From Caldisericota bacterium (GTDB lineage: Bacteria > Caldisericota > Caldisericia > JAAYUI01): a stretch of 64,000 nucleotides of DNA. Shown one piece after another: positions 1 through 64,000 of the stretch; within the stretch, counting starts at the first letter, position 1; every line of letters begins with the position of its first letter. Under the pieces are notes generated by a model that ran no database searches, had not been told where the DNA came from, and saw only the letters and a list, made by a program, of their open reading frames with translations. A program made the position numbers and the translations under genes. The stretch covers positions 26,046 to 90,045 of the forward strand of contig JAKPMO010000005.1 in assembly GCA_029548865.1 (NCBI GenBank). The letters are read 5' to 3'.

Positions 1-1159
1 CACACATTATTATGGCTACTGGGATTGATATTGCCTGATAAAATGATTGTGAGATGACCGCGGGTGAACCAAAAATCTGGGTCACAACCGGCAACAGGGT
101 CGCGGCAAGTATGAACACGGCATAAACAGACAGCACTATGTTGCCAATGCTCATCATGAAATATCTTGAGGTGTAATGGCTCTCAAGGCCATGGGGAACA
201 AACTTCCACGAACGGAAGCATAAAAATACCGACAATCCGATAGAAGCCAGAAGCATGACCAGATACAAAAAAAGCATCGACGAGCCAGCAAAAGAGTGAA
301 CAGACACATCCGAAAGCACGCCTGATCTGGTCAAAAAAACTGCCATTACGACAAGGCAGAAAGAGGAGAGCACAGCGACAACAACCGATCTGGCGTTGCC
401 ATTGCCATTCTCATCATTGAGCACCGCATGTATTGCAACCGTCTGGATGAGCCATGGAACCAGCGAAGCGTTTTCCACAGGGTCCCAGCCCCAGTAACCG
501 CCCCACCCAAGCGTTTCATAGGCCCAGATGGAGCCCATGGCGATACCAAGGCCAAGCAGGAACCAGGATGCAATAAGCCAGGGCGTCATCCTTGAGAGCC
601 AGATCTGGTGGTTCTGCTCGCATGGCCTAAAAAGATAGGCAACAGCCATCGCAAATGGAACAGCCATCAAGGCATAGGACAGGAATATCACTGGTGGATG
701 AAAAGCCATCCAAGGGCTCTTCAGGAGAACATTCAGCCCAAGGCCATCAGATGCGGCCTGCGGAAGGACATCAAAGGTTGAAGAGCCTACTACAAAAATC
801 ACCAGAAAGGCCTGGATGGCAAAAAGGACCGCAAGAAAGCTCTTTTGTGATTGCGGCTTGAAGGAGAGGATCGCGGTAACAATCGAGATTGCAAGCAGCC
901 AGAGGAGCATCGACCCGCCCTTGTCGGCCCAGAAAACCGATATTTTATACCAGAATGAAAGTGAAGTGGAGCTATTGTGAAAAACATAGGAAAGCTGAAA
1001 GTTGTTGTTGAGTATTGAAAGCATGAGATACGACGACGCCAATACTGCCGACAGCATGGAGGAAACGGCAAACATCTTCTGGAATCTTGGCTTTATACAA
1101 AAAATTGCAGCGAGAATGGAAAATCCTAAACAAAGCCACATCAATACATTACCAGCCAT
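1..1159 (-). CDS. ccmF: cytochrome c-type biogenesis heme lyase CcmF (first ~386 codons; continues beyond window edge)
   Basis: Absent from the ORF track because it runs off base 1. My minus-strand translation from ATG 1159 (AGGAG 5 nt upstream) stays open to base 1. It contains LSYVFHNSS..WYKISVFWADKGGSMLLW, SPWMAFHPPVIFLSYA and the W-rich WGGYWGWDPVENASL signature. It follows ccmE. Confidence 0.85.
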   Translation of the reverse strand, partial: MAGNVLMWLCLGFSILAAIFCIKPRFQKMFAVSSMLSAVLASSYLMLSILNNNFQLSYVFHNSSTSLSFWYKISVFWADKGGSMLLWLLAISIVTAILSFKPQSQKSFLAVLFAIQAFLVIFVVGSSTFDVLPQAASDGLGLNVLLKSPWMAFHPPVIFLSYALMAVPFAMAVAYLFRPCEQNHQIWLSRMTPWLIASWFLLGLGIAMGSIWAYETLGWGGYWGWDPVENASLVPWLIQTVAIHAVLNDENGNGNARSVVVAVLSSFCLVVMAVFLTRSGVLSDVSVHSFAGSSMLFLYLVMLLASIGLSVFLCFRSWKFVPHGLESHYTSRYFMMSIGNIVLSVYAVFILAATLLPVVTQIFGSPAVISQSFYQAISIPVAIIMC

Positions 1160-1209
1160 TTTTACTCCTGCCATGTTTGGAGAAACTTTCAAAAACCATT
1201 ATCTTTCCA

Positions 1210-1602
1210 TTATTTTCCACTGTTATCAGACCCTTTTTCATTTTTGTTTTCATACTTGCTTGGACACTTGACCAGCAACTGGTCTGCGTGGAAACTTCCA
1301 TCCTTGAAAGACCCAACTGCAACGCCTTTTTGGGCTCCGGCAAAGTTTTGTGGCAGAACACCATCCAGGATAACTGGCAAAACCTCACCTTTTTCATCCA
1401 CCATATTGAAATAATTGAGGTTGCCTTCCTGCTTCAGGCTTTTTTGATCAAGCAGGCCGTAAACCTGATATACCTTGCCACTTTTTGCCTCGCCAAAATC
1501 AGAGGTGAAAGGAGTCATGGAGGACAGGAAAAACCATATTGATACTCCCGACAGAATGACAATTGCAATAATTCCAGCTACAAGGGAGGTTTTTCTGTTC
1601 AT
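1210..1602 (-). CDS. ccmE: heme chaperone CcmE, Cys-variant (CPSKY instead of HxxxY)
   Basis: 130 aa with an N-terminal TM anchor (LVAGIIAIVILSGVSIWFF) and an OB-like core. The C-terminal LLVKCPSKYE sits where CcmE has its heme-binding HxxxY. The ATG overlaps the ccmD-like stop as ATGA. Confidence 0.85.
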   Translation of the reverse strand: MNRKTSLVAGIIAIVILSGVSIWFFLSSMTPFTSDFGEAKSGKVYQVYGLLDQKSLKQEGNLNYFNMVDEKGEVLPVILDGVLPQNFAGAQKGVAVGSFKDGSFHADQLLVKCPSKYENKNEKGSDNSGK

Positions 1603-1700
1603 TTCTTCTTCAATATCTTCCCAATTCTGACTTCAAGTGACATCAGATACGCAAAAATACCCAAAAAGACAACCAACGCCACAACAAGAACCGGTATCAT
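1599..1700 (-). CDS. ccmD: small single-TM protein, CcmD-like (33 aa, below ORF-track cutoff)
   Basis: Hand translation gives MIPVLVVALVVFLGIFAYLMSLEVRIGKILKKK. Its ATG overlaps the ccmC stop (ATGA) and its TGA overlaps the ccmE ATG (ATGA). It sits between ccmC and ccmE, as ccmD does. Confidence 0.55.
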   Translation of the reverse strand: MIPVLVVALVVFLGIFAYLMSLEVRIGKILKKK

Positions 1701-2329
1701 ATTTCCTCCATATCAAGCCTTTGTGACAAAGACAGTATCCATAGATACAAGAATGTAAAACCAGCAAGCATGCCAAACACACCGTAAAGCATTGGTTTTG
1801 TGAGGCCCAGGCCGCCGACCTGTTCGGGATGGAGCGAGCTGGTTATTCTCGGCATCACAAAAACAAGGAACGGCGTGGCAAGAAAAGCGACGATCGAGTA
1901 TCCTGCAGAAATGGCCGCTTTTTTGTCCCTGTCTTCTATGAGCCACCTGAGGAGCAGATAGGCGATGTAGATCATCAGAAGAAAGACAATCGATGTCTCC
2001 CTTGGGTCCCAGTTCCATGGCGAACCCCAGGTATAAGTGGCAAAAACCGAGCCTGTAATAGTTGCCAGAACACAAAACACTAGACCTATCTCGGAGCTTC
2101 TGTGGGCAACAGAGTCATATACAGCTTTTCTCTTCGCAAGATAAGCTATCGAGAAGATAAAGGAGATGAAAAATGCAAGCGTTGCAACCCACGCGCATGG
2201 GATATGGAAGTAAATGATCCTGTAAAGGTCTCCCATTGTTGCTTCTTTTGGGGTAAACATGAGGCAATAAATAATCGAAGGCACCATTGCAAGGGGTGTG
2301 AGCACCGATAAAATGCGGCCAAAAAGCAT
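1697..2329 (-). CDS. ccmC: heme exporter protein CcmC
   Basis: 210 aa polytopic protein with the W-rich motif WGSPWNWDPRETS and conserved His residues. It lies between ccmB and ccmD/E. Confidence 0.9.
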   Translation of the reverse strand: MLFGRILSVLTPLAMVPSIIYCLMFTPKEATMGDLYRIIYFHIPCAWVATLAFFISFIFSIAYLAKRKAVYDSVAHRSSEIGLVFCVLATITGSVFATYTWGSPWNWDPRETSIVFLLMIYIAYLLLRWLIEDRDKKAAISAGYSIVAFLATPFLVFVMPRITSSLHPEQVGGLGLTKPMLYGVFGMLAGFTFLYLWILSLSQRLDMEEI

Positions 2330-2332
2330 TGT

Positions 2333-2986
2333 CTATTCCTCCTCAATATACGGCACCAACACAAGCCCAGCCACCAGTGCCGCCAGAGATTCACTAATTA
2401 TCACAACAACAAGATTAATCGAAAATGTGCCTTCTGCCAAGGCTTGTGAGGTGGCCAGGACAAGGCAGACCAGCAAGGGAAGTATTACAGGCATCACGAT
2501 AACTGGATAAGCGGCGCTCAGGGCCCTTCCGCGCGACATGAGATAGCCGACAAAACCTTGCGCAAAAGACAAGGCGGGGCACCCGATCAATACCAGAAGG
2601 CCAACAAGCGGCAAGGCTGAAAACCTGACGCCAAGCCAGAAACACAAAAGCGGAAAAACAACGCAGGCAATCAACAGAACAAAAAAAGCATTCGCAAGCG
2701 TTTTGGCAAGAAAAACGGAAGGCATCGGAACCCTGAGCCTCAACTGGTCGGCCGTTCCCTCATCCTCCTCTTTTGCAAAAGACCTGGAGAGTGTGTCAGA
2801 AGAGGAAAACATGACAACAATCCAGAGGAGCGAGGCTATGACCCTTTCGCTGACCTTTGTTCCGGCAAGCGAAAACCCGAGCGTGGCGGAGAGAACAATC
2901 GCAAGCCCAAAACCAACCCCGACAAGGTGCCTCCCCCTGAAAGCGACCTTTATTTCTTTTGCCAGAAGTGCCCTAAAACTGCGCAA
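2333..2986 (-). CDS. ccmB: heme exporter permease CcmB
   Basis: The track ORF 2333..3133 overlaps ccmA. A TTG at 2986 (GGAGA upstream) gives MRSFRALLAKEIKVAFRGRHL, which resembles the E. coli CcmB N-terminus (FWRIFRLELRVAFRH). The protein is multi-TM. Confidence 0.8.
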   Translation of the reverse strand: MRSFRALLAKEIKVAFRGRHLVGVGFGLAIVLSATLGFSLAGTKVSERVIASLLWIVVMFSSSDTLSRSFAKEEDEGTADQLRLRVPMPSVFLAKTLANAFFVLLIACVVFPLLCFWLGVRFSALPLVGLLVLIGCPALSFAQGFVGYLMSRGRALSAAYPVIVMPVILPLLVCLVLATSQALAEGTFSINLVVVIISESLAALVAGLVLVPYIEEE

Positions 2987-3554
2987 TTTTTCTCCAGTCT
3001 CTCCAGGGATTGTTTGTGGCAACCACAACAAGCCTACCAAATGACGAGACCATGTTGTCCAGAATTGCTTTTCCCTCGGCATCCAGGTGCTGCTCTGGCT
3101 CATCAAGCAATATGACGTCCCGGGCCATTGCAAAGGCTGTCATCAGTTTGGCCCTCTGCTTGAGGCCTGCCGAAAGTTCTTGGTAGCGCTTTTCAAGGTG
3201 ACATGATAAACCCCACACCCCAAAATCAGGCACAGGCACCCCCGCCAGGTTCGCAAAAAATCTGGCATTTTCAAAAACAGTCATTTCCTTGTAAAGACCA
3301 AGATCGGGGGAACACATGGCAATCCTGCCTGACAACTGAAATTTCTCATACTTCTTCTTTCTGTCAAACCACTCCATTGTTCCAGAAGAAGTTTTGAGCA
3401 GGCCCGCCATTATCCTCAACAGAGTCGTTTTGCCCGAACCATTCGGCCCAATGATCGCCCATACTTCATCTTCTATGTCAAAAGAAACGCCAGCAAAAAC
3501 CATTTTTGACCCAAAAGATTTTGACAGATTACTGGCAACCATTCGCATAACCAA
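2973..3554 (-). CDS. ccmA: heme ABC exporter ATP-binding protein CcmA
   Basis: Walker A GPNGSGKTT, signature LSAGLKQR and Walker B ILLDEP. It is the first gene of the ccm operon. The start may be ATG 3548 rather than TTG 3554 (see the promoter feature). Confidence 0.85.
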   Translation of the reverse strand: MVMRMVASNLSKSFGSKMVFAGVSFDIEDEVWAIIGPNGSGKTTLLRIMAGLLKTSSGTMEWFDRKKKYEKFQLSGRIAMCSPDLGLYKEMTVFENARFFANLAGVPVPDFGVWGLSCHLEKRYQELSAGLKQRAKLMTAFAMARDVILLDEPEQHLDAEGKAILDNMVSSFGRLVVVATNNPWRDWRKIAQF

Positions 3555-3556
3555 AG

Positions 3557-3584
3557 ATTATAGGAGTGTTGCAAAATGAATCAA
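3557..3584 (-). promoter_or_regulatory. putative sigma70-type promoter of the ccm operon (TTGATT-16-TATAAT), 8 nt before ATG 3548
   Basis: The minus strand reads TTGATTCATTTTGCAACACTCCTATAAT CTTTGGTT ATG. There is no SD, so the transcript would be leaderless or nearly so. Confidence 0.35.
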
Positions 3585-3639
3585 ACCAGACTAATCTTTT
3601 TCTGTTAAAGTTGTCAGTTATTTCACAAAAGGAGGAGTC

Positions 3640-4815
3640 ATGTCAAAAGGCTATATCTTGAGTGCCGCAAGGACACCCATTGGCAAATTTTTGGGTAGCC
3701 TTTCGCCGTTTTCCGCACCAAAACTTGGCGGTTTCGCCATCAAGGCGGCCGTTGAAAGGGCCGGCGTAGAAAAAGAGAGAATTGACGAGGTAATAATGGG
3801 CCAGGTGGTCCAGGCAGGCTGCGGCCAGAACCCGGCAAGGCAGGCGCTTATCCATGCAGGTCTAAATCCTGAAACAAATGCCCTCACAATCAACAAGGTG
3901 TGCGGCTCGGGACTGAAAGCGATCATGCTTGCTTCACAATCCATCCAGCTTGGCGAGGCAGACATTGTCGTGGCAGGCGGAATGGAATCCATGACAAATG
4001 CACCATACTACCTTGAGAAGGCAAGGACCGAAGGCTACAGATATGGAGACGGCACCCTTGTCGATGGAGTCATAAAAGATGGCCTCTGGTGTGCATTCAA
4101 TGGTTCCCACATGGGAAACCTCGCAGAATACACTGCAAAGAAGGGTAACGTGACCAGGGAAGAGGCTGACCTTTTCGCCTTTAATTCCCAGGACAGGGCA
4201 ATCAAAGCCATAGAAACAGGAATTTTTGACGAAGAAGTAGCGCCAATTGCAATACCACAGAAAAAAGGCGATCCGATAATATTTTCAAAGGACGAGACCC
4301 CGAGACCAACTACGATGGACACCCTGCAAAAGCTCAGGCCAGCTTTTGACAAGGAAGGGGTCGTTACTGCAGGAAACGCTCCTGGCCTCTCTGATGGCGG
4401 CTCAGCAGTTGTTGTTGCATCCGAAAATGTAGCCAAGAACCACAAACCGCTTGCTTCAATAATCGATTACGCAACTGCACACACAGAGCCAAAAGAGCTT
4501 TTCTGGGCACCAGTCTTTGCTGTCAAAAAGCTGATGGAAAAAACAGGCCTGAAAATCTCGGACTTTGACCTCATCGAAGCCAATGAAGCCTTTGCTGTCC
4601 AGTGCATAGTTGACGGCAGGGGACTCGAATGGGACCCAAATACAGTCAATATCTCCGGTGGCGCCATAGCACTCGGGCACCCGATAGGTTCCTCCGGTTC
4701 AAGGATTATTGCAACACTGATCTACAACCTGAAGAGGAACGGCAAGAAGCGCGGACTTGCAACACTCTGCCTTGGAGGCGGAGGCGCCGTTGCAATGGCA
4801 ATCGAACTTGTGTGA
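3640..4815 (+). CDS. acetyl-CoA C-acetyltransferase (thiolase II)
   Basis: 391 aa with thiolase motifs: [12 protein letters not shown] (active Cys), NEAFA and [33 protein letters not shown]. Confidence 0.92.
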
Positions 4816-4825
4816 GGAGGAAGCA

Positions 4826-5686
4826 ATGGAGATAAAAAAAGTTGGTGTCATAGGCGCAGGTGTAATGGGAAACGGGATTGCCCATGTATTTGCACAGACC
4901 GGATACGACGTTGTTCTTGCAGAAGCAAACATCCAGCTTGCTGAAAAAGGCAAGGCAACTATCCAGAAAAACCTCGGCAGGATGGTCCAGAAAGGCACAA
5001 TCACACAGGAAGTCGCAGATGCAACGCTTGCGAGAATAAAAACCACCGAAAACCTTGAAGACCTCAGGGATTGTCAGATCGTTGTCGAGGCTGTCACTGA
5101 AAACAGGCAGGTCAAAAACCAGATATACGACAAATTGAATGGCATCCTGCAGGGAAACGCAATTCTGGCCTCAAACACTTCCACAATTTCAATCACCGAG
5201 CTGGCCGCAAAATACAAGAACCCAGGGAAATTTATCGGCATGCACTTCATGAACCCAGTTCCCCTCATGAAACTTGTTGAAGTGATAAGGGGAATGCTCA
5301 CGACCGATGAGACCTACAATATTGTGAATGATCTTTCAATCAAACTGGGAAAGACACCGGCAGTTGCAAATGATTATCCAGGATTTGTCAGCAACAGGAT
5401 ACTGATGCCAATGATAAACGAGGCAGTCTACTGCCTCATGGAGGGCGTTGCCGACAAGGAATCAATAGACACTGTAATGAAACTAGGCATGAACCATCCA
5501 ATGGGCCCCCTCGCACTCGCAGACCTTATCGGCCTTGATACCTGCCTGGCAATTATGGAAGTACTCCATGAAGGGCTTGGCGACTCAAAATACAGGCCGT
5601 GCCCACTGCTGAGAAAAATGGTTGCAGCAGGTCTCCTTGGAAGGAAATCGGGAAAAGGTTTCTACGACTACACCGAACAAAAATAA
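4826..5686 (+). CDS. hbd: 3-hydroxybutyryl-CoA dehydrogenase
   Basis: [19 protein letters not shown] Rossmann start with GGAGG 5 nt upstream. The track's longer form from 4757 overlaps the thiolase. The sequence is 3-hydroxyacyl-CoA dehydrogenase-like throughout. Confidence 0.9.
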
Positions 5687-5730
5687 TCAACCACAGAAAC
5701 TGACACACTAGATCAAGTTTCAACGCCAAC

Positions 5731-5766
5731 AAAAAAGCCCCGCTTTTTTTAAAGCGGGGCTTTTTT
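5731..5766. terminator. bidirectional rho-independent terminator
   Basis: AAAAAA GCCCCGC-loop-GCGGGGC TTTTTT, between convergent hbd and the large surface-protein gene. Confidence 0.75.
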
Positions 5767-5799
5767 AATTCATCAGCGATGACAGGGGGAATTGTTTGC

Positions 5800-8700
5800 T
5801 TACTTTACCCTTATCTTTTTGGTATAAGTGCAAGAATTGGCATAACGGTCAGTAGTTCTGAGGGTTATGCTGTAGCTACCTGGGGAATAGGTGTAGCTGA
5901 ATTCTTTTGTGGTGTCATTTTCGATATTGAAGGTTTTGTCAATCTTTCCATCACCCTCGAAATCAAGATCAGCTGTGTATGGGCCACATCCACCAAATGG
6001 GCTCACTTTGATGGTCATTGTGCCAGAGGCAGGTATGACATAAATGTTGTCATTGTCAGGTTTTGCTTCTGGAATCAAGATTGAAATGTCGGGACACTCA
6101 CAAACCACTGGTTCCTTTGCACCAACTCTGAGCACTATGACTGCAGTATCCTGGTCTCTTAAACCCTCTGCGGAGGTGACAATAGCAGTGTTTATGATAT
6201 TGATGCCAGGGTTAAGGCTTATGTCCTTTCTGACTCTCAATGTCAGTTCAATTATCTTGACTTCACCAGGATTCATGATTCCAAATGACCAGACAATTTT
6301 CTGCATGCCAAGTGACCCTGAAGGTATTGAGGCTACATATTCAAGTTCTCTTGGCAAGATATCAACCACAACAACATTGGTTGCTTCCCTGGTACCAATA
6401 TTTTTTACAATTATTGTGTAGCTAACTTTTTCACCCTGCTGGGCCATGAACTTCTTTGTTGTCTTCGTGAGCGTAATGAGCGGTTCGCCAAGAACATCAA
6501 CGGTGCACTGTGCGAATTCTGGGTTTGGTGCGGTATCGGCATACGTCAGAACGTTGTTGGTGAGTTTGGTGCCTTTGGCCAAGTGACCAACTCTTACTCT
6601 CACAACAAGAACAAATGTCTCGTGCGGTGCAAGACTTCCGTTTCCAGCCAAACCAACAGAAGTGGTCCATCTGTTGTTGTCAACATCTGGCGGCGGGTTG
6701 GCATCGTAGAAGGTTACTCCCTTTGGATAGTTCTCGACGATATTGACGTTTGTCTGTGTGTATGGGGTGTCGTTTGTGACTGTTATTGTGTAAATCAGAA
6801 GACTGTCCGGAAGAACTGGGTCTGGGACGCATTTCTTTGTTATCTGGAGTGATGGCACAACCGGGACCTGGAGAATGAAGCCATGCATGTGGCCCCTCTC
6901 ATCAGAACGTGGGTAATATGGGTTTGGCCAAGGTCCACCGGCTGGCGAACCAGCACAGAAATTATAATTGTTCTCTGTTGTGGGGTCACAATCAGTATAA
7001 TCATTACCCCATTCTGTCGCCACACAAGGCCCCTGACCATCATCCAGCGAATTGGGATCAGATCCACCAGTGTTGGCGCAAACCAGATATGGCCTGAGCA
7101 GGACTGATGAATCTTCACCGGCAAGGTACGTTCTTGTTGGCCTGTGAAGTGCTTTTGTGTCGTAGTCCTGGTTTACATAGTCCCACCATTGGTCAGCTTT
7201 CCAGTGGATGGCTGTCTTTGCGGCAACAACCGTGAAATTGCGGTGCCAGAACCATGAGCAGCTGTACTGCTTTGCATTAGAAGCATATCTTGGATTCATT
7301 GCTTTCGGGCTCCACAGATAGCCAGCCGGGAAGCCTGGTGGCAATGTTGGAGGGGTTTCTGGGTTAGCATTCGACCCTATCCAGCCATTTGCCCACCATG
7401 CGCCGCCCTGGCCTGCTGTTGGGTCGGCCGGTTGCGGATTGAGCCAGAAACGGTCTGTTGGAATCCTGTTGGTGCCACATGCCCAGTAATCCCACTCTGC
7501 CCTATACCATCCAAGTTGTGAGCCACAGGTTCCATTATCAGCCGAGTTTCCAATTATTCCAACATAAGCACCTGCATTTGCGCCATCAACAGGCCATGTG
7601 GAAGGATCCGGCGGTGTCCTGAAACCGGAGAACATGGTTTGCGAATTTTGCCTGTCATTGTTACAAAGTGTCAAAGCACCGTCTGCAATCATTATCTGGG
7701 AGAGTGGAAGAGTGGAATTTTCAAAAATCATTACTATTTCAAAACCGTATAATTGACCATTTCCAGGCTCATATTCTTGAACCAGATTTGTAACATGAAT
7801 TATATCGTAAGGATCAGCGATATATGGTGTAATATTGAAACGGAATGTTGACTGCATCTGGCCCCAGCCCAAGCATCCACAACTTGGCCTGTAGCCACTG
7901 TCGTTGTTTCTTCCAAGGAATGAACCGGTACAAAGAAGAGATTGCGGATTGCCTTCTCTCCCCGGATTTACAAGTATTGGTATATGCTCTCGGACTTCAT
8001 CACCAGAATCTCGGCGTTGATCAAAAATTGGTTGGCCAAGCCAGCTACCATCAGGATCTTCAATTACCCTTCCAACTGAGTTGGCATACAGATAGCACGC
8101 AACAAGCCTGGAGTTGTCCGGTATGTAGTCCGGGCGATATTTCAGACGTGTTATTCCAGCAGCCCCAGGGGACGAATCATGGACAAACTGACAAAAATAG
8201 TTTTTACGAATTTGTCCTTCCCCATCACGTGGATGTCCAAAATCGGTTGACTGGGCAATCATTGCGAATCCATATTTTCCAACGAATGGCGGGATGTCCT
8301 GATTGAGTCTGTTGAATGATGTTGTGAACTGGTGAACATAGTAGAACCTTCCAGTGTTCACATAATCATATTCCGGATACGGTGCACCAGCGCCAAAATA
8401 CTGGTAGCCAAGAACCACGCCATCAGTGAAAACGCCTTGCGTTGCTGTTGGCATATTGTTGAATGATGCATCTCCACCAAAACCAGCAAGCGGGGTAAAC
8501 GGGGAGTTGTCATAAGAGAAAGCTATTCTGTCTCCACCGTTTGTTCCTCCACCAATCATAACACCGCTATGAATAGAGGGGCCAATCTGCTCACGGCTTG
8601 CAAAATAAGCTGTGATATTTGCTGTTACAGGTGGGATATTGGCAGAAGAGGCATCAAAATTTATTTGATAGCCGCCTGTTGGAAGGGGCTGGATTGGACC

Positions 8701-9735
8701 CGCTCCATCAGGATCAAATCTGAAATAGAGAGCGGCCGGATATGCTGCTCCACTGCTAAAAGCAGCAAGTCTTCCATCAGCACCGAACGTAAGTGTCGGG
8801 TTTGGTGCAATATTACAAGCAGTCCAGCCTGTTGGTGCACCATTGTAAGCATCATGGAAACCAACCCTTGTTGTGACATCCTGGCCAATTGTTAAGCCAC
8901 CCTGGCCATGCATGGAAAATGCTGTTATAGTCGCTGTTCCAGCAAGAGGTGTTTCAAAACCACCGGAGAGGGTCTGGTAGAAAATTGGGCCAAAATCAAG
9001 TCCAAAATTAAAACTTGCTCCAGCGTAGTTAAAGAGATGGGACCCGATATCACAAATCCCTGTTCTATCATCACCAGCCATATAAGGAATTCCACCATCA
9101 GGTGTGACTGGGCCATTTGGAACATACAGTTTACCACCAGTTGAGGTACCAATACCCAATATGTTCTGGGCACCATACCATGTTGTTATGTAATCCTTAT
9201 TTTCGACATTACTATTGGCTTTGTCAGCGTAGAGAACATCCGAAATAATCTGGTTCAATACAGGAATTTCACCTCTGATTCCTGGGTATCCTGGTGGATA
9301 TGTAAGGTAGCGATCATAATATTCTGAGTTGAAATCTACAAAGAATGTGCCAGAGCCATAAGTAGCCGTCTGACCATCATTGATGATTCCAGGTGTTGTT
9401 TCTCTCCATATCTTATACCAGGCTGAAGCGGCCATCTGATATCTTGTTGGGGCAAGAACCAACATACGCTCGCCAGGAGTGCTTGTGTAGAAGAATCCTC
9501 CACCTGGTTGTAGGGCTGTCTGGTTGCAGTTTTCATAAAGAGGAAGCGTTACGGGGGTTCCCCAGCTGAGGTTTGGCCTGTTTGGAGGAGTGTATCCATT
9601 GCGTTGGCACCACAGTCTCCTTGCAAGGATTGATTGCATCTCTGTCATTCCTTCAACCCATGCGTGGAAGTAAAGGTTGAGATTGTCATAGTAGGCATGG
9701 ACCATTTCATGTGTCAGTGCATCAAGCCTTGCTTC
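5800..9735 (-). CDS. C-terminal ~1,311 codons of a HEXXH zincin-like surface protein (two DUF11-like repeats plus a PKD-like domain), downstream of an in-frame TAA
   Basis: It is in the same frame as ORF 9736..10446. Translation after the TAA begins EARLDALTHEMVHAYYDNLNLYFHAWVEG (HEXXH plus a downstream Glu). The tail has LQITKKCVPD..YTITVTN and LTKTTKK..YTIIVKN repeats and a PKD-like end. There is no signal peptide of its own, and the first Met (9705) lies inside HEXXH. Confidence 0.7.
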   Translation of the reverse strand, partial: EARLDALTHEMVHAYYDNLNLYFHAWVEGMTEMQSILARRLWCQRNGYTPPNRPNLSWGTPVTLPLYENCNQTALQPGGGFFYTSTPGERMLVLAPTRYQMAASAWYKIWRETTPGIINDGQTATYGSGTFFVDFNSEYYDRYLTYPPGYPGIRGEIPVLNQIISDVLYADKANSNVENKDYITTWYGAQNILGIGTSTGGKLYVPNGPVTPDGGIPYMAGDDRTGICDIGSHLFNYAGASFNFGLDFGPIFYQTLSGGFETPLAGTATITAFSMHGQGGLTIGQDVTTRVGFHDAYNGAPTGWTACNIAPNPTLTFGADGRLAAFSSGAAYPAALYFRFDPDGAGPIQPLPTGGYQINFDASSANIPPVTANITAYFASREQIGPSIHSGVMIGGGTNGGDRIAFSYDNSPFTPLAGFGGDASFNNMPTATQGVFTDGVVLGYQYFGAGAPYPEYDYVNTGRFYYVHQFTTSFNRLNQDIPPFVGKYGFAMIAQSTDFGHPRDGEGQIRKNYFCQFVHDSSPGAAGITRLKYRPDYIPDNSRLVACYLYANSVGRVIEDPDGSWLGQPIFDQRRDSGDEVREHIPILVNPGREGNPQSLLCTGSFLGRNNDSGYRPSCGCLGWGQMQSTFRFNITPYIADPYDIIHVTNLVQEYEPGNGQLYGFEIVMIFENSTLPLSQIMIADGALTLCNNDRQNSQTMFSGFRTPPDPSTWPVDGANAGAYVGIIGNSADNGTCGSQLGWYRAEWDYWACGTNRIPTDRFWLNPQPADPTAGQGGAWWANGWIGSNANPETPPTLPPGFPAGYLWSPKAMNPRYASNAKQYSCSWFWHRNFTVVAAKTAIHWKADQWWDYVNQDYDTKALHRPTRTYLAGEDSSVLLRPYLVCANTGGSDPNSLDDGQGPCVATEWGNDYTDCDPTTENNYNFCAGSPAGGPWPNPYYPRSDERGHMHGFILQVPVVPSLQITKKCVPDPVLPDSLLIYTITVTNDTPYTQTNVNIVENYPKGVTFYDANPPPDVDNNRWTTSVGLAGNGSLAPHETFVLVVRVRVGHLAKGTKLTNNVLTYADTAPNPEFAQCTVDVLGEPLITLTKTTKKFMAQQGEKVSYTIIVKNIGTREATNVVVVDILPRELEYVASIPSGSLGMQKIVWSFGIMNPGEVKIIELTLRVRKDISLNPGINIINTAIVTSAEGLRDQDTAVIVLRVGAKEPVVCECPDISILIPEAKPDNDNIYVIPASGTMTIKVSPFGGCGPYTADLDFEGDGKIDKTFNIENDTTKEFSYTYSPGSYSITLRTTDRYANSCTYTKKIRVK

Positions 9736-10446
9736 TTACGCCATCATGTTCCAGGCTGGTACAAAATAAGCCGGGGGGCGTGCCATGTCCGTTGGCATAT
9801 CAATGTAACCTATTGTGCCGACACCAGATTGTGTGTACTGGGCAAAAGTGCCAGTTGGAAGGTTATCGTCTCTTCTGAAATAGACCTCAATGGAAAACAT
9901 CGGGGCGCCAAAAACATCCTGGATACAATTTTTCATTCCAATTGGGAGGCCTGGGCCACCTTCTACAAAGGTCTGGATATTTGGCATTTCAGTCGCACAG
10001 TTCCAGTATGAATCAGGAGGTGTAGCACCAGACTGGCATGAACCTGTAAATCGCCAATCTATAATGCCAGAAGGTGCTATTTTTTGGGTTGGCAGTATTG
10101 GATTATCATTGCGGTATGTGTTCTGCGGGAGAGGGCTAGTCATTATTTTCCCGTTGTGCTTGTAGAGTACCAATGGATCAAAATTGAATCCGGCAGGAGC
10201 TCCCTTTGCAATCTCTTTAAGGGCCCTGTCAGCAATATTCCTAATTTTTTTCTGGTTTTCTCTTGAATAGATCTGGATAAACGGAGCTTTTTCTCCAATG
10301 ATCGGGGTTACATCAACCACGATCGCTCCAGGGTTCGATTCGTTTACCTTGCCCTTAGCAGTAGTTTTTGTTTCGAAGGCAAACACAGAACCGAAACCAA
10401 TTTGCACAATGAACAACACAGCTAGCGCCAATGAAATTTTTTTCAT
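9736..10446 (-). CDS. N-terminal fragment (signal peptide plus ~210 aa) of the same HEXXH surface protein, ending at the in-frame TAA
   Basis: Start at ATG 10446 with a GGGGAG SD. Signal peptide MKKISLALAVLFIVQIGFGSVFA. It ends ..PAYFVPAWNMMA-TAA, in frame with 5800..9735. Confidence 0.7.
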   Translation of the reverse strand: MKKISLALAVLFIVQIGFGSVFAFETKTTAKGKVNESNPGAIVVDVTPIIGEKAPFIQIYSRENQKKIRNIADRALKEIAKGAPAGFNFDPLVLYKHNGKIMTSPLPQNTYRNDNPILPTQKIAPSGIIDWRFTGSCQSGATPPDSYWNCATEMPNIQTFVEGGPGLPIGMKNCIQDVFGAPMFSIEVYFRRDDNLPTGTFAQYTQSGVGTIGYIDMPTDMARPPAYFVPAWNMMA

Positions 10447-11050
10447 GCTAACTCCCCTTTTTTTACGAAAAACAACCGAATGGTCTAGAATAGAAACAGC
10501 TTGAAAACGACAAATACGAGCAGTACCAATACGATACAAATTAAGATTATTAACGAACAATTACAATTTATTGATATTGGAATGAATTGTCAAGTGGCCA
10601 CTCTTGGGATAATTTCCAATGCAAATCTTTCTTTGGCCAAAATTTCCAAACAAATATAAAAAACCACCACAAAATGGTCTATTTGAGATATAATAGCACA
10701 TTTTTGTATCTCAATGTTACATATGTGCATATCAAATTTATTAAGCTATTCATATACATAAAAATTGGGCAAGAATCATTTATAAAAACATGGAGGTTCT
10801 CATTTATTTAGGTTTGGATTTATAAACAATATTTAAATTTATGACTAAAATTAGTAATTTATATATCAAAAATTAATTTAATGCTAAATCGGTAAACAGT
10901 ACTCATATTTGATATTAATAATTTTTACTGGATTGGAAATAAATCATTCAAACAGTTTGGTATAAACCTATGGAAAAGAAAAAATGCCATAGGTTTGCCA
11001 AAAGCACGTTTCTTTTAATTTTAAAAGCGAACAAAAACTTCAAAGATAAC

Positions 11051-11078
11051 TTGACACACAAATCCCCAAAAATATACT
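11051..11078 (+). promoter_or_regulatory. putative sigma70-type promoter of the ferredoxin gene (TTGACA-16-TATACT)
   Basis: TTGACA at 11051-11056 and TATACT at 11073-11078, about 30 nt before AAGGAGGA and ATG 11108. Confidence 0.45.
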
Positions 11079-11107
11079 ACGCATGCATTACAAATTAAGG
11101 AGGAACC

Positions 11108-11290
11108 ATGAAACCAACAGTCGACAAAGAGACTTGCATCGGTTGCGGAGTTTGCGCCTCAGTTTGCCCGGACGTTTTTGAAATTGGAAGTGATGGCCTT
11201 GCAGGCGTTATCAGTGGCTCGGATTGCGGTGGTTGCGGTTGCTGCGAAGAAGCTGCCGAGAACTGCCCAGTTGCTGCTATTAAACTCTGA
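11108..11290 (+). CDS. small 4Fe-4S ferredoxin (60 aa)
   Basis: CIGCGVCASVCP (CxxCxxCxxxCP) plus a second block CGGCGCCEEAAENCP (CxxCxxCx6CP). Strong SD and its own terminator. Confidence 0.85.
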   Translation: MKPTVDKETCIGCGVCASVCPDVFEIGSDGLAGVISGSDCGGCGCCEEAAENCPVAAIKL

Positions 11291-11302
11291 GAAAACAGAA
11301 AC

Positions 11303-11333
11303 AAAAAGCGGCCCTCTAAGGGGCCGCTTTTTT
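11303..11333. terminator. bidirectional rho-independent terminator
   Basis: AAAAA GCGGCCC-loop-GGGCCGC TTTTTT, between convergent fdx and the CYTH gene. Confidence 0.7.
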
Positions 11334-11352
11334 ATTGAATGAAAAAGTTTTT

Positions 11353-12063
11353 CTAAAGAAGCTCTATTCCCCTGCTCATTTTTGAAACCGACGAGAAACG
11401 CGAATCTATACCCGTGATGTCTCGCACCCCAACATTTATCACTTCCATTATTTTTGTAGCCATGTCAAAAAGTTCGTTCGAGTAATAATCGATTTCAACT
11501 TGTGTAAACACTTCGTTTGGTCTTGCTTTGTATGTCACCCTATCAATTTTTATTTTGACCTGGTCATTGGGCTGGTCGCTGTAAGAAATAGGATATATAC
11601 ACCTTTCACACTTCAACCTGATAATCTCTGAAAGCCCCATTGATTCAAGGTGTTCCACCACGCCTATGGCCTCCGGACTCGGTGGGCAAAGCTTTTCAGG
11701 ATGATCCCTGAGAAGTTCGGCAATTATTTCATTTGTTTTCAAGACTGATATTTCATTATCATATATCTCGGCTGGTTTCCCATAGCTTGCCTCGTTGAGT
11801 TTCCTGTAGGCTATGAATTCCGCTTCCCTTGATTTTTGTGGCCACACTGATTTTCTGACTCTTATGTAGGCATCCTGGCTGTGCAAGAGAAACAATCCGG
11901 AGGGCTGAAGCTGGTCAAAATACCTGTCATAATTGATCATGTCTATTCTTGCCCTGACCGGCCATTTATATTTTTCGATAAGCTCAGAGATAAGAGTGGA
12001 AATCTTCGGCGAGGCATCGGCATTAATATCAAGCTTAAGCTCTCTTTCATTGGTTGGATTCAT
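11353..12063 (-). CDS. CYTH-domain protein (triphosphate tunnel metalloenzyme family), copy 1
   Basis: N-terminal ExExK signature NERELKLDI and a C-terminal acidic strand TQVEIDYY. Its ATG overlaps the stop of the upstream paralogue (ATGA). Confidence 0.6.
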   Translation of the reverse strand: MNPTNERELKLDINADASPKISTLISELIEKYKWPVRARIDMINYDRYFDQLQPSGLFLLHSQDAYIRVRKSVWPQKSREAEFIAYRKLNEASYGKPAEIYDNEISVLKTNEIIAELLRDHPEKLCPPSPEAIGVVEHLESMGLSEIIRLKCERCIYPISYSDQPNDQVKIKIDRVTYKARPNEVFTQVEIDYYSNELFDMATKIMEVINVGVRDITGIDSRFSSVSKMSRGIELL

Positions 12064-12710
12064 TGTTCTCCTCCGTTATTAAGGCCCAAAAGGAATTTGC
12101 TTTTTTGCGATGGCCCCAGGGTTGGATTTTTGTTTTTGACAAACTTTTTCTCGATGGCTTGTCTAAGAGTATCAAGAAAAGCCGGGCCTTCCACTTCTAT
12201 TTCAGAAAATACGTTGCTGGTTTTTGGAAAAACATAAGTATATGTATCAAAAGCTATTTGGCCACAACCTTTACTGCAGCATATTTCTCTGGTTTTTCTC
12301 CCCTTGGTCAAAACAACAACGGGCAAAAGCTTCTCCGGCTCAGAGAGCAATTTTAGCGTAGTCTCGTCTGCTGGGTCCTGGAAGATTGATTTCAATTTCT
12401 TGGTCACTTTGCCCATAAGGTCTTTGTAGGTGTTGGACTCCTCCTCAATCCTTATATGGTTTTTTTCATCAAAAGTCTCAAGGGTTTTTAGGGTTATTTT
12501 TTTCAAAATGCCACCCTCATAACGGTTTCTCAATGAATATCCAGAGTTTTTCAAAACAAAATCGCAGTCAAGGTAGACGTCAAGCTGATCTACAAACCTG
12601 ATGTCACCCAGGCTAAATCCAAGTTCAACGGAAATCTTTTCAATGGCCTCTTCGACGGCTTTTTTGTTCTTTAAAACCATATACTTTGATTCGTTTTCGA
12701 ATTGGACCAT
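12060..12710 (-). CDS. CYTH-domain protein, copy 2
   Basis: MVQFENESKY (ExExK) lies the same distance from the start as in copy 1, and SEIEVEG lies near the C-terminus. The track start, TTG 12743, lies inside the predicted -35 box, so ATG 12710 is preferred. Confidence 0.55.
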   Translation of the reverse strand: MVQFENESKYMVLKNKKAVEEAIEKISVELGFSLGDIRFVDQLDVYLDCDFVLKNSGYSLRNRYEGGILKKITLKTLETFDEKNHIRIEEESNTYKDLMGKVTKKLKSIFQDPADETTLKLLSEPEKLLPVVVLTKGRKTREICCSKGCGQIAFDTYTYVFPKTSNVFSEIEVEGPAFLDTLRQAIEKKFVKNKNPTLGPSQKSKFLLGLNNGGEQ

Positions 12711-12720
12711 TTTTAATGGT

Positions 12721-12748
12721 AATATAATGCCGCTTTCAGCCAAGTCAA
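12721..12748 (-). promoter_or_regulatory. putative promoter TTGACT-16-TATATT, 10 nt before ATG 12710 (no SD)
   Basis: The minus strand reads TTGACTTGGCTGAAAGCGGCATTATATT ACCATTAAAA ATG. Confidence 0.4.
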
Positions 12749-12759
12749 CGACTGATGCC

Positions 12760-12787
12760 TTGATTTGACAGTGATCACAACTAAAAT
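12760..12787 (+). promoter_or_regulatory. putative promoter TTGATT-16-TAAAAT, 8 nt before GTG 12796 (no SD)
   Basis: TTGATTTGACAGTGATCACAACTAAAAT GACCGTTT GTG. It sits back-to-back with the CYTH promoter. Confidence 0.4.
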
Positions 12788-12795
12788 GACCGTTT

Positions 12796-13812
12796 GTGAA
12801 TCCAGATTTTGATTACATATCCAAGGGGCTAGCGGGCGTAGAAGAAAACCTGTCAAAAGCCGCTTTATATCCAATAGGGCAAGCATTAGAGCTTGCTATT
12901 TCTCTTATTCCACTGGGACTGCCATCGGATTCACGCTTCTGGCTTGAAAAGCTCGCCCAGATGTCAAGAAATAGCCAAAGTTCCGGCAAAAGATTCAGGG
13001 CAAAACTGGCTCTTGCATCTTCCCAGGCCATAGGTCTTCCCGTAGACATGGCAATCAACCTTGGCGCTTTCGTAGAAATGATACAGTCCGCAAGCCTCAT
13101 ACACGACGACGTTGTGGACGAGGCATCATTAAGAAGAAATGAACCAACCGTAAACAGCCTCATGGGCAACCGTTTTGCGGTGCTTACCGGCGATTATGTT
13201 CTTTCTTTAGCTTTGACAAAATTGGGTGAACTAAAAAACCACAATCTGACAATGCGCTTTTCCGAGGTCGTATCACAAATGACGTTCGGTGAGGCAATGG
13301 AAATAGAAATAACGTTTGACCATACAAGAACAATCGCACATTATCTCACCACAATATCGCTCAAAACTGCTTCACTCCTGTCATTCTGCTGTCAAAGCGC
13401 CTGCCTGATCGCAAACGTTGATGAGAAAACAATAAACAGCCTTACAGAATTTGGTGCAAATCTCGGAATGGCCTTTCAGCTAATAGACGACACGCTTGAT
13501 TTTGTGGGCCCTGACGGGAAAGAAAAATGCCAGGATTTTAAGGAAGGCCTTTTAACCCTACCCATTTTATTGTTGGACATACAGGGAAACCCGTTTGATA
13601 AAAGCATTGACGAAATACAGGTTCTGATAGCAGAGAAAAACACTCTTACACAAACAATTGACAAGGCCAGGGAATATTCCGTAAAAGCAATAGACTGTCT
13701 GGATGGAATAAGGAGCCTGATCCCAGAACACTGCTTGCAAACATTTACCAACATAAATACAAGTATTTATGAAAGACTTCCCAATAATCTCAACCCATTT
13801 CCAAGGAGATAA
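12796..13812 (+). CDS. trans-polyprenyl diphosphate synthase (IspB/HepT-like)
   Basis: First Asp-rich motif LIHDDVVDE and second LIDDTLDF. 338 aa with a GTG start. Confidence 0.85.
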   Translation: MNPDFDYISKGLAGVEENLSKAALYPIGQALELAISLIPLGLPSDSRFWLEKLAQMSRNSQSSGKRFRAKLALASSQAIGLPVDMAINLGAFVEMIQSASLIHDDVVDEASLRRNEPTVNSLMGNRFAVLTGDYVLSLALTKLGELKNHNLTMRFSEVVSQMTFGEAMEIEITFDHTRTIAHYLTTISLKTASLLSFCCQSACLIANVDEKTINSLTEFGANLGMAFQLIDDTLDFVGPDGKEKCQDFKEGLLTLPILLLDIQGNPFDKSIDEIQVLIAEKNTLTQTIDKAREYSVKAIDCLDGIRSLIPEHCLQTFTNINTSIYERLPNNLNPFPRR

Positions 13813-13814
13813 AT

Positions 13815-14423
13815 ATGAGCGTAGACGAAATGATCCAGAAAACATGGAACAATAGCAACGGGCTCGACATCAATGTCGGTGTAAGCTCAAGACATATTCA
13901 TCTGCATGAGGACCATGTCAAAATACTCTTTGGTCATGATCTGACATGCTACAAGGACCTCACTCAGCCAGGGCAATACGCATGCAACGAAAAAGTTGAC
14001 CTGGTCGGACCTAAGGGAACCATCAAGGGAGTCAGGGTGTTAGGCCCAACTAGAAGGGCAACACAGGTTGAGGTTTCAAAAACCGACTCTATAATACTTG
14101 GTCTGGATGTACCACTCAGAATGTCAGATGACATAGAAGGGACTCCCGGAATAAAGCTGGTTGGAGAAAAAGGTGAAATTGTCCTGGACAAAGGAGTCAT
14201 CGTTGCAAAAAGACATATCCACATGTCACCCGAGGACGCTGAAAAAGCTGGCGTCACCAATGGTGAAATGGTCTGGGTTTCTGCCAATACACCAAGAAAA
14301 TTGGTAATGGGTGACATCGTGATAAGGGTTTCAAAAACCTTTGCACTCGATTTTCATATTGACACAGATGAGGCAAATGCAGCCTGGCTCAAAAGTGGAG
14401 ACAAAATCAGGATAGTGAGGTAA
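13815..14423 (+). CDS. pduL: PduL-type phosphate acyltransferase
   Basis: Duplicated PduL signature: GVSSRHIHLHEDHV and VAKRHIHMSPEDAEKAG. 202 aa with an AAGGAG SD. Confidence 0.85.
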   Translation: MSVDEMIQKTWNNSNGLDINVGVSSRHIHLHEDHVKILFGHDLTCYKDLTQPGQYACNEKVDLVGPKGTIKGVRVLGPTRRATQVEVSKTDSIILGLDVPLRMSDDIEGTPGIKLVGEKGEIVLDKGVIVAKRHIHMSPEDAEKAGVTNGEMVWVSANTPRKLVMGDIVIRVSKTFALDFHIDTDEANAAWLKSGDKIRIVR

Positions 14424-14426
14424 CTC

Positions 14427-15629
14427 ATGACAAAAGAAAAAATAGAAAACATACAACAAAGCACCGATACTTTTTCCATACAATACGAAAAAAACCAGAT
14501 TGACAACAAGGGTGTACGCTTTTCAACAATGTTGCTTGCGGCAAAATATGCTGCTATGGGACTCCTTATACTTCTGACCTACATCACCGGTTTCGCAAGA
14601 TACATAGGCGACTGGGCGATTGCACTTGGCGGAAGTGCCGACAATTTTGTAATATGGTTTGGTTTCGGTTTCGCTTACTCCATTTGCCTTTCGGTACTCG
14701 TTTTCCCAATTGACTGGTACAGGGAAGCAGTCGTGCAAGTAAAATCCGGTGTCCATGGAATGCCATGGGTAAATACGCTGGGAAGAATCCTTCGCAGAGA
14801 TTTCTTCGATGCCCTGCTTTGGGGTGGATTGAATTATTACTTCCTCGTTATGTATTTCTCACTCTCCACAACTGGAAGACAGGGTCCCATGGGTGGCAAC
14901 ACCCCACAATGGTGGATAATTTCAGCTCTCTGGGGTATGCTTTTTGTCCCGGCATTGTTCATAATAATCAATCTTCTCAAATTGATTACTGACAACTCAG
15001 TAAAACAGGTTCCAACAGGTCCTGACAGAAGGATAATAAAAGAGCTTGGAAGGAAATTTAGGGTAACCGTCCTCGATGTTTTCTACTACAACCTTGGCGG
15101 CGATTTTAATGCTGAAACCAAGCTTGTTGGTCTCTTTGGCGTATACTTCGTTTTCGCTCCAGCAAAGCTCAAAGGCAAAGATGTCATAATTGCGTCCGTT
15201 GCAAAAGCAATGGCAAGGGCAGACGTATTGAAAGGCACAGTCATTAACATTGTAAGATGGGTCTTCTTCGTAGCTGGTTCTTACTTGATATATCTCGCTT
15301 TCAACTGGGTCTATGTAAATAATGTCTTCTCCTGGTTCTCTGAACAGGCAGGAACCGGTGATCCAGCAGTTGGAATCATAGTAATGTTTATTATTGGCGC
15401 CCTCTATCTCATTGCCACTCCGCTCATAAATCTCATATCAAAACGTATGGACATCGGGGCCGACAAGCTCGCGTCAAGGGCAATTGGCAGACCAGAAGTT
15501 TATTCGAACTATCTCAAGATGGTGGACACTGGAAAAGCAATCTCCAGCGAAACAGACAACATGACAAAAATGTGTTTGATGGACACATACGATTCTGAAG
15601 AAATCGAGAGGCGCTTGGCCACTAAATGA
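14427..15629 (+). CDS. polytopic membrane protein resembling M48/Ste24 peptidases but lacking HEXXH
   Basis: 400 aa. FPIDWYREAVVQVKSG, VTVLDVFYYNLGGDFNAETK, ..VIIASVAKAMARADVLKG (where HELGH would be) and ADKLASRAIGRPEVYSNYLKMV follow the M48 block order as I remember it. There is no His-Glu-x-x-His anywhere. Confidence 0.4.
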   Translation: MTKEKIENIQQSTDTFSIQYEKNQIDNKGVRFSTMLLAAKYAAMGLLILLTYITGFARYIGDWAIALGGSADNFVIWFGFGFAYSICLSVLVFPIDWYREAVVQVKSGVHGMPWVNTLGRILRRDFFDALLWGGLNYYFLVMYFSLSTTGRQGPMGGNTPQWWIISALWGMLFVPALFIIINLLKLITDNSVKQVPTGPDRRIIKELGRKFRVTVLDVFYYNLGGDFNAETKLVGLFGVYFVFAPAKLKGKDVIIASVAKAMARADVLKGTVINIVRWVFFVAGSYLIYLAFNWVYVNNVFSWFSEQAGTGDPAVGIIVMFIIGALYLIATPLINLISKRMDIGADKLASRAIGRPEVYSNYLKMVDTGKAISSETDNMTKMCLMDTYDSEEIERRLATK

Positions 15630-16153
15630 ACATAGGCATCATAAGGATTTCAACGAAGGCTGACAGGTACCGCCTAAAGCAGACAATTGAGTCAATTGGC
15701 GTTCAGGTGGTACAGACGATTGATAGCGCAAGCATGCCCCCAACAATTGTTTTTGTTGGCACAGAAGACCAGATGCTCATGGCTTTCAAGCAGGCTGAGA
15801 ATCTTGGGGCCGAATACGCAAAAGTGTTGACACACATAAGGGAAGTGTCGCCCAAGTTGGTAAAAACCCTAAAAGAAGGCCCAAAATTCAAACCGGGGCA
15901 ACCATTCGGAATTCTTGAAACTGCCGGCCCAGAAGCAATCTTGGCTTGTGCAAATCTCGCAGCAATGTTTGACGGTATCGAACTGGCAGAAATTCAGCTG
16001 GCAAGCATGCCAAACGAGAAATCGCTCATGGTCATAACGGGTGATAAGAAATTGATTGAAAATGTTCTTGAGAGTGCAGAAATGATCTGCGAAAAAGCGC
16101 ATTTTACAGTCCCAGGAAGTAAGCCCTGGCAAAACGACGGAAGGCAAAACTGA
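15626..16153 (+). CDS. tandem BMC-domain-like protein (PduT/BMC-T-like), tentative
   Basis: 175 aa in two ~85-aa halves. IGIIRIS..GVQVVQ..TIVFVGTEDQMLMAFKQAENLG..VLTHIREVSP and FGILETAGPEAILACANLAA..IELAEI..SLMVITGDKKLIENVLESAE match the BMC pattern G-[IL]-[IV]-E-T..A.DA..K.A.V.L....v.V.GDv.aV..Av..g. ATGA overlap with the upstream gene. Confidence 0.45.
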   Translation: MNIGIIRISTKADRYRLKQTIESIGVQVVQTIDSASMPPTIVFVGTEDQMLMAFKQAENLGAEYAKVLTHIREVSPKLVKTLKEGPKFKPGQPFGILETAGPEAILACANLAAMFDGIELAEIQLASMPNEKSLMVITGDKKLIENVLESAEMICEKAHFTVPGSKPWQNDGRQN

Positions 16154-16638
16154 AAAATATTTTTACTCCATGGAGAATGGATTTCATCAAATCCAAGAAA
16201 CCCGAACACTGTGTTTTCTGCAAGGCAGGCACAAACATAGGTGGCGAAGATAAAGATTTCATCGTCTATCGTGGAGAAAAATGTTTTGTAATACTCAATC
16301 GCTACCCCTACGCAACAGGCCACATCATGATCATTCCATACAGGCACTGTCAAAAGTTTGAAGATCTGGGCAATGAAGAGCTTTCAGAAATGATGATCTT
16401 GGCAAAAAAATTTGTTTCAGTTCTAAAACGTGCATTCACCCCCGATGGATTCAACATGGGAATGAATCTTGGTGCTGCCGCAGGCGCTGGTATTGCTGAC
16501 CATATCCACTTGCATATAGTGCCAAGGTGGATCGGGGACACAAATTTCATGCCCATTTTTGCCGAAGTTAAAATCCACCCCACTGATTTGGAAGGGGTTT
16601 ACAAAGCAATCTTGCAAGCCCTTGAAGCTACCGCCTGA
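16150..16638 (+). CDS. HIT-family nucleotide hydrolase/phosphorylase (probable CTG start; first ATG is 16177)
   Basis: Histidine triad HIHLHIVPRW and NRYPYATGHIMIIPYRH. The conserved N-terminal block NIFTPWRMDFI lies in frame upstream of ATG 16177. CTG 16150 overlaps the upstream TGA (CTGA) and has GGAAGG 5 nt upstream. Confidence 0.75.
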   Translation: MKNIFTPWRMDFIKSKKPEHCVFCKAGTNIGGEDKDFIVYRGEKCFVILNRYPYATGHIMIIPYRHCQKFEDLGNEELSEMMILAKKFVSVLKRAFTPDGFNMGMNLGAAAGAGIADHIHLHIVPRWIGDTNFMPIFAEVKIHPTDLEGVYKAILQALEATA

Positions 16639-16903
16639 AACTTATCGCAAGCCCAAACACAACAAGGGCATAACCAGTTATTCTCACAAGAACAAGCGCA
16701 ACGCTCAGAATGCTGTTTTCGACTACTGGATATCCAAAAATATTCTCTCCAAATCTCACGGCGTGAGACAGTGCAAAACATAAAAAGGCAATACTTATAA
16801 TAAGAAAAGCCCTTGCGCCATGTTTTTTATATGCCACTATGCCAAGGGAAACGATCGTGAGGCTGAATATGAGGTTTACTAAGCTCTCAATCCATTGCGG
16901 CAT
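16628..16903 (-). CDS. small 3-TM membrane protein, unknown function
   Basis: 91 aa and hydrophobic. AAAGGAGA lies about 10 nt upstream, inside the end of the DUF4388 gene, so it is co-transcribed with the DUF4388 pair. Confidence 0.6.
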   Translation of the reverse strand: MPQWIESLVNLIFSLTIVSLGIVAYKKHGARAFLIISIAFLCFALSHAVRFGENIFGYPVVENSILSVALVLVRITGYALVVFGLAISFRR

Positions 16904-16909
16904 GAATAT

Positions 16910-17950
16910 TCAATCTCCTTTCCGGCACGGAACACATGAGATGGTGTCACCATCCTTGAGATCAAGTTTGTTTGCGTCTATTTGGGCAATTACGACCTTC
17001 TCGTCAAGGTTTCTCATCTTGATAACACTAAATACAGGTTTGTAATAAATATTTTTGAATTCTACCGAGTCAATTTTTTGTCCCCTTAGTCTCGCATTCC
17101 ACATATCATACAGATATTCATCAACAAAAACCTGGCCATGCCTAGTATTGCCAACGCTTATTACCAGTTCTTTTTGGTGCGCGATTTTCTGGATACCCAG
17201 GGTGTCATAAAATCTGGACATATCAATAACTTTTGAGTATTCGTCGATAACTGAAATTGCATTCTTGAGGCAAAGGATGCACATCATATCAGCAAAATCA
17301 TCAATTGATAGCGACATGGACTCAAATAAGTCAACAAGCCTGGTGCCAATTGTTATTTTTGAAAGTATCTCAGATTCATTTATACCAAGTTTGGTTTTGG
17401 TAACCCTAGGAACCAGGAAGATGTCTTTTTTGATTTCTGCTTTTTTAATGGCTATCATACCCTCGTCAAGCATTTCATTCACAAGTTTTTTGGTTTCTTC
17501 CTCTGAAAATGAGAGTGATGAAACAAGATTCGAATATGTAATCCCACTCCCAATGAGTCCCGTGATCAGCCATTTATCGGGATTGATGGCTATTTGACCG
17601 CCTTCCTTGAGTGGATTTCTTACAAGCACTGTGCTTTGACAAATCCTGTTTTGAAGATTTATATAAACTGACGCGGCCTTTAAAAGGCTTTCAGTGAGAG
17701 TTTTTATGTTGGTTTCAATGGCATAGCCCTGCTCGAAAGTGAACTTAAGTAAGTCTAGCTTTATTATCTCATAGAATGCCTGCTCGGCTATTTTTTCCTG
17801 CCATTTTGCAAAAGTTATTTCTCCAGATCTGACCTGAACAGAACCTGATCCGGAAGCATTTGACACTGTTATTGTTCCAGTCTGGTTTTGTGAGAGAAGG
17901 AATTTAAATAAATCCAGCAAACCAGTGCCATTTATTTCGCCAGATAGCAT
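16910..17950 (-). CDS. DUF4388 (PATAN-like) domain protein, paralogue 1
   Basis: N-terminal GEINGTGLLDLFKFLLSQNQTGTITV..GSVQVRSGEITFAKW..EQAFYEIIKL..FTFEQG is the DUF4388 pattern. The middle has wHTH-like segments (LVNEMLDEGMIAIK). A conserved C-terminal beta domain is shared with 18008..19039. Confidence 0.7.
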   Translation of the reverse strand: MLSGEINGTGLLDLFKFLLSQNQTGTITVSNASGSGSVQVRSGEITFAKWQEKIAEQAFYEIIKLDLLKFTFEQGYAIETNIKTLTESLLKAASVYINLQNRICQSTVLVRNPLKEGGQIAINPDKWLITGLIGSGITYSNLVSSLSFSEEETKKLVNEMLDEGMIAIKKAEIKKDIFLVPRVTKTKLGINESEILSKITIGTRLVDLFESMSLSIDDFADMMCILCLKNAISVIDEYSKVIDMSRFYDTLGIQKIAHQKELVISVGNTRHGQVFVDEYLYDMWNARLRGQKIDSVEFKNIYYKPVFSVIKMRNLDEKVVIAQIDANKLDLKDGDTISCVPCRKGD

Positions 17951-18007
17951 GCCAATAAGGTATCATAACGGAAATTATTGTCAATTTCTCAATATTTTTA
18001 TAATTTT

Positions 18008-19039
18008 TTAATATTTTGGATAAATATTTACGAATGATCCTTCCAGAACATCGAGCAGTTTTTGATCATTTGGTCTGATGAAAAAAGAATCTCTTGGCAT
18101 CTTTCCCTTTTCCACAAGAAAACTGACTTTGCCATTTGGGCAAACTATTTCAACAGAATCAATTTTTTTGCCAAAAAGCTGGCTTTCCCACATCCCAATT
18201 ACAAACTCATCAATAGCCAATGTGTTAGGTCTGACACAAAGTGAGTTGTCTATTCTAAGCTTCAGCAAAATTGGTCTGGCAACTTTTTCAAATCCAAGCG
18301 ATTTATAAATATACCACGGTGGCATTATCTTCCCGTTGTCATCAGACATGACAACCATTTTTTTGAGAACGAGCGAAACAAGTATGTCTGCAATGGATAC
18401 AGTTTGGTTCTCATATTGCGCTAGAAATTCACCCAGTGTCATCCCATGTGCTATTGAATTAAAAACTTGCTTTTCTCTCTCAGACAGGTCTATTGGGCTC
18501 TCTTTTGGAAACAAGAAAAGTGCATCCACCATAAATTTTGGCTTTATGAAAACTAAACCTTCTTCAACCATCGAGGAGAGTGTTTCCTGAAGGCATGGCA
18601 AGGAGAGTTTTGTTGAAATGGCCAACTGGGCAACGCTAAGTGGGGTGAGTAAAGAATTCAAAATGTTTTCTTTTTGGATGGACAATGAAACATTAGGCAA
18701 AACTCTCTCGGTTTTTTGCACAATTGTTCTTGGAAGGAAACGTTCATCAGGAGAAAGTTTGTTTATTTTTGATAAATATTTGAATGGTATGGGTTTTTCG
18801 CAGTGCTGCTTGTTGAGTCTAGTAAAATTGAATCTCAGCGATCCAATTTTTGATAACGCCATGATCGCATCTTTGCCAGTTAGATCGCCAAATTTGGCCA
18901 TGGCAATATTGCCTTTATCCACAACAATATCGCCACTGCATGAATCTGTTTCAAAAATAATGGTCCCCGAATGGCCCTGGTTCAAAAAAAATGCAAGAAG
19001 ATCATACAACTCTCCCCCGACAATCTCGCCTGAGTGCAT
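18008..19039 (-). CDS. DUF4388 (PATAN-like) domain protein, paralogue 2
   Basis: GEIVGGELYDLLAFFLNQGHSGTIIF..GDIVVDKGNIAMAKF..GKDAIMALSKI..FNFTR, with the same architecture as paralogue 1. Confidence 0.7.
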   Translation of the reverse strand: MHSGEIVGGELYDLLAFFLNQGHSGTIIFETDSCSGDIVVDKGNIAMAKFGDLTGKDAIMALSKIGSLRFNFTRLNKQHCEKPIPFKYLSKINKLSPDERFLPRTIVQKTERVLPNVSLSIQKENILNSLLTPLSVAQLAISTKLSLPCLQETLSSMVEEGLVFIKPKFMVDALFLFPKESPIDLSEREKQVFNSIAHGMTLGEFLAQYENQTVSIADILVSLVLKKMVVMSDDNGKIMPPWYIYKSLGFEKVARPILLKLRIDNSLCVRPNTLAIDEFVIGMWESQLFGKKIDSVEIVCPNGKVSFLVEKGKMPRDSFFIRPNDQKLLDVLEGSFVNIYPKY

Positions 19040-19045
19040 GACAAA

Positions 19046-19074
19046 TTTATATCGTGATTAAGCTTGTGTGTAAA
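19046..19074 (-). promoter_or_regulatory. putative promoter TTTACA-17-TATAAA, 6 nt before ATG 19039 (no SD)
   Basis: The minus strand reads TTTACACACAAGCTTAATCACGATATAAA TTTGTC ATG. Confidence 0.45.
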
Positions 19075-19231
19075 TAGAACATTAAGGGCCTCCAACTATC
19101 TATTTGTTGCCATCAAAATCCACCCAAGTTTGCTTGACTTGCGCACGTTCAAGCATAATTTATTGGAGGAGTCGAAGGAGAATAAGATACCTCCCCCGGC
19201 AAAAGCTTAACGGACCCACAAGGAGGACTAA

Positions 19232-20335
19232 ATGAAAGCTGTTCAGAAAACTGAACCAAAAATAGGAGCTAAACTTGTTGAGGTGCCAACCCCAACCAAT
19301 CTCAAACCAGGATGGACCCTCGTCAAAGTTAGGGCAACATCCATTTGTGGAACAGATATCCATATCTGGAACTGGGACCAATGGTCACAGGGGAGAATAG
19401 GCGAAAAAGCTCTGCCACAGATACTCGGACATGAATTCTGCGGAGAGGTGGTCGAGTTGGGACCAAACTGCAACAGGATAAAAGTTGGCGATTACGTATC
19501 AGCAGAAACACATATATATGATCCAGGAGACCTTACCTCAATGCTCGGGATCTTCCACGTTGGTAACAACATGAAGATTTTGGGTGTTGATACTGACGGT
19601 TGTTTTGCAGATTATGTTGCAATCCCAGAAATAGTTCTCTGGAAAAACGATAAAACCATGCCACCAGAATACGCATCTATTCAGGAACCCCTTGGCAATG
19701 CCTGCTATGCTGTAATGGGCGAGGACAATGACGTTTATGGCAAAACAATGCTCATAACTGGGGATGGCCCAATATCGCTATTCGCAATCGGCGTCGCAAA
19801 AGCTGCCGGTGCGTCAAAAATTATCCAGTTTGGGATGGCACAATACAGCATGGAGATTGGGCGCAAGATGGGCGTCGATATACAGATCGATGTCACAAAA
19901 ACCACCCCTGATGAAAGATACAAGATAGTTATGGATAACACCGGAGGATGGGGTTGCGACATTGTTTGCGAGATGATAGGCGCCCAGAGCTCTCTTGATG
20001 ACGCTTTCCGCTGCATCAGAAAAGGCGGAAGGTTCTCGGCATTCGGCATACCTTCAAAATCACCATCACAGATAGACTACACCGATCAGATCGTCTTTAA
20101 GGGCATCCAGATACATGGCATCTCCGGAAGAAAGATTTTTGACACCTGGTACCGCAATGGAAACATGCTGGCAAACCGCAAGCTTGACCCAACACCGGTT
20201 GTGACCCATCTAATGGCACTTGAGGATTATCAAAAAGCGTTTGAAATGCTTACAGCACCAACAAGGCAGTGTGCAAAAATTGTCATGTTCCCCGACAAAC
20301 AGGAATTGAATGCGGCCCTGGCCCGCAGAAAATAA
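19232..20335 (+). CDS. tdh: L-threonine 3-dehydrogenase (Zn-dependent)
   Basis: [33 protein letters not shown] closely follows the Tdh N-terminal pattern. It is followed by kbl. AAGGAGGA SD. Confidence 0.88.
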
Positions 20336-20346
20336 GGAGGAAACAA

Positions 20347-21597
20347 ATGGCATACGGAAAGATAAAAGATTTTTTGACAAACGAGCTCAAGGGGATAAGG
20401 GATGCCGGGTTATATAAAGAAGAGCGCATCATAGTGACTCCCCAGGCCGCAGACATCAAGGTCCAGTTTCCAGAGAACGCACCAGTCAAAGAAGCACTCA
20501 ATTTCTGCGCAAACAACTACCTTGGACTCTCCTCGCATCCAGATGTTCTAAAAGCAGCAAAAGAAGGCCTGGAAATGAGAGGCTATGGCCTTTCCTCGGT
20601 ACGCTTCATCTGCGGAACACAGGACATCCACAAGAAACTGGAGAGGAAACTCTCGGAATTTCTTGGAGTCGAAGATTCGATACTCTATTCATCATGTTTT
20701 GATGCAAATGGTGGTCTCTTTGAGGCTATCATGAAAGAAGACGACGCCATTATCACAGAGGAACTCAACCATGCTTCGATAATTGATGGCGTCAGGCTCT
20801 CAAAGGCAAAAAGGTACGTCTTCAAACACTCCGACATGAATGACCTCGAGGCAAAATGCAAGGAGGCCAGGGGCGCTGGTGCAAGACACATGATAATTGC
20901 CACCGATGGCGTCTTCTCCATGGATGGCGATATTGCCAACCTGAAGGGTATCTGTGATGTTGCAGACAAATATGATGCCCTCGTCATGGTTGATGATTCC
21001 CATGCAACCGGCTTCATTGGAAAAACAGGCAGGGGGACCCATGAGCACAATGGCGTTATGGGAAGGATTGATGTAATAACAACCACCCTCGGCAAAGCGC
21101 TTGGTGGTGCATCCGGTGGAGCAACCTGTGGAAGAAAGGAAATTATTGAAATCCTCCGCCAGAGATCAAGACCATACCTGTTCTCAAACACCATTCCACC
21201 AGTCGTTGCCAGCGCAGCCCTCAGGGTCATGGACATACTCTCGTCGACAACCGAGCGCAGGGACAAGCTCGAAAGAAATACCATGTATTTCAGGGAAAAA
21301 ATGACATCTGCCGGTTTTGACATAAAACCAGGTGTTCACCCAATTGTTCCAATCATGCTCTACAATGCAAAGCTCAGCCAGGACATGGCAAAAGACCTCT
21401 ATGAAAAGGGTATATACGTCATAGGGTTCTACTACCCTGTCGTGGCCAAGGGACAGGCAAGAATAAGGGTCCAGATTTCAGCAGGACACGAAATGGGGCA
21501 CCTTGACAAGGCGATAAAGGCCTTCACAGAGGTTGGAGAAAAATACGGCATCCTCCACAAAAACAAAGACCAGATAATCGAAAAATACGGGTTGTAA
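20347..21597 (+). CDS. kbl: 2-amino-3-ketobutyrate CoA ligase (glycine C-acetyltransferase)
   Basis: Start ATG 20347 after AAGGAGG; the track form from 20269 overlaps tdh. The sequence is alpha-oxoamine synthase-like, with DDSHATGF and the PLP Lys in [10 protein letters not shown]. Confidence 0.9.
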
Positions 21598-21613
21598 TCG
21601 GCATAATCCCCAC

Positions 21614-21648
21614 AAAAAAAAGGCCACCCTCATGGTGGCCTTTTTTTT
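21614..21648. terminator. rho-independent terminator after kbl
   Basis: AAAAAAAA GGCCACC-CTCAT-GGTGGCC TTTTTTTT. Confidence 0.75.
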
Positions 21649-21711
21649 GGTTTCAACATCATGTTTTTTGTTATTTGATCACAACTTTTTCAGCAGCTCT
21701 CTTTTTGTTTT

Positions 21712-22500
21712 TTACTTGCTTGTTTTGTTGCTCCATTCCATGTGTATTTTTCTGGATAACTCATCTGCAGAAATTTTGCCATCAGCCAAACTCGAAATAT
21801 TTTTGAAATCTGTTTTTATAAAAAATTTTCTCGTTCCACCATCAATGCTTGCCTCAATACCAGACAAAAAACATCTCGTGCTTTTCGAGGCAGCCAGAAG
21901 CGCGCAACAATACCTGGAAAACTGTTTTTGCCAGTCCTGGCCCTTTATATCAAATTTGGCATTGTTGTTCTCATCAATTGCCAACCCCGAAAACCCCAGT
22001 GCCGCGCAAAAAGCAATCATGTCCTGCTTTTTATTGGAGATACCAGGAACATTCAAAGGGTTTGGAGACAAATTGTATATCTTGTTCCAGAAAGACCTGG
22101 AGCTCACTGTTCCCGAAAAAATCCCTTCCACAAGCTCTTTCGAAAAAACCTTTACCTCGCTAAAATCACCCGACTCCAAAATAAATCTCACGTTGGAGTA
22201 ATTAAAGCCAGCCTTTGTGACGCACTGAAAAACATCCCTGGCTTTTGACAAGGAAAGAAGGGCCGCCTCTTCCTCCGTTGCAGGATTGCACTTGAAATAC
22301 ACATCGATGGTATCTTCACTGGATTTGTTCTGGGCTATTCTGCAATCTGGAAGCATTTTCGCAAGCCCTGATAAATCAACCATTTTGTTGCCAAGATACA
22401 GCGGCGATTTCCCTAATATTATCCCAATTGTGAAAAAAAATGCTATCCCAAGAAGAATTGACGAGAAAACAAAAATATTCTTTTTGGTTACTACCCCCAC
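21712..22500 (-). CDS. membrane-anchored hypothetical protein
   Basis: 262 aa, GTG start with a GGAGGGAGG SD and an N-terminal TM (IFVFSSILLGIAFFFTIGIILG). No motif recognised. Confidence 0.6.
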   Translation of the reverse strand: MGVVTKKNIFVFSSILLGIAFFFTIGIILGKSPLYLGNKMVDLSGLAKMLPDCRIAQNKSSEDTIDVYFKCNPATEEEAALLSLSKARDVFQCVTKAGFNYSNVRFILESGDFSEVKVFSKELVEGIFSGTVSSRSFWNKIYNLSPNPLNVPGISNKKQDMIAFCAALGFSGLAIDENNNAKFDIKGQDWQKQFSRYCCALLAASKSTRCFLSGIEASIDGGTRKFFIKTDFKNISSLADGKISADELSRKIHMEWSNKTSK

Positions 22501-22616
22501 TTGTACCTCCCTCCAGAACCTGCGGCTCTTTTTTGCCTTGTCTTTGTTTTACCTTTATTGTGGATTTCACAATTGGTTATAGTATAGGTTATACAAAATT
22601 TCTAGGAGGTAGGAAA

Positions 22617-23600
22617 ATGAAGAAATTGGCAGGAATTCTCGCGATTGTTCTTCTTGCAGGGACAATGCTCTCAGCAATACCGACTTCCGCCGCCCCGTCA
22701 CTGTACGGAGACCTCGGCAGGACATTCTTTTTTAAGCCAACAGCAAAATTTAAACCAAGCAACGATGTCAAAGCTGACAACCATGTCTGGTTCCATTTTA
22801 CAAACACCGACACCAGAGACCACAAGTTTATTGGCGTCATAACCAACCTTGGACCATCAGATGAGAACAACGATTGGGAAATAGTCCAGTACTGTTTCTC
22901 TGATGCTTGCTATCAACCATTGGTCGAGGGCAGGACAAACAGGGAACTCAAACCAGGCGAAAAAGAGGACATGTCAGCCCAGTTTGCTCCGCACGACAAA
23001 AAATCCAGGGGCAAATTCGGCATGATGGGAACCGCAAGGGTTGACATCTGGGCAACAGACAACAAAGATCTTCGCGACAAGATGTACATCGGCGAAGTAT
23101 TCATCCCGTTCACCAGAGCCTCGATGATCATCAACAACAAGACAATGAAGCTTGAGAAATGCCTTGAGTGGGACCCAGCCAACAAAGACAGGACCAAGAG
23201 GTATCCGCTCACAGTGACCGATGAAACACTTACTGTTCCACCAGTTCTTCTTGGTGGCTCAACATTCCTCCCGTTCCGTTCAATGGGCGAAAAGCTCCTC
23301 GGTGCAAAGGTCGACTGGGACGCAAAGAACAAGGTTGCAATGTATACCATCGGCGATGACAAGGGATACTTCAAGATGATGCTTCCAATCAACAAGAAAG
23401 AAGCCACCCTCATCCTCAAGTGCGGCGACGGCACCACCCTCACCGACAAAGTCGCCCTCAAGGTTGCCCCAACAATTTACCAAGGCAGCACCGTTGTCCC
23501 GCTCAGGGGCGTAGTTGAGCTCTTTGGTGGATATGTTGAGTGGACCCAGGCTGAAAAAAAGGCCACAATCATTCTCCCGCCACCGGAAAAAGAAGAATAA
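22617..23600 (+). CDS. secreted protein with C-terminal copper-amine-oxidase-N-terminal-like (stalk) repeats
   Basis: ATG 22617 after AGGAGG. Signal peptide MKKLAGILAIVLLAGTMLSAIPTSAAP. C-terminal blocks ..GGSTFLPFRSMGEKLLGAKVDWDAKNKVAMY and ..QGSTVVPLRGVVELFGGYVEWTQAEKKATI. Confidence 0.7.
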   Translation: MKKLAGILAIVLLAGTMLSAIPTSAAPSLYGDLGRTFFFKPTAKFKPSNDVKADNHVWFHFTNTDTRDHKFIGVITNLGPSDENNDWEIVQYCFSDACYQPLVEGRTNRELKPGEKEDMSAQFAPHDKKSRGKFGMMGTARVDIWATDNKDLRDKMYIGEVFIPFTRASMIINNKTMKLEKCLEWDPANKDRTKRYPLTVTDETLTVPPVLLGGSTFLPFRSMGEKLLGAKVDWDAKNKVAMYTIGDDKGYFKMMLPINKKEATLILKCGDGTTLTDKVALKVAPTIYQGSTVVPLRGVVELFGGYVEWTQAEKKATIILPPPEKEE

Positions 23601-23632
23601 TATAACTCTTCAAAACTACCATCATCGTATAT

Positions 23633-23663
23633 AAAAAGCCGGCCCTTTGGGGCCGGCTTTTTT
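23633..23663. terminator. rho-independent terminator (bidirectional context)
   Basis: AAAAA GCCGGCCC-TTTG-GGGCCGGC TTTTTT, between convergent genes. Confidence 0.75.
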
Positions 23664-23686
23664 GTTGTTGTACTCAGAAATTTCAG

Positions 23687-24322
23687 CTACTTCCTGAAAG
23701 GAAAAACAGGGCATCCCTCACACAATGGTTTTGTCCTGCAATGCTCCTTCCCAAGTCTTACGATTAATGCGTGATATTCATTAAACAGTTTTGGGTTTCT
23801 CTCAAGCCCTAATTCAAAAATGGCCCTCAAATCGTCATAGTCCTGGTCAGGGTCAATACCAATGCAGCTTGCAAGCCTTCTCGTGTAGGCGTCAACAACA
23901 AAAATGGGGTGGCCACCAGCGTAAAGAAGGATCGAGTCCGCAGTCTCCCTGCCTATGCCCTTGAGTGACAGCAATTCGCTCCTGACCTTGAGCGTCTCGC
24001 CATCCAGCATCTTTTCTATTTTGCCGTAGCGGTTCTTTACATAAAGCGCAAAATCAATCAATCTGGCAGTTTTCTGATTATAAAACCCAACGGGTCTGAC
24101 AAGCTCTTTTATGATCTCTGCATCGACGCCGACCATCTCATCGATATCAAGAAGATTACTTTCTTTCAAGGCAGAAATTGCCTTCTCCACATTTTTCCAG
24201 GCCACCTGTTGTGTGAGTATTGCACCAACGGCAATCTCCCACGGTGAATCCCCCGGCCACCAGTGCTGCGGGCCAAATCTGTTAAAAAGGGCCTGATAAA
24301 CAGGCCCAAGTTTTTCATTCAT
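23687..24322 (-). CDS. endonuclease III-related HhH-GPD family protein
   Basis: Start MNEKLGPVY at 24322; the longer track form overlaps the VOC gene. HhH LSLKGIGRETADSILLYA, Asp in VVDAYTRR, and a C-terminal CRTKPLCEGCP cluster loop. Confidence 0.75.
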   Translation of the reverse strand: MNEKLGPVYQALFNRFGPQHWWPGDSPWEIAVGAILTQQVAWKNVEKAISALKESNLLDIDEMVGVDAEIIKELVRPVGFYNQKTARLIDFALYVKNRYGKIEKMLDGETLKVRSELLSLKGIGRETADSILLYAGGHPIFVVDAYTRRLASCIGIDPDQDYDDLRAIFELGLERNPKLFNEYHALIVRLGKEHCRTKPLCEGCPVFPFRK

Positions 24323-24338
24323 AATATCTGGTTTTTGT

Positions 24339-24704
24339 CTAAGGTTGCCTTGGCAAGCTCTCGAAAAGATTGATGGTGTTGCCATCAAAATCTTTCAGGA
24401 CAGCAAAAAATCCCACGCCGGTGATTGGCATCCTGCCTTCCACAATTTCCCAGCCAATCTCCTTCATCTTCGGCAATTCTGCATTGATGTCACCAACAAG
24501 GATGTAGATGAACATGTTCTGGTTTGGCATTGGTTTTTGCGATTTCATGATTCCCCCGCCAACACCCTGCTCGTTTGGCGGCATGAAAAGCATGTAGTCT
24601 CCACCCCATTCAGTAAACTTCCAGTTGAATGGTGCATAGAACTTCTTGAATTTTTCAAAATCGGTCGTGTAAAACTCCAGATGTACTATATCTCCGGCTG
24701 GCAT
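24339..24704 (-). CDS. VOC/glyoxalase-family protein
   Basis: Start MPAGDIVHLEFYT at 24704 with an AAAAGGAGG SD. About 121 aa of beta-alpha-beta-beta-beta pattern. Ends ..GNTINLFE. Confidence 0.6.
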   Translation of the reverse strand: MPAGDIVHLEFYTTDFEKFKKFYAPFNWKFTEWGGDYMLFMPPNEQGVGGGIMKSQKPMPNQNMFIYILVGDINAELPKMKEIGWEIVEGRMPITGVGFFAVLKDFDGNTINLFESLPRQP

Positions 24705-24764
24705 TAGATACCTCCTTTTCAAATTTAGAAAATAGTGATTTTCAAAACTGAAACTGATTCTAAT

Positions 24765-24790
24765 AAAAAAGGGTGCCCCTAGGGGCACCC
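24765..24790 (-). terminator. rho-independent terminator after the ALDH gene
   Basis: The minus strand reads GGGTGCCCC-TA-GGGGCACCC TTTTTT. Confidence 0.75.
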
Positions 24791-24798
24791 TCATATTT

Positions 24799-26277
24799 CT
24801 ACTTGTTGTCTATCTGCGCCTTCTGGACGTGTCCGGAAAAATCAAAAGTGACCGTTTTCCACTCTGAGAAGGCATCCAGCACCTGCACGCCACCCTCACG
24901 ATGACCGTTGCCTGTTCCCCTCGTTCCACCAAATGGTGTCGAGACCTCCGCGCCGATTGTCCCGGCATTTATGTAAACAAGACCAGTGGTGATGTCCCTT
25001 GCGGCAACCAGTGCATTGTTCACATTGTTTGTGATTATTGCCGAGGAGAGGCCAAAAGCTGTGTTGTTGTTGATCTGGATTGCCTCTTCAAGCGTGTCGA
25101 ACGGGATTATTGTGGCAACCGGTCCAAAAATCTCTTCCTGGCAGACTCTCATATTTGGAGTGCAATCTGTGAAGAGGGTCGGTTTGTAGAAGGAACCTTT
25201 TGCAAGCTCGCCCTCTATGGCATTTTCTCCGCCAACAAGGAGCTTTGCGCCTTCATTTTTGCCAATCTGGACGTACTCATCAATCTTGCGCCTTGCACCC
25301 ATATTGATGACCGGGCCGACATCCGATTTGAGTCCGTGGCCCAATTTAAGCTTCGAGATGGCCTCAATCATCAATCTCTCAAACTCTGCTTTCACTTTTC
25401 TGTGGACAATGAGTCTTGAACAGGCAGTGCAACGCTGGCCAGTGGTTCCGTATGCGGACCAGATCACCGAATCAACTGCAAGGTGCAGGTCGGCATCGTC
25501 CATGACGATGATGGCGTTCTTTCCACCCATCTCAAGTGAGCTCCTCTTCAGGGTCTCGCCACAGACAGTAGCAATCCTGCGGCCAACATCAGTCGAGCCA
25601 GTGAAGCTTATCATCGAGATGTCCTTGTTGGCAAGGATTGCCTCTCCAACCTCACCGCCGCCGCCAAGAACGAGATTTATGACGCCAGGGTAATCTTTCA
25701 GGCCAGCATCAATCAGGGCCTCAAAAATCCTCACCATGCACCTTGGTGTTTCGGTTGCCGGTTTTACAACAACGGTATTTCCACAGACGAGTGCTGGTGC
25801 GATCTTCCATGTCGGAATGGCTGTCGGAAAGTTCCAGGGTGTAATAAGACCACAAACGCCGATGGGGTCTCTCACCACATAGATGGTCTTGTTTGGCATC
25901 TCAGACGGGACGGTTTCCCCTCTGAGTCTTCTGCCTTCACCACCTATGAGGTTGAACATGTCTATTGCTTCCTGAACGTCGCCTCTTGCTTCGGCTATGA
26001 CCTTTCCCATTTCACAGGTCAGCTCCCTGGCGATGTCTTCCTTGCGCTCTTCAAGTATTCTCGACGCCTTCATCAATATGTCGCCCCTTACGGGTGCCGG
26101 AACAAGTCTCCACTGCTGTTGGGCTTTTTTGGCTGCAGAAACGGCTTCGTTGACATCTGCTGCGCTCGAGAGTGTCACAGTTGCCAGAAGATCACCATTT
26201 GCAGGATCATGGTCCTCAAAGGTTCTTCCAGTAACAGAATCCTTCCACACTCCGTTGATGTAATTTTTTAAATGCAT
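24799..26277 (-). CDS. NAD(P)+-dependent aldehyde dehydrogenase
   Basis: 492 aa with ITPWNFP, catalytic LEMGGKN and GQRCTACSR, and EEIFGPV. Confidence 0.9.
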
Positions 26278-26290
26278 CGCACCCTCCTCT

Positions 26291-26968
26291 TTAGAATTTC
26301 ATGGTTGAGACAATATTCTCAAGCATTTCTTTATCTGCATTGCCAATTGACCCTGACACGACTGATACAGAATAGAACTGTGTGGCCACAGCATCTGTCA
26401 GAGGCCTCTGCTGCCCATAGACAACCCACATGATTGTTTTACCAGAGAACTTCAATACTGGCGAACTGAGGGTGGCCTGGCAAGCTTCATATTTCTTATC
26501 CCCTACCTTGTGGGTCATTTTTTGGTAGTCATTAACTTCGCCATCATAAAAAGTCATCCTTGCAAGATCAGTACCCTGGAGGCCATATCTCGTGGTTGAG
26601 CCCTTCATGAAGATAACAAGCGTTCTTCCACCAATATTCAAATCCTGGTACCTGTAATCGCCAAGCTGGAGCGCCGGCAGCAAGTCGTCCATCTTCTGGT
26701 CTTCTGGCCAGAAAACAACCTCTGTGTTGGCCTTTACAAGATCAAGCGAGCTGTCTCTGAACTTCAATACCTGGGACTTCCAGCCTTTTGGCACAAAAAA
26801 GCTGACCTGGTCAATTTTATATGCTTCCATTCCTGGAACACTCTCGGCACCACCAGTAATAATTTCTGTGCCCCTATCATCACCGTTATCTTTTGGCTCG
26901 GGACTGGCATTGCCACCACACGATGCAAGCATCAAAACACAAAGAACTATAAGCAATATTTTCTTCAA
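26291..26968 (-). CDS. lipoprotein, unknown function
   Basis: TTG 26968 lies 6 nt after GGAGG and gives MKKILLIVLCVLMLASCGG (lipobox LASC). The track's longer N-terminus overlaps the Fe-S gene. Confidence 0.65.
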   Translation of the reverse strand: MKKILLIVLCVLMLASCGGNASPEPKDNGDDRGTEIITGGAESVPGMEAYKIDQVSFFVPKGWKSQVLKFRDSSLDLVKANTEVVFWPEDQKMDDLLPALQLGDYRYQDLNIGGRTLVIFMKGSTTRYGLQGTDLARMTFYDGEVNDYQKMTHKVGDKKYEACQATLSSPVLKFSGKTIMWVVYGQQRPLTDAVATQFYSVSVVSGSIGNADKEMLENIVSTMKF

Positions 26969-26969
26969 A

Positions 26970-28055
26970 CTATACCTCCAAAGCTTCTTCAAGCAGTTGC
27001 CAAATGTCCTTACTCTTGATCTTTCTTCCAGTTCCCTTTTCCTTCTCTTCTCTGGAACAGGCAAGGGCCGCCCTGAAGAGTGTGGATTCACAAGTTGGGC
27101 AAATGGTTGTTATGTAATCGGCGCCAGTGTCCATGGCTTCCCTGATCCTTCTCTTCGCCGTCTCCTTGACCGTGTCGGTCGCTGTGGCCTGAAGGCCACC
27201 ACCACCTCCGCAACACTGGGAAAATTCCCTGTTGAGCCTCATTTCGACAAGCTCATATCCAAGGGCCTTTATGATGTCCCTTGGCTGGTCAAACATTCTT
27301 TCGCCCCTACCAAGATGGCATGGATCATGATAAGTAACTTTGGAGCCAGTCTTTTTTATCTGGGCATTTGGGAGGAGCTCCCTTATCAATTCAGAGGCAT
27401 GGACCACCTTGGGCAGTTTGTAATATTCGCGGAGCGTTAGTGTACATGATGGGCAAACAGTTATTATAGTATCATTTATATATGGGCCATAAACCTTCAT
27501 GAAATTTTCTTTGGCTTTTTCAAATTCCTTTGCATAGCCGGTATTGTAAAGGGCGTTTGCACAACAGGTTTCCTCGACTATCCTTGGCTTGATGCCAAGC
27601 TTTGTGAGAACTTTAACTATCCTTTCGGTGTCAGTCGGCCTGTCCCTGTATGAACAACCCAGGTAAAGTGTCACTTCGCCCTCAATTTTTGTCTGCCTGC
27701 CGGAGCCAAGCGGATCACCTTTTTCTATGATGTTCTTGGCCACAAGGTCATTGCCTGGCATTGTAAAACCTGCCTCCACAAGGGTCTCTCTTAAAGCCTT
27801 GAAGATATCAACATTGTGGAGGGCACACTTTGCCTCGCACCAGCCGCACATGGCACAGAAGAAGACTGATTCTGCAAGCTCCTGGGAGAGTTTTATCTCG
27901 CCCTCAAGGAGACCTTTTGCCTGCATCATCTTTCCCCTAGAAGCAAAGCTCTCGATGAGCCCATCTCTGTATGTGGGGCATTCCTGGGTGCAGAAACCGC
28001 ATCTGGTTCTTACACAGGTGTATATGTCGTCTTTGAACTGTTCTAGTTTTTTCAT
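26970..28055 (-). CDS. (Fe-S)-binding CCG-domain oxidoreductase subunit (GlcF/LutA/HdrD-like)
   Basis: CxxCxxCxxxCP-like blocks CGFCTQECP and CAMCGWCEAKC, two CCG-type segments (..ETCCANA.., ..SQCCGGGGG). ATG 28055 overlaps the FAD-oxidase stop (ATGA). Confidence 0.8.
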   Translation of the reverse strand: MKKLEQFKDDIYTCVRTRCGFCTQECPTYRDGLIESFASRGKMMQAKGLLEGEIKLSQELAESVFFCAMCGWCEAKCALHNVDIFKALRETLVEAGFTMPGNDLVAKNIIEKGDPLGSGRQTKIEGEVTLYLGCSYRDRPTDTERIVKVLTKLGIKPRIVEETCCANALYNTGYAKEFEKAKENFMKVYGPYINDTIITVCPSCTLTLREYYKLPKVVHASELIRELLPNAQIKKTGSKVTYHDPCHLGRGERMFDQPRDIIKALGYELVEMRLNREFSQCCGGGGGLQATATDTVKETAKRRIREAMDTGADYITTICPTCESTLFRAALACSREEKEKGTGRKIKSKDIWQLLEEALEV

Positions 28056-29503
28056 TTTATCCACCTGCTCTCAAACTTTTTTCCAGGGTTCATAATGTTT
28101 TTCGGGTCAAACATGTCTTTGAGCTTTTTCATGTACTCAAAGGAGTCGCCATGCTCAATCTGGTTGAAACCACCAAGCCTGTCTCCGTCACCAATATAGG
28201 TGCTCATGGTGCCTTCCAGCCTTATTGCCTCGAGAGACATCTCTTTGACAAACTTGTAGAAATTGTCCATGTTTGTCTGGTCGTGGTCATCAACAAAGAT
28301 GGCAAAAGAGATTGAAGGTGAAATCTTCTGGGGACACTCATTGTAAACAGTCATTCCAAGTATCTTCTGATTGTACTTCTCTGATAAATTTACAAAAGCA
28401 TCGTGCATCTTTTCCAGGTTCCCTATCGGAACACCAACATCTGCGGCGCCAAACTTTCTTTCTCTCTGGGAATCAGGCCACTTTTGTTTGAATGGCTCAA
28501 ACTGGAGCGTGTGTTTTGAGGCCCAATAGCCAGTCACAATCTCCTGCTCCTTTACCTCAGAGGCTATGTCCTTCACTTTGTCCCTTATCTTGGCACAGAA
28601 GAAATCGACAACATCCTGGTCGCCTGCTACAGAAACAAACATAATCGCTTCTGCCCATTCCGGGACTTCAGGCTCCTTATTGTATTTGACCCTATAAGAG
28701 TGCGTATAGAAATGAAGGCGCTGTTTATCGTTGACATGCAGTGATTCAAGCTGGATACCTGACGTCATCAGCTGTTCGCATGCAAAGCATGCATCCTCTA
28801 TGGTGCGAACATAAAATCCCATTACAGACCTTGTTTTTGGCAGATAGTTTACCCTGAGCTGCGCCTCGGTAACAATACCAAGCGTGGCCTCGGAACCAAC
28901 AAAAAGATGATGGAGCTTGTACCCAGTAGAAGTCATGCTGGCCTTGCGATGACCAAACTCAATTGCTTCGCCAGTGCCAATAACAACTTTGGCCGATGTT
29001 AGGCACTCAAGCATTTTTCCATACTTGATACCGAAGGTCGAATCATTATCACAGCCAATGGCTGCACCGACTGTTGAGGCCTGTTTGGATTCGGGCTGGT
29101 GGGGGAGCCACATGCCATGCTTTGCAAGGAATTCATTGAGGTGCCATATTGTAATGCCGGCACCCACCCTGACAGACATGTTTTTTTCATCAAATTCGAT
29201 GACCTGATCCATACCCTTGGTGTCAACTACTATACCGCCCTTCCAGGCCTGGACACCGCCACCCATTCCGGTCCCTCCAGCAAAAGCAACTACAGGGATG
29301 CCAAGATCGTAAGCAACCTTGACGATTTCCTGACACTCTTTTGTGTTCCTTGGAACTGCAACCATCTCCGGGATGTTGTCATCACCATACATCCTTGGGC
29401 TCCAATCCCTGCTGTAGCTCATTCTGTGGGCCTCAAGTATGGAAACCCTTTTGCCCAGAATGGGTTTTAGCCGTTTTTCAGCTTCCAAAATTTTGTCCTG
29501 CAT
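28052..29503 (-). CDS. FAD-linked oxidase (GlcD / D-lactate dehydrogenase-like)
   Basis: FAD_binding_4 pattern VVAFAGGTGMGGG and a C-terminal FAD-oxidase domain ending DPKNIMNPGK. ATG 29503 follows GGAGG and shares 1 nt with the ComB-like stop (TGATG). Confidence 0.85.
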   Translation of the reverse strand: MQDKILEAEKRLKPILGKRVSILEAHRMSYSRDWSPRMYGDDNIPEMVAVPRNTKECQEIVKVAYDLGIPVVAFAGGTGMGGGVQAWKGGIVVDTKGMDQVIEFDEKNMSVRVGAGITIWHLNEFLAKHGMWLPHQPESKQASTVGAAIGCDNDSTFGIKYGKMLECLTSAKVVIGTGEAIEFGHRKASMTSTGYKLHHLFVGSEATLGIVTEAQLRVNYLPKTRSVMGFYVRTIEDACFACEQLMTSGIQLESLHVNDKQRLHFYTHSYRVKYNKEPEVPEWAEAIMFVSVAGDQDVVDFFCAKIRDKVKDIASEVKEQEIVTGYWASKHTLQFEPFKQKWPDSQRERKFGAADVGVPIGNLEKMHDAFVNLSEKYNQKILGMTVYNECPQKISPSISFAIFVDDHDQTNMDNFYKFVKEMSLEAIRLEGTMSTYIGDGDRLGGFNQIEHGDSFEYMKKLKDMFDPKNIMNPGKKFESRWIK

Positions 29504-30252
29504 CAGACCTCCTGTTTGTCGTCGCAAACAACATAGTATGAATGATCATCTTTTTTTACCTTTGGAACAAAATTCATAAGATCTTGCTTTGCGCAAAGCG
29601 CAATGTCAGAGGAGAAGCCAAGGGCAGTGAGGTTCCTGCCCGATTCAGAGGCAAGAAGGGCATCTAGCGGGCGCGAGAAGCCCCCATGCACCATTTTTGC
29701 GACCCTTGAGGCATCATCAAGATCAAAACCTCTTATCTTGCCTGTCATTATTGATTTATTGATTATAGCGCCAGCGGCATAAAGATCATCGATCACAGGG
29801 TTCCCATCAATACCCGAGCACAGCACGGCAATATCTTTTCCGGTTTGTCTGACAAGCCGTGCGATCTCTTCGCAGACAGCAGTCATATTTATTATCGAGC
29901 CTACGAGCACTGTTTCGGATTCACATGCCTGGATCATGGCCTTGGTGCCGTTTGTTGTTGTGAGCGCCACTTCCCTGCCCTTTATCTTTGCGGAGAGAGT
30001 TTCCGAGGGTGAATTGCCCATCTCGAACCCTTTTATTTTCTCGCAATTCCTCTCGCCAGCAATTGCCATGTTCGGGTAATAAAGCTTTTGTGATTTCGCT
30101 TCTTCTTCATCTTCAAAAAGGAACACCTTGGTGGCGCCTCTGTCAAACATCGTCACAACATTGCTTGTGGCCCTCAAAATATCAACCACAACAACAATGT
30201 CGTTTTCTATCCCCTTTTGCATTCCTTGAGCCAAAAAAGTTTTTATCTTCAC
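29503..30252 (-). CDS. 2-phosphosulfolactate phosphatase (ComB) family protein
   Basis: The N-terminal IVVVVDILRATSNVVTMFDRGA matches the ComB pattern VVIDVLRATST. 249 aa. Confidence 0.65.
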   Translation of the reverse strand: MKIKTFLAQGMQKGIENDIVVVVDILRATSNVVTMFDRGATKVFLFEDEEEAKSQKLYYPNMAIAGERNCEKIKGFEMGNSPSETLSAKIKGREVALTTTNGTKAMIQACESETVLVGSIINMTAVCEEIARLVRQTGKDIAVLCSGIDGNPVIDDLYAAGAIINKSIMTGKIRGFDLDDASRVAKMVHGGFSRPLDALLASESGRNLTALGFSSDIALCAKQDLMNFVPKVKKDDHSYYVVCDDKQEV

Positions 30253-30305
30253 AAAAAACTAGTTTATTATTGTGAAAGTTTAAGTTCAACCACGGACATG
30301 AGCAG

Positions 30306-31556
30306 CTACTTGCCAATCATGAGCCTGACATGCGTCCAGTAAGAAACAGGGCTCTTCTCTCCTGCTTCGGGAACGCCTGTTATTTCAGAGGGAGTTCTCC
30401 ACGTCCTTCCAAAATCTTCGGAAACAAAAAATCTGAAAGAAGACTCATAATTATTTTCATCAAAATAGGGTCTTATATACCCAGAAAAGATTGGTGGGAG
30501 ACCCTCAATAGGATCGATCAGCAACTTCCCATTCTCTGTATATGAAGGATTTTTGAGGTTTTCCTGTGTAGAATTGACGGGACCAACTATCATCCAGGCA
30601 CCGCCACCGATAAACCAGTTTTGTCCTAGATTGTAATGAAGGTATTTCGCATGGTTCGCTGGAATTATCTGTACACCACCCCTCAAATTCTCGTCATCAG
30701 TCTTGCCCCTCCATCTTGTGGTGGAAACTTCTAGTACACCTGGATGGGTAGCCCTTACCCTTCCGATATCGGCATATTCTGAACCAATAAACCTGCCAGT
30801 TTGGGTTGCCCTCTGGAGAACTCTTCCAATTTGGTACCTTTTCTCGGTTTCGTCCATCACATAGACTCCACCATAATCTTCCATCTGGATACCGTTTACA
30901 ACATCGCCCTTTGACCAATTTTCGAATTCAATGTACCTGACATTGTCCCTTGGTCTCCTGACATCAATGAACAAAAATTGCGGCGGGACGCGTGTTGGAT
31001 CTGCAAAATATGAATCAAGCGACACCCAGGAACCTCTGTCCAGGGCGTAAACGGGGTTGCCAACATAAGGCGACCATTCATTGAAAATCCCGTATCCTCC
31101 AGGATTGCTTACTACTATATCCCCTGTTCCACCCTCTTCGGTGAATGGGATTATTGAAAGCTCGGACGCGTTCCAGTTTGTCGGTTTCACAGGATCATAC
31201 TGTCTTTTTGGCCCGCATCTGATATGGATCGCGTTTACTGCAGATGCAATGATTGTTCCTTTGGCACCATTTTGTGCGCAAACATAATGGGATGCCCAGA
31301 AACCATCCGAGGCCCTTGTGGCCTGGGTGGCAGGAGTAACAACTTCCCCTATCTCCCTTGAGGTACCTTCAGAATAAACAATTATTTTTCCACCAGCACT
31401 GTTGTCAATGAGCACGGAAAAAAGTCTTATCGTAGAAACATCAAACCTTTTGGCCTCTGGCGGGACATTGGCTTTAATGTCGAAAGCCTTCAGCGTTGTG
31501 GTCACAGACAAAAGCAGGGCCAGAAGAAGCGCCACTATGTGCATTGGGTAAATCAT
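30306..31556 (-). CDS. secreted hypothetical protein with one BNR/Asp-box motif
   Basis: Signal-like MHIVALLLALLLSVTTTLKA, and SEDFGRTW (SxDxGxTW) near the C-terminus. The start could be ATG 31556 or 31544. Confidence 0.55.
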   Translation of the reverse strand: MIYPMHIVALLLALLLSVTTTLKAFDIKANVPPEAKRFDVSTIRLFSVLIDNSAGGKIIVYSEGTSREIGEVVTPATQATRASDGFWASHYVCAQNGAKGTIIASAVNAIHIRCGPKRQYDPVKPTNWNASELSIIPFTEEGGTGDIVVSNPGGYGIFNEWSPYVGNPVYALDRGSWVSLDSYFADPTRVPPQFLFIDVRRPRDNVRYIEFENWSKGDVVNGIQMEDYGGVYVMDETEKRYQIGRVLQRATQTGRFIGSEYADIGRVRATHPGVLEVSTTRWRGKTDDENLRGGVQIIPANHAKYLHYNLGQNWFIGGGAWMIVGPVNSTQENLKNPSYTENGKLLIDPIEGLPPIFSGYIRPYFDENNYESSFRFFVSEDFGRTWRTPSEITGVPEAGEKSPVSYWTHVRLMIGK

Positions 31557-31660
31557 AACAAGACTCTAGTAATACCTCAAGAAAACATTTAGCCACAATA
31601 AATGTTCAGCTTGACAACAAATCAATAGTAAATTAACTTATCTGTTTGCGGAGGTGCGCA

Positions 31661-32599
31661 ATGTATGCCATTACCGGAACTATAGAAAACCTTGATTTAG
31701 CAGTAATTCTGCAGACAATGAATATAAGTAAAAAAACCGGTTGCATGGAAGTAAAGACCGGTGAAGAAACCTCCCGCATTTTTTTTGAGCAGGGTGCGAT
31801 AGTGCATGCGCTCACAAAAAACCTCGAGGGTGAGACGGCTTTTTATGACCTATTGACGGTAGAACAGGGCACATGGGGTTTTATCCCCGACATGACTCCG
31901 CCAAAGAGGACAATAAGGAACAAGATTGAGGGGCTACTCCTTAACTGGAGCAACCTCATGGACGAGTGGAATTCAATCAAGGACAAACTCCCCCAGCAAG
32001 ACGCCATCCTGAGGATGGTGGATGTTCCTGAGGATGAAAGGGAACACCTGGTTTTCAACATGGATGAGTGGGAAGTCCTCGAGCTGATAAAAAGGTATGG
32101 TTTGACATCGAAAGTATTCGAAGAAAGCAAGGTAGGAAGATTCAAAACAGGCAAGGCAATCCTGAAGTTTCTCTCAATAGATTTGATAAAGATTGAGAAA
32201 CAGGACAAAGAGAACATTGAAAAAATCATGAACTTCCTCAATGACGTGGGGAGCGAACTGGGTGAAAGAAACCTGGGCGCAAACCACTTCAGGCGCATAG
32301 TTGACAAGTTCACAGTAGAGACGGCAAAGCGCTACAAGTTCATGAACGACTTGAGGCTTGACGAAAACCTTAAATTTACAGGCCTTAAGACAAAAGGACT
32401 GCTGAACGAGAATGTTATCGAAGCACTGAAGGACCTGCTCTGGAACATCATTGACTACGTCAACAGCCTGGTTGGAACCCCGCTCGCATTTGACCAGATG
32501 TCGAAAGTCATAAGCAGGCACTTCAAGCCAGGGGACGAAATGATGAAGACCCTCAAACTCGATGAATACATTGCCTCGGAAGGAAGAATAAGAAGATGA
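31661..32599 (+). CDS. DUF4388 (PATAN-like) domain protein, third copy
   Basis: ATG 31661 lies 7 nt after GGAGG. GTIENLDLAVILQTMNISKKTGCMEV..RIFFEQGAIVHA..GETAFYDLL..GTWGF. The stop overlaps the cysS ATG (ATGA). Confidence 0.7.
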   Translation: MYAITGTIENLDLAVILQTMNISKKTGCMEVKTGEETSRIFFEQGAIVHALTKNLEGETAFYDLLTVEQGTWGFIPDMTPPKRTIRNKIEGLLLNWSNLMDEWNSIKDKLPQQDAILRMVDVPEDEREHLVFNMDEWEVLELIKRYGLTSKVFEESKVGRFKTGKAILKFLSIDLIKIEKQDKENIEKIMNFLNDVGSELGERNLGANHFRRIVDKFTVETAKRYKFMNDLRLDENLKFTGLKTKGLLNENVIEALKDLLWNIIDYVNSLVGTPLAFDQMSKVISRHFKPGDEMMKTLKLDEYIASEGRIRR

Positions 32600-33993
32600 A
32601 GTTTTTTAACACAATGACCAGGACAAAGGAAGACTTTACGCCAGTGCATGACGGTGAGGTAAGACTTTACACTTGCGGGCCAACGGTCTATTCAAGAATA
32701 CACATAGGCAATTTCAAAACATTTCTCTTTGAGGACATCCTGGTCAGATATTTCATTTATAAGGGATACAAGGTAAAACAGGTGATGAACATCACCGATA
32801 TCGATGACAAGACCATAAGAACAAGCAGGCAAAGAAATGTGTCCTTAAGAGAAGTAACTGATCCCTACATCGAATTGTTCCACAAGGACAGGAAGACCCT
32901 CCATATAATCGATGCAACAAATTACCCAAGAGCGACAGAGCACGTTCCCCAGATGGTGGAAATTGTCCAGAAGCTCATGGACAACGGCCACGCATACAGG
33001 GCAGCTGACAACTCGATCTATTATTCAATCTCCTCTTTTAAAGATTATGGCAAACTTGCCCATCTTGAAATAAACACTCTTCAATCGGGAGCATCAGGAA
33101 GAGTGGCTTCTGACGAATACGAAAAAGATTCCATCTCTGATTTTGCCTTATGGAAAGCATGGGACGAAAACGACGGGGAAGTATATTGGGAGACCCAGCT
33201 TGGGAAGGGACGTCCCGGCTGGCATATAGAGTGCTCTGCGATGTCGATGGAATACCTCGGCGAGACCCTCGACATCCACACAGGTGGCATTGACAACATC
33301 TTCCCACACCATCAGAACGAGATTGCACAGTCGGAGGGTTTCACCGGCAAGACGTTCTCAAAATACTGGATGCACTCGTACCATCTCATGGTTGATGGCG
33401 CAAAAATGAGCAAATCGCTTGGGAATTTCTACACGCTGGAGGACCTTGAGAAGAAAGGAATATCTCCGGAAACATTCCGCTTCTTCGTTGTAACAAACCA
33501 CTACAGAACAAGTCTAAATTACACTGATGAGGCCGCAAGGGCCGCTGGAAAGGCAAGAGACAGCCTTATTGAATTTGTCGACAGGGTGAGAAACATACCC
33601 GATGGCCCCGATAAATTTGATGTTGGGCCAACAATCGAAGAGATGTTCAGGGAGTTTGAAGCCGGGATGGATGATGACCTGAACACACCGCAGGCAATTG
33701 CCGCGGTATTTGACATGACACGCCCTATAAACAGGGCAATAGATGAAGGCAAGATCGGCACACTGGGAAGGGAAAACCTCTTAAAGACCATCGAAAAGGT
33801 AAACACCGTCTTTGCATTTATTGAAGGCTCGCAAACCACTATTCCGGAAGAAGTTATAGAGCTGATGAAGCAAAGGGAGCAAGTGAGAAAAGAAAAAAAT
33901 TGGGCCATGTCGGACCAGCTCAGGGATAAAATACTGGAGCTCGGTTTCATCGTAAAGGATACGCCCCAAGGCCAGCGCGTGACAAAAAAATAA
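32596..33993 (+). CDS. cysS: cysteine--tRNA ligase
   Basis: Class I motifs HIGN (in YSRIHIGNF) and KMSKS, and Zn-site residues CGPTVY. 465 aa. Confidence 0.93.
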   Translation: MKFFNTMTRTKEDFTPVHDGEVRLYTCGPTVYSRIHIGNFKTFLFEDILVRYFIYKGYKVKQVMNITDIDDKTIRTSRQRNVSLREVTDPYIELFHKDRKTLHIIDATNYPRATEHVPQMVEIVQKLMDNGHAYRAADNSIYYSISSFKDYGKLAHLEINTLQSGASGRVASDEYEKDSISDFALWKAWDENDGEVYWETQLGKGRPGWHIECSAMSMEYLGETLDIHTGGIDNIFPHHQNEIAQSEGFTGKTFSKYWMHSYHLMVDGAKMSKSLGNFYTLEDLEKKGISPETFRFFVVTNHYRTSLNYTDEAARAAGKARDSLIEFVDRVRNIPDGPDKFDVGPTIEEMFREFEAGMDDDLNTPQAIAAVFDMTRPINRAIDEGKIGTLGRENLLKTIEKVNTVFAFIEGSQTTIPEEVIELMKQREQVRKEKNWAMSDQLRDKILELGFIVKDTPQGQRVTKK

Positions 33994-34035
33994 GGCCATA
34001 CAAGAGCCCCAAAGAGGGCAGAAAGCGAATTTAAA

Positions 34036-35601
34036 GTGGAAAACGAAAGGAGCCGCGACAGAAAAGGCGGCTTTGGAAAAAGCAATTTCAGGGACAACGG
34101 TCCATCAAAAAGATCTTTTGGAGACAGAAAGCCTTTTGGTGAAAGAAAGTCTTTTGGAGACAGAAAGCCATACGGCGATAGGAAACCGTATGGAGAAAAC
34201 AAGCCTTTTGGTGAAAGAAGATCGTATGGTGATAGAAAACCATACGGTGAAGGCAGACCTTTTGGCGAAAGAAAACCCTATGGAGACAGAAAACCATATG
34301 GGGAAAACAAGCCATTTGGCGAGAGAAAACCCTACGGTGAAAGAAGATCGTATGGTGATAGAAAACCTTATGGAGACAAACCCTACGAACCAAGGAAAAG
34401 ATTTGGAGAAGACAGGCCTTTTGGTGAAAGAAAACCCTATGGTGACAGAAAGCCGTACGGAGAAAACAAGCCTTTCGGTGAGAGAAGATCATACGGCGAT
34501 AGGAAGCCGTATGGTGAAGGCAGGCCTTTTGGCGAGAGAAAACCTTATGAGAGAAGACCACCAAGGGGCGATTCTGATAGTGATGGAAGCCCAAAACTTT
34601 CCTGGCAAAAGAAAGAATGGTCAGGCCCATCAGACAGAAGGTTTGGCAGAAGAGATGACGAGGGTGGCCACAGGCCAAGGTTCCCAAGGCAGGATGGCGA
34701 TGGCGAATTCAGGAGAGAACACATATATGAGAGACCACCATCACGCACAGGAAGCAAGTTTCAAAGAAGACCCTTTGAAGAAAGGGAAGTCCAGGACCTG
34801 GAATATGCCGAGGAGCTCCCGTTTGCAAATGAAGTAACCCTGGAAGAGGCAGACAACGCAATCATAGGCAAAAACGCCGTGCTTGAAGCAATCAGGGCAG
34901 GCACCAGCATCAACAAGGTCCTCATCAGGAAGACCCTCAAGATCAACACTGTCCTGAAAGCAATCATGGACGAGAGTAAGGACAGAGGCATAAGATACGA
35001 CCTGGTTTCTGATTTTGAAATCGGCAAATATGGCAGCAGGGACGTGGTTGCCCTCGCCTCGCCAACGCAATACGCTGAAATCGAAGATCTAATTAGTCCA
35101 GAGAACACCATATCAATGATCGCTATCCTCGACGGGATCGAAGATCCGCAAAATCTTGGCGCAATCATAAGGTCTTCCGAGTGCTTCGGTGCCACAGGCG
35201 TCATAATCCCGAAACATGGCGCCGCACCGGTCACTTCAACTGTGACAAAAACCTCTGCAGGTGCCGCACTCAGGCAAAAAATTGCCAGGGTGGCAAACAT
35301 CAAGATAGCGATTGAAAAACTCAAAGAAGCAGGATACTGGATTTATGGTTCCTCACCAGATGCCATCTCGGAATCACAATCAGTGGAATTTCCTGACAAG
35401 TGCTGCTTCATCATTGGCTCCGAAGGTGATGGCATGCACAAGACAGTTGCAGAACACTGCGACGAGATAATCAAGATCCCCATGAAGGGAAAACTCGGTT
35501 CGCTGAATGCTTCAGTTGCTGCAGCAATCCTCATGTACGAGTGGGCAAAAAAACACCCACAGCCAGACGAAAAGGTTGACCAACCCACAATAGAGCATTA
35601 G
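34036..35601 (+). CDS. rlmB: 23S rRNA (Gm2251) 2'-O-methyltransferase RlmB/SpoU family with ~255-aa repeat-rich basic N-terminal extension
   Basis: C-terminal IIGKNAVLEAIRAG.., ILDGIEDPQNLGAIIRS, IIGSEGDGM and SLNASVAAAILMYE are SpoU/TrmH motifs. The N-terminus is a [FY]G[DE][RN][KR][PS] hexapeptide array. Confidence 0.85.
   Translation: MENERSRDRKGGFGKSNFRDNGPSKRSFGDRKPFGERKSFGDRKPYGDRKPYGENKPFGERRSYGDRKPYGEGRPFGERKPYGDRKPYGENKPFGERKPYGERRSYGDRKPYGDKPYEPRKRFGEDRPFGERKPYGDRKPYGENKPFGERRSYGDRKPYGEGRPFGERKPYERRPPRGDSDSDGSPKLSWQKKEWSGPSDRRFGRRDDEGGHRPRFPRQDGDGEFRREHIYERPPSRTGSKFQRRPFEEREVQDLEYAEELPFANEVTLEEADNAIIGKNAVLEAIRAGTSINKVLIRKTLKINTVLKAIMDESKDRGIRYDLVSDFEIGKYGSRDVVALASPTQYAEIEDLISPENTISMIAILDGIEDPQNLGAIIRSSECFGATGVIIPKHGAAPVTSTVTKTSAGAALRQKIARVANIKIAIEKLKEAGYWIYGSSPDAISESQSVEFPDKCCFIIGSEGDGMHKTVAEHCDEIIKIPMKGKLGSLNASVAAAILMYEWAKKHPQPDEKVDQPTIEH
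34117..34548 (+). repeat. in-frame 18-nt (hexapeptide) coding repeat array, about 24 units, containing a 37-codon duplicated block
   Basis: FGDRKP FGERKS FGDRKP YGDRKP YGENKP FGERRS YGDRKP YGEGRP ... The blocks 34171-34281 and 34438-34548 encode identical peptide with about 18 synonymous differences (hand count). Confidence 0.85.
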
Positions 35602-35610
35602 AATCAATCT

Positions 35611-36591
35611 ATGAAAATAGTCTTCGATGTGAAGACGGCAGGTCCGTTTCACTCGATGCCGGAATGGGCGCTTTCTGAAACAAGGAAGGCCCTTCCGGCG
35701 CACGAAATATTTTCTGTAACGCGTGATGAGCTCCCAAGTTATGTGGAAAATGCAGATGTTATCGTATGCTATTCATTCCCAAGGGAGCTTTTTCTTCAGG
35801 CCCACAATCTCAAAATGCTTGTATTTGCTGTTGATGGCATTGGCCCGCAAAGGCTCTATCCGGAACTGAGAAATTCACAGGTACCTGTCATAAATTCAAA
35901 AGGTTGCAGGAGCCAGGCCATTGCAGAACACGCATTTTCACTACTTCTCGCATGCTCCAGAAAAATAGTCCCAATGGGCAAGACGCTCACACCTGAAGGA
36001 TGGTGGGGGAATGGGGTGACAGAAGGTCACCCACCGATGGAGATCTCAGGGAAAACCATCGGAATACTCGGCCTGGGTCATATCGGCAAGAGGGTTGCAA
36101 AAATAGCCAAGAATGGCTTTGACATGAGAGTCCTTGGGATGAGGCACAGCAAAGGGGACGTTGAAAATGTGGACGAGGTTTTTGGGCCAGATGGGCTTGA
36201 TCACATACTCGAGAAATCCGACGTAATTATATTGTGTCTCCCTGAAACAGAGAACACCCAATGTCTTATTGGGCAAAAAGAATTTGCACTCATGAAGCAT
36301 GGGGTGATCATCATAAATATTGCCAGGGGCTCCCTCATTGACACGCAGGAGCTGGTGGGTGCCATAAAAAGTGGCAAAGTGGCAGCTGCAGGGCTCGATG
36401 TGTTTGAAAAAGAGCCACTGCCTGCAGACTCACCTCTGAGGACACTCCCGCAGATCGTGGCAACTCCACACGCTGCAGGTGTCACACCACATTTCTGGGA
36501 AAGGTTCATCAAAATAATCATCGAGAACGTCAAAAGACTTGAGTCTGGGGAGCAACTGCTTAATATTACTGACAAAGTGCTTGGGTATTAA
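35611..36591 (+). CDS. D-isomer-specific 2-hydroxyacid dehydrogenase family protein
   Basis: NAD-binding GKTIGILGLGHIGKRVA, catalytic region NIARGSLID and ATPHAAG. Confidence 0.85.
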   Translation: MKIVFDVKTAGPFHSMPEWALSETRKALPAHEIFSVTRDELPSYVENADVIVCYSFPRELFLQAHNLKMLVFAVDGIGPQRLYPELRNSQVPVINSKGCRSQAIAEHAFSLLLACSRKIVPMGKTLTPEGWWGNGVTEGHPPMEISGKTIGILGLGHIGKRVAKIAKNGFDMRVLGMRHSKGDVENVDEVFGPDGLDHILEKSDVIILCLPETENTQCLIGQKEFALMKHGVIIINIARGSLIDTQELVGAIKSGKVAAAGLDVFEKEPLPADSPLRTLPQIVATPHAAGVTPHFWERFIKIIIENVKRLESGEQLLNITDKVLGY

Positions 36592-36603
36592 GCCAGGAAA
36601 GCG

Positions 36604-37503
36604 GTGACCATGCTCCTTGACTGGGTTTTCTGCCCCTACAATTCAAAAGGTGCTTTTGCCAGGGAGGCCGAGGCCTGTTTTGATCTGGTCTTGCGCAGAT
36701 GGGACATAACACAGATAAGGGACGCCTCAATCTCACTGTTGCCAAAACATATTGCCGGTTGCATAAAATCAGTAAGATCAAACAACGAAAGAAAAGAAAC
36801 CCAGGGTGCCAAACCGTGTTTTTTCCTCGAGGGTGAAGAACTCCCCTGCTACCAGAATATCCATGATTTTTTTGCAGCAATGGAACAAAGAAACATGGCA
36901 AGGAGCAGAGAACCTGTCATCAACGAACTGTTTGTTCACCCAAGACTCCCGTGGGAGAGGAGAGACCAGCACGTTCTTGTGTTGCCTGTCACAGCAAAAG
37001 ATATTGCAGGGTACGGCATTCCAACACCAAGCATGAAGGAAGACGTCAGGTTTGGCGATATCGGAAACCCTGAAACACTCGAATTCATGACGCTCACAAC
37101 GAGAAATTATGGCAAAATGATGTCCATCGCTTTTATTGGTTCTGATGTTGCCGGATACATAACACATGTGCCAAAACCTCTGGCCAACAGAATGGGCTGC
37201 AAATTTGTGGACGAGATACAGGACAAGGGTATCATGCAAATTATTGACCTTTACGTGTATCCGCAATTTAGGGGAGAGGGCGTTGAAAAATCACTGATTG
37301 CCAACCTTGCCGAATTTTGCAGAAAAAACAGACATCAAAAGATAGAAGTCTACACACTGGAGACACCTTTGGAAGATTACATGCCATCAACCGGCCACTC
37401 GGCAATGTATGATGGTTCAGGGTTCAAGACAAAAAAATCCATAAAACAAAAAAACCAGGAAAACAAAGAATATGACTTTGTCCTGATGACCATGGAGACC
37501 TGA
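36604..37503 (+). CDS. GNAT-family N-acetyltransferase with ~170-aa unknown N-terminal domain
   Basis: The C-terminal LYVYPQFRGEGVEKSLIANL is the Q/RxxGxG/A acetyl-CoA motif. The start is GTG 36604 or ATG 36610. Confidence 0.6.
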   Translation: MTMLLDWVFCPYNSKGAFAREAEACFDLVLRRWDITQIRDASISLLPKHIAGCIKSVRSNNERKETQGAKPCFFLEGEELPCYQNIHDFFAAMEQRNMARSREPVINELFVHPRLPWERRDQHVLVLPVTAKDIAGYGIPTPSMKEDVRFGDIGNPETLEFMTLTTRNYGKMMSIAFIGSDVAGYITHVPKPLANRMGCKFVDEIQDKGIMQIIDLYVYPQFRGEGVEKSLIANLAEFCRKNRHQKIEVYTLETPLEDYMPSTGHSAMYDGSGFKTKKSIKQKNQENKEYDFVLMTMET

Positions 37504-37884
37504 GTGGAACGTGAAGAATTTGACCTGATTGTCGAACAATGCTGGAATGAACTGCCAGAAGAATGGAAAAAGGAACTTGAGGAAGCAAACATCTCCTACG
37601 AGATAATCGACCTGGCAACAAATGAAATCGCGGCAAAAGCCGGAACGAGTCCATGGAACCTGCTAGGACTATTCTCCGGGGTCCCAAAAACAGTCAGGCA
37701 CAAGGGTTTTGAGCCAATGGCTTTTCCTGACAGAATAACCGTTTTCAGGTTGCCAATCATGTCAAGAGTTTTTGACATTGAAAATCTCAGGAAGACGATA
37801 AAACATGTCCTGTATCACGAAATAGGACACTACTTCGGTCTGTCAGAGGACGAGCTCAGGCAGGCCCAGGGCGACCCGCTGTAA
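37504..37884 (+). CDS. small zincin-like metallopeptidase family protein (DUF1025-like)
   Basis: VLYHEIGHYFGLSEDEL motif. 126 aa. GTG start 6 nt after GGAG, immediately after the GNAT stop. Confidence 0.7.
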   Translation: MEREEFDLIVEQCWNELPEEWKKELEEANISYEIIDLATNEIAAKAGTSPWNLLGLFSGVPKTVRHKGFEPMAFPDRITVFRLPIMSRVFDIENLRKTIKHVLYHEIGHYFGLSEDELRQAQGDPL

Positions 37885-40132
37885 GCATTTTCAAAAGTCT
37901 TACCGTCTGGAGCTTGGTTCCAAGCTCCGAATCACCGGCAGGACCAACACATGACGGGCAACCATTCTCGCAAGGACACTTCTGGAGCGTATCGAGTGCA
38001 AGCACAAGCGGTGAAATCCCCATATCAAACATGTGCTCCGAAAGACCGACCCCTCCAGCCACCCTTTCATAGATGAAAACGGTTGGCGCCTCAAAATGGG
38101 GTGATTTTACCTCAACATACATCCCCAAGTCCCTGGGGTCACACATAAGCGGCAACGGCATGATTCCAATCAGGATGTTCCCAAGCCCTTTTAGTGCCTT
38201 TTCAAGATCATTTTTCGAGAATTCCAAAACAATCTTCTCGCCAACAGTCACCCACCATGACATGGTGTCCATCGGCATTTCCGGGAGGTGCACTTCACCA
38301 TAGCCAAGGTTCTGGTGGGTCGTCAGCTGGATTTTTTTGAACACTGTCGTCAATGCCGTTACGGTGACCTCACCTGCACCAAGCTTGCAGTTTCCAATAT
38401 CATTATTTTCAGCTTCCGAGAGTACCCTGAGGCTGATCTGCAAATTTGCGTCTGTATACCAGTCAACCGGAACTTTTCTGACAAAAGCTTTTCTCTCTTT
38501 GAAGTCAAGCCGGTCAACGTGATATGTGACCCCGTCGTGCATGTAGATTGCCTGGTCATGCACAAGCATTGGTGCAGAAAACAAATCTATTTCACCAATA
38601 GTCCTGACGTGCGGGGAGCCTGTAACATCGATTATGGCAACATTCCCTTCGGTCGCATTCCGGAGCGATATTTCATCAGCAGGGTAAGAATCTGTCATCC
38701 AGAACCATTTCCCCTGATCGTGATTGACAATCCCCTCCTTTTCAAAGTGCGAAAGGATTGGTTCAATCTCCGCCTTGCCAAAAGATTCTCCATCCACAAA
38801 AGGAAGCTCGAATGCTGCACATTTCACATGGGAGACCATAATGTAGAGGTTATCCGGGTTTACCAAACCTGACTCCGGAGGTGTGAACAGCAGGTAATCG
38901 GGGTTCTGGGCTATGTACTGGTCAAGCGGATTGCCAGAGAGCACCAGAATGCCAAGGCTGGTCTGCTGTTTTCTCCCAGCCCTGCCTGCCTGTTGTCTCA
39001 TGCTTGCTATTGTGCCGGGATAGCCGACCATTACTGATGCTTCGAGTCTTCCTATGTCTATTCCAAGCTCAAGGGCATTGGTTGAAACAACGCCCATTAT
39101 CTTGCCTTCCCTTAGTCCCTTTTCAATCTCCCTGCGCTCAAGGGGCAGATATCCACCCCTGTAACCCCTGATTGAATCAGGATTAAATCCAGCCCTTGAA
39201 GCGTGGTCCTTTAGGAGCTTCAATACATTTTCCACGGTGGTCCTCGCCCTGGCAAAAACAATGGTCTGTATGCCCGACTGGACGAGCTGGGAGGCAAACC
39301 GTTCGGCCTCAAAAATAGAAGATTTGCGCAGTCCAAGCTGCTTGTCGACAACCGGTGGGTTGTACACCACAAAATATTTGTCGCCGCTTGGAGAACCATC
39401 CTCGGTTATTGCCTCAACATCATCCTCGATGATTCTGGATGCAAGATCGGCAGGGTTTGCAATTGTTGCCGAAGACATGATGAAAGTTGGGTGGCTTCCA
39501 TAAAAAGTGCAAATCCTTTTTAACCTTCTTATAACATTTGCCATGTGTGAACCAAAAACACCCCTGTACTGGTGGAGTTCATCGATGACAACATATTTCA
39601 GGTTCTCAAAAAGGTGCACCCATTTTGTGTGGTGTGGCAAAATTCCTGCGTGGAGCATGTCAGGGTTCGTAAGGATTATGGAGCCTTCTACTTTGAGGAT
39701 TTTTCTTTTGCCCACATCGGTGTCACCGTCATAAGTGTGAAATTTTACACCAAGTCCTGTTGCTTCAACTAGCTCCGAAAGCCCGGTTTGCTGGTCGAAT
39801 GAAAGTGCCTTGGTCGGGAAAAGATAAATTGCTCTGGCCGCTGGGTCCTTGGAGATTGCAGACAAAACCGGGACATTGTAGCAGAGGGTCTTTCCGGAGG
39901 CCGTAGGAGTGGCAACTACAACATTTTTGCCAGACAAAACACCCTCAATCGCTTCTGACTGGTGCGAATAGAGTTTCTCAATGCCAATTTTTCTGAGGCC
40001 AGCCGAAACAGTTTCGGGCACACAAAACGGAATGTCTGAAAAAGTCCCTTTTCTTCCCTCAAAATGTATCAGGGTCATCTCTTTTCCGGATTCATTCCTA
40101 TAAATCTGGGAAACAATCTCTTCTATGGACAC
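37856..40132 (-). CDS. DEAD/DEAH-box helicase with C-terminal DUF1998 Cys4 domain (YprA/MrfA-like)
   Basis: Walker A ATPTASGKT, DELH box VIDELHQY, motif VI QQAGRAGR, and C-terminal CPCENGCPSC. GTG start. Confidence 0.88.
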   Translation of the reverse strand: MSIEEIVSQIYRNESGKEMTLIHFEGRKGTFSDIPFCVPETVSAGLRKIGIEKLYSHQSEAIEGVLSGKNVVVATPTASGKTLCYNVPVLSAISKDPAARAIYLFPTKALSFDQQTGLSELVEATGLGVKFHTYDGDTDVGKRKILKVEGSIILTNPDMLHAGILPHHTKWVHLFENLKYVVIDELHQYRGVFGSHMANVIRRLKRICTFYGSHPTFIMSSATIANPADLASRIIEDDVEAITEDGSPSGDKYFVVYNPPVVDKQLGLRKSSIFEAERFASQLVQSGIQTIVFARARTTVENVLKLLKDHASRAGFNPDSIRGYRGGYLPLERREIEKGLREGKIMGVVSTNALELGIDIGRLEASVMVGYPGTIASMRQQAGRAGRKQQTSLGILVLSGNPLDQYIAQNPDYLLFTPPESGLVNPDNLYIMVSHVKCAAFELPFVDGESFGKAEIEPILSHFEKEGIVNHDQGKWFWMTDSYPADEISLRNATEGNVAIIDVTGSPHVRTIGEIDLFSAPMLVHDQAIYMHDGVTYHVDRLDFKERKAFVRKVPVDWYTDANLQISLRVLSEAENNDIGNCKLGAGEVTVTALTTVFKKIQLTTHQNLGYGEVHLPEMPMDTMSWWVTVGEKIVLEFSKNDLEKALKGLGNILIGIMPLPLMCDPRDLGMYVEVKSPHFEAPTVFIYERVAGGVGLSEHMFDMGISPLVLALDTLQKCPCENGCPSCVGPAGDSELGTKLQTVRLLKMLTAGRPGPA

Positions 40133-40138
40133 GGATGA

Positions 40139-40167
40139 ATTCTAAAACAAGCAAAACCGCGTGTCAA
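40139..40167 (-). promoter_or_regulatory. putative promoter TTGACA-17-TAGAAT, 6 nt before GTG 40132 (no SD)
   Basis: The minus strand reads TTGACACGCGGTTTTGCTTGTTTTAGAAT TCATCC GTG. Confidence 0.5.
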
Positions 40168-40269
40168 CGAACAGGAGGATTTAACTTGTTTTCTCTATTT
40201 ACTTTTAAGGGTTTTGCAATAGAATTAGTCACTAGTGTCCAATGATGGGCGCAAAATACGATGAGGTGA

Positions 40270-41589
40270 ATGATGGTAGTCTTTGAGTTCGATGAAGAAA
40301 CGGGAAAAGCCGTGGAGCAACCCCAGGAGAAAAAAGAAGTCCAGCCAGAAGTAGTAAAATCTGAGTCATCTAGGTTGGAAAAAGCTGTCAATGACTTTGA
40401 AATGAAGTCTGTCAAAAGAGGACAGCTTGTAAACGCGACAGTGGTGAAGGTCACGTCTGATGGTCTCCTGGTTGATGTCGGCCAGAAGTCAGAGGGATTT
40501 ATCCCCAGGGCAGAGGCATCTACAAGAGACGACGTAGAGCTTGCATCTACGTTCAAAACAGGAGACGTGATTCAGTGCCGTGTTGTCAAGATTGGCGATG
40601 ATGATGGCATGATAATACTCTCCAAGAAGCGTGCCGATTTTGAGCTTGTCTGGGACAGGCTAAAAGAGGCAAAGGACAACAAGGAAATCCTCACAACGGT
40701 CGCTACAAAGGCCGTCAAGGGTGGACTTCTTGTTGATGTCGGCGTACCGGCTTTCGTGCCGAGGTCACAGATTGACCTTAACCGCAATGCCGATCCGACA
40801 AAGTGGGTTGGCAAGGAACTCAAAGTCAGGATCATAGAAGTTGACCGCCCGACAAGGCGCGTTGTTTGTTCCCAAAAGGAAGTCCTGGAAGAAGACCGCG
40901 AAAGAAGGCGTGAAGAATTCATCTCTAACCTCAAGGTTGGAGAAATCTATGAAGGCACAGTTGTTGGCCTCGTAGAATTTGGCGCATTTGTTGACCTCGG
41001 TGAGGGTGTGGAAGGTCTTATTCACCTTTCAGAGCTTTCCTGGGGTGGAAGAAAGACCCCACAGCAGGTGCTCAAGAAACGCCAGAAAGTCAACGTCAAG
41101 GTCATCAAAATCGCAGGAGACGAGGGCAGGATCAGCCTCTCGCTCAGGCAGGCACAGCCACATCCGTGGGAACTTGTTCCATACAAGTACTCGGTTGGCG
41201 ATGTCGTCGAAGGCACAGTCACCAGACTGCTGAAGTTTGGCGCCGTTGTCGAGCTTGAAGAGGGTGTCTCAGGACTACTTCACATATCCCAGGTCTCAAA
41301 CCACAGGGTCGAGAGAATTGACACTGAAATTAAAGAGGGACAGACAGTCCAGTGCAAGATTCTGGAAATAAGGGTCCCAGATCGCAAAATAAGGCTTTCC
41401 ATCAAGGCAACCCTCCCAGAGGAGCCAAGACCGGAGCGCCAGCCAAGAAAGCGCTTTAACGCTTATGAAGATGAAGAAGAGCAGTATCTCAGGGAATTTG
41501 CCCAGGAATCGGCAGACCCATCAGTAAGGCTCATCTCGGAGAACGACCTCGAGAGGGAAAACCGCGAAGTCTTCAACGTCAACGAGTGA
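40270..41589 (+). CDS. rpsA: 30S ribosomal protein S1 (4 S1 domains)
   Basis: Repeated S1 OB motifs: G..V.A.VVKV...GLLVDVG, GTVVGLVEFGAFVDLG and GTVTRLLKFGAVVEL. The exact start (40270 or 40273) is uncertain. Confidence 0.88.
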   Translation: MMVVFEFDEETGKAVEQPQEKKEVQPEVVKSESSRLEKAVNDFEMKSVKRGQLVNATVVKVTSDGLLVDVGQKSEGFIPRAEASTRDDVELASTFKTGDVIQCRVVKIGDDDGMIILSKKRADFELVWDRLKEAKDNKEILTTVATKAVKGGLLVDVGVPAFVPRSQIDLNRNADPTKWVGKELKVRIIEVDRPTRRVVCSQKEVLEEDRERRREEFISNLKVGEIYEGTVVGLVEFGAFVDLGEGVEGLIHLSELSWGGRKTPQQVLKKRQKVNVKVIKIAGDEGRISLSLRQAQPHPWELVPYKYSVGDVVEGTVTRLLKFGAVVELEEGVSGLLHISQVSNHRVERIDTEIKEGQTVQCKILEIRVPDRKIRLSIKATLPEEPRPERQPRKRFNAYEDEEEQYLREFAQESADPSVRLISENDLERENREVFNVNE

Positions 41590-41623
41590 TATAGACACCC
41601 AACAAATAAGGAGAAGTTTTGAA

Positions 41624-42349
41624 ATGAAAAAGTATTTAGCAGTGATAGCCATTTTGGCACTTGGAATCACCTTCATGGCCGCTTGCGGTTCAAAAAACGA
41701 AGAGACTACCCTACCAACCGAACAAGAAATGAGTAAAGTAACTGACCAGTACAACACCGACAATCAGACAACTGACCAGACCACAACAACCCCGACTGAC
41801 AACGCAACCGACAAGACTGGCACAGAAAACCCAGCAGAGGAAGAGGACAAAGATATGGGAACAACAAATACCGATCTCGGCAAGACCGTCGTTTTCGAAA
41901 CCAATTACGGTGCTTTTGAAATCAGCCTCTATAGTGATGCTCCAATTGCTTCAAAGAACCTCATTGATAAAGCAAATTCCGGCTTCTATAACGGACTCAC
42001 ATTCCACCGCATCGTTAAAGGTTTCGTCATCCAGGGCGGCGATCCACTTGGAAACGGCACCGGCGGCGAAACAATGGGTCTTGATCCAAAGGGTCTTCAC
42101 CAGAGCAAAAGGGGAACAATCTCCATGGCATCTGCCGATATCAAAACAAACCAGTCCGATGCACAGTTCTTCATCAACCTGGTAGACAACTTCCGCCTCG
42201 ACGAAATGGGATTTATTGCATTCGGCGAAGTAACAAAGGGCATGGAAGTCGTGGACAAAATCGCAGAAGTCCCATGCAATCCTGGTGGAGACGGTGCAAA
42301 TTCCAGCCCAGTCTCGCCAGTACTCATCAATAAAGTCTATGTCAAATAG
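41624..42349 (+). CDS. cyclophilin-type peptidyl-prolyl isomerase, lipoprotein
   Basis: Lipobox FMAAC, a T/D/N-rich linker, then FHRIVKGFVIQGGDP..GTGG and SMA..TNQSDAQFFI. Confidence 0.88.
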   Translation: MKKYLAVIAILALGITFMAACGSKNEETTLPTEQEMSKVTDQYNTDNQTTDQTTTTPTDNATDKTGTENPAEEEDKDMGTTNTDLGKTVVFETNYGAFEISLYSDAPIASKNLIDKANSGFYNGLTFHRIVKGFVIQGGDPLGNGTGGETMGLDPKGLHQSKRGTISMASADIKTNQSDAQFFINLVDNFRLDEMGFIAFGEVTKGMEVVDKIAEVPCNPGGDGANSSPVSPVLINKVYVK

Positions 42350-42941
42350 GATAGTTTTGGCCTCTCTGGCCACCCTCGCTCTGGTAGTTTCAATGACCAG
42401 CTGCACGGGTGTGTCGCTCGAAGAGAAACAAAACGAAGTCCCACCAGAAAAACCAAAAATCACCTTCAGCACAACTGAAGGTGATTTTGTTATTGGGGTA
42501 CTTCCAAAAAACGCCCCCAATTCAGTTAATAAATTCTTAACCTGGTGCAAAGGCTTCACTACGCCAGAAGGGCAAGTAGTCGCATGTATCTACAATGGTC
42601 TTCAGTTTTACAGGGTGATGCCTGGCAAATTCGTTCAGGGTGGGGACCCTTTCAACAATGGCACCGGCTCCGATGCATTCAAAATACCCTTTGAGAAAAC
42701 TGAAAAGAAACTCAAGAGAGGCGTTGTTTGTCTGGCAAATGATGGTGAAGGAAACAACAATTGTATTTTCTTCATCCTTCTTACAGACACTCCACAATTC
42801 CAGGGCAAATATACGGCTGTAGGTGAAGTTTTGCAGGGCCTTGACGTGATTGATCGCATGAGCAATGTTCCAACTCGTCCAAATGAGCCCAACACACCCC
42901 TTCGCAACATCTCAATAATCGGTGTCAAGGTAAGTGAGTAA
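42339..42941 (+). CDS. cyclophilin-type peptidyl-prolyl isomerase, lipoprotein (second copy)
   Basis: Start MSNRIVLASLATLALVVSMTSC (lipobox) at 42339, overlapping the previous gene by 11 nt. FYRVMPGKFVQGGDP..GTGS. Confidence 0.8.
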   Translation: MSNRIVLASLATLALVVSMTSCTGVSLEEKQNEVPPEKPKITFSTTEGDFVIGVLPKNAPNSVNKFLTWCKGFTTPEGQVVACIYNGLQFYRVMPGKFVQGGDPFNNGTGSDAFKIPFEKTEKKLKRGVVCLANDGEGNNNCIFFILLTDTPQFQGKYTAVGEVLQGLDVIDRMSNVPTRPNEPNTPLRNISIIGVKVSE

Positions 42942-43716
42942 GATAGCACTCTACTGCTTTTCAGGCACTGGAAACACAAGGCTGGTTGCCCAGAAGGTCA
43001 AAAAGGGCCTTGAGCTAGAAGGTCACGAGGTTAATTATTTTGAAACCAGGGACAAACCAACCATCCCAATGGAATATGATTCTTTTGGGATATGTTTTCC
43101 AGTTTATGACTGGTCACCCCCATGGCCTCTCAGGGAACTCATAAAAAGCTGGCATGGCTTACTAAATGACAAACCATGTTTTATTGTAATGGACTACGCC
43201 GGTGATCCAGTCAATGCACGCCTCAAAATGATGGAAGACCTTGAAAAAACCGGCGCAAGGATTTTCCATGCAAGCGAGATTGTAATGCCAGAATCATGGA
43301 CCGTTGTATTGACGCCAAAAAAAATCCAATCAATGAACGAATGGCTTTCAAAAAATCCTCAACCAGATCCAACCGATTTGGGCATTGAGGTTGGCAAGAA
43401 ATTAAAAAATGGCGATACCACGCCAACAAAAAAACCAAAATACAAATTTTCCAGTTACAGTTTTTTGATACCTTTCTACACAAAAACATCACTCAAGATG
43501 TTCTACAGGATAGATCTTGACAAGGGAAAATGTGTCAAGTGCGGCATCTGTGCTGAGAAATGTCCGACTGGTAGTATAAAACTAAACTCCTATCCTTCAT
43601 TTTCCTATCCATGTGCAAGTTGTTATGCGTGTATAAACCACTGTCCAACGCAAGCCCTAGAATCATGGGCAACAAGGGGAAAAATAAGATACAAACCAAA
43701 ACGAGTTGATCTATAA
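42934..43716 (+). CDS. EFR1-family ferredoxin (flavodoxin-like domain plus 2x4Fe-4S)
   Basis: N-terminal IALYCFSGTGNTRLVA, and C-terminal CVKCGICAEKCP and CASCYACINHCP. Confidence 0.75.
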   Translation: MSKIALYCFSGTGNTRLVAQKVKKGLELEGHEVNYFETRDKPTIPMEYDSFGICFPVYDWSPPWPLRELIKSWHGLLNDKPCFIVMDYAGDPVNARLKMMEDLEKTGARIFHASEIVMPESWTVVLTPKKIQSMNEWLSKNPQPDPTDLGIEVGKKLKNGDTTPTKKPKYKFSSYSFLIPFYTKTSLKMFYRIDLDKGKCVKCGICAEKCPTGSIKLNSYPSFSYPCASCYACINHCPTQALESWATRGKIRYKPKRVDL

Positions 43717-43719
43717 AAT

Positions 43720-43752
43720 AAAAAAGGCGAAGAAATATCCTCGCCTTTTTTA
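43720..43752. terminator. rho-independent terminator (bidirectional context)
   Basis: AAAAA AGGCGA-loop-TCGCCT TTTTTT, between convergent genes. Confidence 0.65.
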
Positions 43753-43773
43753 TTTATTCTGGGATTAAGTTTC

Positions 43774-45228
43774 TTATGCTATGACCTTTATCATTTCCCC
43801 ATTTATAAGGCCCTGTATAAAGGCCTTTTGCGAATCCAGCTGTTCAATGTAGTCAACGATCTGGGAAGTTATAAGTTCTCCATGTATCAATGTGGGTATG
43901 CCTGGCGGGTATGGGCAGACAACATCGGCAGCGACCCTGCCAATTGCCTGTTTGAGGGGAACGAGTTCCGATTTTGAATAGAAAGCTTTTCTTGGGAGCA
44001 TTTCAAGCGGCGGGATTTCTGGAAGGGGTACTTTAACACTTGGCCTGCAATCATATTTCTTGCTTGCCAGCTTCTTTAATACTTCAACCAGCCCCTTAAC
44101 ATATTCCCACTTTGTTCCCACAGTCAGGAAGCAGAGGAAATTATCTGCATCAGAAAGCTCTATTTCGACATTATACTCATTGTTTAATACCCTCTCGGCT
44201 TCCCAGCCAGAGAGGCCAAGCTCGGAGACATTGATGGTTATCTTTGTCCTGTCAAAACCAACCACTCCCTGTCTACCCACAACCTCACTTCCTGGGCATC
44301 TCAACCCAGGAATTTTGTTGATTTCATCTCTTAGCCAATCAGCCATTTCAAGAATTTGGGTAAGTCTTTCCTGACCATGGATGGCCATATACCTTCTTGC
44401 AGCATCAAGCGAACTCATAAAAACATAGGACGGTGAGGACGATTGCAAAAGAACAAGTATCATCTTGAGTCTATCGGTTGCCGCTCTTGCTGTCACCACA
44501 TGCAATAGCGAACTCTGCGTCATCGTTGGCAATGTTTTGTGCGCACTCTGGGTAACGCAATCAACATCACACTGGCAGGCGGACATTGGCATTTCAGGAT
44601 GGAACATGAAGTGTGCACCGTGGGCTTCATCCACAAGCACTCTTAGGCCTTTTATCGTTGCCATGGAAGCAAGTGTCTGTATATCAGAAGCGAGTCCAAA
44701 ATAGTTGGGTGTGGTCATAAGAACAGCTTTTGCGGATGGATGGCGCTTCATGGCATTCGAAAGTGTCGTTGGAGTTATCGAAGTATACTCGCCAATGTCG
44801 GAATTGTAATCGGGCATGACATAAGCAGGTTCAAGCCCACCAAGTATAAGTCCACCGACTGTACACCTGTGGCTATTTCTTTGCAAAATGATTTTTTCCT
44901 CGTTCCAAACAGAGGACAACATCATGGCTTGTACGCCAACAGTTGTTCCATTTATAAGGAACTTGGTTTCCCTGACGCCAAAGACATCAGCGGCATACTT
45001 TTGCGCTTCGCCAATAACACCACTCGACGTGTGGAGATAATCAAGACCCTGGACTTCTGTAAGATCAAACTTGTAAAGTCCTTCACCAAACCATTCTGCG
45101 AGTGGTTCTGGAATGACTCCACCCCTCATGTGTCCTGGCATATGAAAAGGCAACCTATTTTGCCCGATGTACTCAATCACCTTCTCGACAAGCGGAGCTC
45201 TTGTCTGGTCAAGTTTATACTTTCTCAC
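43774..45228 (-). CDS. PLP-dependent Orn/Lys/Arg decarboxylase family protein
   Basis: LPFHMPGHMRGG and the PLP-Lys block QSAHKTLPTMTQSS. 484 aa, GTG start after AAGGGGGT. Confidence 0.85.
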   Translation of the reverse strand: MRKYKLDQTRAPLVEKVIEYIGQNRLPFHMPGHMRGGVIPEPLAEWFGEGLYKFDLTEVQGLDYLHTSSGVIGEAQKYAADVFGVRETKFLINGTTVGVQAMMLSSVWNEEKIILQRNSHRCTVGGLILGGLEPAYVMPDYNSDIGEYTSITPTTLSNAMKRHPSAKAVLMTTPNYFGLASDIQTLASMATIKGLRVLVDEAHGAHFMFHPEMPMSACQCDVDCVTQSAHKTLPTMTQSSLLHVVTARAATDRLKMILVLLQSSSPSYVFMSSLDAARRYMAIHGQERLTQILEMADWLRDEINKIPGLRCPGSEVVGRQGVVGFDRTKITINVSELGLSGWEAERVLNNEYNVEIELSDADNFLCFLTVGTKWEYVKGLVEVLKKLASKKYDCRPSVKVPLPEIPPLEMLPRKAFYSKSELVPLKQAIGRVAADVVCPYPPGIPTLIHGELITSQIVDYIEQLDSQKAFIQGLINGEMIKVIA

Positions 45229-45389
45229 CTGGTTACCCCCTTAGAAACGCAATTGGCCTAACATAATACGCATAATTTAAAACATGTCTAGTGCAAAGTA
45301 ATTTTGCCCGGTGCAAAGTCTGTTGTTACAAGTCAAACGTAATTTTACATTCATCCAAATTCAAGTATAAAGATGTCAAAGGAGGCAAG

Positions 45390-46055
45390 ATGAAACTGGA
45401 TCAAAATAGTCTTTCGAAAACGCTGGATGATTTTAATGAACACATTTTATTTGGTAAAAACATTCCCAAAAAAGCGGCCGAAGAAGCAGCGATCTGGATA
45501 GCCTCAAGACAGGGGTTGCCAGGCTCTTATTACAACATGTTCGCACCAACAGCAAATGACTTTCTTGAAACAAAACTCTTTACTGGTGAAAAGGTTGCTT
45601 CAAGGGCCGCCACAGCGCACATACTGAGCGAAGAGGCGTGCAGGACATTGATCAAACTAGGCGCCAAGAATCTCCAGGCCAAAAAAGCCCTTGAAACAGC
45701 CACCGAAGACATGCTCGGAAGGATAAAAGACAACCCAAGTGGGAAGTATTGTTGCGGGACATGTTCGGTGTCCTTCTGGAGACACCTTCAGGCCGGTGGC
45801 CTCTCATTGCAGGAGGAAAGGATTGCAAATGGAATGGGGGATTTAAAAAGAAGCCGCATAGGAAACAGCAAATGGAGGTTTTATCCATTTTTTTATACTC
45901 TCTATACGTTGTTGGATATCGACATGAAAGAGGCGCTGGAGGAGATAAAATATGCGGCACCAGCCATGGAGAAGTCGCTGAAATCAGGAAAAGCTGATGA
46001 GCCATACGGCGAAAGAAGGGCCGAGATTTTTAAAAAGTTGTTGGCAAAAATATAG
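45390..46055 (+). CDS. hypothetical protein
   Basis: ATG 45390 follows AAAGGAGG. 221 aa, helical-looking, with a CCGTC cluster. No family recognised. Confidence 0.55.
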   Translation: MKLDQNSLSKTLDDFNEHILFGKNIPKKAAEEAAIWIASRQGLPGSYYNMFAPTANDFLETKLFTGEKVASRAATAHILSEEACRTLIKLGAKNLQAKKALETATEDMLGRIKDNPSGKYCCGTCSVSFWRHLQAGGLSLQEERIANGMGDLKRSRIGNSKWRFYPFFYTLYTLLDIDMKEALEEIKYAAPAMEKSLKSGKADEPYGERRAEIFKKLLAKI

Positions 46056-46094
46056 CATGTAATTTTTGATACAAAAGTTGGCAACCAAATTAAA

Positions 46095-46171
46095 TGGTCG
46101 GGACGGCCAGATTCGAACTGGCGACCTCTTGGTCCCGAACCAAGCGCTCTACCAAACTGAGCCACGTCCCG
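46095..46171 (-). tRNA. tRNA-Pro (anticodon CGG), CCA encoded
   Basis: Hand-folded cloverleaf: CGGGACG/CGTCCCG acceptor, GCTC/GAGC D stem, CTTGG-TTCGGGA-CCAAG anticodon arm, GCCAG-TTCGAAT-CTGGC T arm, A73, CCA. Confidence 0.9.
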
Positions 46172-46330
46172 ACAAATTTAGCATTTTACTGATTATTTGG
46201 TCTTTGTAAAGAGAATTTTTTAATCTTTATATATTGTAATTCTATGACACAATATAGTGCTGGTTTTGCACATTTTTGCCAAAAAACCCTCATTTTGTCT
46301 ATAAACCACACTGACGGCAGCCCAGAAAAT

Positions 46331-46351
46331 AAAAAAGCCCTACAAGAGGGC
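46331..46351 (-). terminator. short terminator hairpin after tRNA-Pro(GGG)
   Basis: The minus strand reads GCCCT-CTTGT-AGGGC TTTTTT. Confidence 0.5.
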
Positions 46352-46356
46352 AAATA

Positions 46357-46434
46357 TGGTCGGGGCGAGTAGATTCGAACTACCGACCTTCAGTCCCCCA
46401 GACTGACGCGCTAACCAAACTGCGCCACGCCCCG
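46357..46434 (-). tRNA. tRNA-Pro (anticodon GGG), CCA encoded
   Basis: Hand-folded: CGGGGCG/CGCCCCG acceptor, GCGC/GCGC D stem, TCAGT-CTGGGGG-ACTGA anticodon arm, GGTAG-TTCGAAT-CTACT T arm, A73, CCA. Confidence 0.88.
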
Positions 46435-46437
46435 AAC

Positions 46438-46478
46438 AAATAATAATGGCCTGGTGATTTTAACACACCAGGCCATCA
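46438..46478 (-). terminator. terminator hairpin after hup
   Basis: The minus strand has an 11-bp stem ATGGCCTGGTG / CACCAGGCCAT followed by a T-rich TATTATTTGTT. Confidence 0.6.
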
Positions 46479-46503
46479 AGTCAAGTCAAACGCTACTACT
46501 CAA

Positions 46504-46797
46504 TCACTTCTTTGCGTGGTGAACGGTATGGACTGCGGATTTGAGGTCCTTGCCTGGTTTAAAGGCTGGGACTTTCTTCTCTGGAATGTTGAGTGGCTTG
46601 CGTGTCTTCGGGTTGACGCCCTTGCGTGCCTTACGGTTCCTCACATAGAAGCTGCCGAAACCAACAAGGAGAACTTTGTCGCCTGTCTTCATAGCATCCT
46701 TGATTGATTCAAGGGTGGCGTCGAGCATTGCTGAGCAATCCTTCTTTGAAAATTTCGTTGTTGATGCGATCTTGTCGATCAGTTCTGGTTTTGTCAT
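46504..46797 (-). CDS. hup: DNA-binding protein HU
   Basis: MTKPELIDKIA.., GFGSFYVRNRKARKGVNPKTRKPLNIPEKKVPAFKPGK is the classic HU arm. 97 aa. Confidence 0.92.
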   Translation of the reverse strand: MTKPELIDKIASTTKFSKKDCSAMLDATLESIKDAMKTGDKVLLVGFGSFYVRNRKARKGVNPKTRKPLNIPEKKVPAFKPGKDLKSAVHTVHHAKK

Positions 46798-46816
46798 TTT
46801 GACCTCCTATAGTTTT

Positions 46817-47818
46817 TTATTCTTCTTTCAATTCCCTCTTCATGAGCCTTCTAATGGCCCTTAAGGGGGTGGTACTGCCCTTCGATACTGCATCTATTTC
46901 AGATGTTATCGGTAGCTCAATTCCGTACTTCCTGGCCAGAAGGAGTAATCCCTGCAGTGATTCAAGTCCTTCTATGGCCTGTCCGTCCGGTGATATTTCA
47001 TCTCTGGCTTCGTCAGGTTTTTTACCTTTTCCGAGCAGATACCCGAAGCGCTTGTTTCTTGAGAGTGGCGAAGAACATGTGGCCACCATGTCCCCAAGAC
47101 AAGACAACCCCCTCAGGGTCGCCTCCTGGGCACCAAGCGCCTTATACAACCTTCTTGCTTCCTCAAGGCCTCTTACCACTAGTGCAGCTTTGGTGTTGTC
47201 TCCAAAACCAAGTCCTTCGATAACACCTGCGCCAATAGCAACTACGTTCTTCAAGGCACCACCAAGTTCAACGCCCTTCACATCTTTCGAGCGATAGACC
47301 CTGAAATAAGTGTTTGAAAACAGTTGCTGGATTTGCTTTGAAAGCTCATCACTTTTCGAAGCGCATACCGCAGCGGTGGGCATCTTCTGGGCAACCTCTC
47401 TGGCAAAATTTGGGCCTGAAAGAACAGCGATCTTGTCACTGTCCAGATTCCATTCTTTTGAGAGGAGTTCTGACATGGTGAGTGATTGTTCAGGCTCAAT
47501 ACCTTTGACCACAGAAACTACCTTAGTTTGATTTTCAAGGTTGCGGGCAAACTCCCTTGCAGCCATGGCTAGATATTTCCCGGGTACAGCGGCCACCATT
47601 ATATCGATACCTTTTGAGGCTGTCAAGGGGTCGGACTCAATAACGACCTTGTCTTGGAGTTTATAACCAGGAAGATACCTGATATTTTCAGCATTTCTTC
47701 TAATTTCATCGGCCAGATCAGGAGTATTCGCCCAAAGGATAACTTCTATCGGTTTGGAAGCCAAAACTGTGGTCAAAGCGGTCCCCCAAGCTCCGGCACC
47801 CATGACACAAACCCTCAT
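46817..47818 (-). CDS. gpsA: NAD(P)H-dependent glycerol-3-phosphate dehydrogenase
   Basis: MRVCVMGAGAWGTAL.., GPNFAREVA and ALKNVVAIGAG. The ATG overlaps the der stop (ATGA). Confidence 0.92.
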   Translation of the reverse strand: MRVCVMGAGAWGTALTTVLASKPIEVILWANTPDLADEIRRNAENIRYLPGYKLQDKVVIESDPLTASKGIDIMVAAVPGKYLAMAAREFARNLENQTKVVSVVKGIEPEQSLTMSELLSKEWNLDSDKIAVLSGPNFAREVAQKMPTAAVCASKSDELSKQIQQLFSNTYFRVYRSKDVKGVELGGALKNVVAIGAGVIEGLGFGDNTKAALVVRGLEEARRLYKALGAQEATLRGLSCLGDMVATCSSPLSRNKRFGYLLGKGKKPDEARDEISPDGQAIEGLESLQGLLLLARKYGIELPITSEIDAVSKGSTTPLRAIRRLMKRELKEE

Positions 47819-49164
47819 CTATGCTGTCTCCTTGAGAATCTTACGGGAGTACCTTCAAGCTCGAATTCCTCTCGTAAGTTGTTCTCCAAAAATCTCATAT
47901 ATGACTCGGAAGCCGCATTAATATCGTTAACAAAAAATTGAAAAGTCGGTGGACGGGTTATTGCCTGGGTCACATAATAAATTTTCAAAACTTTCCCTTT
48001 ATGGACGTTTGGGGGTTGTTTGTCCGTGACCTGGGCCAACCATCTGTTCAATCTGCCAGTGGTTATCCTATCGTTGTAACTCTTTAATGCTGCAACGATG
48101 TGAGGAAAAATTTTTATGATATTTTTACCGGTTAACGCAGACACGTTTACACGTTTCGCATAGTCAATAAACCTAAGCTGGTGCGACAAATTTTCTTCAA
48201 GTGCTGCTTTATCTTCAACCAGGTCAATTTTGTTTACCACAACAACACATGCTTTTCCTTCGTCTGCAATGTACCTTGCAAGATGCTGGTCGTCTGATGT
48301 GGCGCCTACTGAGCCATCAATGACCAAAATCACAAGATCGCTCCTGTGGATGGCTTGTTCTGACCTTTTGATGGTCACATAATCAAGCTGTTCGTCATAC
48401 TTGTAGCGTTTTTTGATTCCTGCTGTGTCTACGAGGATATATTTAGTGCCATCATACTCAATGAGCGTATCTACAGCATCTCTGGTTGTCCCTGGGACAT
48501 CGGAGACGGTTGTTCTCTTTTCACCCAAAAACGCGTTCAGGAGAGATGATTTGCCAACATTCGGCCTTCCTGCTATCGCAATTCTTCTTGGTGGCAATTC
48601 TTCTTCCTGTTGCTCCTGTTGTTCTTCCTCGACTGCCTTGCCAATACTTTCGACTATTAGATCCAAGAGTTCGGCAACATTCCTGCCAGAGGTTGCAGAC
48701 ACGGTAAAAGGATCACCAAAACCAAGCTGGTTAAAATTGAAATCGGTCCAGTCTTTATTGTCAGCCTTGTTTGCAGCAAGAATGATCTTTTTAGTGGACT
48801 TTCTAAGCATTTTAGCGACATAAATGTCTTCTTTGGTTGGGCCAATCTGGGAGTCCACCATGAAGACAATGACGTCGGCAATGCCAATTGCCATCTCAGA
48901 TTGAAGGGAAACCTGCCTTTGTATTGTGGAGGCTTCCGGTGCTATCCCGCCAGTGTCCATGAGGGTGAAATCAACACCGTTCCAGGTAAAATCCTCCATG
49001 ATCCTGTCGCGGGTCACACCCATCGCCTGATCAGTAATGGTCCTCGCCTTTCTGAGGATTCTGTTGAATATTGTGGACTTGCCAACCGACGGTCTTCCAA
49101 TGAAGGCCACGATTGGCAGGTTCTTGGCTCTTAAGGGTTTTATCGAGGAGATTTCGTTTTCCAT
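47815..49164 (-). CDS. der: ribosome-associated GTPase Der/EngA
   Basis: Two G domains (GRPSVGKST, DTGG, NKAD; GRPNVGKSS, DTAG, NKID) and a KH-like C-terminus. Start MENEISS at 49164. The track's 102-aa N-terminal extension runs into the gatC promoter and gene. Confidence 0.88.
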   Translation of the reverse strand: MENEISSIKPLRAKNLPIVAFIGRPSVGKSTIFNRILRKARTITDQAMGVTRDRIMEDFTWNGVDFTLMDTGGIAPEASTIQRQVSLQSEMAIGIADVIVFMVDSQIGPTKEDIYVAKMLRKSTKKIILAANKADNKDWTDFNFNQLGFGDPFTVSATSGRNVAELLDLIVESIGKAVEEEQQEQQEEELPPRRIAIAGRPNVGKSSLLNAFLGEKRTTVSDVPGTTRDAVDTLIEYDGTKYILVDTAGIKKRYKYDEQLDYVTIKRSEQAIHRSDLVILVIDGSVGATSDDQHLARYIADEGKACVVVVNKIDLVEDKAALEENLSHQLRFIDYAKRVNVSALTGKNIIKIFPHIVAALKSYNDRITTGRLNRWLAQVTDKQPPNVHKGKVLKIYYVTQAITRPPTFQFFVNDINAASESYMRFLENNLREEFELEGTPVRFSRRQHR

Positions 49165-49261
49165 TTGTTCTACCTGAAATAAGTATTGCCCCAAACGACA
49201 TTTGTCAAGTACACTGGAGAATTGGCAAATACTGGCTATAATTTCCCCTTCAGGAGGCAGG

Positions 49262-49552
49262 ATGTCTGTTGAAAAGAAAGACCTCAAAAGGATTTTTGAG
49301 CTATCAAAACTCGACCATGCGAAATCAGATGGCCTTGAAAAAGACATTGAAAGGCTTGTCGAAAGTTTTTCACAAATCAGAAACATCGACCTAAAGGATT
49401 GCGAGCCAATGGTATTGCCAAAGTGGTGCATTCTCAGATACAGGAAAGACGAGCCACTGGAGGGCATCAAAAAAAGCGATGCGCTCTCGCAGGCACCAAA
49501 AACAGACGGGACTTTTTATATTGTTCCAAAAATCATATCTGGTGAACCATGA
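49262..49552 (+). CDS. gatC: Asp/Glu-tRNA amidotransferase subunit C
   Basis: MSVEKKDLKRIFELSKLD.. after a CAGGAGG SD. About 96 aa. It overlaps the gatA start (ATGA). Confidence 0.8.
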   Translation: MSVEKKDLKRIFELSKLDHAKSDGLEKDIERLVESFSQIRNIDLKDCEPMVLPKWCILRYRKDEPLEGIKKSDALSQAPKTDGTFYIVPKIISGEP

Positions 49553-50928
49553 ACATATCAGAAGCCAGAAATCTTCTCAAATCAAAATCAATTTCGCCCC
49601 TTGAACTTGTTGAGGAATGCGAAAAAAACTGGAAAAACAAAGAACATGATCTGAATGCAGTAATAACTCCCATGTTTGAGAAGGCAAAAGAAGTCGCCAA
49701 AAAAGCTGTTTTTGACGAATCAAAACCACTCTCCTGCATACCCTACGCCGTAAAAGACAACATTTGTGTTAAAGGGGAAAGGCTCACATGTGGCTCCAGG
49801 ATTCTTGGCGAATACAGGAGTCTTTTTGAATCGACAGCAACTAGTAGGCTTGCAAGTGCTGGTGCCATTGCCGTATGCAAGACAAACATGGATGAATTCG
49901 CAATGGGATCATCTGGTGAATACTCTGCCTTTGGACCAACCCATAATCCGCTGGACAAAAAACTTGTTCCTGGTGGTTCTTCATCTGGCTCCTCTGCGGC
50001 CGTCGCCGCAGGCTACTCAATTTTCTCACTTGGTTCAGACACAGGCGGGTCGGTACGACAGCCAGCAGCATTCTGTGGATTGTCTGCCATAAGACCAACC
50101 TACGGCACAGTGAGTAGATATGGCCTTGTTGCTTTTACATCATCGATCGACCAGATAGGGCCAATGGCAAAAAATTCCATTGACGCACTCACTGTTTTGA
50201 AGGCCATGCGCGGGCTGGACGAGAAAGACTCGACAAGCGTAGAATGGTTGCCAGTGGAATTGCCGGAAAAACCAGTAATTGGCATCCCCAAAGAGCTCTT
50301 TGAACTAGACATAGACCCCGAAATCATGGCATTGCTCCAGGAATGCAAGAAAAAGCTTGAAGGAACCGGGGCAAGATTCATCGAGGTTTCCATACCAAAC
50401 CTCAAGCATTCGGTGGCAACCTACCAATTGATAACACCGTCCGAATGCAGCGCCAACCTCTCAAGATTCGATGGTGTAAGATATGGACTTCAGGTCGAAG
50501 ATCCAGAACTTGGAAAGCAGTACAAAAAAACCAGATCGGATGGTTTTGGATCTGAGGTCAAGAGAAGAATACTGATTGGCACTTATGCCCTCTCCGAGGG
50601 TTTCTACGATGCCTACTATCTCCAGGCATGCAAAATGAGGGCAAAGATAGCAAGTGAACTGTATTCTGCATTGTCAAAAGCAAACGCCATCCTGACACCA
50701 ACAACGCCAACTACTGCCTTCGAAGTAGGCTCAATCCAGGATCCTCTTAAAATGCACGCCTGTGACCTTCTGACAATTCCACAGGGTCTGGCGGGTATTC
50801 CGGCAGTAACATTCCCATTTGGCAAAGATGGCAAAGGAAGGCCTATCGGAATGCAACTTTCAGGATCGGCGTTCTCAGATGATTCGCTTGCAATGCTTGC
50901 AGGCAAGGTCGAAGAGGTCGAACAATAA
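49549..50928 (+). CDS. gatA: Asp/Glu-tRNA amidotransferase subunit A
   Basis: Amidase signature GGSSSGSSAAVAAG..SLGSDTGGSVRQPAAFCG. Confidence 0.92.
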   Translation: MNISEARNLLKSKSISPLELVEECEKNWKNKEHDLNAVITPMFEKAKEVAKKAVFDESKPLSCIPYAVKDNICVKGERLTCGSRILGEYRSLFESTATSRLASAGAIAVCKTNMDEFAMGSSGEYSAFGPTHNPLDKKLVPGGSSSGSSAAVAAGYSIFSLGSDTGGSVRQPAAFCGLSAIRPTYGTVSRYGLVAFTSSIDQIGPMAKNSIDALTVLKAMRGLDEKDSTSVEWLPVELPEKPVIGIPKELFELDIDPEIMALLQECKKKLEGTGARFIEVSIPNLKHSVATYQLITPSECSANLSRFDGVRYGLQVEDPELGKQYKKTRSDGFGSEVKRRILIGTYALSEGFYDAYYLQACKMRAKIASELYSALSKANAILTPTTPTTAFEVGSIQDPLKMHACDLLTIPQGLAGIPAVTFPFGKDGKGRPIGMQLSGSAFSDDSLAMLAGKVEEVEQ

Positions 50929-51347
50929 TGATGAAGTGTTGCAAGTGCAAAAAACCATCACCTTATCCCGTTTGTGAGACCTGTGCAAACGAAAGAGAGA
51001 AGAAGGTCATAGAAGAGATAAGGGGAATAGATGATCTCGTGGCTGACCATAAACTCTCCATGAAAAAGGTCAGGAGGTCAGGTTTTGCAATAACCCCGAA
51101 GAGGCTCTGGGGGCTTCTTCTAGTGCTTACAGGCATAATCCTTGCATTCAGTGGAAACGGCTATCTTGGCATGCTAAGTTTGGGGTGTATTGGTGCAGGG
51201 TTGATATTTCTTTTGCTTTCCTGGACCGAAACACTTACAGTCTCACTCGTCAATGACGGGTTGACCAGTGAATACAGACAAATCATTACCGATCTGGCAA
51301 AAAGACGGAAAAAACTCATTGAAAACCTCAGGAGCGGCAATGTCTGA
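50928..51347 (+). CDS. zinc-ribbon plus 2-TM hypothetical protein inserted between gatA and gatB
   Basis: CCKCKK..CETC N-terminus and two TM helices (LWGLLLVLTGIILAF, MLSLGCIGAGLIFLLL). 1-nt overlap with the gatA stop (TAATG) and 8-nt overlap with gatB. Confidence 0.55.
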   Translation: MMKCCKCKKPSPYPVCETCANEREKKVIEEIRGIDDLVADHKLSMKKVRRSGFAITPKRLWGLLLVLTGIILAFSGNGYLGMLSLGCIGAGLIFLLLSWTETLTVSLVNDGLTSEYRQIITDLAKRRKKLIENLRSGNV

Positions 51348-52773
51348 TCTTGTAATAGGAATTGAAGTCCATGTGCAACTTTTGTCTGCAACAAAGATGT
51401 TTTGTGGTTGCAAGAATTCGTTTGGCGACGAGCCAAATACAAATGTGTGCCCAGTTTGCCTCGGATTGCCAGGCGCCCTGCCAATGGTCAACGAAAAAGC
51501 CTCTGAAATGGGCCTCCAGCTTGCCCTAGCGCTAAACTGCAAGATAAACGAAGTGGCACCATATTACCGAAAAAACTATTTCTATCCGGACCTTCCAAAG
51601 GGCTATCAGATAACCCAGTATACCACACCTCTGGGACAAAAAGGATCCCTTGAATTCCCATTCGGAAAAGGCAAAAAAAGGGTCGATATAACGAGGATCC
51701 ACCTTGAAGAAGACGCTGGAAAAATGTTCCACTCAGGGGACATAACAAAATCGTCCTCGTCGCTGGTTGACTACAACAGATGTGGCGCTCCCCTTGCAGA
51801 GATTGTTACAGAGCCTTGCATTGAGACCCCCGAAGAGGCCCAGGCATACCTTTTTGCCTTGAGAAATCTCGTCCGGTTCATTGGCATTTCAACTGGCAAC
51901 ATGGAAGAGGGCGCACTCAGGTGTGACGTAAACGTGTCGGTAAAAAATCCGGACGGGTCTTTCGGCACAAAGGTGGAAGTAAAAAACCTCAATTCCTTCA
52001 GGTCAGCAAGAAGAGCACTCGAATTTGAGGCGAAACGCCAGAGGGACCTCATTGCCAAGGGTGGGCAGGTAACTGCCGAAACAAGGCACTTTATCGAGTC
52101 CACAGGCGAAACTGCGGGGATGCGCTCAAAAGAGGAGCTCAACGACTACAGGTACTTCCCGGAGCCAGACCTTCCACCGATGATCACGGGCGCGGACCAA
52201 ATCGAAAAAATCAGACAGGAAATGCCAAAAACACCTGGCCAGATCGCAGAAAAGTTTGAGAAAGAATACGGGCTCTCACAATATGATTCAGGTGTTCTAA
52301 CACAAGATAAAGAAACAACCGTGTTTTTTGAAGAATGTGTCAAAAACGGCGCCAGCCCCAAAAAAACCTGCAGTTTCCTTACGGTGGAAATCCAGGGCTA
52401 CTTTGCAAAAGAGGGGCTATCGCTTGGCCAGACAAAACTGACCCCAAAACTGCTTTCGGAGCTGGTGAAGCTGGTGGACTCAAACCAGATAACAAACCAG
52501 TCAGCAAAAACAATCATCCCTGATGTTGTTGCTGGTGCCAGCCCAGAAAAGGTTGCAAAAGAGCGCAATTTAATAGCAATAGAAGACGAGTCCGCAATCA
52601 TCGAACTTGTCAGGCAGGTAATCGAAAATAATCCGAAACAAGTCGAACAATATAAGCAGGGCAAAACTGCCCTTTCAGGGTTCTTCATTGGGCAGGTGCT
52701 CAAAGCTTCTTGTGGAAAAGCCCAGGCTGAAACGGTGAAACGACTTGTCGAAGAAGCACTCTCAAGGCTTTAA
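51340..52773 (+). CDS. gatB: Asp/Glu-tRNA amidotransferase subunit B
   Basis: Start MSDLVIGIEVHVQL..KMFCGC at 51340. CPVCLGLPGALP and a YqeY-like tail. Confidence 0.92.
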   Translation: MSDLVIGIEVHVQLLSATKMFCGCKNSFGDEPNTNVCPVCLGLPGALPMVNEKASEMGLQLALALNCKINEVAPYYRKNYFYPDLPKGYQITQYTTPLGQKGSLEFPFGKGKKRVDITRIHLEEDAGKMFHSGDITKSSSSLVDYNRCGAPLAEIVTEPCIETPEEAQAYLFALRNLVRFIGISTGNMEEGALRCDVNVSVKNPDGSFGTKVEVKNLNSFRSARRALEFEAKRQRDLIAKGGQVTAETRHFIESTGETAGMRSKEELNDYRYFPEPDLPPMITGADQIEKIRQEMPKTPGQIAEKFEKEYGLSQYDSGVLTQDKETTVFFEECVKNGASPKKTCSFLTVEIQGYFAKEGLSLGQTKLTPKLLSELVKLVDSNQITNQSAKTIIPDVVAGASPEKVAKERNLIAIEDESAIIELVRQVIENNPKQVEQYKQGKTALSGFFIGQVLKASCGKAQAETVKRLVEEALSRL

Positions 52774-52820
52774 CCAACAATGCCTCGTAAGAGAAGTCCC
52801 AAAACCAAAAATAAACCATA

Positions 52821-53384
52821 ATGCAAGAATTTGATGCCGCCAGCCTCATGAAAAGGATAGCAAAAGGCGATGAGGACGCTTTTCGATGCCTCTACGACGA
52901 GTTTGGCGCATACGTTTTCAAGATTGTCGCAATGCAACTTCATGACAATGGTAAAGCGGAGGAACTCACCCAGGACGTCTTCCTCAAAATATGGAGATTT
53001 GCATCGAAATATGATCCTTCAAGGCCCTTCAAGCCATGGCTCTCTCGGGTCATAAGTAACGAAATCATAAGCTACAGAAGGGCGCAGGAAGAGAGAACTG
53101 AAAGTATTGAGGAGCTGGCAGAAACTGGCTACACCCCAGCTGAAGAGATGGACTCATACAGAGACAGACAGCTTTCAGACGACATTTCTTATGAGCTCCA
53201 GAACGCAGTGAGAATCCTTACTGACAATCAGCGGCAAGTTGTCGTAATGAAATATTATGAAGGGCTTAAGATAAGAGAGATAGCAGACAGTCTGGGAATA
53301 GGCGAAAGCGCCGTAAAAGCCAGGTTGTACACAGCTCTCGAAACACTAAGCACAACGGCCCAGAGGGGCAAAAATGGACTGTAA
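52821..53384 (+). CDS. ECF-type RNA polymerase sigma factor
   Basis: Region 2 ELTQDVFLKIWRFASKYD..PFKPWLSRVISNEIISYRR and region 4 REIADSLGIGESAVKARLYTALETL. Confidence 0.88.
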   Translation: MQEFDAASLMKRIAKGDEDAFRCLYDEFGAYVFKIVAMQLHDNGKAEELTQDVFLKIWRFASKYDPSRPFKPWLSRVISNEIISYRRAQEERTESIEELAETGYTPAEEMDSYRDRQLSDDISYELQNAVRILTDNQRQVVVMKYYEGLKIREIADSLGIGESAVKARLYTALETLSTTAQRGKNGL

Positions 53385-55644
53385 GAAAATTAGAGAAGAG
53401 TTTATCGAGTATCTGGAAGGGTCACTGCCAAAAGGTAGGCATGAAGCCTTTGAAAAACACCTTGCAGACTGCAGGGAGTGCAAAAAAGAATTTGAATCAT
53501 TCAAGACGCTTACTGAAAAAATAACGAAACACCTTGAATCACAGGCTTCTTCTCTCAACCCGCCAGCAATGCTGTGGGGAAAAATACTCAAGGAAGCCCA
53601 ATCATCCAAAAAACACAGGAAATTTTCTTTTCTTCTCAAGCCAGCGATTGGCATTGCAGCATGCCTGGCAATCCTTCTTGCGGGTGTCTTTACCCCAGTT
53701 TTCGGAGCCGAAGGCAATCTTATAAATTATATCAGCTCCAACATAATCAACAGTGCCGCAAACGACCTTGAATCAATCTACCAGGACGAACAGTCCGGAG
53801 GAATATACAAAGCCGTAGCAATTGACAAAGCAATCCAGGATGCCGGTCTGACAGACGAGCAGTATTGGGACCTGAGAGACAAGGGCCTCACAGACAAAGA
53901 TATACTCATTGCCGCATATATCAAAAACAATACAAACACCGAATTTGACAATATTGTTGGGCTAAGACTTGCCCCGTGGGGCTGGGGAAGAATAGCAAAC
54001 CACCTCGGAGTATCAGTTTTTTCTGTAGACCCGGCAATAGCTTTCCCAATAATCGAGAGAAAGCGAATGATTCTCGATGCTTCAGAACTTGAGATCAACG
54101 CAGAAGTACTTGACCATACAATAGTTCCAATGAATTTTGGCGGGCCAATACCAGTGCCAGAAGACACATCTCCTATGGACGAGAGTGGAAATCCCATGTC
54201 CTGGGAAGAAGTCAAAATGATGGGATGTGCAAGAATGCGCTTTGAGATGAAACATGGCGCACCAGGACCAAGGCCCATCATCATGCCAGGGCACTGCCCA
54301 AACGAGTATTTTGAAACAACTGGCAATATAGCAGACATTGGAGAAGGAATTGCCACAGTCCAGACCCCTCAAGGCCCGATGCAAGTAAGATTCATTGAGG
54401 GTGAAACCGCAATGATGGGTGAAATAGGCGAGGGAATGCCGATAAGGGTCAAGGGGCTAAGGTTTGGCCCCAGAGTGATAGCACGTTTTGTCGCACCAAT
54501 GGATGAAAACAAAAACGGGCAATCGCAACCGAAAAGTCCCAAAGATGGTGGTAGCAATACTCAAGCACCGAGCAGTGGGAACAAAACTGGAGAAAACAAA
54601 CCAACACCAAAATCTCCTGCAAATAGCGGAACAAAAGATACATCCAAAAAAACCGGCACTGGCAACAAGAACCAGTCTGGCACCCCCGATTACCTGAATT
54701 CGACTTTTGAAACAACGCTCAAAAACATCAGCGAGACAAAGATAACAACAGATGTAGGCCAGTTCCTCATCAACCAAAACACCCTGGTAACTGTAAAGTT
54801 TGATGGAAACGAATTTGCCTTGCATCCAAAGATACTTTCAAGGATTGCGAAAAACACGAAATTGACAGTGTCGACCAAAAATGGAGTTTCGACAGCCATC
54901 CTCATTACAAACACAGGATTCTCAATCAAGAAACTCTGGATGATAAAAGATGATTTTAGAAACATGCGATTGCTGTGCGTGGATGAAACTCTCGCAGAAA
55001 AAATAGTTCAACTCATACCAGAAACCTTGGCATCCGACTTCGATGGCATCCAGATACCATCTCAAGAAATATTCCAAGAAATAAGGCCCGGAAATACCCT
55101 GTTGGTTCTGGAATACAAAAACCAGGCCCTGCATATTGCACATGCCGATAAACCACAGCCACCTGAGGAAATAAGGGGAGAGATATCAGAAAAAACCGGG
55201 TCCTTTATTGTCATAAACGGCAAACAGATAAACATAATATCTTCAACCGAGTGCGAGTGCGCCGGGAAAGGGAAAGGCTCCTGCTCACGGAATGAAATCA
55301 ATGTGGGAGACAAAGCTGTCGCAATAGTATTTAAAATAAACGGCAAGATTGTGGCAACAAAGGTCGTCAAGATGCCAAAAGGCATGGGTGGTATGGGCAT
55401 GGGGCAAGGCGATATTAAAAAGCTCCCCAAATTTCAAATCGAATCGTTGACTCGCACCCAAAATGGGATTCAGATCACATTTAAAGATGGGCCAGTGTTA
55501 CTAGTTACCCCAAAAACTGCAATAAAAATCATCAAAAATGGTACCGAAGAAAGACCAGGCTCGCCAGAGGACCTCAAGACGGGCATGATGGTTGGGGTTG
55601 AATTCTCAAACCGCCAGGCCATTCAGATAATTATCGAGCCCTAA
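53374..55644 (+). CDS. anti-sigma factor (zf-HC2, single TM) with ~640-aa extracytoplasmic domain
   Basis: HLADCRECKKE zf-HC2 motif and TM AIGIAACLAILLAGVF. 11-nt overlap with the sigma gene. The C-terminus has three beta-barrel-like (DUF5666/OB-like) units. Confidence 0.8.
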   Translation: MDCKKIREEFIEYLEGSLPKGRHEAFEKHLADCRECKKEFESFKTLTEKITKHLESQASSLNPPAMLWGKILKEAQSSKKHRKFSFLLKPAIGIAACLAILLAGVFTPVFGAEGNLINYISSNIINSAANDLESIYQDEQSGGIYKAVAIDKAIQDAGLTDEQYWDLRDKGLTDKDILIAAYIKNNTNTEFDNIVGLRLAPWGWGRIANHLGVSVFSVDPAIAFPIIERKRMILDASELEINAEVLDHTIVPMNFGGPIPVPEDTSPMDESGNPMSWEEVKMMGCARMRFEMKHGAPGPRPIIMPGHCPNEYFETTGNIADIGEGIATVQTPQGPMQVRFIEGETAMMGEIGEGMPIRVKGLRFGPRVIARFVAPMDENKNGQSQPKSPKDGGSNTQAPSSGNKTGENKPTPKSPANSGTKDTSKKTGTGNKNQSGTPDYLNSTFETTLKNISETKITTDVGQFLINQNTLVTVKFDGNEFALHPKILSRIAKNTKLTVSTKNGVSTAILITNTGFSIKKLWMIKDDFRNMRLLCVDETLAEKIVQLIPETLASDFDGIQIPSQEIFQEIRPGNTLLVLEYKNQALHIAHADKPQPPEEIRGEISEKTGSFIVINGKQINIISSTECECAGKGKGSCSRNEINVGDKAVAIVFKINGKIVATKVVKMPKGMGGMGMGQGDIKKLPKFQIESLTRTQNGIQITFKDGPVLLVTPKTAIKIIKNGTEERPGSPEDLKTGMMVGVEFSNRQAIQIIIEP

Positions 55645-58600
55645 TCCATCTTCAGTTTAACTGTTACTATCCTGTTCTTCCCATCCCAGGTAACTTGGGC
55701 ACCAAGCTGTTCTGAGACAAATCTCACTGGAATATAAGTCCTGCCTCCCTGGATTATTGGGGGCGCATCAAGCTGAACCATTGTTCCGCCTGATATTGCA
55801 TAGTCTCTGCCAACCCAGAGGAAAATGACAAGCTTGCCTTTTGTGAAGGTGACCATTTTGGTATCGCCATCCCAGGCAACCGTAGCGCCCAGGGATTCGG
55901 CAAGGAATCTAAACGGAACCATGACTCTTCCATTTTTTAATTGGATGGGTGGCGATGTAATCTGTGTCGCTTCACCATCAACCGTTGCAGTGTAGCTTCC
56001 CACCTGCATCACGATGGTTTTATACTTTATCCTCGGGACAACATTGAAGGAGAATGATTTTGTATTGTTCTCAAGTTGTACTTCACCCTCAGACTCAATA
56101 CTTGCGATTAGAACCATATTACCAGAACCCTGTGGAAGCGGCGCTAGGAAAGAGATGCTTTTTCCTGTTTTTGGCTGGAGACCATCCAGTTGCACTCTTT
56201 TGAACAGGTTTTGCCTGTCTTTTGTGTTCCAGTAAAATGCCACAGTAAACGGGCCGGAAGGAATCTGGGATTTATTCTCAACATAGGCGTCAACTGTAAC
56301 CGCCTCACCTTCGTTGGGTTTTATCGGATAAACGGTGGCCTGTCTGACTTCCAGATCAAGGAACTCGCTCAGATCAAAAATAAAAGCATCACCACCACCG
56401 GAGCAGACGAAAGATATCGTTGTTATGCCACCCTTTACCGTGAAGGAGAACGGCGTGCTTGAAGAAGACGAGAGTGGGGCGCCACCCAAAGCAATTGCAA
56501 CCGAGGCACAGAGACCTTTTGGTCCCTGGCAAAGCATCCTCACCTTTGAATCAGTTTTTTCAACCCATGGTACAGCACAAGTTGAAACAAATATTTTCGG
56601 CGGCTTTAGATCTGCAATCGGGACAGTTATCGGATAATCATTTTTTGGGAACTCCCCGGCTTGTTCTACTTTCGACCATGAAAAGCATGCTTCTACTTGA
56701 TCTTTTTCGGCCTCACAATACTGGCATGGCGGTTTTGGAACATCTTCCTTGAGTTCATTAAAAAAGAGTGCTGCGCCAGTTGAAACATCTCCGTCATAAA
56801 GCATGATGTGGCCGGAACCAGCCTTATAAACCTTTCCCAGCCCCACTTCATGGAGCCCGAACTCTCTGGCTACAATTCTTCCCAGGGAGGTTCTTGATCC
56901 CCACCAAACCTCATTTTTAAACCTTCCATCACCCAGCCTGAAAAGGATATTGCCACCTTTTTCTATCCAATTTTTTATAGTTGAAAGGTCATCCTCTGTC
57001 AAAAATGTCGTTGTTTCATCAATAAAAACCTCTTTGGCTCCAATAAAATCCTGTATTTGGGAGGGTCTACAAAAATAACTATTCTGCGCTAGCTGCAATA
57101 TCCAGTCCGGATGTTGGTTCTGGATGTCAAACTGTGGCGCCCATATAGAACTGTCAGTAACTATCTGCACAAAATCGGTTTTGGCTGTCACCGGTTTGTC
57201 TGGAAGAGACAGAGGCCTGTTTTCGGAAACAGAGGTCCCGAGCAAAAACCCGCTTTCTCTGACCCCATCAATATACGCCCTGGAAGTCTTTTCATCAGAC
57301 ACATACACATAGATACCACGCCCGATAATTCCAGCATCCCTAAAACCGGCATAAAAACCCATCTGGTCTGATGCAAATGCTGGAGGAATGACTGTTACTC
57401 TATCAAATTCTTTTAGCAAAAGATAAGGGGCTATCGCCCTGTCAGGTGAATATGGTGATGGAACTGTTACAGCAACTTTCAACCCTTTTTCTTTGGCCAG
57501 TTTTATGGCCTCTTTTCCAAAACTTTCAACTCTGTCGCAGCAGAACATCCCGGCCTTATATGCCAGATCATCATCGGTTTCAATATTCCCCCAGAGCCTC
57601 TTCGCATAGATTTGGAAAGCATCAATCATCTCTGGTTTTGAAAGGTCAGACATCCTTATTGCGCAATAATCCAGAACAATGCCAGTAAAACCTTCAGCCT
57701 CCCCCATCCAGGTTTTGAGCTCAGCCACTGGGTCTCTATCCAAAAGGATTTTGCCAAATGGAATTATAAGATTTGTATCTCCAAATCTTATTGCCTGTGA
57801 AACCAGCTGTGGATCATAAACATCCTGGTTTAGGACTCCTGGCCATGGCTTTCTGGTTATGTTAGCGCAGAATGGCGAGAGTTTCGGGGTCGAGAGTCCA
57901 AGCGAGTCAGGATATCCATCAGAATTGGAATCATAATATGAAGGGTTGATCCCAAGGAAGCGTTCCACATCATCATCCAACCCATCATTGTCGGTATCGA
58001 GAGGCATTATATCCGCATAGTCGTTCTGCTCGTCAAAATCGGTAAACGCCCTGTCAGCATCAGTGCCATACGCCATCTCGAAACTTGAGGGTAAACTGTC
58101 CTCATCAGGGTCCTGATCAATGCCCCAGGAATACAGCTTGCCAGAGCCCTGTAGTTTTACTTCGTTCAAAGATTGTGGAACTTTTGTAAACAAGCACCCT
58201 GAAAGACTGTATATTTCGAGCCCTTCAGCTTTTATTGAGGCAATATTTTCCGCCTGGCACCAGAAAATGGAATCAGCATGTGGTGGCAGTTTGAAAACAA
58301 TAGGCTCATCGGCACTTAAAATAGCTTCTTTGCCAAAACCAGGAAAAACCATTTTTGAAAGTTCAGTTTGAAAATCCATGCAAGAGAGCCCAAAATAGAT
58401 AGAAACCCTTATAATCTTGAGTTCACCAGTTGCCCTTAGAACAATCGAAGAATTCAGATCGTTGGCCGTCATGAAACCATAGGTAAACTCACCAGATTTC
58501 ATAAGCTCGGTACCCTCAGGAGCACCCCCTGAAGCCAGCAAGACTTTCATGTCTCCGATGCTCTCAATTACAACACCGAGAGGACCAGCTTCAGCTTGGT

Positions 58601-59222
58601 TCACTTTATACTTTACTTCATCACCCTTGGATAACCCCCTGCCACCACCAGGAAGCAAAATCGACGAACCGGCGTTGTCCAGATATGCCTGTTCTGTGGG
58701 GGTTCCAGGGTAAATCTCCACACCTCTCCGGACATATAGTTTCCAGAGGGCAAAAGGTTTTGAAGAGCCTTTCTTCTTTGAGAACTTCACACGCAAGGGC
58801 GAACCGCCAGAAGCATCAAGCCTCAACTGGCGCTTCATCTTTACTGAGATGTCCTCATCAATCTGACCTGATTCAAAGTATTGTTTTAGGGGCTCGCCAT
58901 TGAGGGAGGCCTCAATAACAATACTGCCGGAAGTTTCCACTTCCAGCAGTATTGGGCCTTCACCATCAAACCTTATCTTGTATTCGAAAAAGCCCGTTGA
59001 TCTCCTTGAACAACCCTCCACCCATGTCTCCTGTGCCTGGTCAAGATAGAGACCCTCCATTTGGGAGCATGGAATTATAAGTGCAGATGTAATGCCAAGC
59101 GAGGACGCTTTTTCAGCGTTCCTGACCGGAATAACGGCACAGGTAAAAACTAAAAGGGCCGAAAGATTAAGCGTCGTCCAGAACTTTAATGCCTGGGAGC
59201 TCCTTCCCTTCAAGGAATTCAA
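55641..59222 (-). CDS. large secreted multidomain protein (Ca-binding Asp-rich repeats, CARDB-like domain, two C-terminal copper-amine-oxidase-N-like repeats)
   Basis: TTG 59222 lies 6 nt after GGAGGAGGGG and gives MNSLKGRSSQALKFWTTLNLSALLVFTCAVIPVRNAEKA (signal peptide). DTDNDGLDDD/DSNSDGYPD, CARDB-like EGEAVTVDAYVENKS, and C-terminal GRVMVPFRFLAESLGATVAWD and GRTYIPVRFVSEQLGAQVTWD. Confidence 0.7.
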   Translation of the reverse strand: MNSLKGRSSQALKFWTTLNLSALLVFTCAVIPVRNAEKASSLGITSALIIPCSQMEGLYLDQAQETWVEGCSRRSTGFFEYKIRFDGEGPILLEVETSGSIVIEASLNGEPLKQYFESGQIDEDISVKMKRQLRLDASGGSPLRVKFSKKKGSSKPFALWKLYVRRGVEIYPGTPTEQAYLDNAGSSILLPGGGRGLSKGDEVKYKVNQAEAGPLGVVIESIGDMKVLLASGGAPEGTELMKSGEFTYGFMTANDLNSSIVLRATGELKIIRVSIYFGLSCMDFQTELSKMVFPGFGKEAILSADEPIVFKLPPHADSIFWCQAENIASIKAEGLEIYSLSGCLFTKVPQSLNEVKLQGSGKLYSWGIDQDPDEDSLPSSFEMAYGTDADRAFTDFDEQNDYADIMPLDTDNDGLDDDVERFLGINPSYYDSNSDGYPDSLGLSTPKLSPFCANITRKPWPGVLNQDVYDPQLVSQAIRFGDTNLIIPFGKILLDRDPVAELKTWMGEAEGFTGIVLDYCAIRMSDLSKPEMIDAFQIYAKRLWGNIETDDDLAYKAGMFCCDRVESFGKEAIKLAKEKGLKVAVTVPSPYSPDRAIAPYLLLKEFDRVTVIPPAFASDQMGFYAGFRDAGIIGRGIYVYVSDEKTSRAYIDGVRESGFLLGTSVSENRPLSLPDKPVTAKTDFVQIVTDSSIWAPQFDIQNQHPDWILQLAQNSYFCRPSQIQDFIGAKEVFIDETTTFLTEDDLSTIKNWIEKGGNILFRLGDGRFKNEVWWGSRTSLGRIVAREFGLHEVGLGKVYKAGSGHIMLYDGDVSTGAALFFNELKEDVPKPPCQYCEAEKDQVEACFSWSKVEQAGEFPKNDYPITVPIADLKPPKIFVSTCAVPWVEKTDSKVRMLCQGPKGLCASVAIALGGAPLSSSSSTPFSFTVKGGITTISFVCSGGGDAFIFDLSEFLDLEVRQATVYPIKPNEGEAVTVDAYVENKSQIPSGPFTVAFYWNTKDRQNLFKRVQLDGLQPKTGKSISFLAPLPQGSGNMVLIASIESEGEVQLENNTKSFSFNVVPRIKYKTIVMQVGSYTATVDGEATQITSPPIQLKNGRVMVPFRFLAESLGATVAWDGDTKMVTFTKGKLVIFLWVGRDYAISGGTMVQLDAPPIIQGGRTYIPVRFVSEQLGAQVTWDGKNRIVTVKLKMD

Positions 59223-60348
59223 GCGATGCCCCTCCTCCTGTTGATACGTGCGTGAACTGGTTCGTGAATCCGAACTTTGCCGCAGCGGCCGCAGAATCAC
59301 CTCCGCCGATCACAGACACCTTGACTCCGCCAGCCACGCACTTCATGACGGTCTTGGTGCCCTCGGCAAAACGTTCGTCCTCGAACACGCCTAAAGGGCC
59401 ATTCCACACGACTGTTTCACATTTTGTAAGTTCATCGCAGAACATTTTTGAGGTCTTCGGGCCAATGTCAACGCCTTCCATTCCATCGGGAATGCCATTT
59501 GCAGAAATTTTTATGTCTGTAGGGTTTTTGTAATTGTCCGCAACAATATTGTCAACAGGCAGCAAGACTTTTTTTCCTTTTTTTCTGCATTCCTCAAGGA
59601 ATGTCCTGCAGCTGTCTATCATATCCTTCTGGACAAGCGATGTACCAATACCAATGCCCTGCGAGGCCATGAAAGTAAACGACATCCCACCACCAATGAC
59701 TATCAAGTCAGCGATTTTTTCAAGATTGTAAACGACCTTTATTTTGTCAGAAACCTTGGCCCCGCCAAAAACAACAGCGAACGGCCTTTTGGGATTCTCC
59801 GTGGTGTCGCCAAGATACTTGAGTTCTTTCACCAGAAGTAATCCTGCAACGGCCGGTTTCAGAATAAGGGGAACACCATAGATGCTGGCGTGCTTTCTGT
59901 GGCATGTGCCAAATGCGTCATTCACATAGATCTCACCAAGTGAGGCGAGCTCCTTGGAGAACGATTCATCACATTCCTCTTCTTCTTTGTGGAACCTGAG
60001 ATTTTCCAGCACCAATGCCTCTCCTGGCATGAGCGAGTCAACCATCGAACTGACCTGGCAGCCAACGCAGTCAGGTGCCATCTTTATGGGTTTGTTAATC
60101 AATTCCCTCAAATGTTCTGCGATGGGCTTTAATGAGTATTGCTCAACATATTTGCCGTCAGGTCTCCCCTGATGTGAGCAAATAATAAGCTTTGCGCCAC
60201 GATCTAATAGGTGAGTAATCGTAGGCATGGTGGCAGTGATTCTCGTATCATCAACAATTTTTCCGTTTTCAACAGGCGAATTGAAGTCGGCCCTGAGCAG
60301 CACCCTTTTGTTGAAAACATCAACGCCTTCAACAGTGCGCTTCTTCAC
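59167..60348 (-). CDS. pgk: phosphoglycerate kinase
   Basis: RADFNSP, SHQGRP, and a hinge/C-domain with GGGDSAAA and STGGGASLE. The GTG start directly abuts the gap stop. Confidence 0.93.
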   Translation of the reverse strand: MKKRTVEGVDVFNKRVLLRADFNSPVENGKIVDDTRITATMPTITHLLDRGAKLIICSHQGRPDGKYVEQYSLKPIAEHLRELINKPIKMAPDCVGCQVSSMVDSLMPGEALVLENLRFHKEEEECDESFSKELASLGEIYVNDAFGTCHRKHASIYGVPLILKPAVAGLLLVKELKYLGDTTENPKRPFAVVFGGAKVSDKIKVVYNLEKIADLIVIGGGMSFTFMASQGIGIGTSLVQKDMIDSCRTFLEECRKKGKKVLLPVDNIVADNYKNPTDIKISANGIPDGMEGVDIGPKTSKMFCDELTKCETVVWNGPLGVFEDERFAEGTKTVMKCVAGGVKVSVIGGGDSAAAAAKFGFTNQFTHVSTGGGASLEFLEGKELPGIKVLDDA

Positions 60349-61356
60349 TCACACACCTCTTGTTGCCAGTATGTCGACGACTTCTGCAGATCTGACTGAA
60401 TAGCCCCATTCATTGTCGTACCATATAAGCACCTTGGCCATGTTGTTGCCAACAACCATCGTTGAGAGTGCATCGACAATTCCGGAATAGGTCGAACCCT
60501 TGTAATCACTGGAAACGAGAGGCTCTCTGGAGTATCCAAGGATCCCTTTCAGTTTTCCTTTGCTGGCTTCTTCAAGTTTTTCGTTTATCTGCTCCACATT
60601 GCACTGTTTTTCCAGAGTGCATACAAAATCAGTTATTGAAACAACAGACGTCGGCACCCTGAGGGAGATACCAGTCATCCTGCCTTTCAGTTCAGGGATT
60701 ACTTTTCCAACAGCCTCGGCAGCGCCGGTTGTTGTTGGAATTATATTTGTAGCGGCATTCCTGGCCCTTCTCAAGTCCTTGTGGGGAGCATCAAGAATCT
60801 TCTGGTCATTTGTGTAGGCGTGGACTGTCGTCATAAAACCATTCAGGATGCCAAAGTTCTCGTGAAGAACTTTGGCAACAGGCGCCAGGCTGTTTGTTGT
60901 GCAGGAAGCATTTGAAACAACATGGTGAATTTTTGGGTCGTAGTAGTCGCAGTTCACACCGCGGAGGATCATGTAGTCCGGGTCTTTCATCGGGGCAGAG
61001 ACCATGACTTTTCTTGCGCCTCTGTCAAGATGGACTTTCGCGTCCTTTCCGTTTGCAAACTTGCCGGTGCTCTCCACAACGATGTCCACCTTCATCTCAT
61101 TCCAGGGGAGCTCAAGCGGGGAAAGAACTTTCAGGCACCTGGTCCGCTTGCCGCAACATGTAAAGGTGTCTTTTTCAAGAGTGATCTCATGACCGTAAAC
61201 GCCATAGTTACTGTCATACTTGAGAAGATGGACGAGCGTTTCAGGGTCTGTTATGTCATTGACCGCAACTATGTCGTGCTGTGGGAAATATTCGGAAATG
61301 GCCTTGTAGACTTGCCTTCCAATCCTTCCGAATCCGTTGATAGCAATTCTAGCCAT
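60349..61356 (-). CDS. gap: type I glyceraldehyde-3-phosphate dehydrogenase
   Basis: INGFGRIGR, active site SNASCTTN, and WYDNEWGYS. Confidence 0.95.
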   Translation of the reverse strand: MARIAINGFGRIGRQVYKAISEYFPQHDIVAVNDITDPETLVHLLKYDSNYGVYGHEITLEKDTFTCCGKRTRCLKVLSPLELPWNEMKVDIVVESTGKFANGKDAKVHLDRGARKVMVSAPMKDPDYMILRGVNCDYYDPKIHHVVSNASCTTNSLAPVAKVLHENFGILNGFMTTVHAYTNDQKILDAPHKDLRRARNAATNIIPTTTGAAEAVGKVIPELKGRMTGISLRVPTSVVSITDFVCTLEKQCNVEQINEKLEEASKGKLKGILGYSREPLVSSDYKGSTYSGIVDALSTMVVGNNMAKVLIWYDNEWGYSVRSAEVVDILATRGV

Positions 61357-61495
61357 CTTTCACCTCCAGAACCGATTATGCGCGCCAAAGAATATTTTTC
61401 AACAGTCGCAAAATTCTAGGCAAATCCACACGAATTCAAAAATTTCGCAATTAACCATTTTTCTGGTAATAATTTTTTATAAGGTAAGAGTATTT

Positions 61496-64000
61496 CTATT
61501 CGCAAGGCTCGAGGACCATATCTGTAGCAAAATACTCGTGTCTTTCCTTATCAAATGAACCTTCAATCCAATAGCAGGAAAATAACTTAATATCTTTGCA
61601 CTTTATAAAAGATGGAGGATGGAGAAGAAACACTTCTCCATTATTGTCAGCAGCACAATAACATTTATGGTCAATTTCATCAACACCAACAATTTTTATC
61701 TTTAGGCCATCTGATGATCTATTTTTCTTCGATGCTACCAAATAGATACTTTTTTCTTGCTCATCAATATATCCGCTAAAATCCCAATTGTGACCAATAT
61801 GATAATCAGCGCTGCTCCTACTGCTACTTAAAAATACAATATAGTCACTTTGAATAGTACGTATCCTTATATATCTATATCCGCCAGCCAGTGCATCGTT
61901 GATTTCGAGAATTCTCCCTGTTCTTTTTTCAATTGCACCACAATTGGTTTTTTCAATTGTTTTGGCTTTAATTTTGGTTACATTTGATTCTTTATTATCA
62001 TCCAGATCACCTTTTACTAAGCAACAATCGCCAACCCCAATTTTTGTACATTCGAAATCATTCTGGGGAGGAGTAACCAAATAATATCTTTTTTTGCAAA
62101 TACCAACATATTGATTTTTATCGCAATCAACAGCCGTAATGAAAAGTTTTAAACTGGGATCTTCCTCTTTGCATTGAACTTTTTTTACATCATAACCTTC
62201 AATAATTTTTGTTTCTGGAAAATCAACTCCTTCGATTTCCAGACAAGCGCCTTCTTCAATTGAATTGCAATCCAGCGTTTTTGGATACAAAAGGTCCCAA
62301 TAGGTACTATCATAAAATACTCTCAAACGTTTATTCTCGCAGTCTTTCTTGGTGACTTTTGCATAGGAATGTTCGGTAGGCGGACATTTGGCCCTGACTA
62401 TTTGTAAAGCGACTATCATTTTGTCAGGATTCTCAGAGGTAGACTGTAAAGAACTCAAAACTCCAGTTACCTGCACACAATCACCAACAGTAATTTTCGA
62501 GCAATCAATGGGTTTTGGGGTTGTAACAGAAACATATTGTCCCTGCCATCTTCCAACAAAAAATGGTTCCTTGGCATTGCAGAACACATCGTAAACGTAC
62601 ATGTCAAATGTCTGCTTTGTTTTTGCACATTCTATTACAGTAACCGACTTGGCTTCCCAAAGTCCTGCTTGTGCAGGATCAGGCCATCCCTCAACGTCAA
62701 CACAGATCGGGCTGGAAAGCTTTTTTAGTGGAGTGCAATCATAATTATCCGGCAGTTTAACTTTTCGCACTATCCCTTCAACGTCTACCTGTAAAAATCC
62801 TTTATCACACTCATCTTTTTCGATCCTGCCAGAAAATCTTTGTGGCTGTTCATCCTGGCACCTCGAAAGTTCAACTATTTCGCCTTTTACAACATTGTCT
62901 TGGCCGATTCTGCCACAAACATTTATGCAATCTCCAGAGGAGATTGTTTTGCAATCAAATGAATCAGGAAGAACAACCACCAGATCAGAGCCATCAGGCC
63001 CTGTGCAAACTATGTTGCGTTCCTCGCAGGATGTATTTTTGACTTTCAATCCTTTGCGACAAGCAACATCACAACTTATGTCGGGCGCTTTCGCCAGATT
63101 TACCAAATAGGATTCATCGTTTATCTTTTTCACGCATACTGAATAGCACAGGCCTGTTTTTATCGAGTTGCACAGAGACCAATCGTTTACCCTCAGCTGT
63201 CCTTTTCTGTCACCCATCTCATATTCAAGTTTTTTACCAGCGCAATCTATTTTTGTTGTTCTTATAGTCCATAAATCGTCGCCATTGCAATCAATTTTTT
63301 GGGTGCATCCCTCCGGCCCGACTTCGGTGATCCAGTTTGCCATGTATAAACCGGTCGGGTCTTTTGTGATACAGGCCTTCACACAACGGTCTTCCTTCAG
63401 CCTTATACAATCCTGCTCGGTCACCCTTATAATTATGTCCCCGAGATTGTCATTCTGGCTAATAACTACGACCTGTTTTGAACAGTCAATTGATTTGATC
63501 GTGCCAGTAACGAGTTGACTACTACACCTGTACTTGCACTCTATCGGCCTGAAGTGCGTAGCAATACTTTCCGGTTGCTGGCCGGGTTTTTTGATCTCTT
63601 CAATGCAAATCTCATAGCATTTTCCAGCCTCCAGTGGACAGAATTCAGGCAAGGTGAAGTTTATTTCCATTTGCTCCATTGTCGCCACTTTTGTGCAGTA
63701 GATAATTTTTGCCGCGCAATCCACCCTGTCTATCCTTACCTGGACAGTTTCCCCAGGACATTCATTTTCACACTCGGCGTATGGTTTGACTTTAAGAGCT
63801 ATAAAGCGTTTACCAGACTTAACTACGCAAGCTTCCACGCATTCTGGCATTGAGGACGATATGTCCTCGCAATCTTTTGGAAATATCGCGACTTCAACGT
63901 ATTTATCACCCTGTGCAATGCTCATACTAAGCGAAGCGCAATCAATCTTCACCAGTTTGCCCCTTATGAGGGATCCTTCACAAGAAGAGGAACCGCACGG
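61496..64000 (-). CDS. Cys-rich tandem-module protein, unknown function (at least 834 aa; N-terminus beyond window)
   Basis: The frame stays open upstream of the track's start (an internal GTG) to base 64000 (..PCGSSSCEGSLIRGKLVKIDC..). About 11 units of 70-80 aa with recurring ..[IVK]DC..(25-30 aa)..[DFE]C.{5,8}C.V..G..(20-25 aa)..C. No family recognised. Confidence 0.75.
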   Translation of the reverse strand, partial: PCGSSSCEGSLIRGKLVKIDCASLSMSIAQGDKYVEVAIFPKDCEDISSSMPECVEACVVKSGKRFIALKVKPYAECENECPGETVQVRIDRVDCAAKIIYCTKVATMEQMEINFTLPEFCPLEAGKCYEICIEEIKKPGQQPESIATHFRPIECKYRCSSQLVTGTIKSIDCSKQVVVISQNDNLGDIIIRVTEQDCIRLKEDRCVKACITKDPTGLYMANWITEVGPEGCTQKIDCNGDDLWTIRTTKIDCAGKKLEYEMGDRKGQLRVNDWSLCNSIKTGLCYSVCVKKINDESYLVNLAKAPDISCDVACRKGLKVKNTSCEERNIVCTGPDGSDLVVVLPDSFDCKTISSGDCINVCGRIGQDNVVKGEIVELSRCQDEQPQRFSGRIEKDECDKGFLQVDVEGIVRKVKLPDNYDCTPLKKLSSPICVDVEGWPDPAQAGLWEAKSVTVIECAKTKQTFDMYVYDVFCNAKEPFFVGRWQGQYVSVTTPKPIDCSKITVGDCVQVTGVLSSLQSTSENPDKMIVALQIVRAKCPPTEHSYAKVTKKDCENKRLRVFYDSTYWDLLYPKTLDCNSIEEGACLEIEGVDFPETKIIEGYDVKKVQCKEEDPSLKLFITAVDCDKNQYVGICKKRYYLVTPPQNDFECTKIGVGDCCLVKGDLDDNKESNVTKIKAKTIEKTNCGAIEKRTGRILEINDALAGGYRYIRIRTIQSDYIVFLSSSRSSADYHIGHNWDFSGYIDEQEKSIYLVASKKNRSSDGLKIKIVGVDEIDHKCYCAADNNGEVFLLHPPSFIKCKDIKLFSCYWIEGSFDKERHEYFATDMVLEPCE

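Follow-up and report, generated by a model that had tools for sequence, protein, structure and literature searches.

A Caldisericia operon that unites a Ste24-fold pseudo-protease, a degenerate PduT-type protein and a PduL-type phosphotransacylase

Ste24 enzymes act on farnesylated substrates. ZMPSTE24/Ste24p (PDB 4aw6, 4il3) are M48A CAAX prenyl proteases. PduT (PDB 3n79 and 3pac; relative 3nwg), the single-layer tandem BMC-T shell protein of the propanediol-utilisation microcompartment, carries two non-permuted BMC domains in a single chain of ~180 aa, with a pore-position Cys that binds a 4Fe-4S cluster. PduL is a phosphotransacylase of metabolosomes whose N-terminal extensions are reported in BMC-associated homologues only (PMC4784909); outside BMCs, it serves elsewhere as an ordinary phosphotransacetylase (PMC3812714). 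Satellite loci—small sets of one shell-type protein and enzymes located away from the main BMC locus—are also known (Sutter et al. 2021, PMC8217296).

We describe an operon that resembles each of these systems in part, located on the + strand of the window (the whole 64-kb stretch of Caldisericota DNA analysed here, which belongs to a Caldisericales MAG). Three of its products look, from their sequences, like working enzymes: a long-chain polyprenyl diphosphate synthase, a PduL transacylase and an Ap4A-phosphorylase-type HIT enzyme. The other two are stripped-down versions of known folds: a Ste24-type membrane chamber protein that lacks zinc ligands and a PduT-type BMC protein that has lost the Fe-S cysteine and the shell-tiling edge lysines.

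Operon architecture and the three enzymes

The five-gene set is a real operon. An ORF check recovered all five + strand ORFs of the initial annotation, spanning 12796–16638, at unchanged coordinates (12796–13812, 13815–14423, 14427–15629, 15626–16153 and 16150 or 16177–16638). Their tight packing was likewise confirmed: The first two junctions are gaps of 2 and 3 nt, and the last two are overlaps, at ATGA and then at CTGA (+2, +3, −4 and −4 nt). In a metatranscriptome-labelled run, one contig spans 13269–17214 unbroken; the contigs of this run are unstranded and of low depth, and they also extend into the convergent genes.

The first gene (12796–13812, +, GTG start) encodes a 338-aa IspB/HepT-like long-chain trans-polyprenyl diphosphate synthase (PF00348, 8.5e-57). 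Its top NCBIfam models are solanesyl and heptaprenyl diphosphate synthases, all scoring under the equivalog cut-offs. Both DDxxD motifs are present (residues 104 and 231), the first of them preceded by small residues, A at −5 and S at −4 (SASLIHDDVVD).

The second gene (13815–14423, +), preceded by an AAGGAG Shine-Dalgarno sequence, encodes a 202-aa PduL-type phosphotransacylase (PF06130, 4e-74). Like metabolosome PduL, it exceeds curated family cut-offs (NF011652, 258 bits versus 209) and carries both RHxH motifs, here RHIH at residues 26 and 133. It shares with BMC-associated PduLs an N-terminal extension (PMC4784909), which is 19 aa long and conserved in Caldisericia PduLs, with D4 and I7 invariant; this short segment is modestly amphipathic, not clearly above shuffles, 3–22% of which reach the same value. 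Its genome region, like that of the stand-alone PduL of SR1, lacks shell genes (PMC3812714). Unlike known PduL genes, it is flanked by polyprenyl synthase and pseudo-protease genes, and the operon contains no acylating aldehyde dehydrogenase, signature enzyme or acetate kinase.

The last gene (16150–16638, +) encodes a HIT enzyme of the ATP adenylyltransferase/Ap4A phosphorylase branch (PF01230, 2e-20; 162 aa from CTG 16150) that carries HIHLHIVPRW and matches NF052622 at 4.9e-42, yet under that model's cut-off. A start at CTG 16150 is supported because the first ATG comes only after the codons for LKxIFxPWRM, a conserved motif of the N terminus, relatives start at TTG or GTG in four cases and at CTG in three, and GGAAGG stands 5 nt upstream of the codon.

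Two stripped-down proteins

The third gene (14427–15629, +) encodes a 400-aa polytopic membrane protein of the Ste24/ZMPSTE24 fold. The protein has no Pfam match; aligned by hhalign to true M48 peptidases, its family scores a probability of 98.6% (E 5.5e-16, 338 columns). Over those columns it is collinear with bacterial M48 proteins that carry Peptidase_M48_N, both in the helix bundle of the N terminus and in the strand region beside the active site. Its AF2 model (pLDDT 72) matches ZMPSTE24/Ste24p full-length, and these are the sole Foldseek matches (TM 0.63–0.69, E 2e-8). What sets it apart from both groups is the former active site: HExxH aligns with K260-A-x-x-R264, the third zinc ligand E is D, the C-terminal His is also replaced and the only His left in the protein is H110. 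In place of the substrate-binding strand region beside this site, the family has gained GD...E.K, a polar motif that is both new and invariant; D312, N335 and D386 are among the other residues that never vary. One sublineage carries an insertion of ~125 aa with extra helices.

The fourth gene (15626–16153, +), whose start overlaps the preceding stop (ATGA), encodes a 175-aa degenerate tandem BMC-domain protein. The profile match to PduT is collinear at 16–19% identity (E 2e-7 against PDB PduT and 3nwg; hhalign probability 92% to a PduT), and the AF2 model (pLDDT 81) superposes on PduT-family chains at a Foldseek TM of ~0.8, with an rmsd of 2.1 Å to 3nwg. Six of eight family members match PF00936, at best with E 2e-6, and the window's copy does not, so Pfam-based surveys would probably miss this family. 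Profiles, AlphaFold models and Foldseek together uphold all five protein assignments of the initial annotation, and profile searches, which could have overturned the two unusual ones, instead place the His-less protein with Ste24 and the tandem protein with PduT.

The BMC-like family differs from PduT in every member at PduT Cys38, the pore position, and at both edge lysines, which are E/S in domain 1 and M/L/E/H in domain 2; the C-terminal PRPH strand or tail is missing or disordered. Its gene also differs in its surroundings: It stands directly 3' of a membrane protein gene and has no BMC-H or BMC-P companions. The absence of such genes from the operon, pointed out initially, extends to the 64-kb window and to the related loci L001–L008, and Pfam and NCBIfam scans of 50 of the larger window ORFs gave no BMC-H or BMC-P match and otherwise housekeeping genes. 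To our knowledge, known BMC loci do not have a membrane protein gene directly before the shell-type gene, with start and stop codons that overlap or almost touch. Caldiserica has no entry in the supplementary files of the 2021 BMC catalogue (PMC8217296). The suggestion that the operon is compartment-linked is unlikely, given the lost edge lysines, PRPH tail and cluster cysteine and the lack of a Caldiserica locus in that catalogue.

Conservation and neighbourhood in Caldisericia

As far as searches reach, the operon is confined to the class Caldisericia. The five genes occur in the same order, with gaps of ≤23 nt, in eight other lineages, while their flanks vary; this recurrence speaks against chance adjacency. 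Those of the eight lineages with named records are Caldisericia MAGs, and genome matches are all to Caldisericales or Caldisericia MAGs. The Ste24-like and BMC-like families are restricted to this lineage and very rare: A set of 1.84 billion proteins contains about 15 representatives, 4 of which are true M48 peptidases. Their members evolve fastest of the five. Their genes are always adjacent, with start and stop codons overlapping or 2–4 nt apart in every lineage sampled. Both degenerate proteins are intact ORFs in all these lineages, down to 19–31% identity, which implies that they are under selection. The lineages compared are only moderately diverged (Kbl is 75–86% identical), so shared descent, and not selection, may account for some of the synteny.

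Upstream, a divergent promoter region (12711–12795) separates the operon from a minus-strand CYTH gene; its initially reported length of 85 bp holds if that gene starts at ATG 12710 (MVQFENESK). The best + strand promoter-like site, TTGATT-16-TAAAAT (12760–12787), ends 8 nt before GTG 12796, and no Shine-Dalgarno sequence was found before this codon; both fit the leaderless start proposed initially. The promoter scan as a whole shows no enrichment over shuffles, with 16 sites versus 10.9 ± 3.6. A − strand site, TTGACT-16-TATATT, lies at 12748–12721. In contigs of the metatranscriptome-labelled run X4, 12704–12813 is uncovered and both sides are covered, which at this low depth is only suggestive.

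The CYTH (triphosphate tunnel) protein at 12060–12710 (−; PF01928, 3.3e-7, 30.7 bits versus a cut-off of 23.2; ExExK at residue 5) adjoins the operon in every locus extending that far. Of the two CYTH paralogues originally named, only this one passes Pfam. Its neighbour (11353–12063, −; 236 aa, overlapping the CYTH gene by 4 nt) is possibly a second CYTH-like protein: It has ExExK at residue 6 and a collinear but weak match to the first (hhalign E 9e-4, probability 23%), is 53–67% identical among lineages and matches nothing in Pfam or PDB, its relatives likewise lacking a Pfam match. In locus L020, a 955-aa gene sits between the CYTH pair and the operon, and a single phosphoryl-chemistry pathway served by all five genes and the CYTH pair is at most conjectural. 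Elsewhere, L014 has the giant DUF11 gene in inverted orientation, and a 91-aa gene varies among lineages.

Downstream and convergent with the operon are two PatA_N/DUF4388 paralogues (16910–19039, −; PF14332, 1.7e-8 for 16910–17950), of which one PatA_N-type gene recurs at the same place in all relatives. A tdh-kbl pair, converting threonine to glycine and acetyl-CoA (19232–21597, +; TIGR00692, 2e-107; TIGR01822, 650 bits versus a cut-off of 493), follows in every locus extending that far, at 67–86% identity. This pair, 2.6 kb downstream of the operon, yields the PduL substrate acetyl-CoA, a plainer link that the initial annotation overlooked.

Alternative readings of the operon

We tentatively favour, as the leading candidate though with less than even confidence, a lineage-specific membrane module rather than a microcompartment: The pseudo-Ste24 and a shell-derived trimer would be co-expressed with PduL and would perhaps hold it. 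Such a module leaves the genes for the polyprenyl synthase, HIT and CYTH proteins without a role, which counts against it.

A rather doubtful alternative is that the genes are co-transcribed and functionally unrelated: a row of housekeeping genes that this lineage has simply passed on by descent, and in which the pseudo-Ste24 and BMC-like protein have separate or only residual roles. The synteny that reaches the PatA_N gene, tdh and kbl in only moderately diverged lineages speaks for this, as does the plausibility of a stand-alone housekeeping role for each of the three enzymes; no known pathway unites them, and our literature search found no paper containing both "BMC domain" and "Ste24." This alternative sits less well with five genes that stay closely spaced while their flanks are rearranged, and with a degenerate pair that is intact and near-touching in every lineage sampled and was never seen apart.

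It is unlikely that the operon serves isoprenoid handling, in which the pseudo-Ste24 would keep a lipid-accommodating membrane chamber without catalysis and serve as receptor or exit chamber for the synthase's very hydrophobic long-chain polyprenyl diphosphate, with the BMC-like protein as a cytoplasmic cap and the HIT and CYTH enzymes handling by-products (nucleotide, diphosphate or triphosphate). In all lineages the synthase gene opens the operon, and its motifs fit a long-chain product; the Ste24 fold is retained full-length, GD...E.K adjoins the former active site, further residues are invariant and Ste24 enzymes act on farnesylated substrates. PduL, however, has no tie to isoprenoid chemistry, and since the organism has cytochrome c maturation genes, quinone synthesis would in any case be expected to call for a long-chain synthase.

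A genuine microcompartment, with this operon as a satellite locus, the BMC-T-like protein as a minor shell tile, PduL as an encapsulated core enzyme and BMC-H, BMC-P and a signature enzyme elsewhere in the genome, is highly improbable: Satellite precedents (PMC8217296), the PduL extension and an aldehyde dehydrogenase 8 kb from the operon (24799–26277) speak for it, but the closest models to the latter are those of ordinary dehydrogenases for semialdehydes and betaine aldehyde, the phylum has no known main locus in the 2021 catalogue, no shell gene lies in the 64-kb window or in loci L001–L008, the tiling residues and pore cysteine are lost throughout the family and the adjoining membrane protein gene is atypical of known BMC loci.

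In the membrane module that we favour, the pseudo-Ste24 would join the BMC-derived protein, which is probably trimeric, in a non-catalytic assembly at the cytoplasmic membrane face. The simplest origin for pduL and the BMC-T-like gene would be an ancestral metabolosome that has since lost its shell. The short conserved N-terminal segment of PduL sits where encapsulation peptides do; PduL would be co-expressed with the module and may dock on it. The genes for the synthase and the HIT enzyme, and the divergent CYTH gene or genes, would be co-regulated. PduL would convert acetyl- or acyl-CoA to acyl-phosphate for ATP formation, with the neighbouring tdh-kbl pair as one source of acetyl-CoA.

Operon Architecture and Transcription

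The operon comprises five plus-strand genes with the following predicted products: a polyprenyl diphosphate synthase (gene 1, 12796–13812, GTG start), PduL (gene 2, 13815–14423), a 400-aa pseudo-Ste24 protein (gene 3, 14427–15629), a 175-aa BMC-like protein (gene 4, 15626–16153), and a HIT enzyme (gene 5, 16150–16638, CTG start). An ORF check placed all five where the initial annotation had read them; its reading of the sequence was accurate. Genes 2 and 3 are preceded by clear Shine–Dalgarno sequences. Genes 1 and 2 are 2 nt apart and genes 2 and 3 are 3 nt apart; the next two junctions are overlaps, ATGA and then CTGA, the last of which depends on CTG 16150 as the HIT start. CTG is a rare start codon in bacteria. 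The motif LKxIFxPWRM, encoded upstream of the first HIT ATG (16177), is conserved at the protein level in all relatives; the counterpart of the start codon is TTG in the related loci L004, L007, and L008, GTG in L017, and CTG in L002, L014, and the window; and GGAAGG lies 5 nt upstream of CTG 16150. These features support CTG 16150–16152, overlapping the upstream stop, as what appears to be the HIT start. In two other lineages, an ATG has arisen four codons further upstream.

Gene 1 has no Shine–Dalgarno sequence, and a TAAAAT hexamer precedes its GTG by 8 nt, which fits the leaderless promoter proposed earlier; a promoter scan overall gave no enrichment over shuffles. The 85-bp intergenic region shared with a divergent CYTH gene also agrees with the earlier reading, if that gene starts at ATG 12710.

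Contigs of two sequencing runs are compared here: X1, which is DNA-like, and X4, labelled metatranscriptomic. One X4 contig spans 13269–17214 unbroken, and the stretch that X4 leaves bare coincides with the divergent promoter region (12704–12813), which X1 bridges. X4 also has a gap within gene 1, and its long contig continues into the convergent genes; X4 depth is low (5–9×) and the contigs are unstranded and assembled. This coverage fits a single operon transcript with divergent promoters; because the RNA support consists of unstranded contigs only, co-transcription is supported, short of proof.

Conservation and Genomic Context

A genome scan assigned the window to a Caldisericales MAG (96% match) and returned three more Caldisericales or Caldisericia MAGs. 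With a five-sequence alignment, the genome scan gave four loci and a metagenome scan five; every named record belongs to Caldisericia, and the metagenomes come from sludge or digesters. Word-based protein searches found only a handful of family members. Within the reach of these searches, the pseudo-Ste24 and BMC-like families are both rare and restricted to Caldisericia.

Combined with assembly look-ups, the scans place the same five genes in the same order, with gaps of at most 23 nt, in eight other lineages. The combination singled out in the initial annotation thus recurs on neighborhood comparison, and chance adjacency is rejected by this shared order amid rearranged flanks. Compared with the window, and with its 81% relative L006 set aside, protein identity is 75–86% for Kbl, 67–74% for Tdh, 56–78% for PduL, 53–63% for HIT, 44–52% for the polyprenyl synthase, 31–52% for pseudo-Ste24, and from below 28% to 53% for the BMC-like protein. 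The genes for the last two form the fastest-evolving pair and are never found apart, with start and stop codons that overlap or lie 2–4 nt apart in every lineage. The pair is kept under selection as inseparable genes next to PduL.

The surroundings are more fluid. In locus L020, the polyprenyl synthase gene and the CYTH pair are parted by a 955-aa gene (5316–8183) whose product has the N-terminal domain of copper amine oxidases, so the CYTH genes can stand apart from the operon. Several lineages encode, on the upstream side of the block, a giant DUF11/CLIPPER-repeat protein of 1086–1578 aa (window 5800–9705, minus strand; L004 1708–6444; L014 1062–4322), in flipped orientation in L014. On the other side, the gene for a 91-aa hydrophobic protein with a weak DUF5985 match (16628–16903, minus strand) converges on the HIT gene, the 3′ ends overlapping by 11 nt; only some lineages have it, and L017 carries a META-domain gene in its place. 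The window encodes three PatA_N/DUF4388 proteins (16910–17950, 18008–19039, and 31646–32599), the first two being tandem paralogues convergent with the operon where relatives have one. Since the flanks vary while the five genes stay, the operon has been kept together as its surroundings changed. Beyond the convergent PatA_N gene, tdh-kbl (19232–21597) is present in every lineage whose sequence extends to this point; the probable kbl start is ATG 20347, which gives the 416 aa seen in relatives, rather than GTG 20269 of the ORF list.

Just upstream of the CYTH pair, a plus-strand gene (11108–11290) encodes a 60-aa 4Fe-4S ferredoxin, conserved in L002 and L017; a strong terminator-like hairpin (11303–11332) comes after it. 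Elsewhere in the window are two tRNA-Pro genes (46095–46434, minus strand; anticodons CGG and GGG, 186 nt between), two adjoining cyclophilin-type peptidyl-prolyl isomerase genes (41624–42941, plus strand), whose listed ORFs overlap and whose second start is uncertain, and three minus-strand genes (26970–30252) for an HdrD/GlcF-like iron-sulfur protein, a GlcD-like FAD oxidase, and a 2-phosphosulfolactate phosphatase (ComB-like).

Identity of the Operon and CYTH Proteins

The pseudo-Ste24 protein has no Pfam match, and an exhaustive search of 1.84 billion representative proteins returned only 15, four of them true M48 peptidases with a Peptidase_M48_N domain. Profile–profile alignment of the family with these peptidases (hhalign; probability 98.6%, E 5.5e-16, 338 columns) sets K260-A-M-A-R264 at the HExxH position and the third zinc ligand Glu against D341, which is variable within the family; the C-terminal His of M48 aligns to Asp, and a single His, at 110, occurs in the whole protein. 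The AlphaFold model (pLDDT 72) matches only ZMPSTE24/Ste24p in the PDB (Foldseek, E ≤ 0.001; TM 0.63–0.69), and Foldseek and hhalign both point to the Ste24 membrane-chamber fold with its N-terminal helix bundle. Taken together, the M48 profile link, the alignment of HExxH to KAMAR, the single His, and the model match identify the gene 3 product as a predicted Ste24-fold pseudo-protease, which differs from M48 (Ste24 type) peptidases in the absence of HExxH and the third-ligand Glu. To our knowledge, Ste24-type proteins are known as zinc proteases only.

Descent from a catalytically active M48 gene with comparable neighbors was considered and rejected, as the nearest true M48 relatives (P0027 and P0017) have unrelated contexts. 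Within the family, L004 (10001–11587) and L017 (10001–11563) represent one sublineage of 520–528-aa forms, in which a hydrophobic insertion of ~125 aa adds helices behind helix four or five; the relative P0016, at 356 aa, belongs to the same inserted type and ends just past the insertion.

Searched alone, the window's BMC-like protein gives only weak PduT matches and none to PF00936 even at E ≤ 1; six of eight family members match PF00936 weakly (best 2e-6). Because the window copy escapes this model, BMC surveys based on PF00936 probably miss the family. The family profile matches PduT and 3nwg at E 2e-7, with an hhalign probability of 92% against a PduT. Superposition of the AF2 model (pLDDT 81) on PduT-family chains gives a TM of about 0.8 (up to 0.82), and its top 29 Foldseek matches are either tandem BMC-T proteins or designs derived from such proteins; model and family profile agree on a tandem pair of BMC-domain folds. 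For this protein as for pseudo-Ste24, the earlier assignments—tandem BMC-like and His-less M48/Ste24-like, respectively—hold, the alternative of a wrong assignment being ruled out by profile and fold evidence.

Unlike PduT-type BMC-T proteins, the BMC-like family lacks the edge lysines, PRPH, and the 4Fe-4S pore cysteine. In all members, the edge Lys is replaced by E or S in domain 1 and by M, L, E, or H in domain 2; the PRPH edge motif/tail is absent from every member aligned with PduT; the PduT C38 position is S or A; and the two Cys of the window protein, 108 and 155, occupy other positions and lack conservation. The edge lysines and PRPH motif serve tiling with neighboring hexamers; a pore cysteine binding a 4Fe-4S cluster is specific to PduT. 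We know of BMC-domain proteins only as tiles of protein-shelled organelles.

The remaining three proteins retain their family motifs. Gene 1 matches PF00348 at 8.5e-57, with DDxxD motifs at 104 (DDVVD) and 231 (DDTLD) and small residues before the first, the pattern of long-chain enzymes; it is, by sequence, a trans-polyprenyl diphosphate synthase. The best product-length models (solanesyl- and heptaprenyl-PP synthases) give 153–165 bits against cut-offs of 383–457. A family 2 encapsulin cargo prenyltransferase was rejected (NF041169, 143 bits against a cut-off of 450; no encapsulin gene present). Gene 2 is annotated as a PduL phosphotransacylase on PF06130 (248.6 bits, cut-off 25) and NF011652 (258, cut-off 209), with RHIH motifs at 26 and 133 that are invariant in relatives. 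Its 19-aa N-terminal extension is kept among relatives and is modestly amphipathic (hydrophobic moment 0.5–0.7, a value reached by 3–22% of shuffles). Gene 5 matches PF01230 at 2e-20 and has the HxHxHxx motif as HIHLHIV; it is a predicted HIT enzyme nearest the ATP adenylyltransferase/Ap4A phosphorylase branch, scoring 143 bits against a cut-off of 290 for the ATP adenylyltransferase equivalog NF052622.

Beside the operon, the initial annotation had placed two divergent CYTH paralogues on the minus strand. The assignment stands for 12060–12710, which exceeds the Pfam threshold (PF01928, 30.7 bits against 23.2) and has ExExK at residue 5. For 11353–12063, it reduces to ExExK and a weak CYTH link (hhalign against its neighbor, E 9e-4, probability 23%), with a Pfam match in none of four relatives. 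A search for solved-structure matches to either CYTH-like family found none.

Possible Functions and Significance

Our tentative reading, which we rate somewhat short of an even chance, is that pseudo-Ste24 and a putative trimer of the BMC-derived protein would form a noncatalytic membrane module, the remnant of a lost metabolosome, and that PduL, co-expressed with this module and perhaps docked on it, would turn acyl-CoA into acyl-phosphate. The tdh-kbl pathway converts threonine to glycine and acetyl-CoA, and acetyl-CoA is a substrate of PduL; we offer this as a plainer link to PduL.

Among the alternatives, the genes may be functionally unrelated and merely co-transcribed. The lineages are only moderately diverged, so synteny alone is no strong proof of shared function; with the operon kept through changing surroundings, we regard this as possible but rather improbable. 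A predicted Ste24-type chamber encoded with a polyprenyl synthase might instead handle the isoprenoid product of gene 1, a reading we consider unlikely. We consider equally unlikely a shell protein reused outside any microcompartment as the cytoplasmic partner of the dead Ste24-type chamber, the two forming a membrane-anchored platform or small lattice that would hold PduL and possibly the polyprenyl synthase.

Within the window and loci L001–L008, the evidence speaks against a microcompartment. The initial annotation had noted no BMC-H or BMC-P gene with the operon, and tblastn with PduA, CcmK2, and EutN-like queries extends this to the whole window and L001–L008; Pfam and NCBIfam searches of 50 of the larger window ORFs found housekeeping genes and no shell genes. 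Further points against are the lost tiling residues, a nearby aldehyde dehydrogenase that resembles ordinary semialdehyde dehydrogenases, and the absence of Caldiserica from the supplements to the 2021 BMC catalogue (PMC8217296). We rate a true microcompartment with distant shell genes as highly improbable. Organisms that lack BMCs are known to use PduL as an ordinary phosphotransacetylase (PMC3812714); on the other side, N-terminal PduL extensions have been reported only in BMC-associated homologues (PMC4784909), and the Caldisericia PduLs carry one. An anti-phage defense system was rejected after a PADLOC scan yielded a generic HIT match only.

Literature searches found no link between Caldiserica and BMCs or PduL, nor "BMC domain" and "Ste24" together. 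The combination is best filed as real, conserved, and undescribed in the literature searched, built from known folds rather than representing a new kind of system. It comes from a small, uncultured lineage, and both degenerate families lack their defining residues in a phylum without a catalogued microcompartment. The platform, if real, would be a Caldisericia-specific enzyme scaffold attached to the membrane, of a kind not described before. If the pseudo-Ste24/BMC-like pair forms a complex, it would show a fate of shell proteins after organelle loss and supply a bacterial example of a pseudo-protease that acts as a scaffold.

Follow-up and report, generated by a model that had tools for sequence, protein, structure and literature searches.

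A cysteine-rich array of putative OB-fold barrels, related to DUF5666, in an exported protein of a Caldisericales bacterium

DUF5666 (PF18914) is a domain of unknown function that occurs as 2-4 tandem units in secreted proteins. It forms a five-strand barrel with the skeleton 'G-x-V-x-x-V-D ... L-x-x-G-D-x-V-x-V-x-G', and some relatives hold a single Cys pair (C2-C3 in the numbering used below, as in P0086). The array protein described here shares the barrel, the skeleton and the tandem arrangement in a secreted protein, whereas its units hold up to three Cys pairs, the Cys-rich arrays count 14-34 units and the array is joined to FN3 and stalk domains. The fold and topology are also those (TM ~0.6) of the OB proteins CspA, RPA, CusF/SilF and YgiW (BOF family), among which CusF, SilF and YgiW are extracytoplasmic like the array protein. 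These proteins have no significant sequence similarity to the array units, which lack their nucleic-acid-binding or Met/His metal-binding residues and differ further in being apparently disulfide-rich and polymerised head to tail.

A functional analogy, drawn from general knowledge, can be made with Gram-positive pilins and adhesin stalks, in which tandem small beta domains carry internal covalent staples, load bypasses the fold and length varies between strains. Their domains are Ig-like with isopeptide or thioester bonds, whereas those of the array are OB-type with putative disulfides, and the array protein has no sortase signal. Envelope proteins of anaerobic monoderms carry the same Cu_amine_oxidN1 'stalk' domain (PF07833) as the array protein. 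This domain is common to a CARDB protein, a PQQ propeller and a beta-helix protein at or near the loci considered here, with the difference that the passenger in the present case is a Cys-rich OB array. The literature on PF07833 yielded no anchoring mechanism, and searches of the literature on DUF5666/PF18914, Cys-rich Caldiserica proteins and stalk-domain surface proteins turned up no account of the family.

Units of the array within the window

The window, a 64,000-nucleotide stretch of the Caldisericota contig JAKPMO010000005.1, ends within a frame whose translation meets no stop over 834 codons and is still open at the edge of the window:

61496..64000, minus strand: C-terminal 834 codons plus stop, identical to residues 495-1328 of the full-length copy P0048

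The initial annotation had read this frame as open upstream, the listed 818-aa ORF beginning at an internal GTG, which is indeed the case. By hand, it had also counted about 54 Cys in 818 aa, and it had divided the frame into about 11 repeats, each 70-80 aa long, of which one (roughly aa 691-765) is without Cys. A unit HMM returned exactly 11 units of this length (per-unit E 1e-6 to 1e-16) and no match beyond them in the six frames of the whole window. The computed count, close to the manual one, is 56 Cys (6.7% of the 834 residues), and the Cys-free unit corresponds to unit 13 (ORF aa 691-761), which still matches the unit HMM at 1.8e-6. Numbered as in the full-length protein, the units are as follows:

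63761..63982, minus strand: unit 4, six-Cys OB-type barrel (unit HMM and Cys alignment)
63527..63760, minus strand: unit 5, six-Cys type with 7 Cys
63290..63526, minus strand: unit 6, six-Cys type, the AF2-modelled unit (pLDDT 90.4), at which the sister-strain genes stop
63053..63289, minus strand: unit 7, six-Cys type, opening the strain-variable 3′ cassette
62843..63052, minus strand: unit 8, six-Cys type, its C1 sitting in a 'DVAC' junction
62621..62842, minus strand: unit 9, four-Cys type, with C2-C3 and C4-C6 only
62381..62620, minus strand: unit 10, four-Cys type, orthologue of unit 23 in the 26-unit relative P0062
62156..62380, minus strand: unit 11, four-Cys type, orthologue of unit 24 in P0062
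61931..62155, minus strand: unit 12, four-Cys core with two additional Cys
61718..61930, minus strand: unit 13, degenerate, 0 Cys, hydrophobic pattern kept (E 1.8e-6)
61499..61717, minus strand: unit 14, C-terminal, 5 Cys

The protein terminus ('...ATDMVLEPCE' and the stop) comes straight after unit 14. This C-terminus has neither LPXTG nor a transmembrane anchor, and the LPXTG, hydrophobic segment and charged tail of a sortase-anchored Gram-positive adhesin are absent from it. Tandem Repeats Finder detected 0 tandem repeats at the DNA level in the array, indicating that its units are old and diverged, as had been supposed, rather than products of a recent duplication. The segment is also more AT-rich than gap-pgk (40.5% vs 47.8% GC), in keeping with the first impression, and only units 7-14 are low in GC (38.3%, against 46.1% in units 4-6).

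The Cys skeleton recognised at the outset translates into four conserved positions, C2 (in 'DC'), C3, C4 (in 'G-x-C') and C6, to which C1 and C5 are now added, making a six-Cys unit. The absence of CXXCH stood up and extends to CXXC: the full 1328 aa, with 70 Cys, contain 0 of each, and thereby lack the motifs of multihaem cytochromes, Fe-S proteins and zinc ribbons. Among the 834 aa of the window ORF there are only 7 His and 9 Met, and the protein has a pI of 5.3.

Fold and relation to DUF5666

A single unit (unit 6) was modelled by AF2 with a pLDDT of 90.4 and a pTM of 0.77. The predicted strands (4-14, 19-23, 30-34, 48-55 and 61-69) and helix (37-42) follow the order b1-b2-b3-helix-b4-b5, and nearly all of the top 50 Foldseek matches of this model are OB domains (TM 0.5-0.67), with CspA, RPA, SilF/CusF and YgiW as top matches. 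The model and its matches thus agree with the OB-fold barrels proposed by the initial annotation. Three units modelled together gave a pLDDT of 85.4 and a pTM of only 0.57, hence a rigid inter-unit geometry is not confidently predicted.

The suggested likeness to DUF5666 also gained support. In hhalign, unit alignment A1 matched 89 Cys-free DUF5666-type units with 97.1% probability (E 6.8e-11, 61 columns). This Cys-free set includes P0089 and P0092, which Pfam calls DUF5666 at 1e-14 to 1e-17, and an HMM built from it matches the window ORF at 9e-17. The Pfam model itself, with a gathering score of 27 bits, has no match to the window ORF at E<=10 and a best E of 0.0013 to single units, while the orthologues P0002 (31.4 bits) and P0064 (32.3 bits) lie above the gathering score. 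The Cys-free copies of the barrel that had been placed in the anti-sigma ectodomain at 54700..55641 were not confirmed, this region giving a sub-threshold Pfam match (E 0.024, 15 bits) and an E of 0.85 with the unit HMMs. Compared with PDB sequences, the unit profile returned chance-level matches only (e.g., galectin-1, E 0.015), NCBIfam holds no model for the array protein, and the units match no family of known function. On the profile comparisons, the array is an apparently undescribed Cys-rich branch of the DUF5666 domain family.

The family came to light in a full HMMER scan. Identical protein is present on 12 contigs from several sources, orthologues of the same architecture extend down to 27% identity, and relatives sharing this architecture reach 33-34 units and 224 Cys. 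Unit number varies among related genomes, with 14, 17 or 33 units at the same locus in different Caldisericia; between species, orthology holds for the N-terminal and the C-terminal units, and the middle units vary in number. Barrels of the family with 0, 2, 4, 6 and 8 Cys form a graded series, and the units with 2, 4, 6 and 8 Cys are all on the same fold. In a related eight-Cys clade, each junction between units carries CxC and CPC motifs, and in two members of this clade (<=50% identity) the gene divergently adjoins a Fur-rubrerythrin-desulfoferrodoxin-ferritin operon. Used as a single query against the genome contigs, P0077 gave only a stalk-domain match in a Bacillota MAG.

Export signal, N-terminal domains and locus

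Full-length copies, identical or near-identical to the window protein, have 1328 aa, 70 Cys and 14 units, preceded by a Sec signal peptide, an FN3-like domain and a Cu_amine_oxidN1 'stalk' domain. Beyond the window edge, the N-terminal 494 aa accordingly hold the signal peptide, the FN3-like and stalk domains and units 1-3. At a 98%-identical locus (L001), an in-frame ATG after a GGGGG Shine-Dalgarno-like site opens the reading MRKIISLLSC...TTLA, followed after the putative cleavage site by F. Read directly in the sequence, the signal peptide MRKIISLLSCFAIAFQIFVPAQNTTLA, followed by S, displays n, h and c regions. In the remaining members of the family that were examined, a signal-peptide-like start is likewise followed by the same FN3-like domain. 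The FN3-like profile matches PDB 3mpc ('Fn3-like protein') at 6.9e-9, and Cu_amine_oxidN1 (PF07833) is found at aa 145-248 of the full-length copy P0001 (1.5e-26). A lipoprotein reading was rejected because the signal-peptide Cys, at position 10, is too near the N-terminus and is missing in orthologues. The N-terminus, off-window for the initial annotation, was thus recovered with a signal peptide and no lipoprotein lipobox. These signals mark the array protein as an envelope protein that an uncultured, anaerobic member of the Caldisericales exports by the Sec route, with a predicted cleavable signal peptide. Together with the FN3-like and stalk domains, they favour the surface fibre that had been offered as one of two options.

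Around the array, the window contains:

61496..63295, minus strand: AT-rich strain-variable 3′ cassette, units 7-14, 38.3% GC
61357..61495, minus strand: intergenic region before gap, with a promoter-like TTGAAA-16-CATAAT at 61402..61375
55641..59300, minus strand: second secreted envelope protein, CARDB and C-terminal Cu_amine_oxidN1 stalk domain, 18 Cys

In sister strains, the gene ends after unit 6, and a stop codon and a 908-aa PQQ-propeller/stalk-domain gene replace units 7-14, suggesting that the distal units are dispensable. Genes for extracytoplasmic PPIases (SurA/PrsA-like) divergently adjoin the array gene in 4/4 orthologous loci, and further stalk-domain proteins secreted by these organisms contain 18 and 36 Cys. 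No terminator-like hairpin was seen in 61357..61495. A link of the array gene to gap-pgk was considered and rejected, since gap has its own promoter-like site; it is also undercut by the eight-Cys and mixed clades, which are not beside gap, although the adjacency is conserved.

Cysteine pairing and the role of the array

Co-occurrence of the six conserved positions C1-C6 was scored across 220 units, in which Cys are gained or lost as three independent pairs. C2 and C3 are both present in 105 units and both absent from 29, with 1 discordant (p 1e-28), C1 and C5 show the same pattern (86 with both, 38 with neither, 11 discordant; p 4e-23), as do C4 and C6 in the mixed clade (45, 31 and 9, respectively; p 3e-14), although these p-values overstate independence as the units are related by descent. 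No correlation was found between different pairs, and pairing within one unit fits better than pairing with the neighbouring unit. Of the units counted, 249 contain an even number of Cys and 82 an odd number. The pattern is conserved in homologues, with 68/69 Cys retained at 12.4% sequence divergence and 70/70 at 7.3%. A bias towards even Cys numbers and the loss of Cys in tandem are both recognised as signs of disulfide bonding (PMC2823432, PMC4498770), and the units combine paired conservation, even counts and tandem loss of partners as disulfide domains do. From the AF2 strand order and canonical OB topology, one end of the barrel would carry C2, C3, C4 and C6 and the opposite end C1 and C5, which makes each pair spatially plausible. 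C1-C5, C2-C3 and C4-C6 are therefore probably intradomain disulfides. The barrels had initially been described as disulfide- or metal-stapled; the independent pairs argue for the former, whereas the lack of CXXC and the scarcity of His argue against the latter.

In an obligately anaerobic digester organism, the formation and stability of disulfides are not expected. The general view is that proteins exported by anaerobic monoderms do without structural disulfides. A quick scan of the window for a [WFY]CxxC thioredoxin-like motif gave no convincing candidate. The Cys could instead be free thiols, ligands of Fe, Zn, Cu or Ni, or persulfide/polysulfide carriers, so that the array would serve a sulfur-reducing anaerobe as a surface matrix binding metal or sulfur, as a sink for oxidants or as a conduit for electrons. 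The strictly anaerobic, sulfidic habitat, which generally disfavours disulfides, the metallochaperones CusF and SilF among the structural matches, and the junctional CxC/CPC motifs and operon neighbours of the eight-Cys clade all point that way. We nevertheless regard this as unlikely, as Cys come and go in independent pairs and not in threes or fours, 2- to 8-Cys units share one fold, and the paucity of His and Met and the absence of CXXC/CXXCH go with a lack of any conserved non-Cys ligand residue. In addition, CusF and SilF bind metal via Met, His and Trp, not Cys. The same two eight-Cys members beside the Fur-rubrerythrin-desulfoferrodoxin-ferritin operon hint at another role, in which the Cys pairs, rather than being static staples, would form a surface thiol/disulfide reservoir of 70 to >200 redox-active Cys per molecule, with which a lineage of sulfur-reducing obligate anaerobes could absorb oxidants or transport electrons or sulfane sulfur extracellularly. 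This is a distinctly improbable reading which, if true, would mean that bacteria without an outer membrane possess an extracytoplasmic redox pathway so far unrecognised.

OB is the classical oligonucleotide/oligosaccharide-binding fold, nucleic-acid binders top the Foldseek list, and variable repeat number with strain cassette swapping is typical of adhesins. Through the classical OB face, the barrels might hence bind a polymer such as an oligosaccharide or extracellular DNA, the protein being a biofilm-matrix or substrate-binding adhesin with the disulfides as mere stabilisers. This role is doubtful, because the b2-b3 face has no conservation besides Cys, Gly and core hydrophobics, the acidic pI speaks against DNA binding, and the arrangement is unlike that of known tandem OB nucleic-acid binders (TM 0.2-0.36). 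That the ORF is a degenerating, unexpressed remnant in a variable region, as its AT-rich 3′ half missing from sister strains and its Cys-free unit might suggest, is very improbable in view of the intact 2.5-kb frame, the identical copies on 12 contigs, the near-complete Cys retention at 7-12% divergence and the distant orthologues of the same architecture.

The function of the array is more probably structural (i.e., tether, fibre or adhesin stalk) than catalytic, and we favour, with a probability of roughly 0.6, a wall-associated, disulfide-clamped bead chain serving as a tether or fibre. In six-Cys units, the N-terminal tail (via C1) and the C-terminal tail (via C6) would both be tied to b4, where their partners C5 and C4 are four residues apart. 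As only 3-5 residues would join C6 to C1 of the next unit, the chain would offer a near-continuous covalent load path bypassing the fold, and would be stiff and resistant to stretching and proteases. The FN3/stalk module at the N-terminus would hold the chain at the wall, anchoring through the stalk domain being assumed, and the chain would project outward. At ~3 nm per unit, it might reach ~40 nm here and ~100 nm in the 33-unit orthologues, with the middle six-Cys units acting as a length-adjustable spacer and the conserved four-Cys C-terminal units as the distal end.

Should the predicted geometry hold, such a chain would be a disulfide counterpart of the covalent force shunts in Gram-positive pili. 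DUF5666 gains a fold, a probable Cys connectivity and a family context, and, in an organism common in digesters, the locus appears as a hotspot at which surface proteins vary between strains. With three apparent disulfides per 75-residue domain and up to 34 domains, the family may provide a concrete test of extracellular oxidative folding in strict anaerobes.

Full-length protein and repeat units

The array ORF (61496..64000, minus strand) translates into 834 stop-free codons and has not closed by base 64000, where the window ends; the 818-aa version was called from an internal GTG start, as the initial annotation had read it. This fragment contains 56 Cys (6.7% of residues) and few His (7 in 834 aa), and Pfam returned sub-threshold OB-fold matches only (tRNA_anti-codon, E 0.043; NigD_N-like, E 0.64). 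Full-length counterparts were found in public assemblies: P0001 (1318 aa, 98% identical) and P0048 (1328 aa), an exact copy whose C-terminus is the window ORF. At L001, the locus of P0001, the frame can be extended upstream by 10 codons, as far as an ATG preceded by a GGGGG ribosome-binding-like site. Read from this ATG, the N-terminus (MRKIISLLSC...TTLA|F) has the sequence of a typical Sec signal peptide, which answers the earlier question of whether the off-window N-terminus carries a signal peptide or a lipobox. A lipoprotein identity was rejected, because the signal-peptide Cys at position 10 is not kept in orthologues.

A Cu_amine_oxidN1 stalk domain follows at residues 145-248 (1.5e-26). 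The approximately 100 residues ahead of it are FN3-like, a profile built from this segment in 12 family members matching PDB 3mpc, an 'Fn3-like protein', at 6.9e-9. The C-terminus is without an anchor. Iterated HMM searches delimited 14 units in the full protein, the first starting at residue 266. Exactly 11 lie in the window, where about 11 had been counted by eye, and the HMM search found no unit-model match elsewhere in the window. No DNA-level tandem repeat was found in the array. Six Cys positions recur within the unit:

C1: N-terminal edge of the unit
C2: 'DC' following strand 1
C3: third recurrent Cys position
C4: 'G-x-C' at the beginning of strand 4
C5: C4+4
C6: past strand 5

Units 3-8 have six Cys and units 9-12 have four, lacking C1 and C5; unit 14 has five, and unit 13 is the Cys-free unit already recognized in the sequence.

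Fold and family

The AF2 model of unit 6, computed from an alignment of units with 113 rows, comprises five strands, the third and fourth separated by a short helix (pLDDT 90.4, pTM 0.77). Its Foldseek matches in the PDB are OB folds (CspA, RPA, SilF/CusF, YgiW and aaRS anticodon-binding domains; TM about 0.6), and no solved structure related to the units by sequence was detectable. In a model of three consecutive units (pLDDT 85.4, pTM 0.57) the predicted domains are confident, their mutual orientation less so, and no likeness to solved tandem-OB arrangements was seen (TM 0.2-0.36).

The unit profile was scanned with HMMER against 1.84 billion representative proteins. It matched 203 of them at E<=1e-3, 20 of these reaching E<=1e-30, and the matched proteins fall into a graded series by Cys content per unit.

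Proteins matched by the unit profile
Six-Cys proteins: 1635-2996 aa, 17-33 units; the relative P0064 is named Caldisericia
Mixed clade: 2-6 Cys per unit
Eight-Cys clade: CxC and CPC at each junction; up to 3191 aa and 224 Cys
Two-Cys proteins: C2-C3 alone kept; stalk domain C-terminal
Cys-free proteins: DUF5666 by Pfam, 1e-14 to 1e-17

All Cys-rich clades have the same layout: signal peptide, FN3-like domain, stalk domain and array. By hhalign, the window-derived profile matches that of 89 Cys-free units with 97.1% probability (E 6.8e-11), and an HMM from Cys-free units retrieves the window ORF at 9e-17. The units therefore belong to the DUF5666/OB superfamily, in which they form a Cys-rich branch, and the OB-fold/DUF5666-like reading proposed from the sequence agrees with both model and profiles. 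Pfam's own DUF5666 model does not reach the window protein, no NCBIfam model for it exists, and no published description of the Cys-rich array family was found in the literature. The domain is of a known kind; its Cys-rich variant here is uncurated and undescribed.

Cys-free copies of the barrel had also been proposed in an anti-sigma ectodomain, where aa 601-664 give only a sub-threshold DUF5666 match (E 0.024) and the unit HMMs lend no support. The anti-sigma factor (53374..55644), of zf-HC2 type and 756 aa long, has a large ectodomain, and its gene adjoins that of an ECF sigma factor (52821..53384).

Two eight-Cys members, P0077 and P0083 (<=50% identity), are each encoded next to a divergently transcribed Fur-family regulator/rubrerythrin/desulfoferrodoxin/ferritin operon (L004:7530-9551; L010:3342-5475), a conserved adjacency that may indicate a redox or iron connection. 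P0077 also carries a second recurrent insert of ~90 aa between unit runs (aa 696-789, 950-1036 and 1365-1462), its motif in eight-Cys proteins being 'CKW.RG.I...GCAEVC.KD...W.ALPNEK.CC'.

Variation at the array locus

Neighbouring housekeeping proteins cluster with Caldisericales or Caldisericia MAGs, including the digester bin ADurb.Bin132. The locus is present in four Caldisericia lineages, in the order SurA/PrsA-like PPIases, array gene, gap, pgk, CARDB/stalk protein, zf-HC2 anti-sigma factor, ECF sigma factor and gatB. A survey of unit number, suggested at the outset, revealed 14, 17 or 33 units at this same position. Compared unit by unit with the 26-unit relative P0062, units 1-6 of the window protein correspond to units 1-6, and units 7, 8, 10 and 11 to units 20, 22, 23 and 24. 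It is therefore the six-Cys units in the middle whose number grows and shrinks.

In sister strains (88-92% DNA identity), the end of unit 6 (window 63296) is exactly where the array gene stops, and units 7-14 (window 61496..63295) are replaced by a 908-aa PQQ beta-propeller/stalk gene with 36 Cys (L011:8188-11031), collinearity returning just upstream of gap. Both alternative cassettes are AT-rich (38.3% GC for units 7-14 and 34.8%, the genome having 45%), a composition suggestive of a hotspot at which surface-protein genes recombine. They also explain the AT-richness noted initially, the array ORF having 40.5% GC compared with 45.4% in the window and 47.8% in gap-pgk.

No terminator was found between the array gene and gap. 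Their adjacency is treated as incidental, because other clades lack it and gap is preceded by a promoter-like site of its own. For the CARDB/stalk protein, the longest ORF (55641..59300) begins with GTG and shares 134 nt (59167..59300) with the 3' end of pgk (59167..60348); in related contigs the gene is called as 1193 aa and the overlap is still about 56 nt. Every orthologous locus has, upstream of the array gene and divergent from it, two to four paralogous SurA_N/PPIC-type PPIase genes whose products lack Cys (L001:6699-9662; L005:3734-9740); these are candidates for extracytoplasmic foldases of the array.

Cysteine pairing and the proposed fibre

The initial annotation proposed a disulfide- or metal-stapled polymer, acting as a surface fibre or a metal/redox scaffold. 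An even-number Cys bias and tandem partner loss are recognized as indicators of disulfides (PMC2823432; PMC4498770). An even Cys number is found in 249 units, an odd one in 82. Among the 135 units of the six-Cys clade, C2 and C3 occur together in 105, are jointly missing from 29 and disagree in one (p 1e-28); for C1 and C5 these numbers are 86, 38 and 11 (p 4e-23). The mixed clade, with 85 units, gives 45, 31 and nine for C4 and C6 (p 3e-14). All these p-values overstate independence, since units share descent. No cross-pair Cys combination was correlated, and partners in the same unit fit better than partners in neighbouring units. The periodic pattern, whose loss in homologues was named as a possible refutation, is kept, close orthologues retaining 68/69 Cys at 12.4% divergence and 70/70 at 7.3%. 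Judging from AF2 strand order and canonical OB topology, C2, C3, C4 and C6 would lie at one barrel end, opposite C1 and C5, a placement that would make the pairs C1-C5, C2-C3 and C4-C6 geometrically reasonable and alternative pairings not. A motif scan found neither CXXC nor CXXCH in the array protein; together with the seven His and the protein's pI of 5.3, this makes metal sites, haem and DNA binding less likely. The paired gain and loss of Cys thus favours the disulfide half of the earlier alternative, and the barrels are most likely stapled by disulfides.

In such a chain, the incoming polypeptide would be tied by C1 to strand 4 at C5, and C6 would fasten the outgoing polypeptide to strand 4 as well, at C4, which is four residues from C5, with 3-5 residues from C6 to the next unit's C1. 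With both ties on strand 4 and so short a linker, the load path in six-Cys units could bypass the fold, running from disulfide through four residues to disulfide. The outcome would be an unstretchable bead chain, for which isopeptide-locked pilins offer a conceptual parallel.

Caldiserica are among the lineages listed as having lost the outer membrane (bioRxiv 10.1101/2021.05.31.446380). With its FN3/stalk module at the N-terminus and no C-terminal anchor, the array would extend outward from the wall. The initial observation is real, its reading as a secreted polymer of OB/DUF5666-type barrels is essentially right, and of the two roles first envisaged, surface fibre and metal/redox scaffold, a structural one is most likely.
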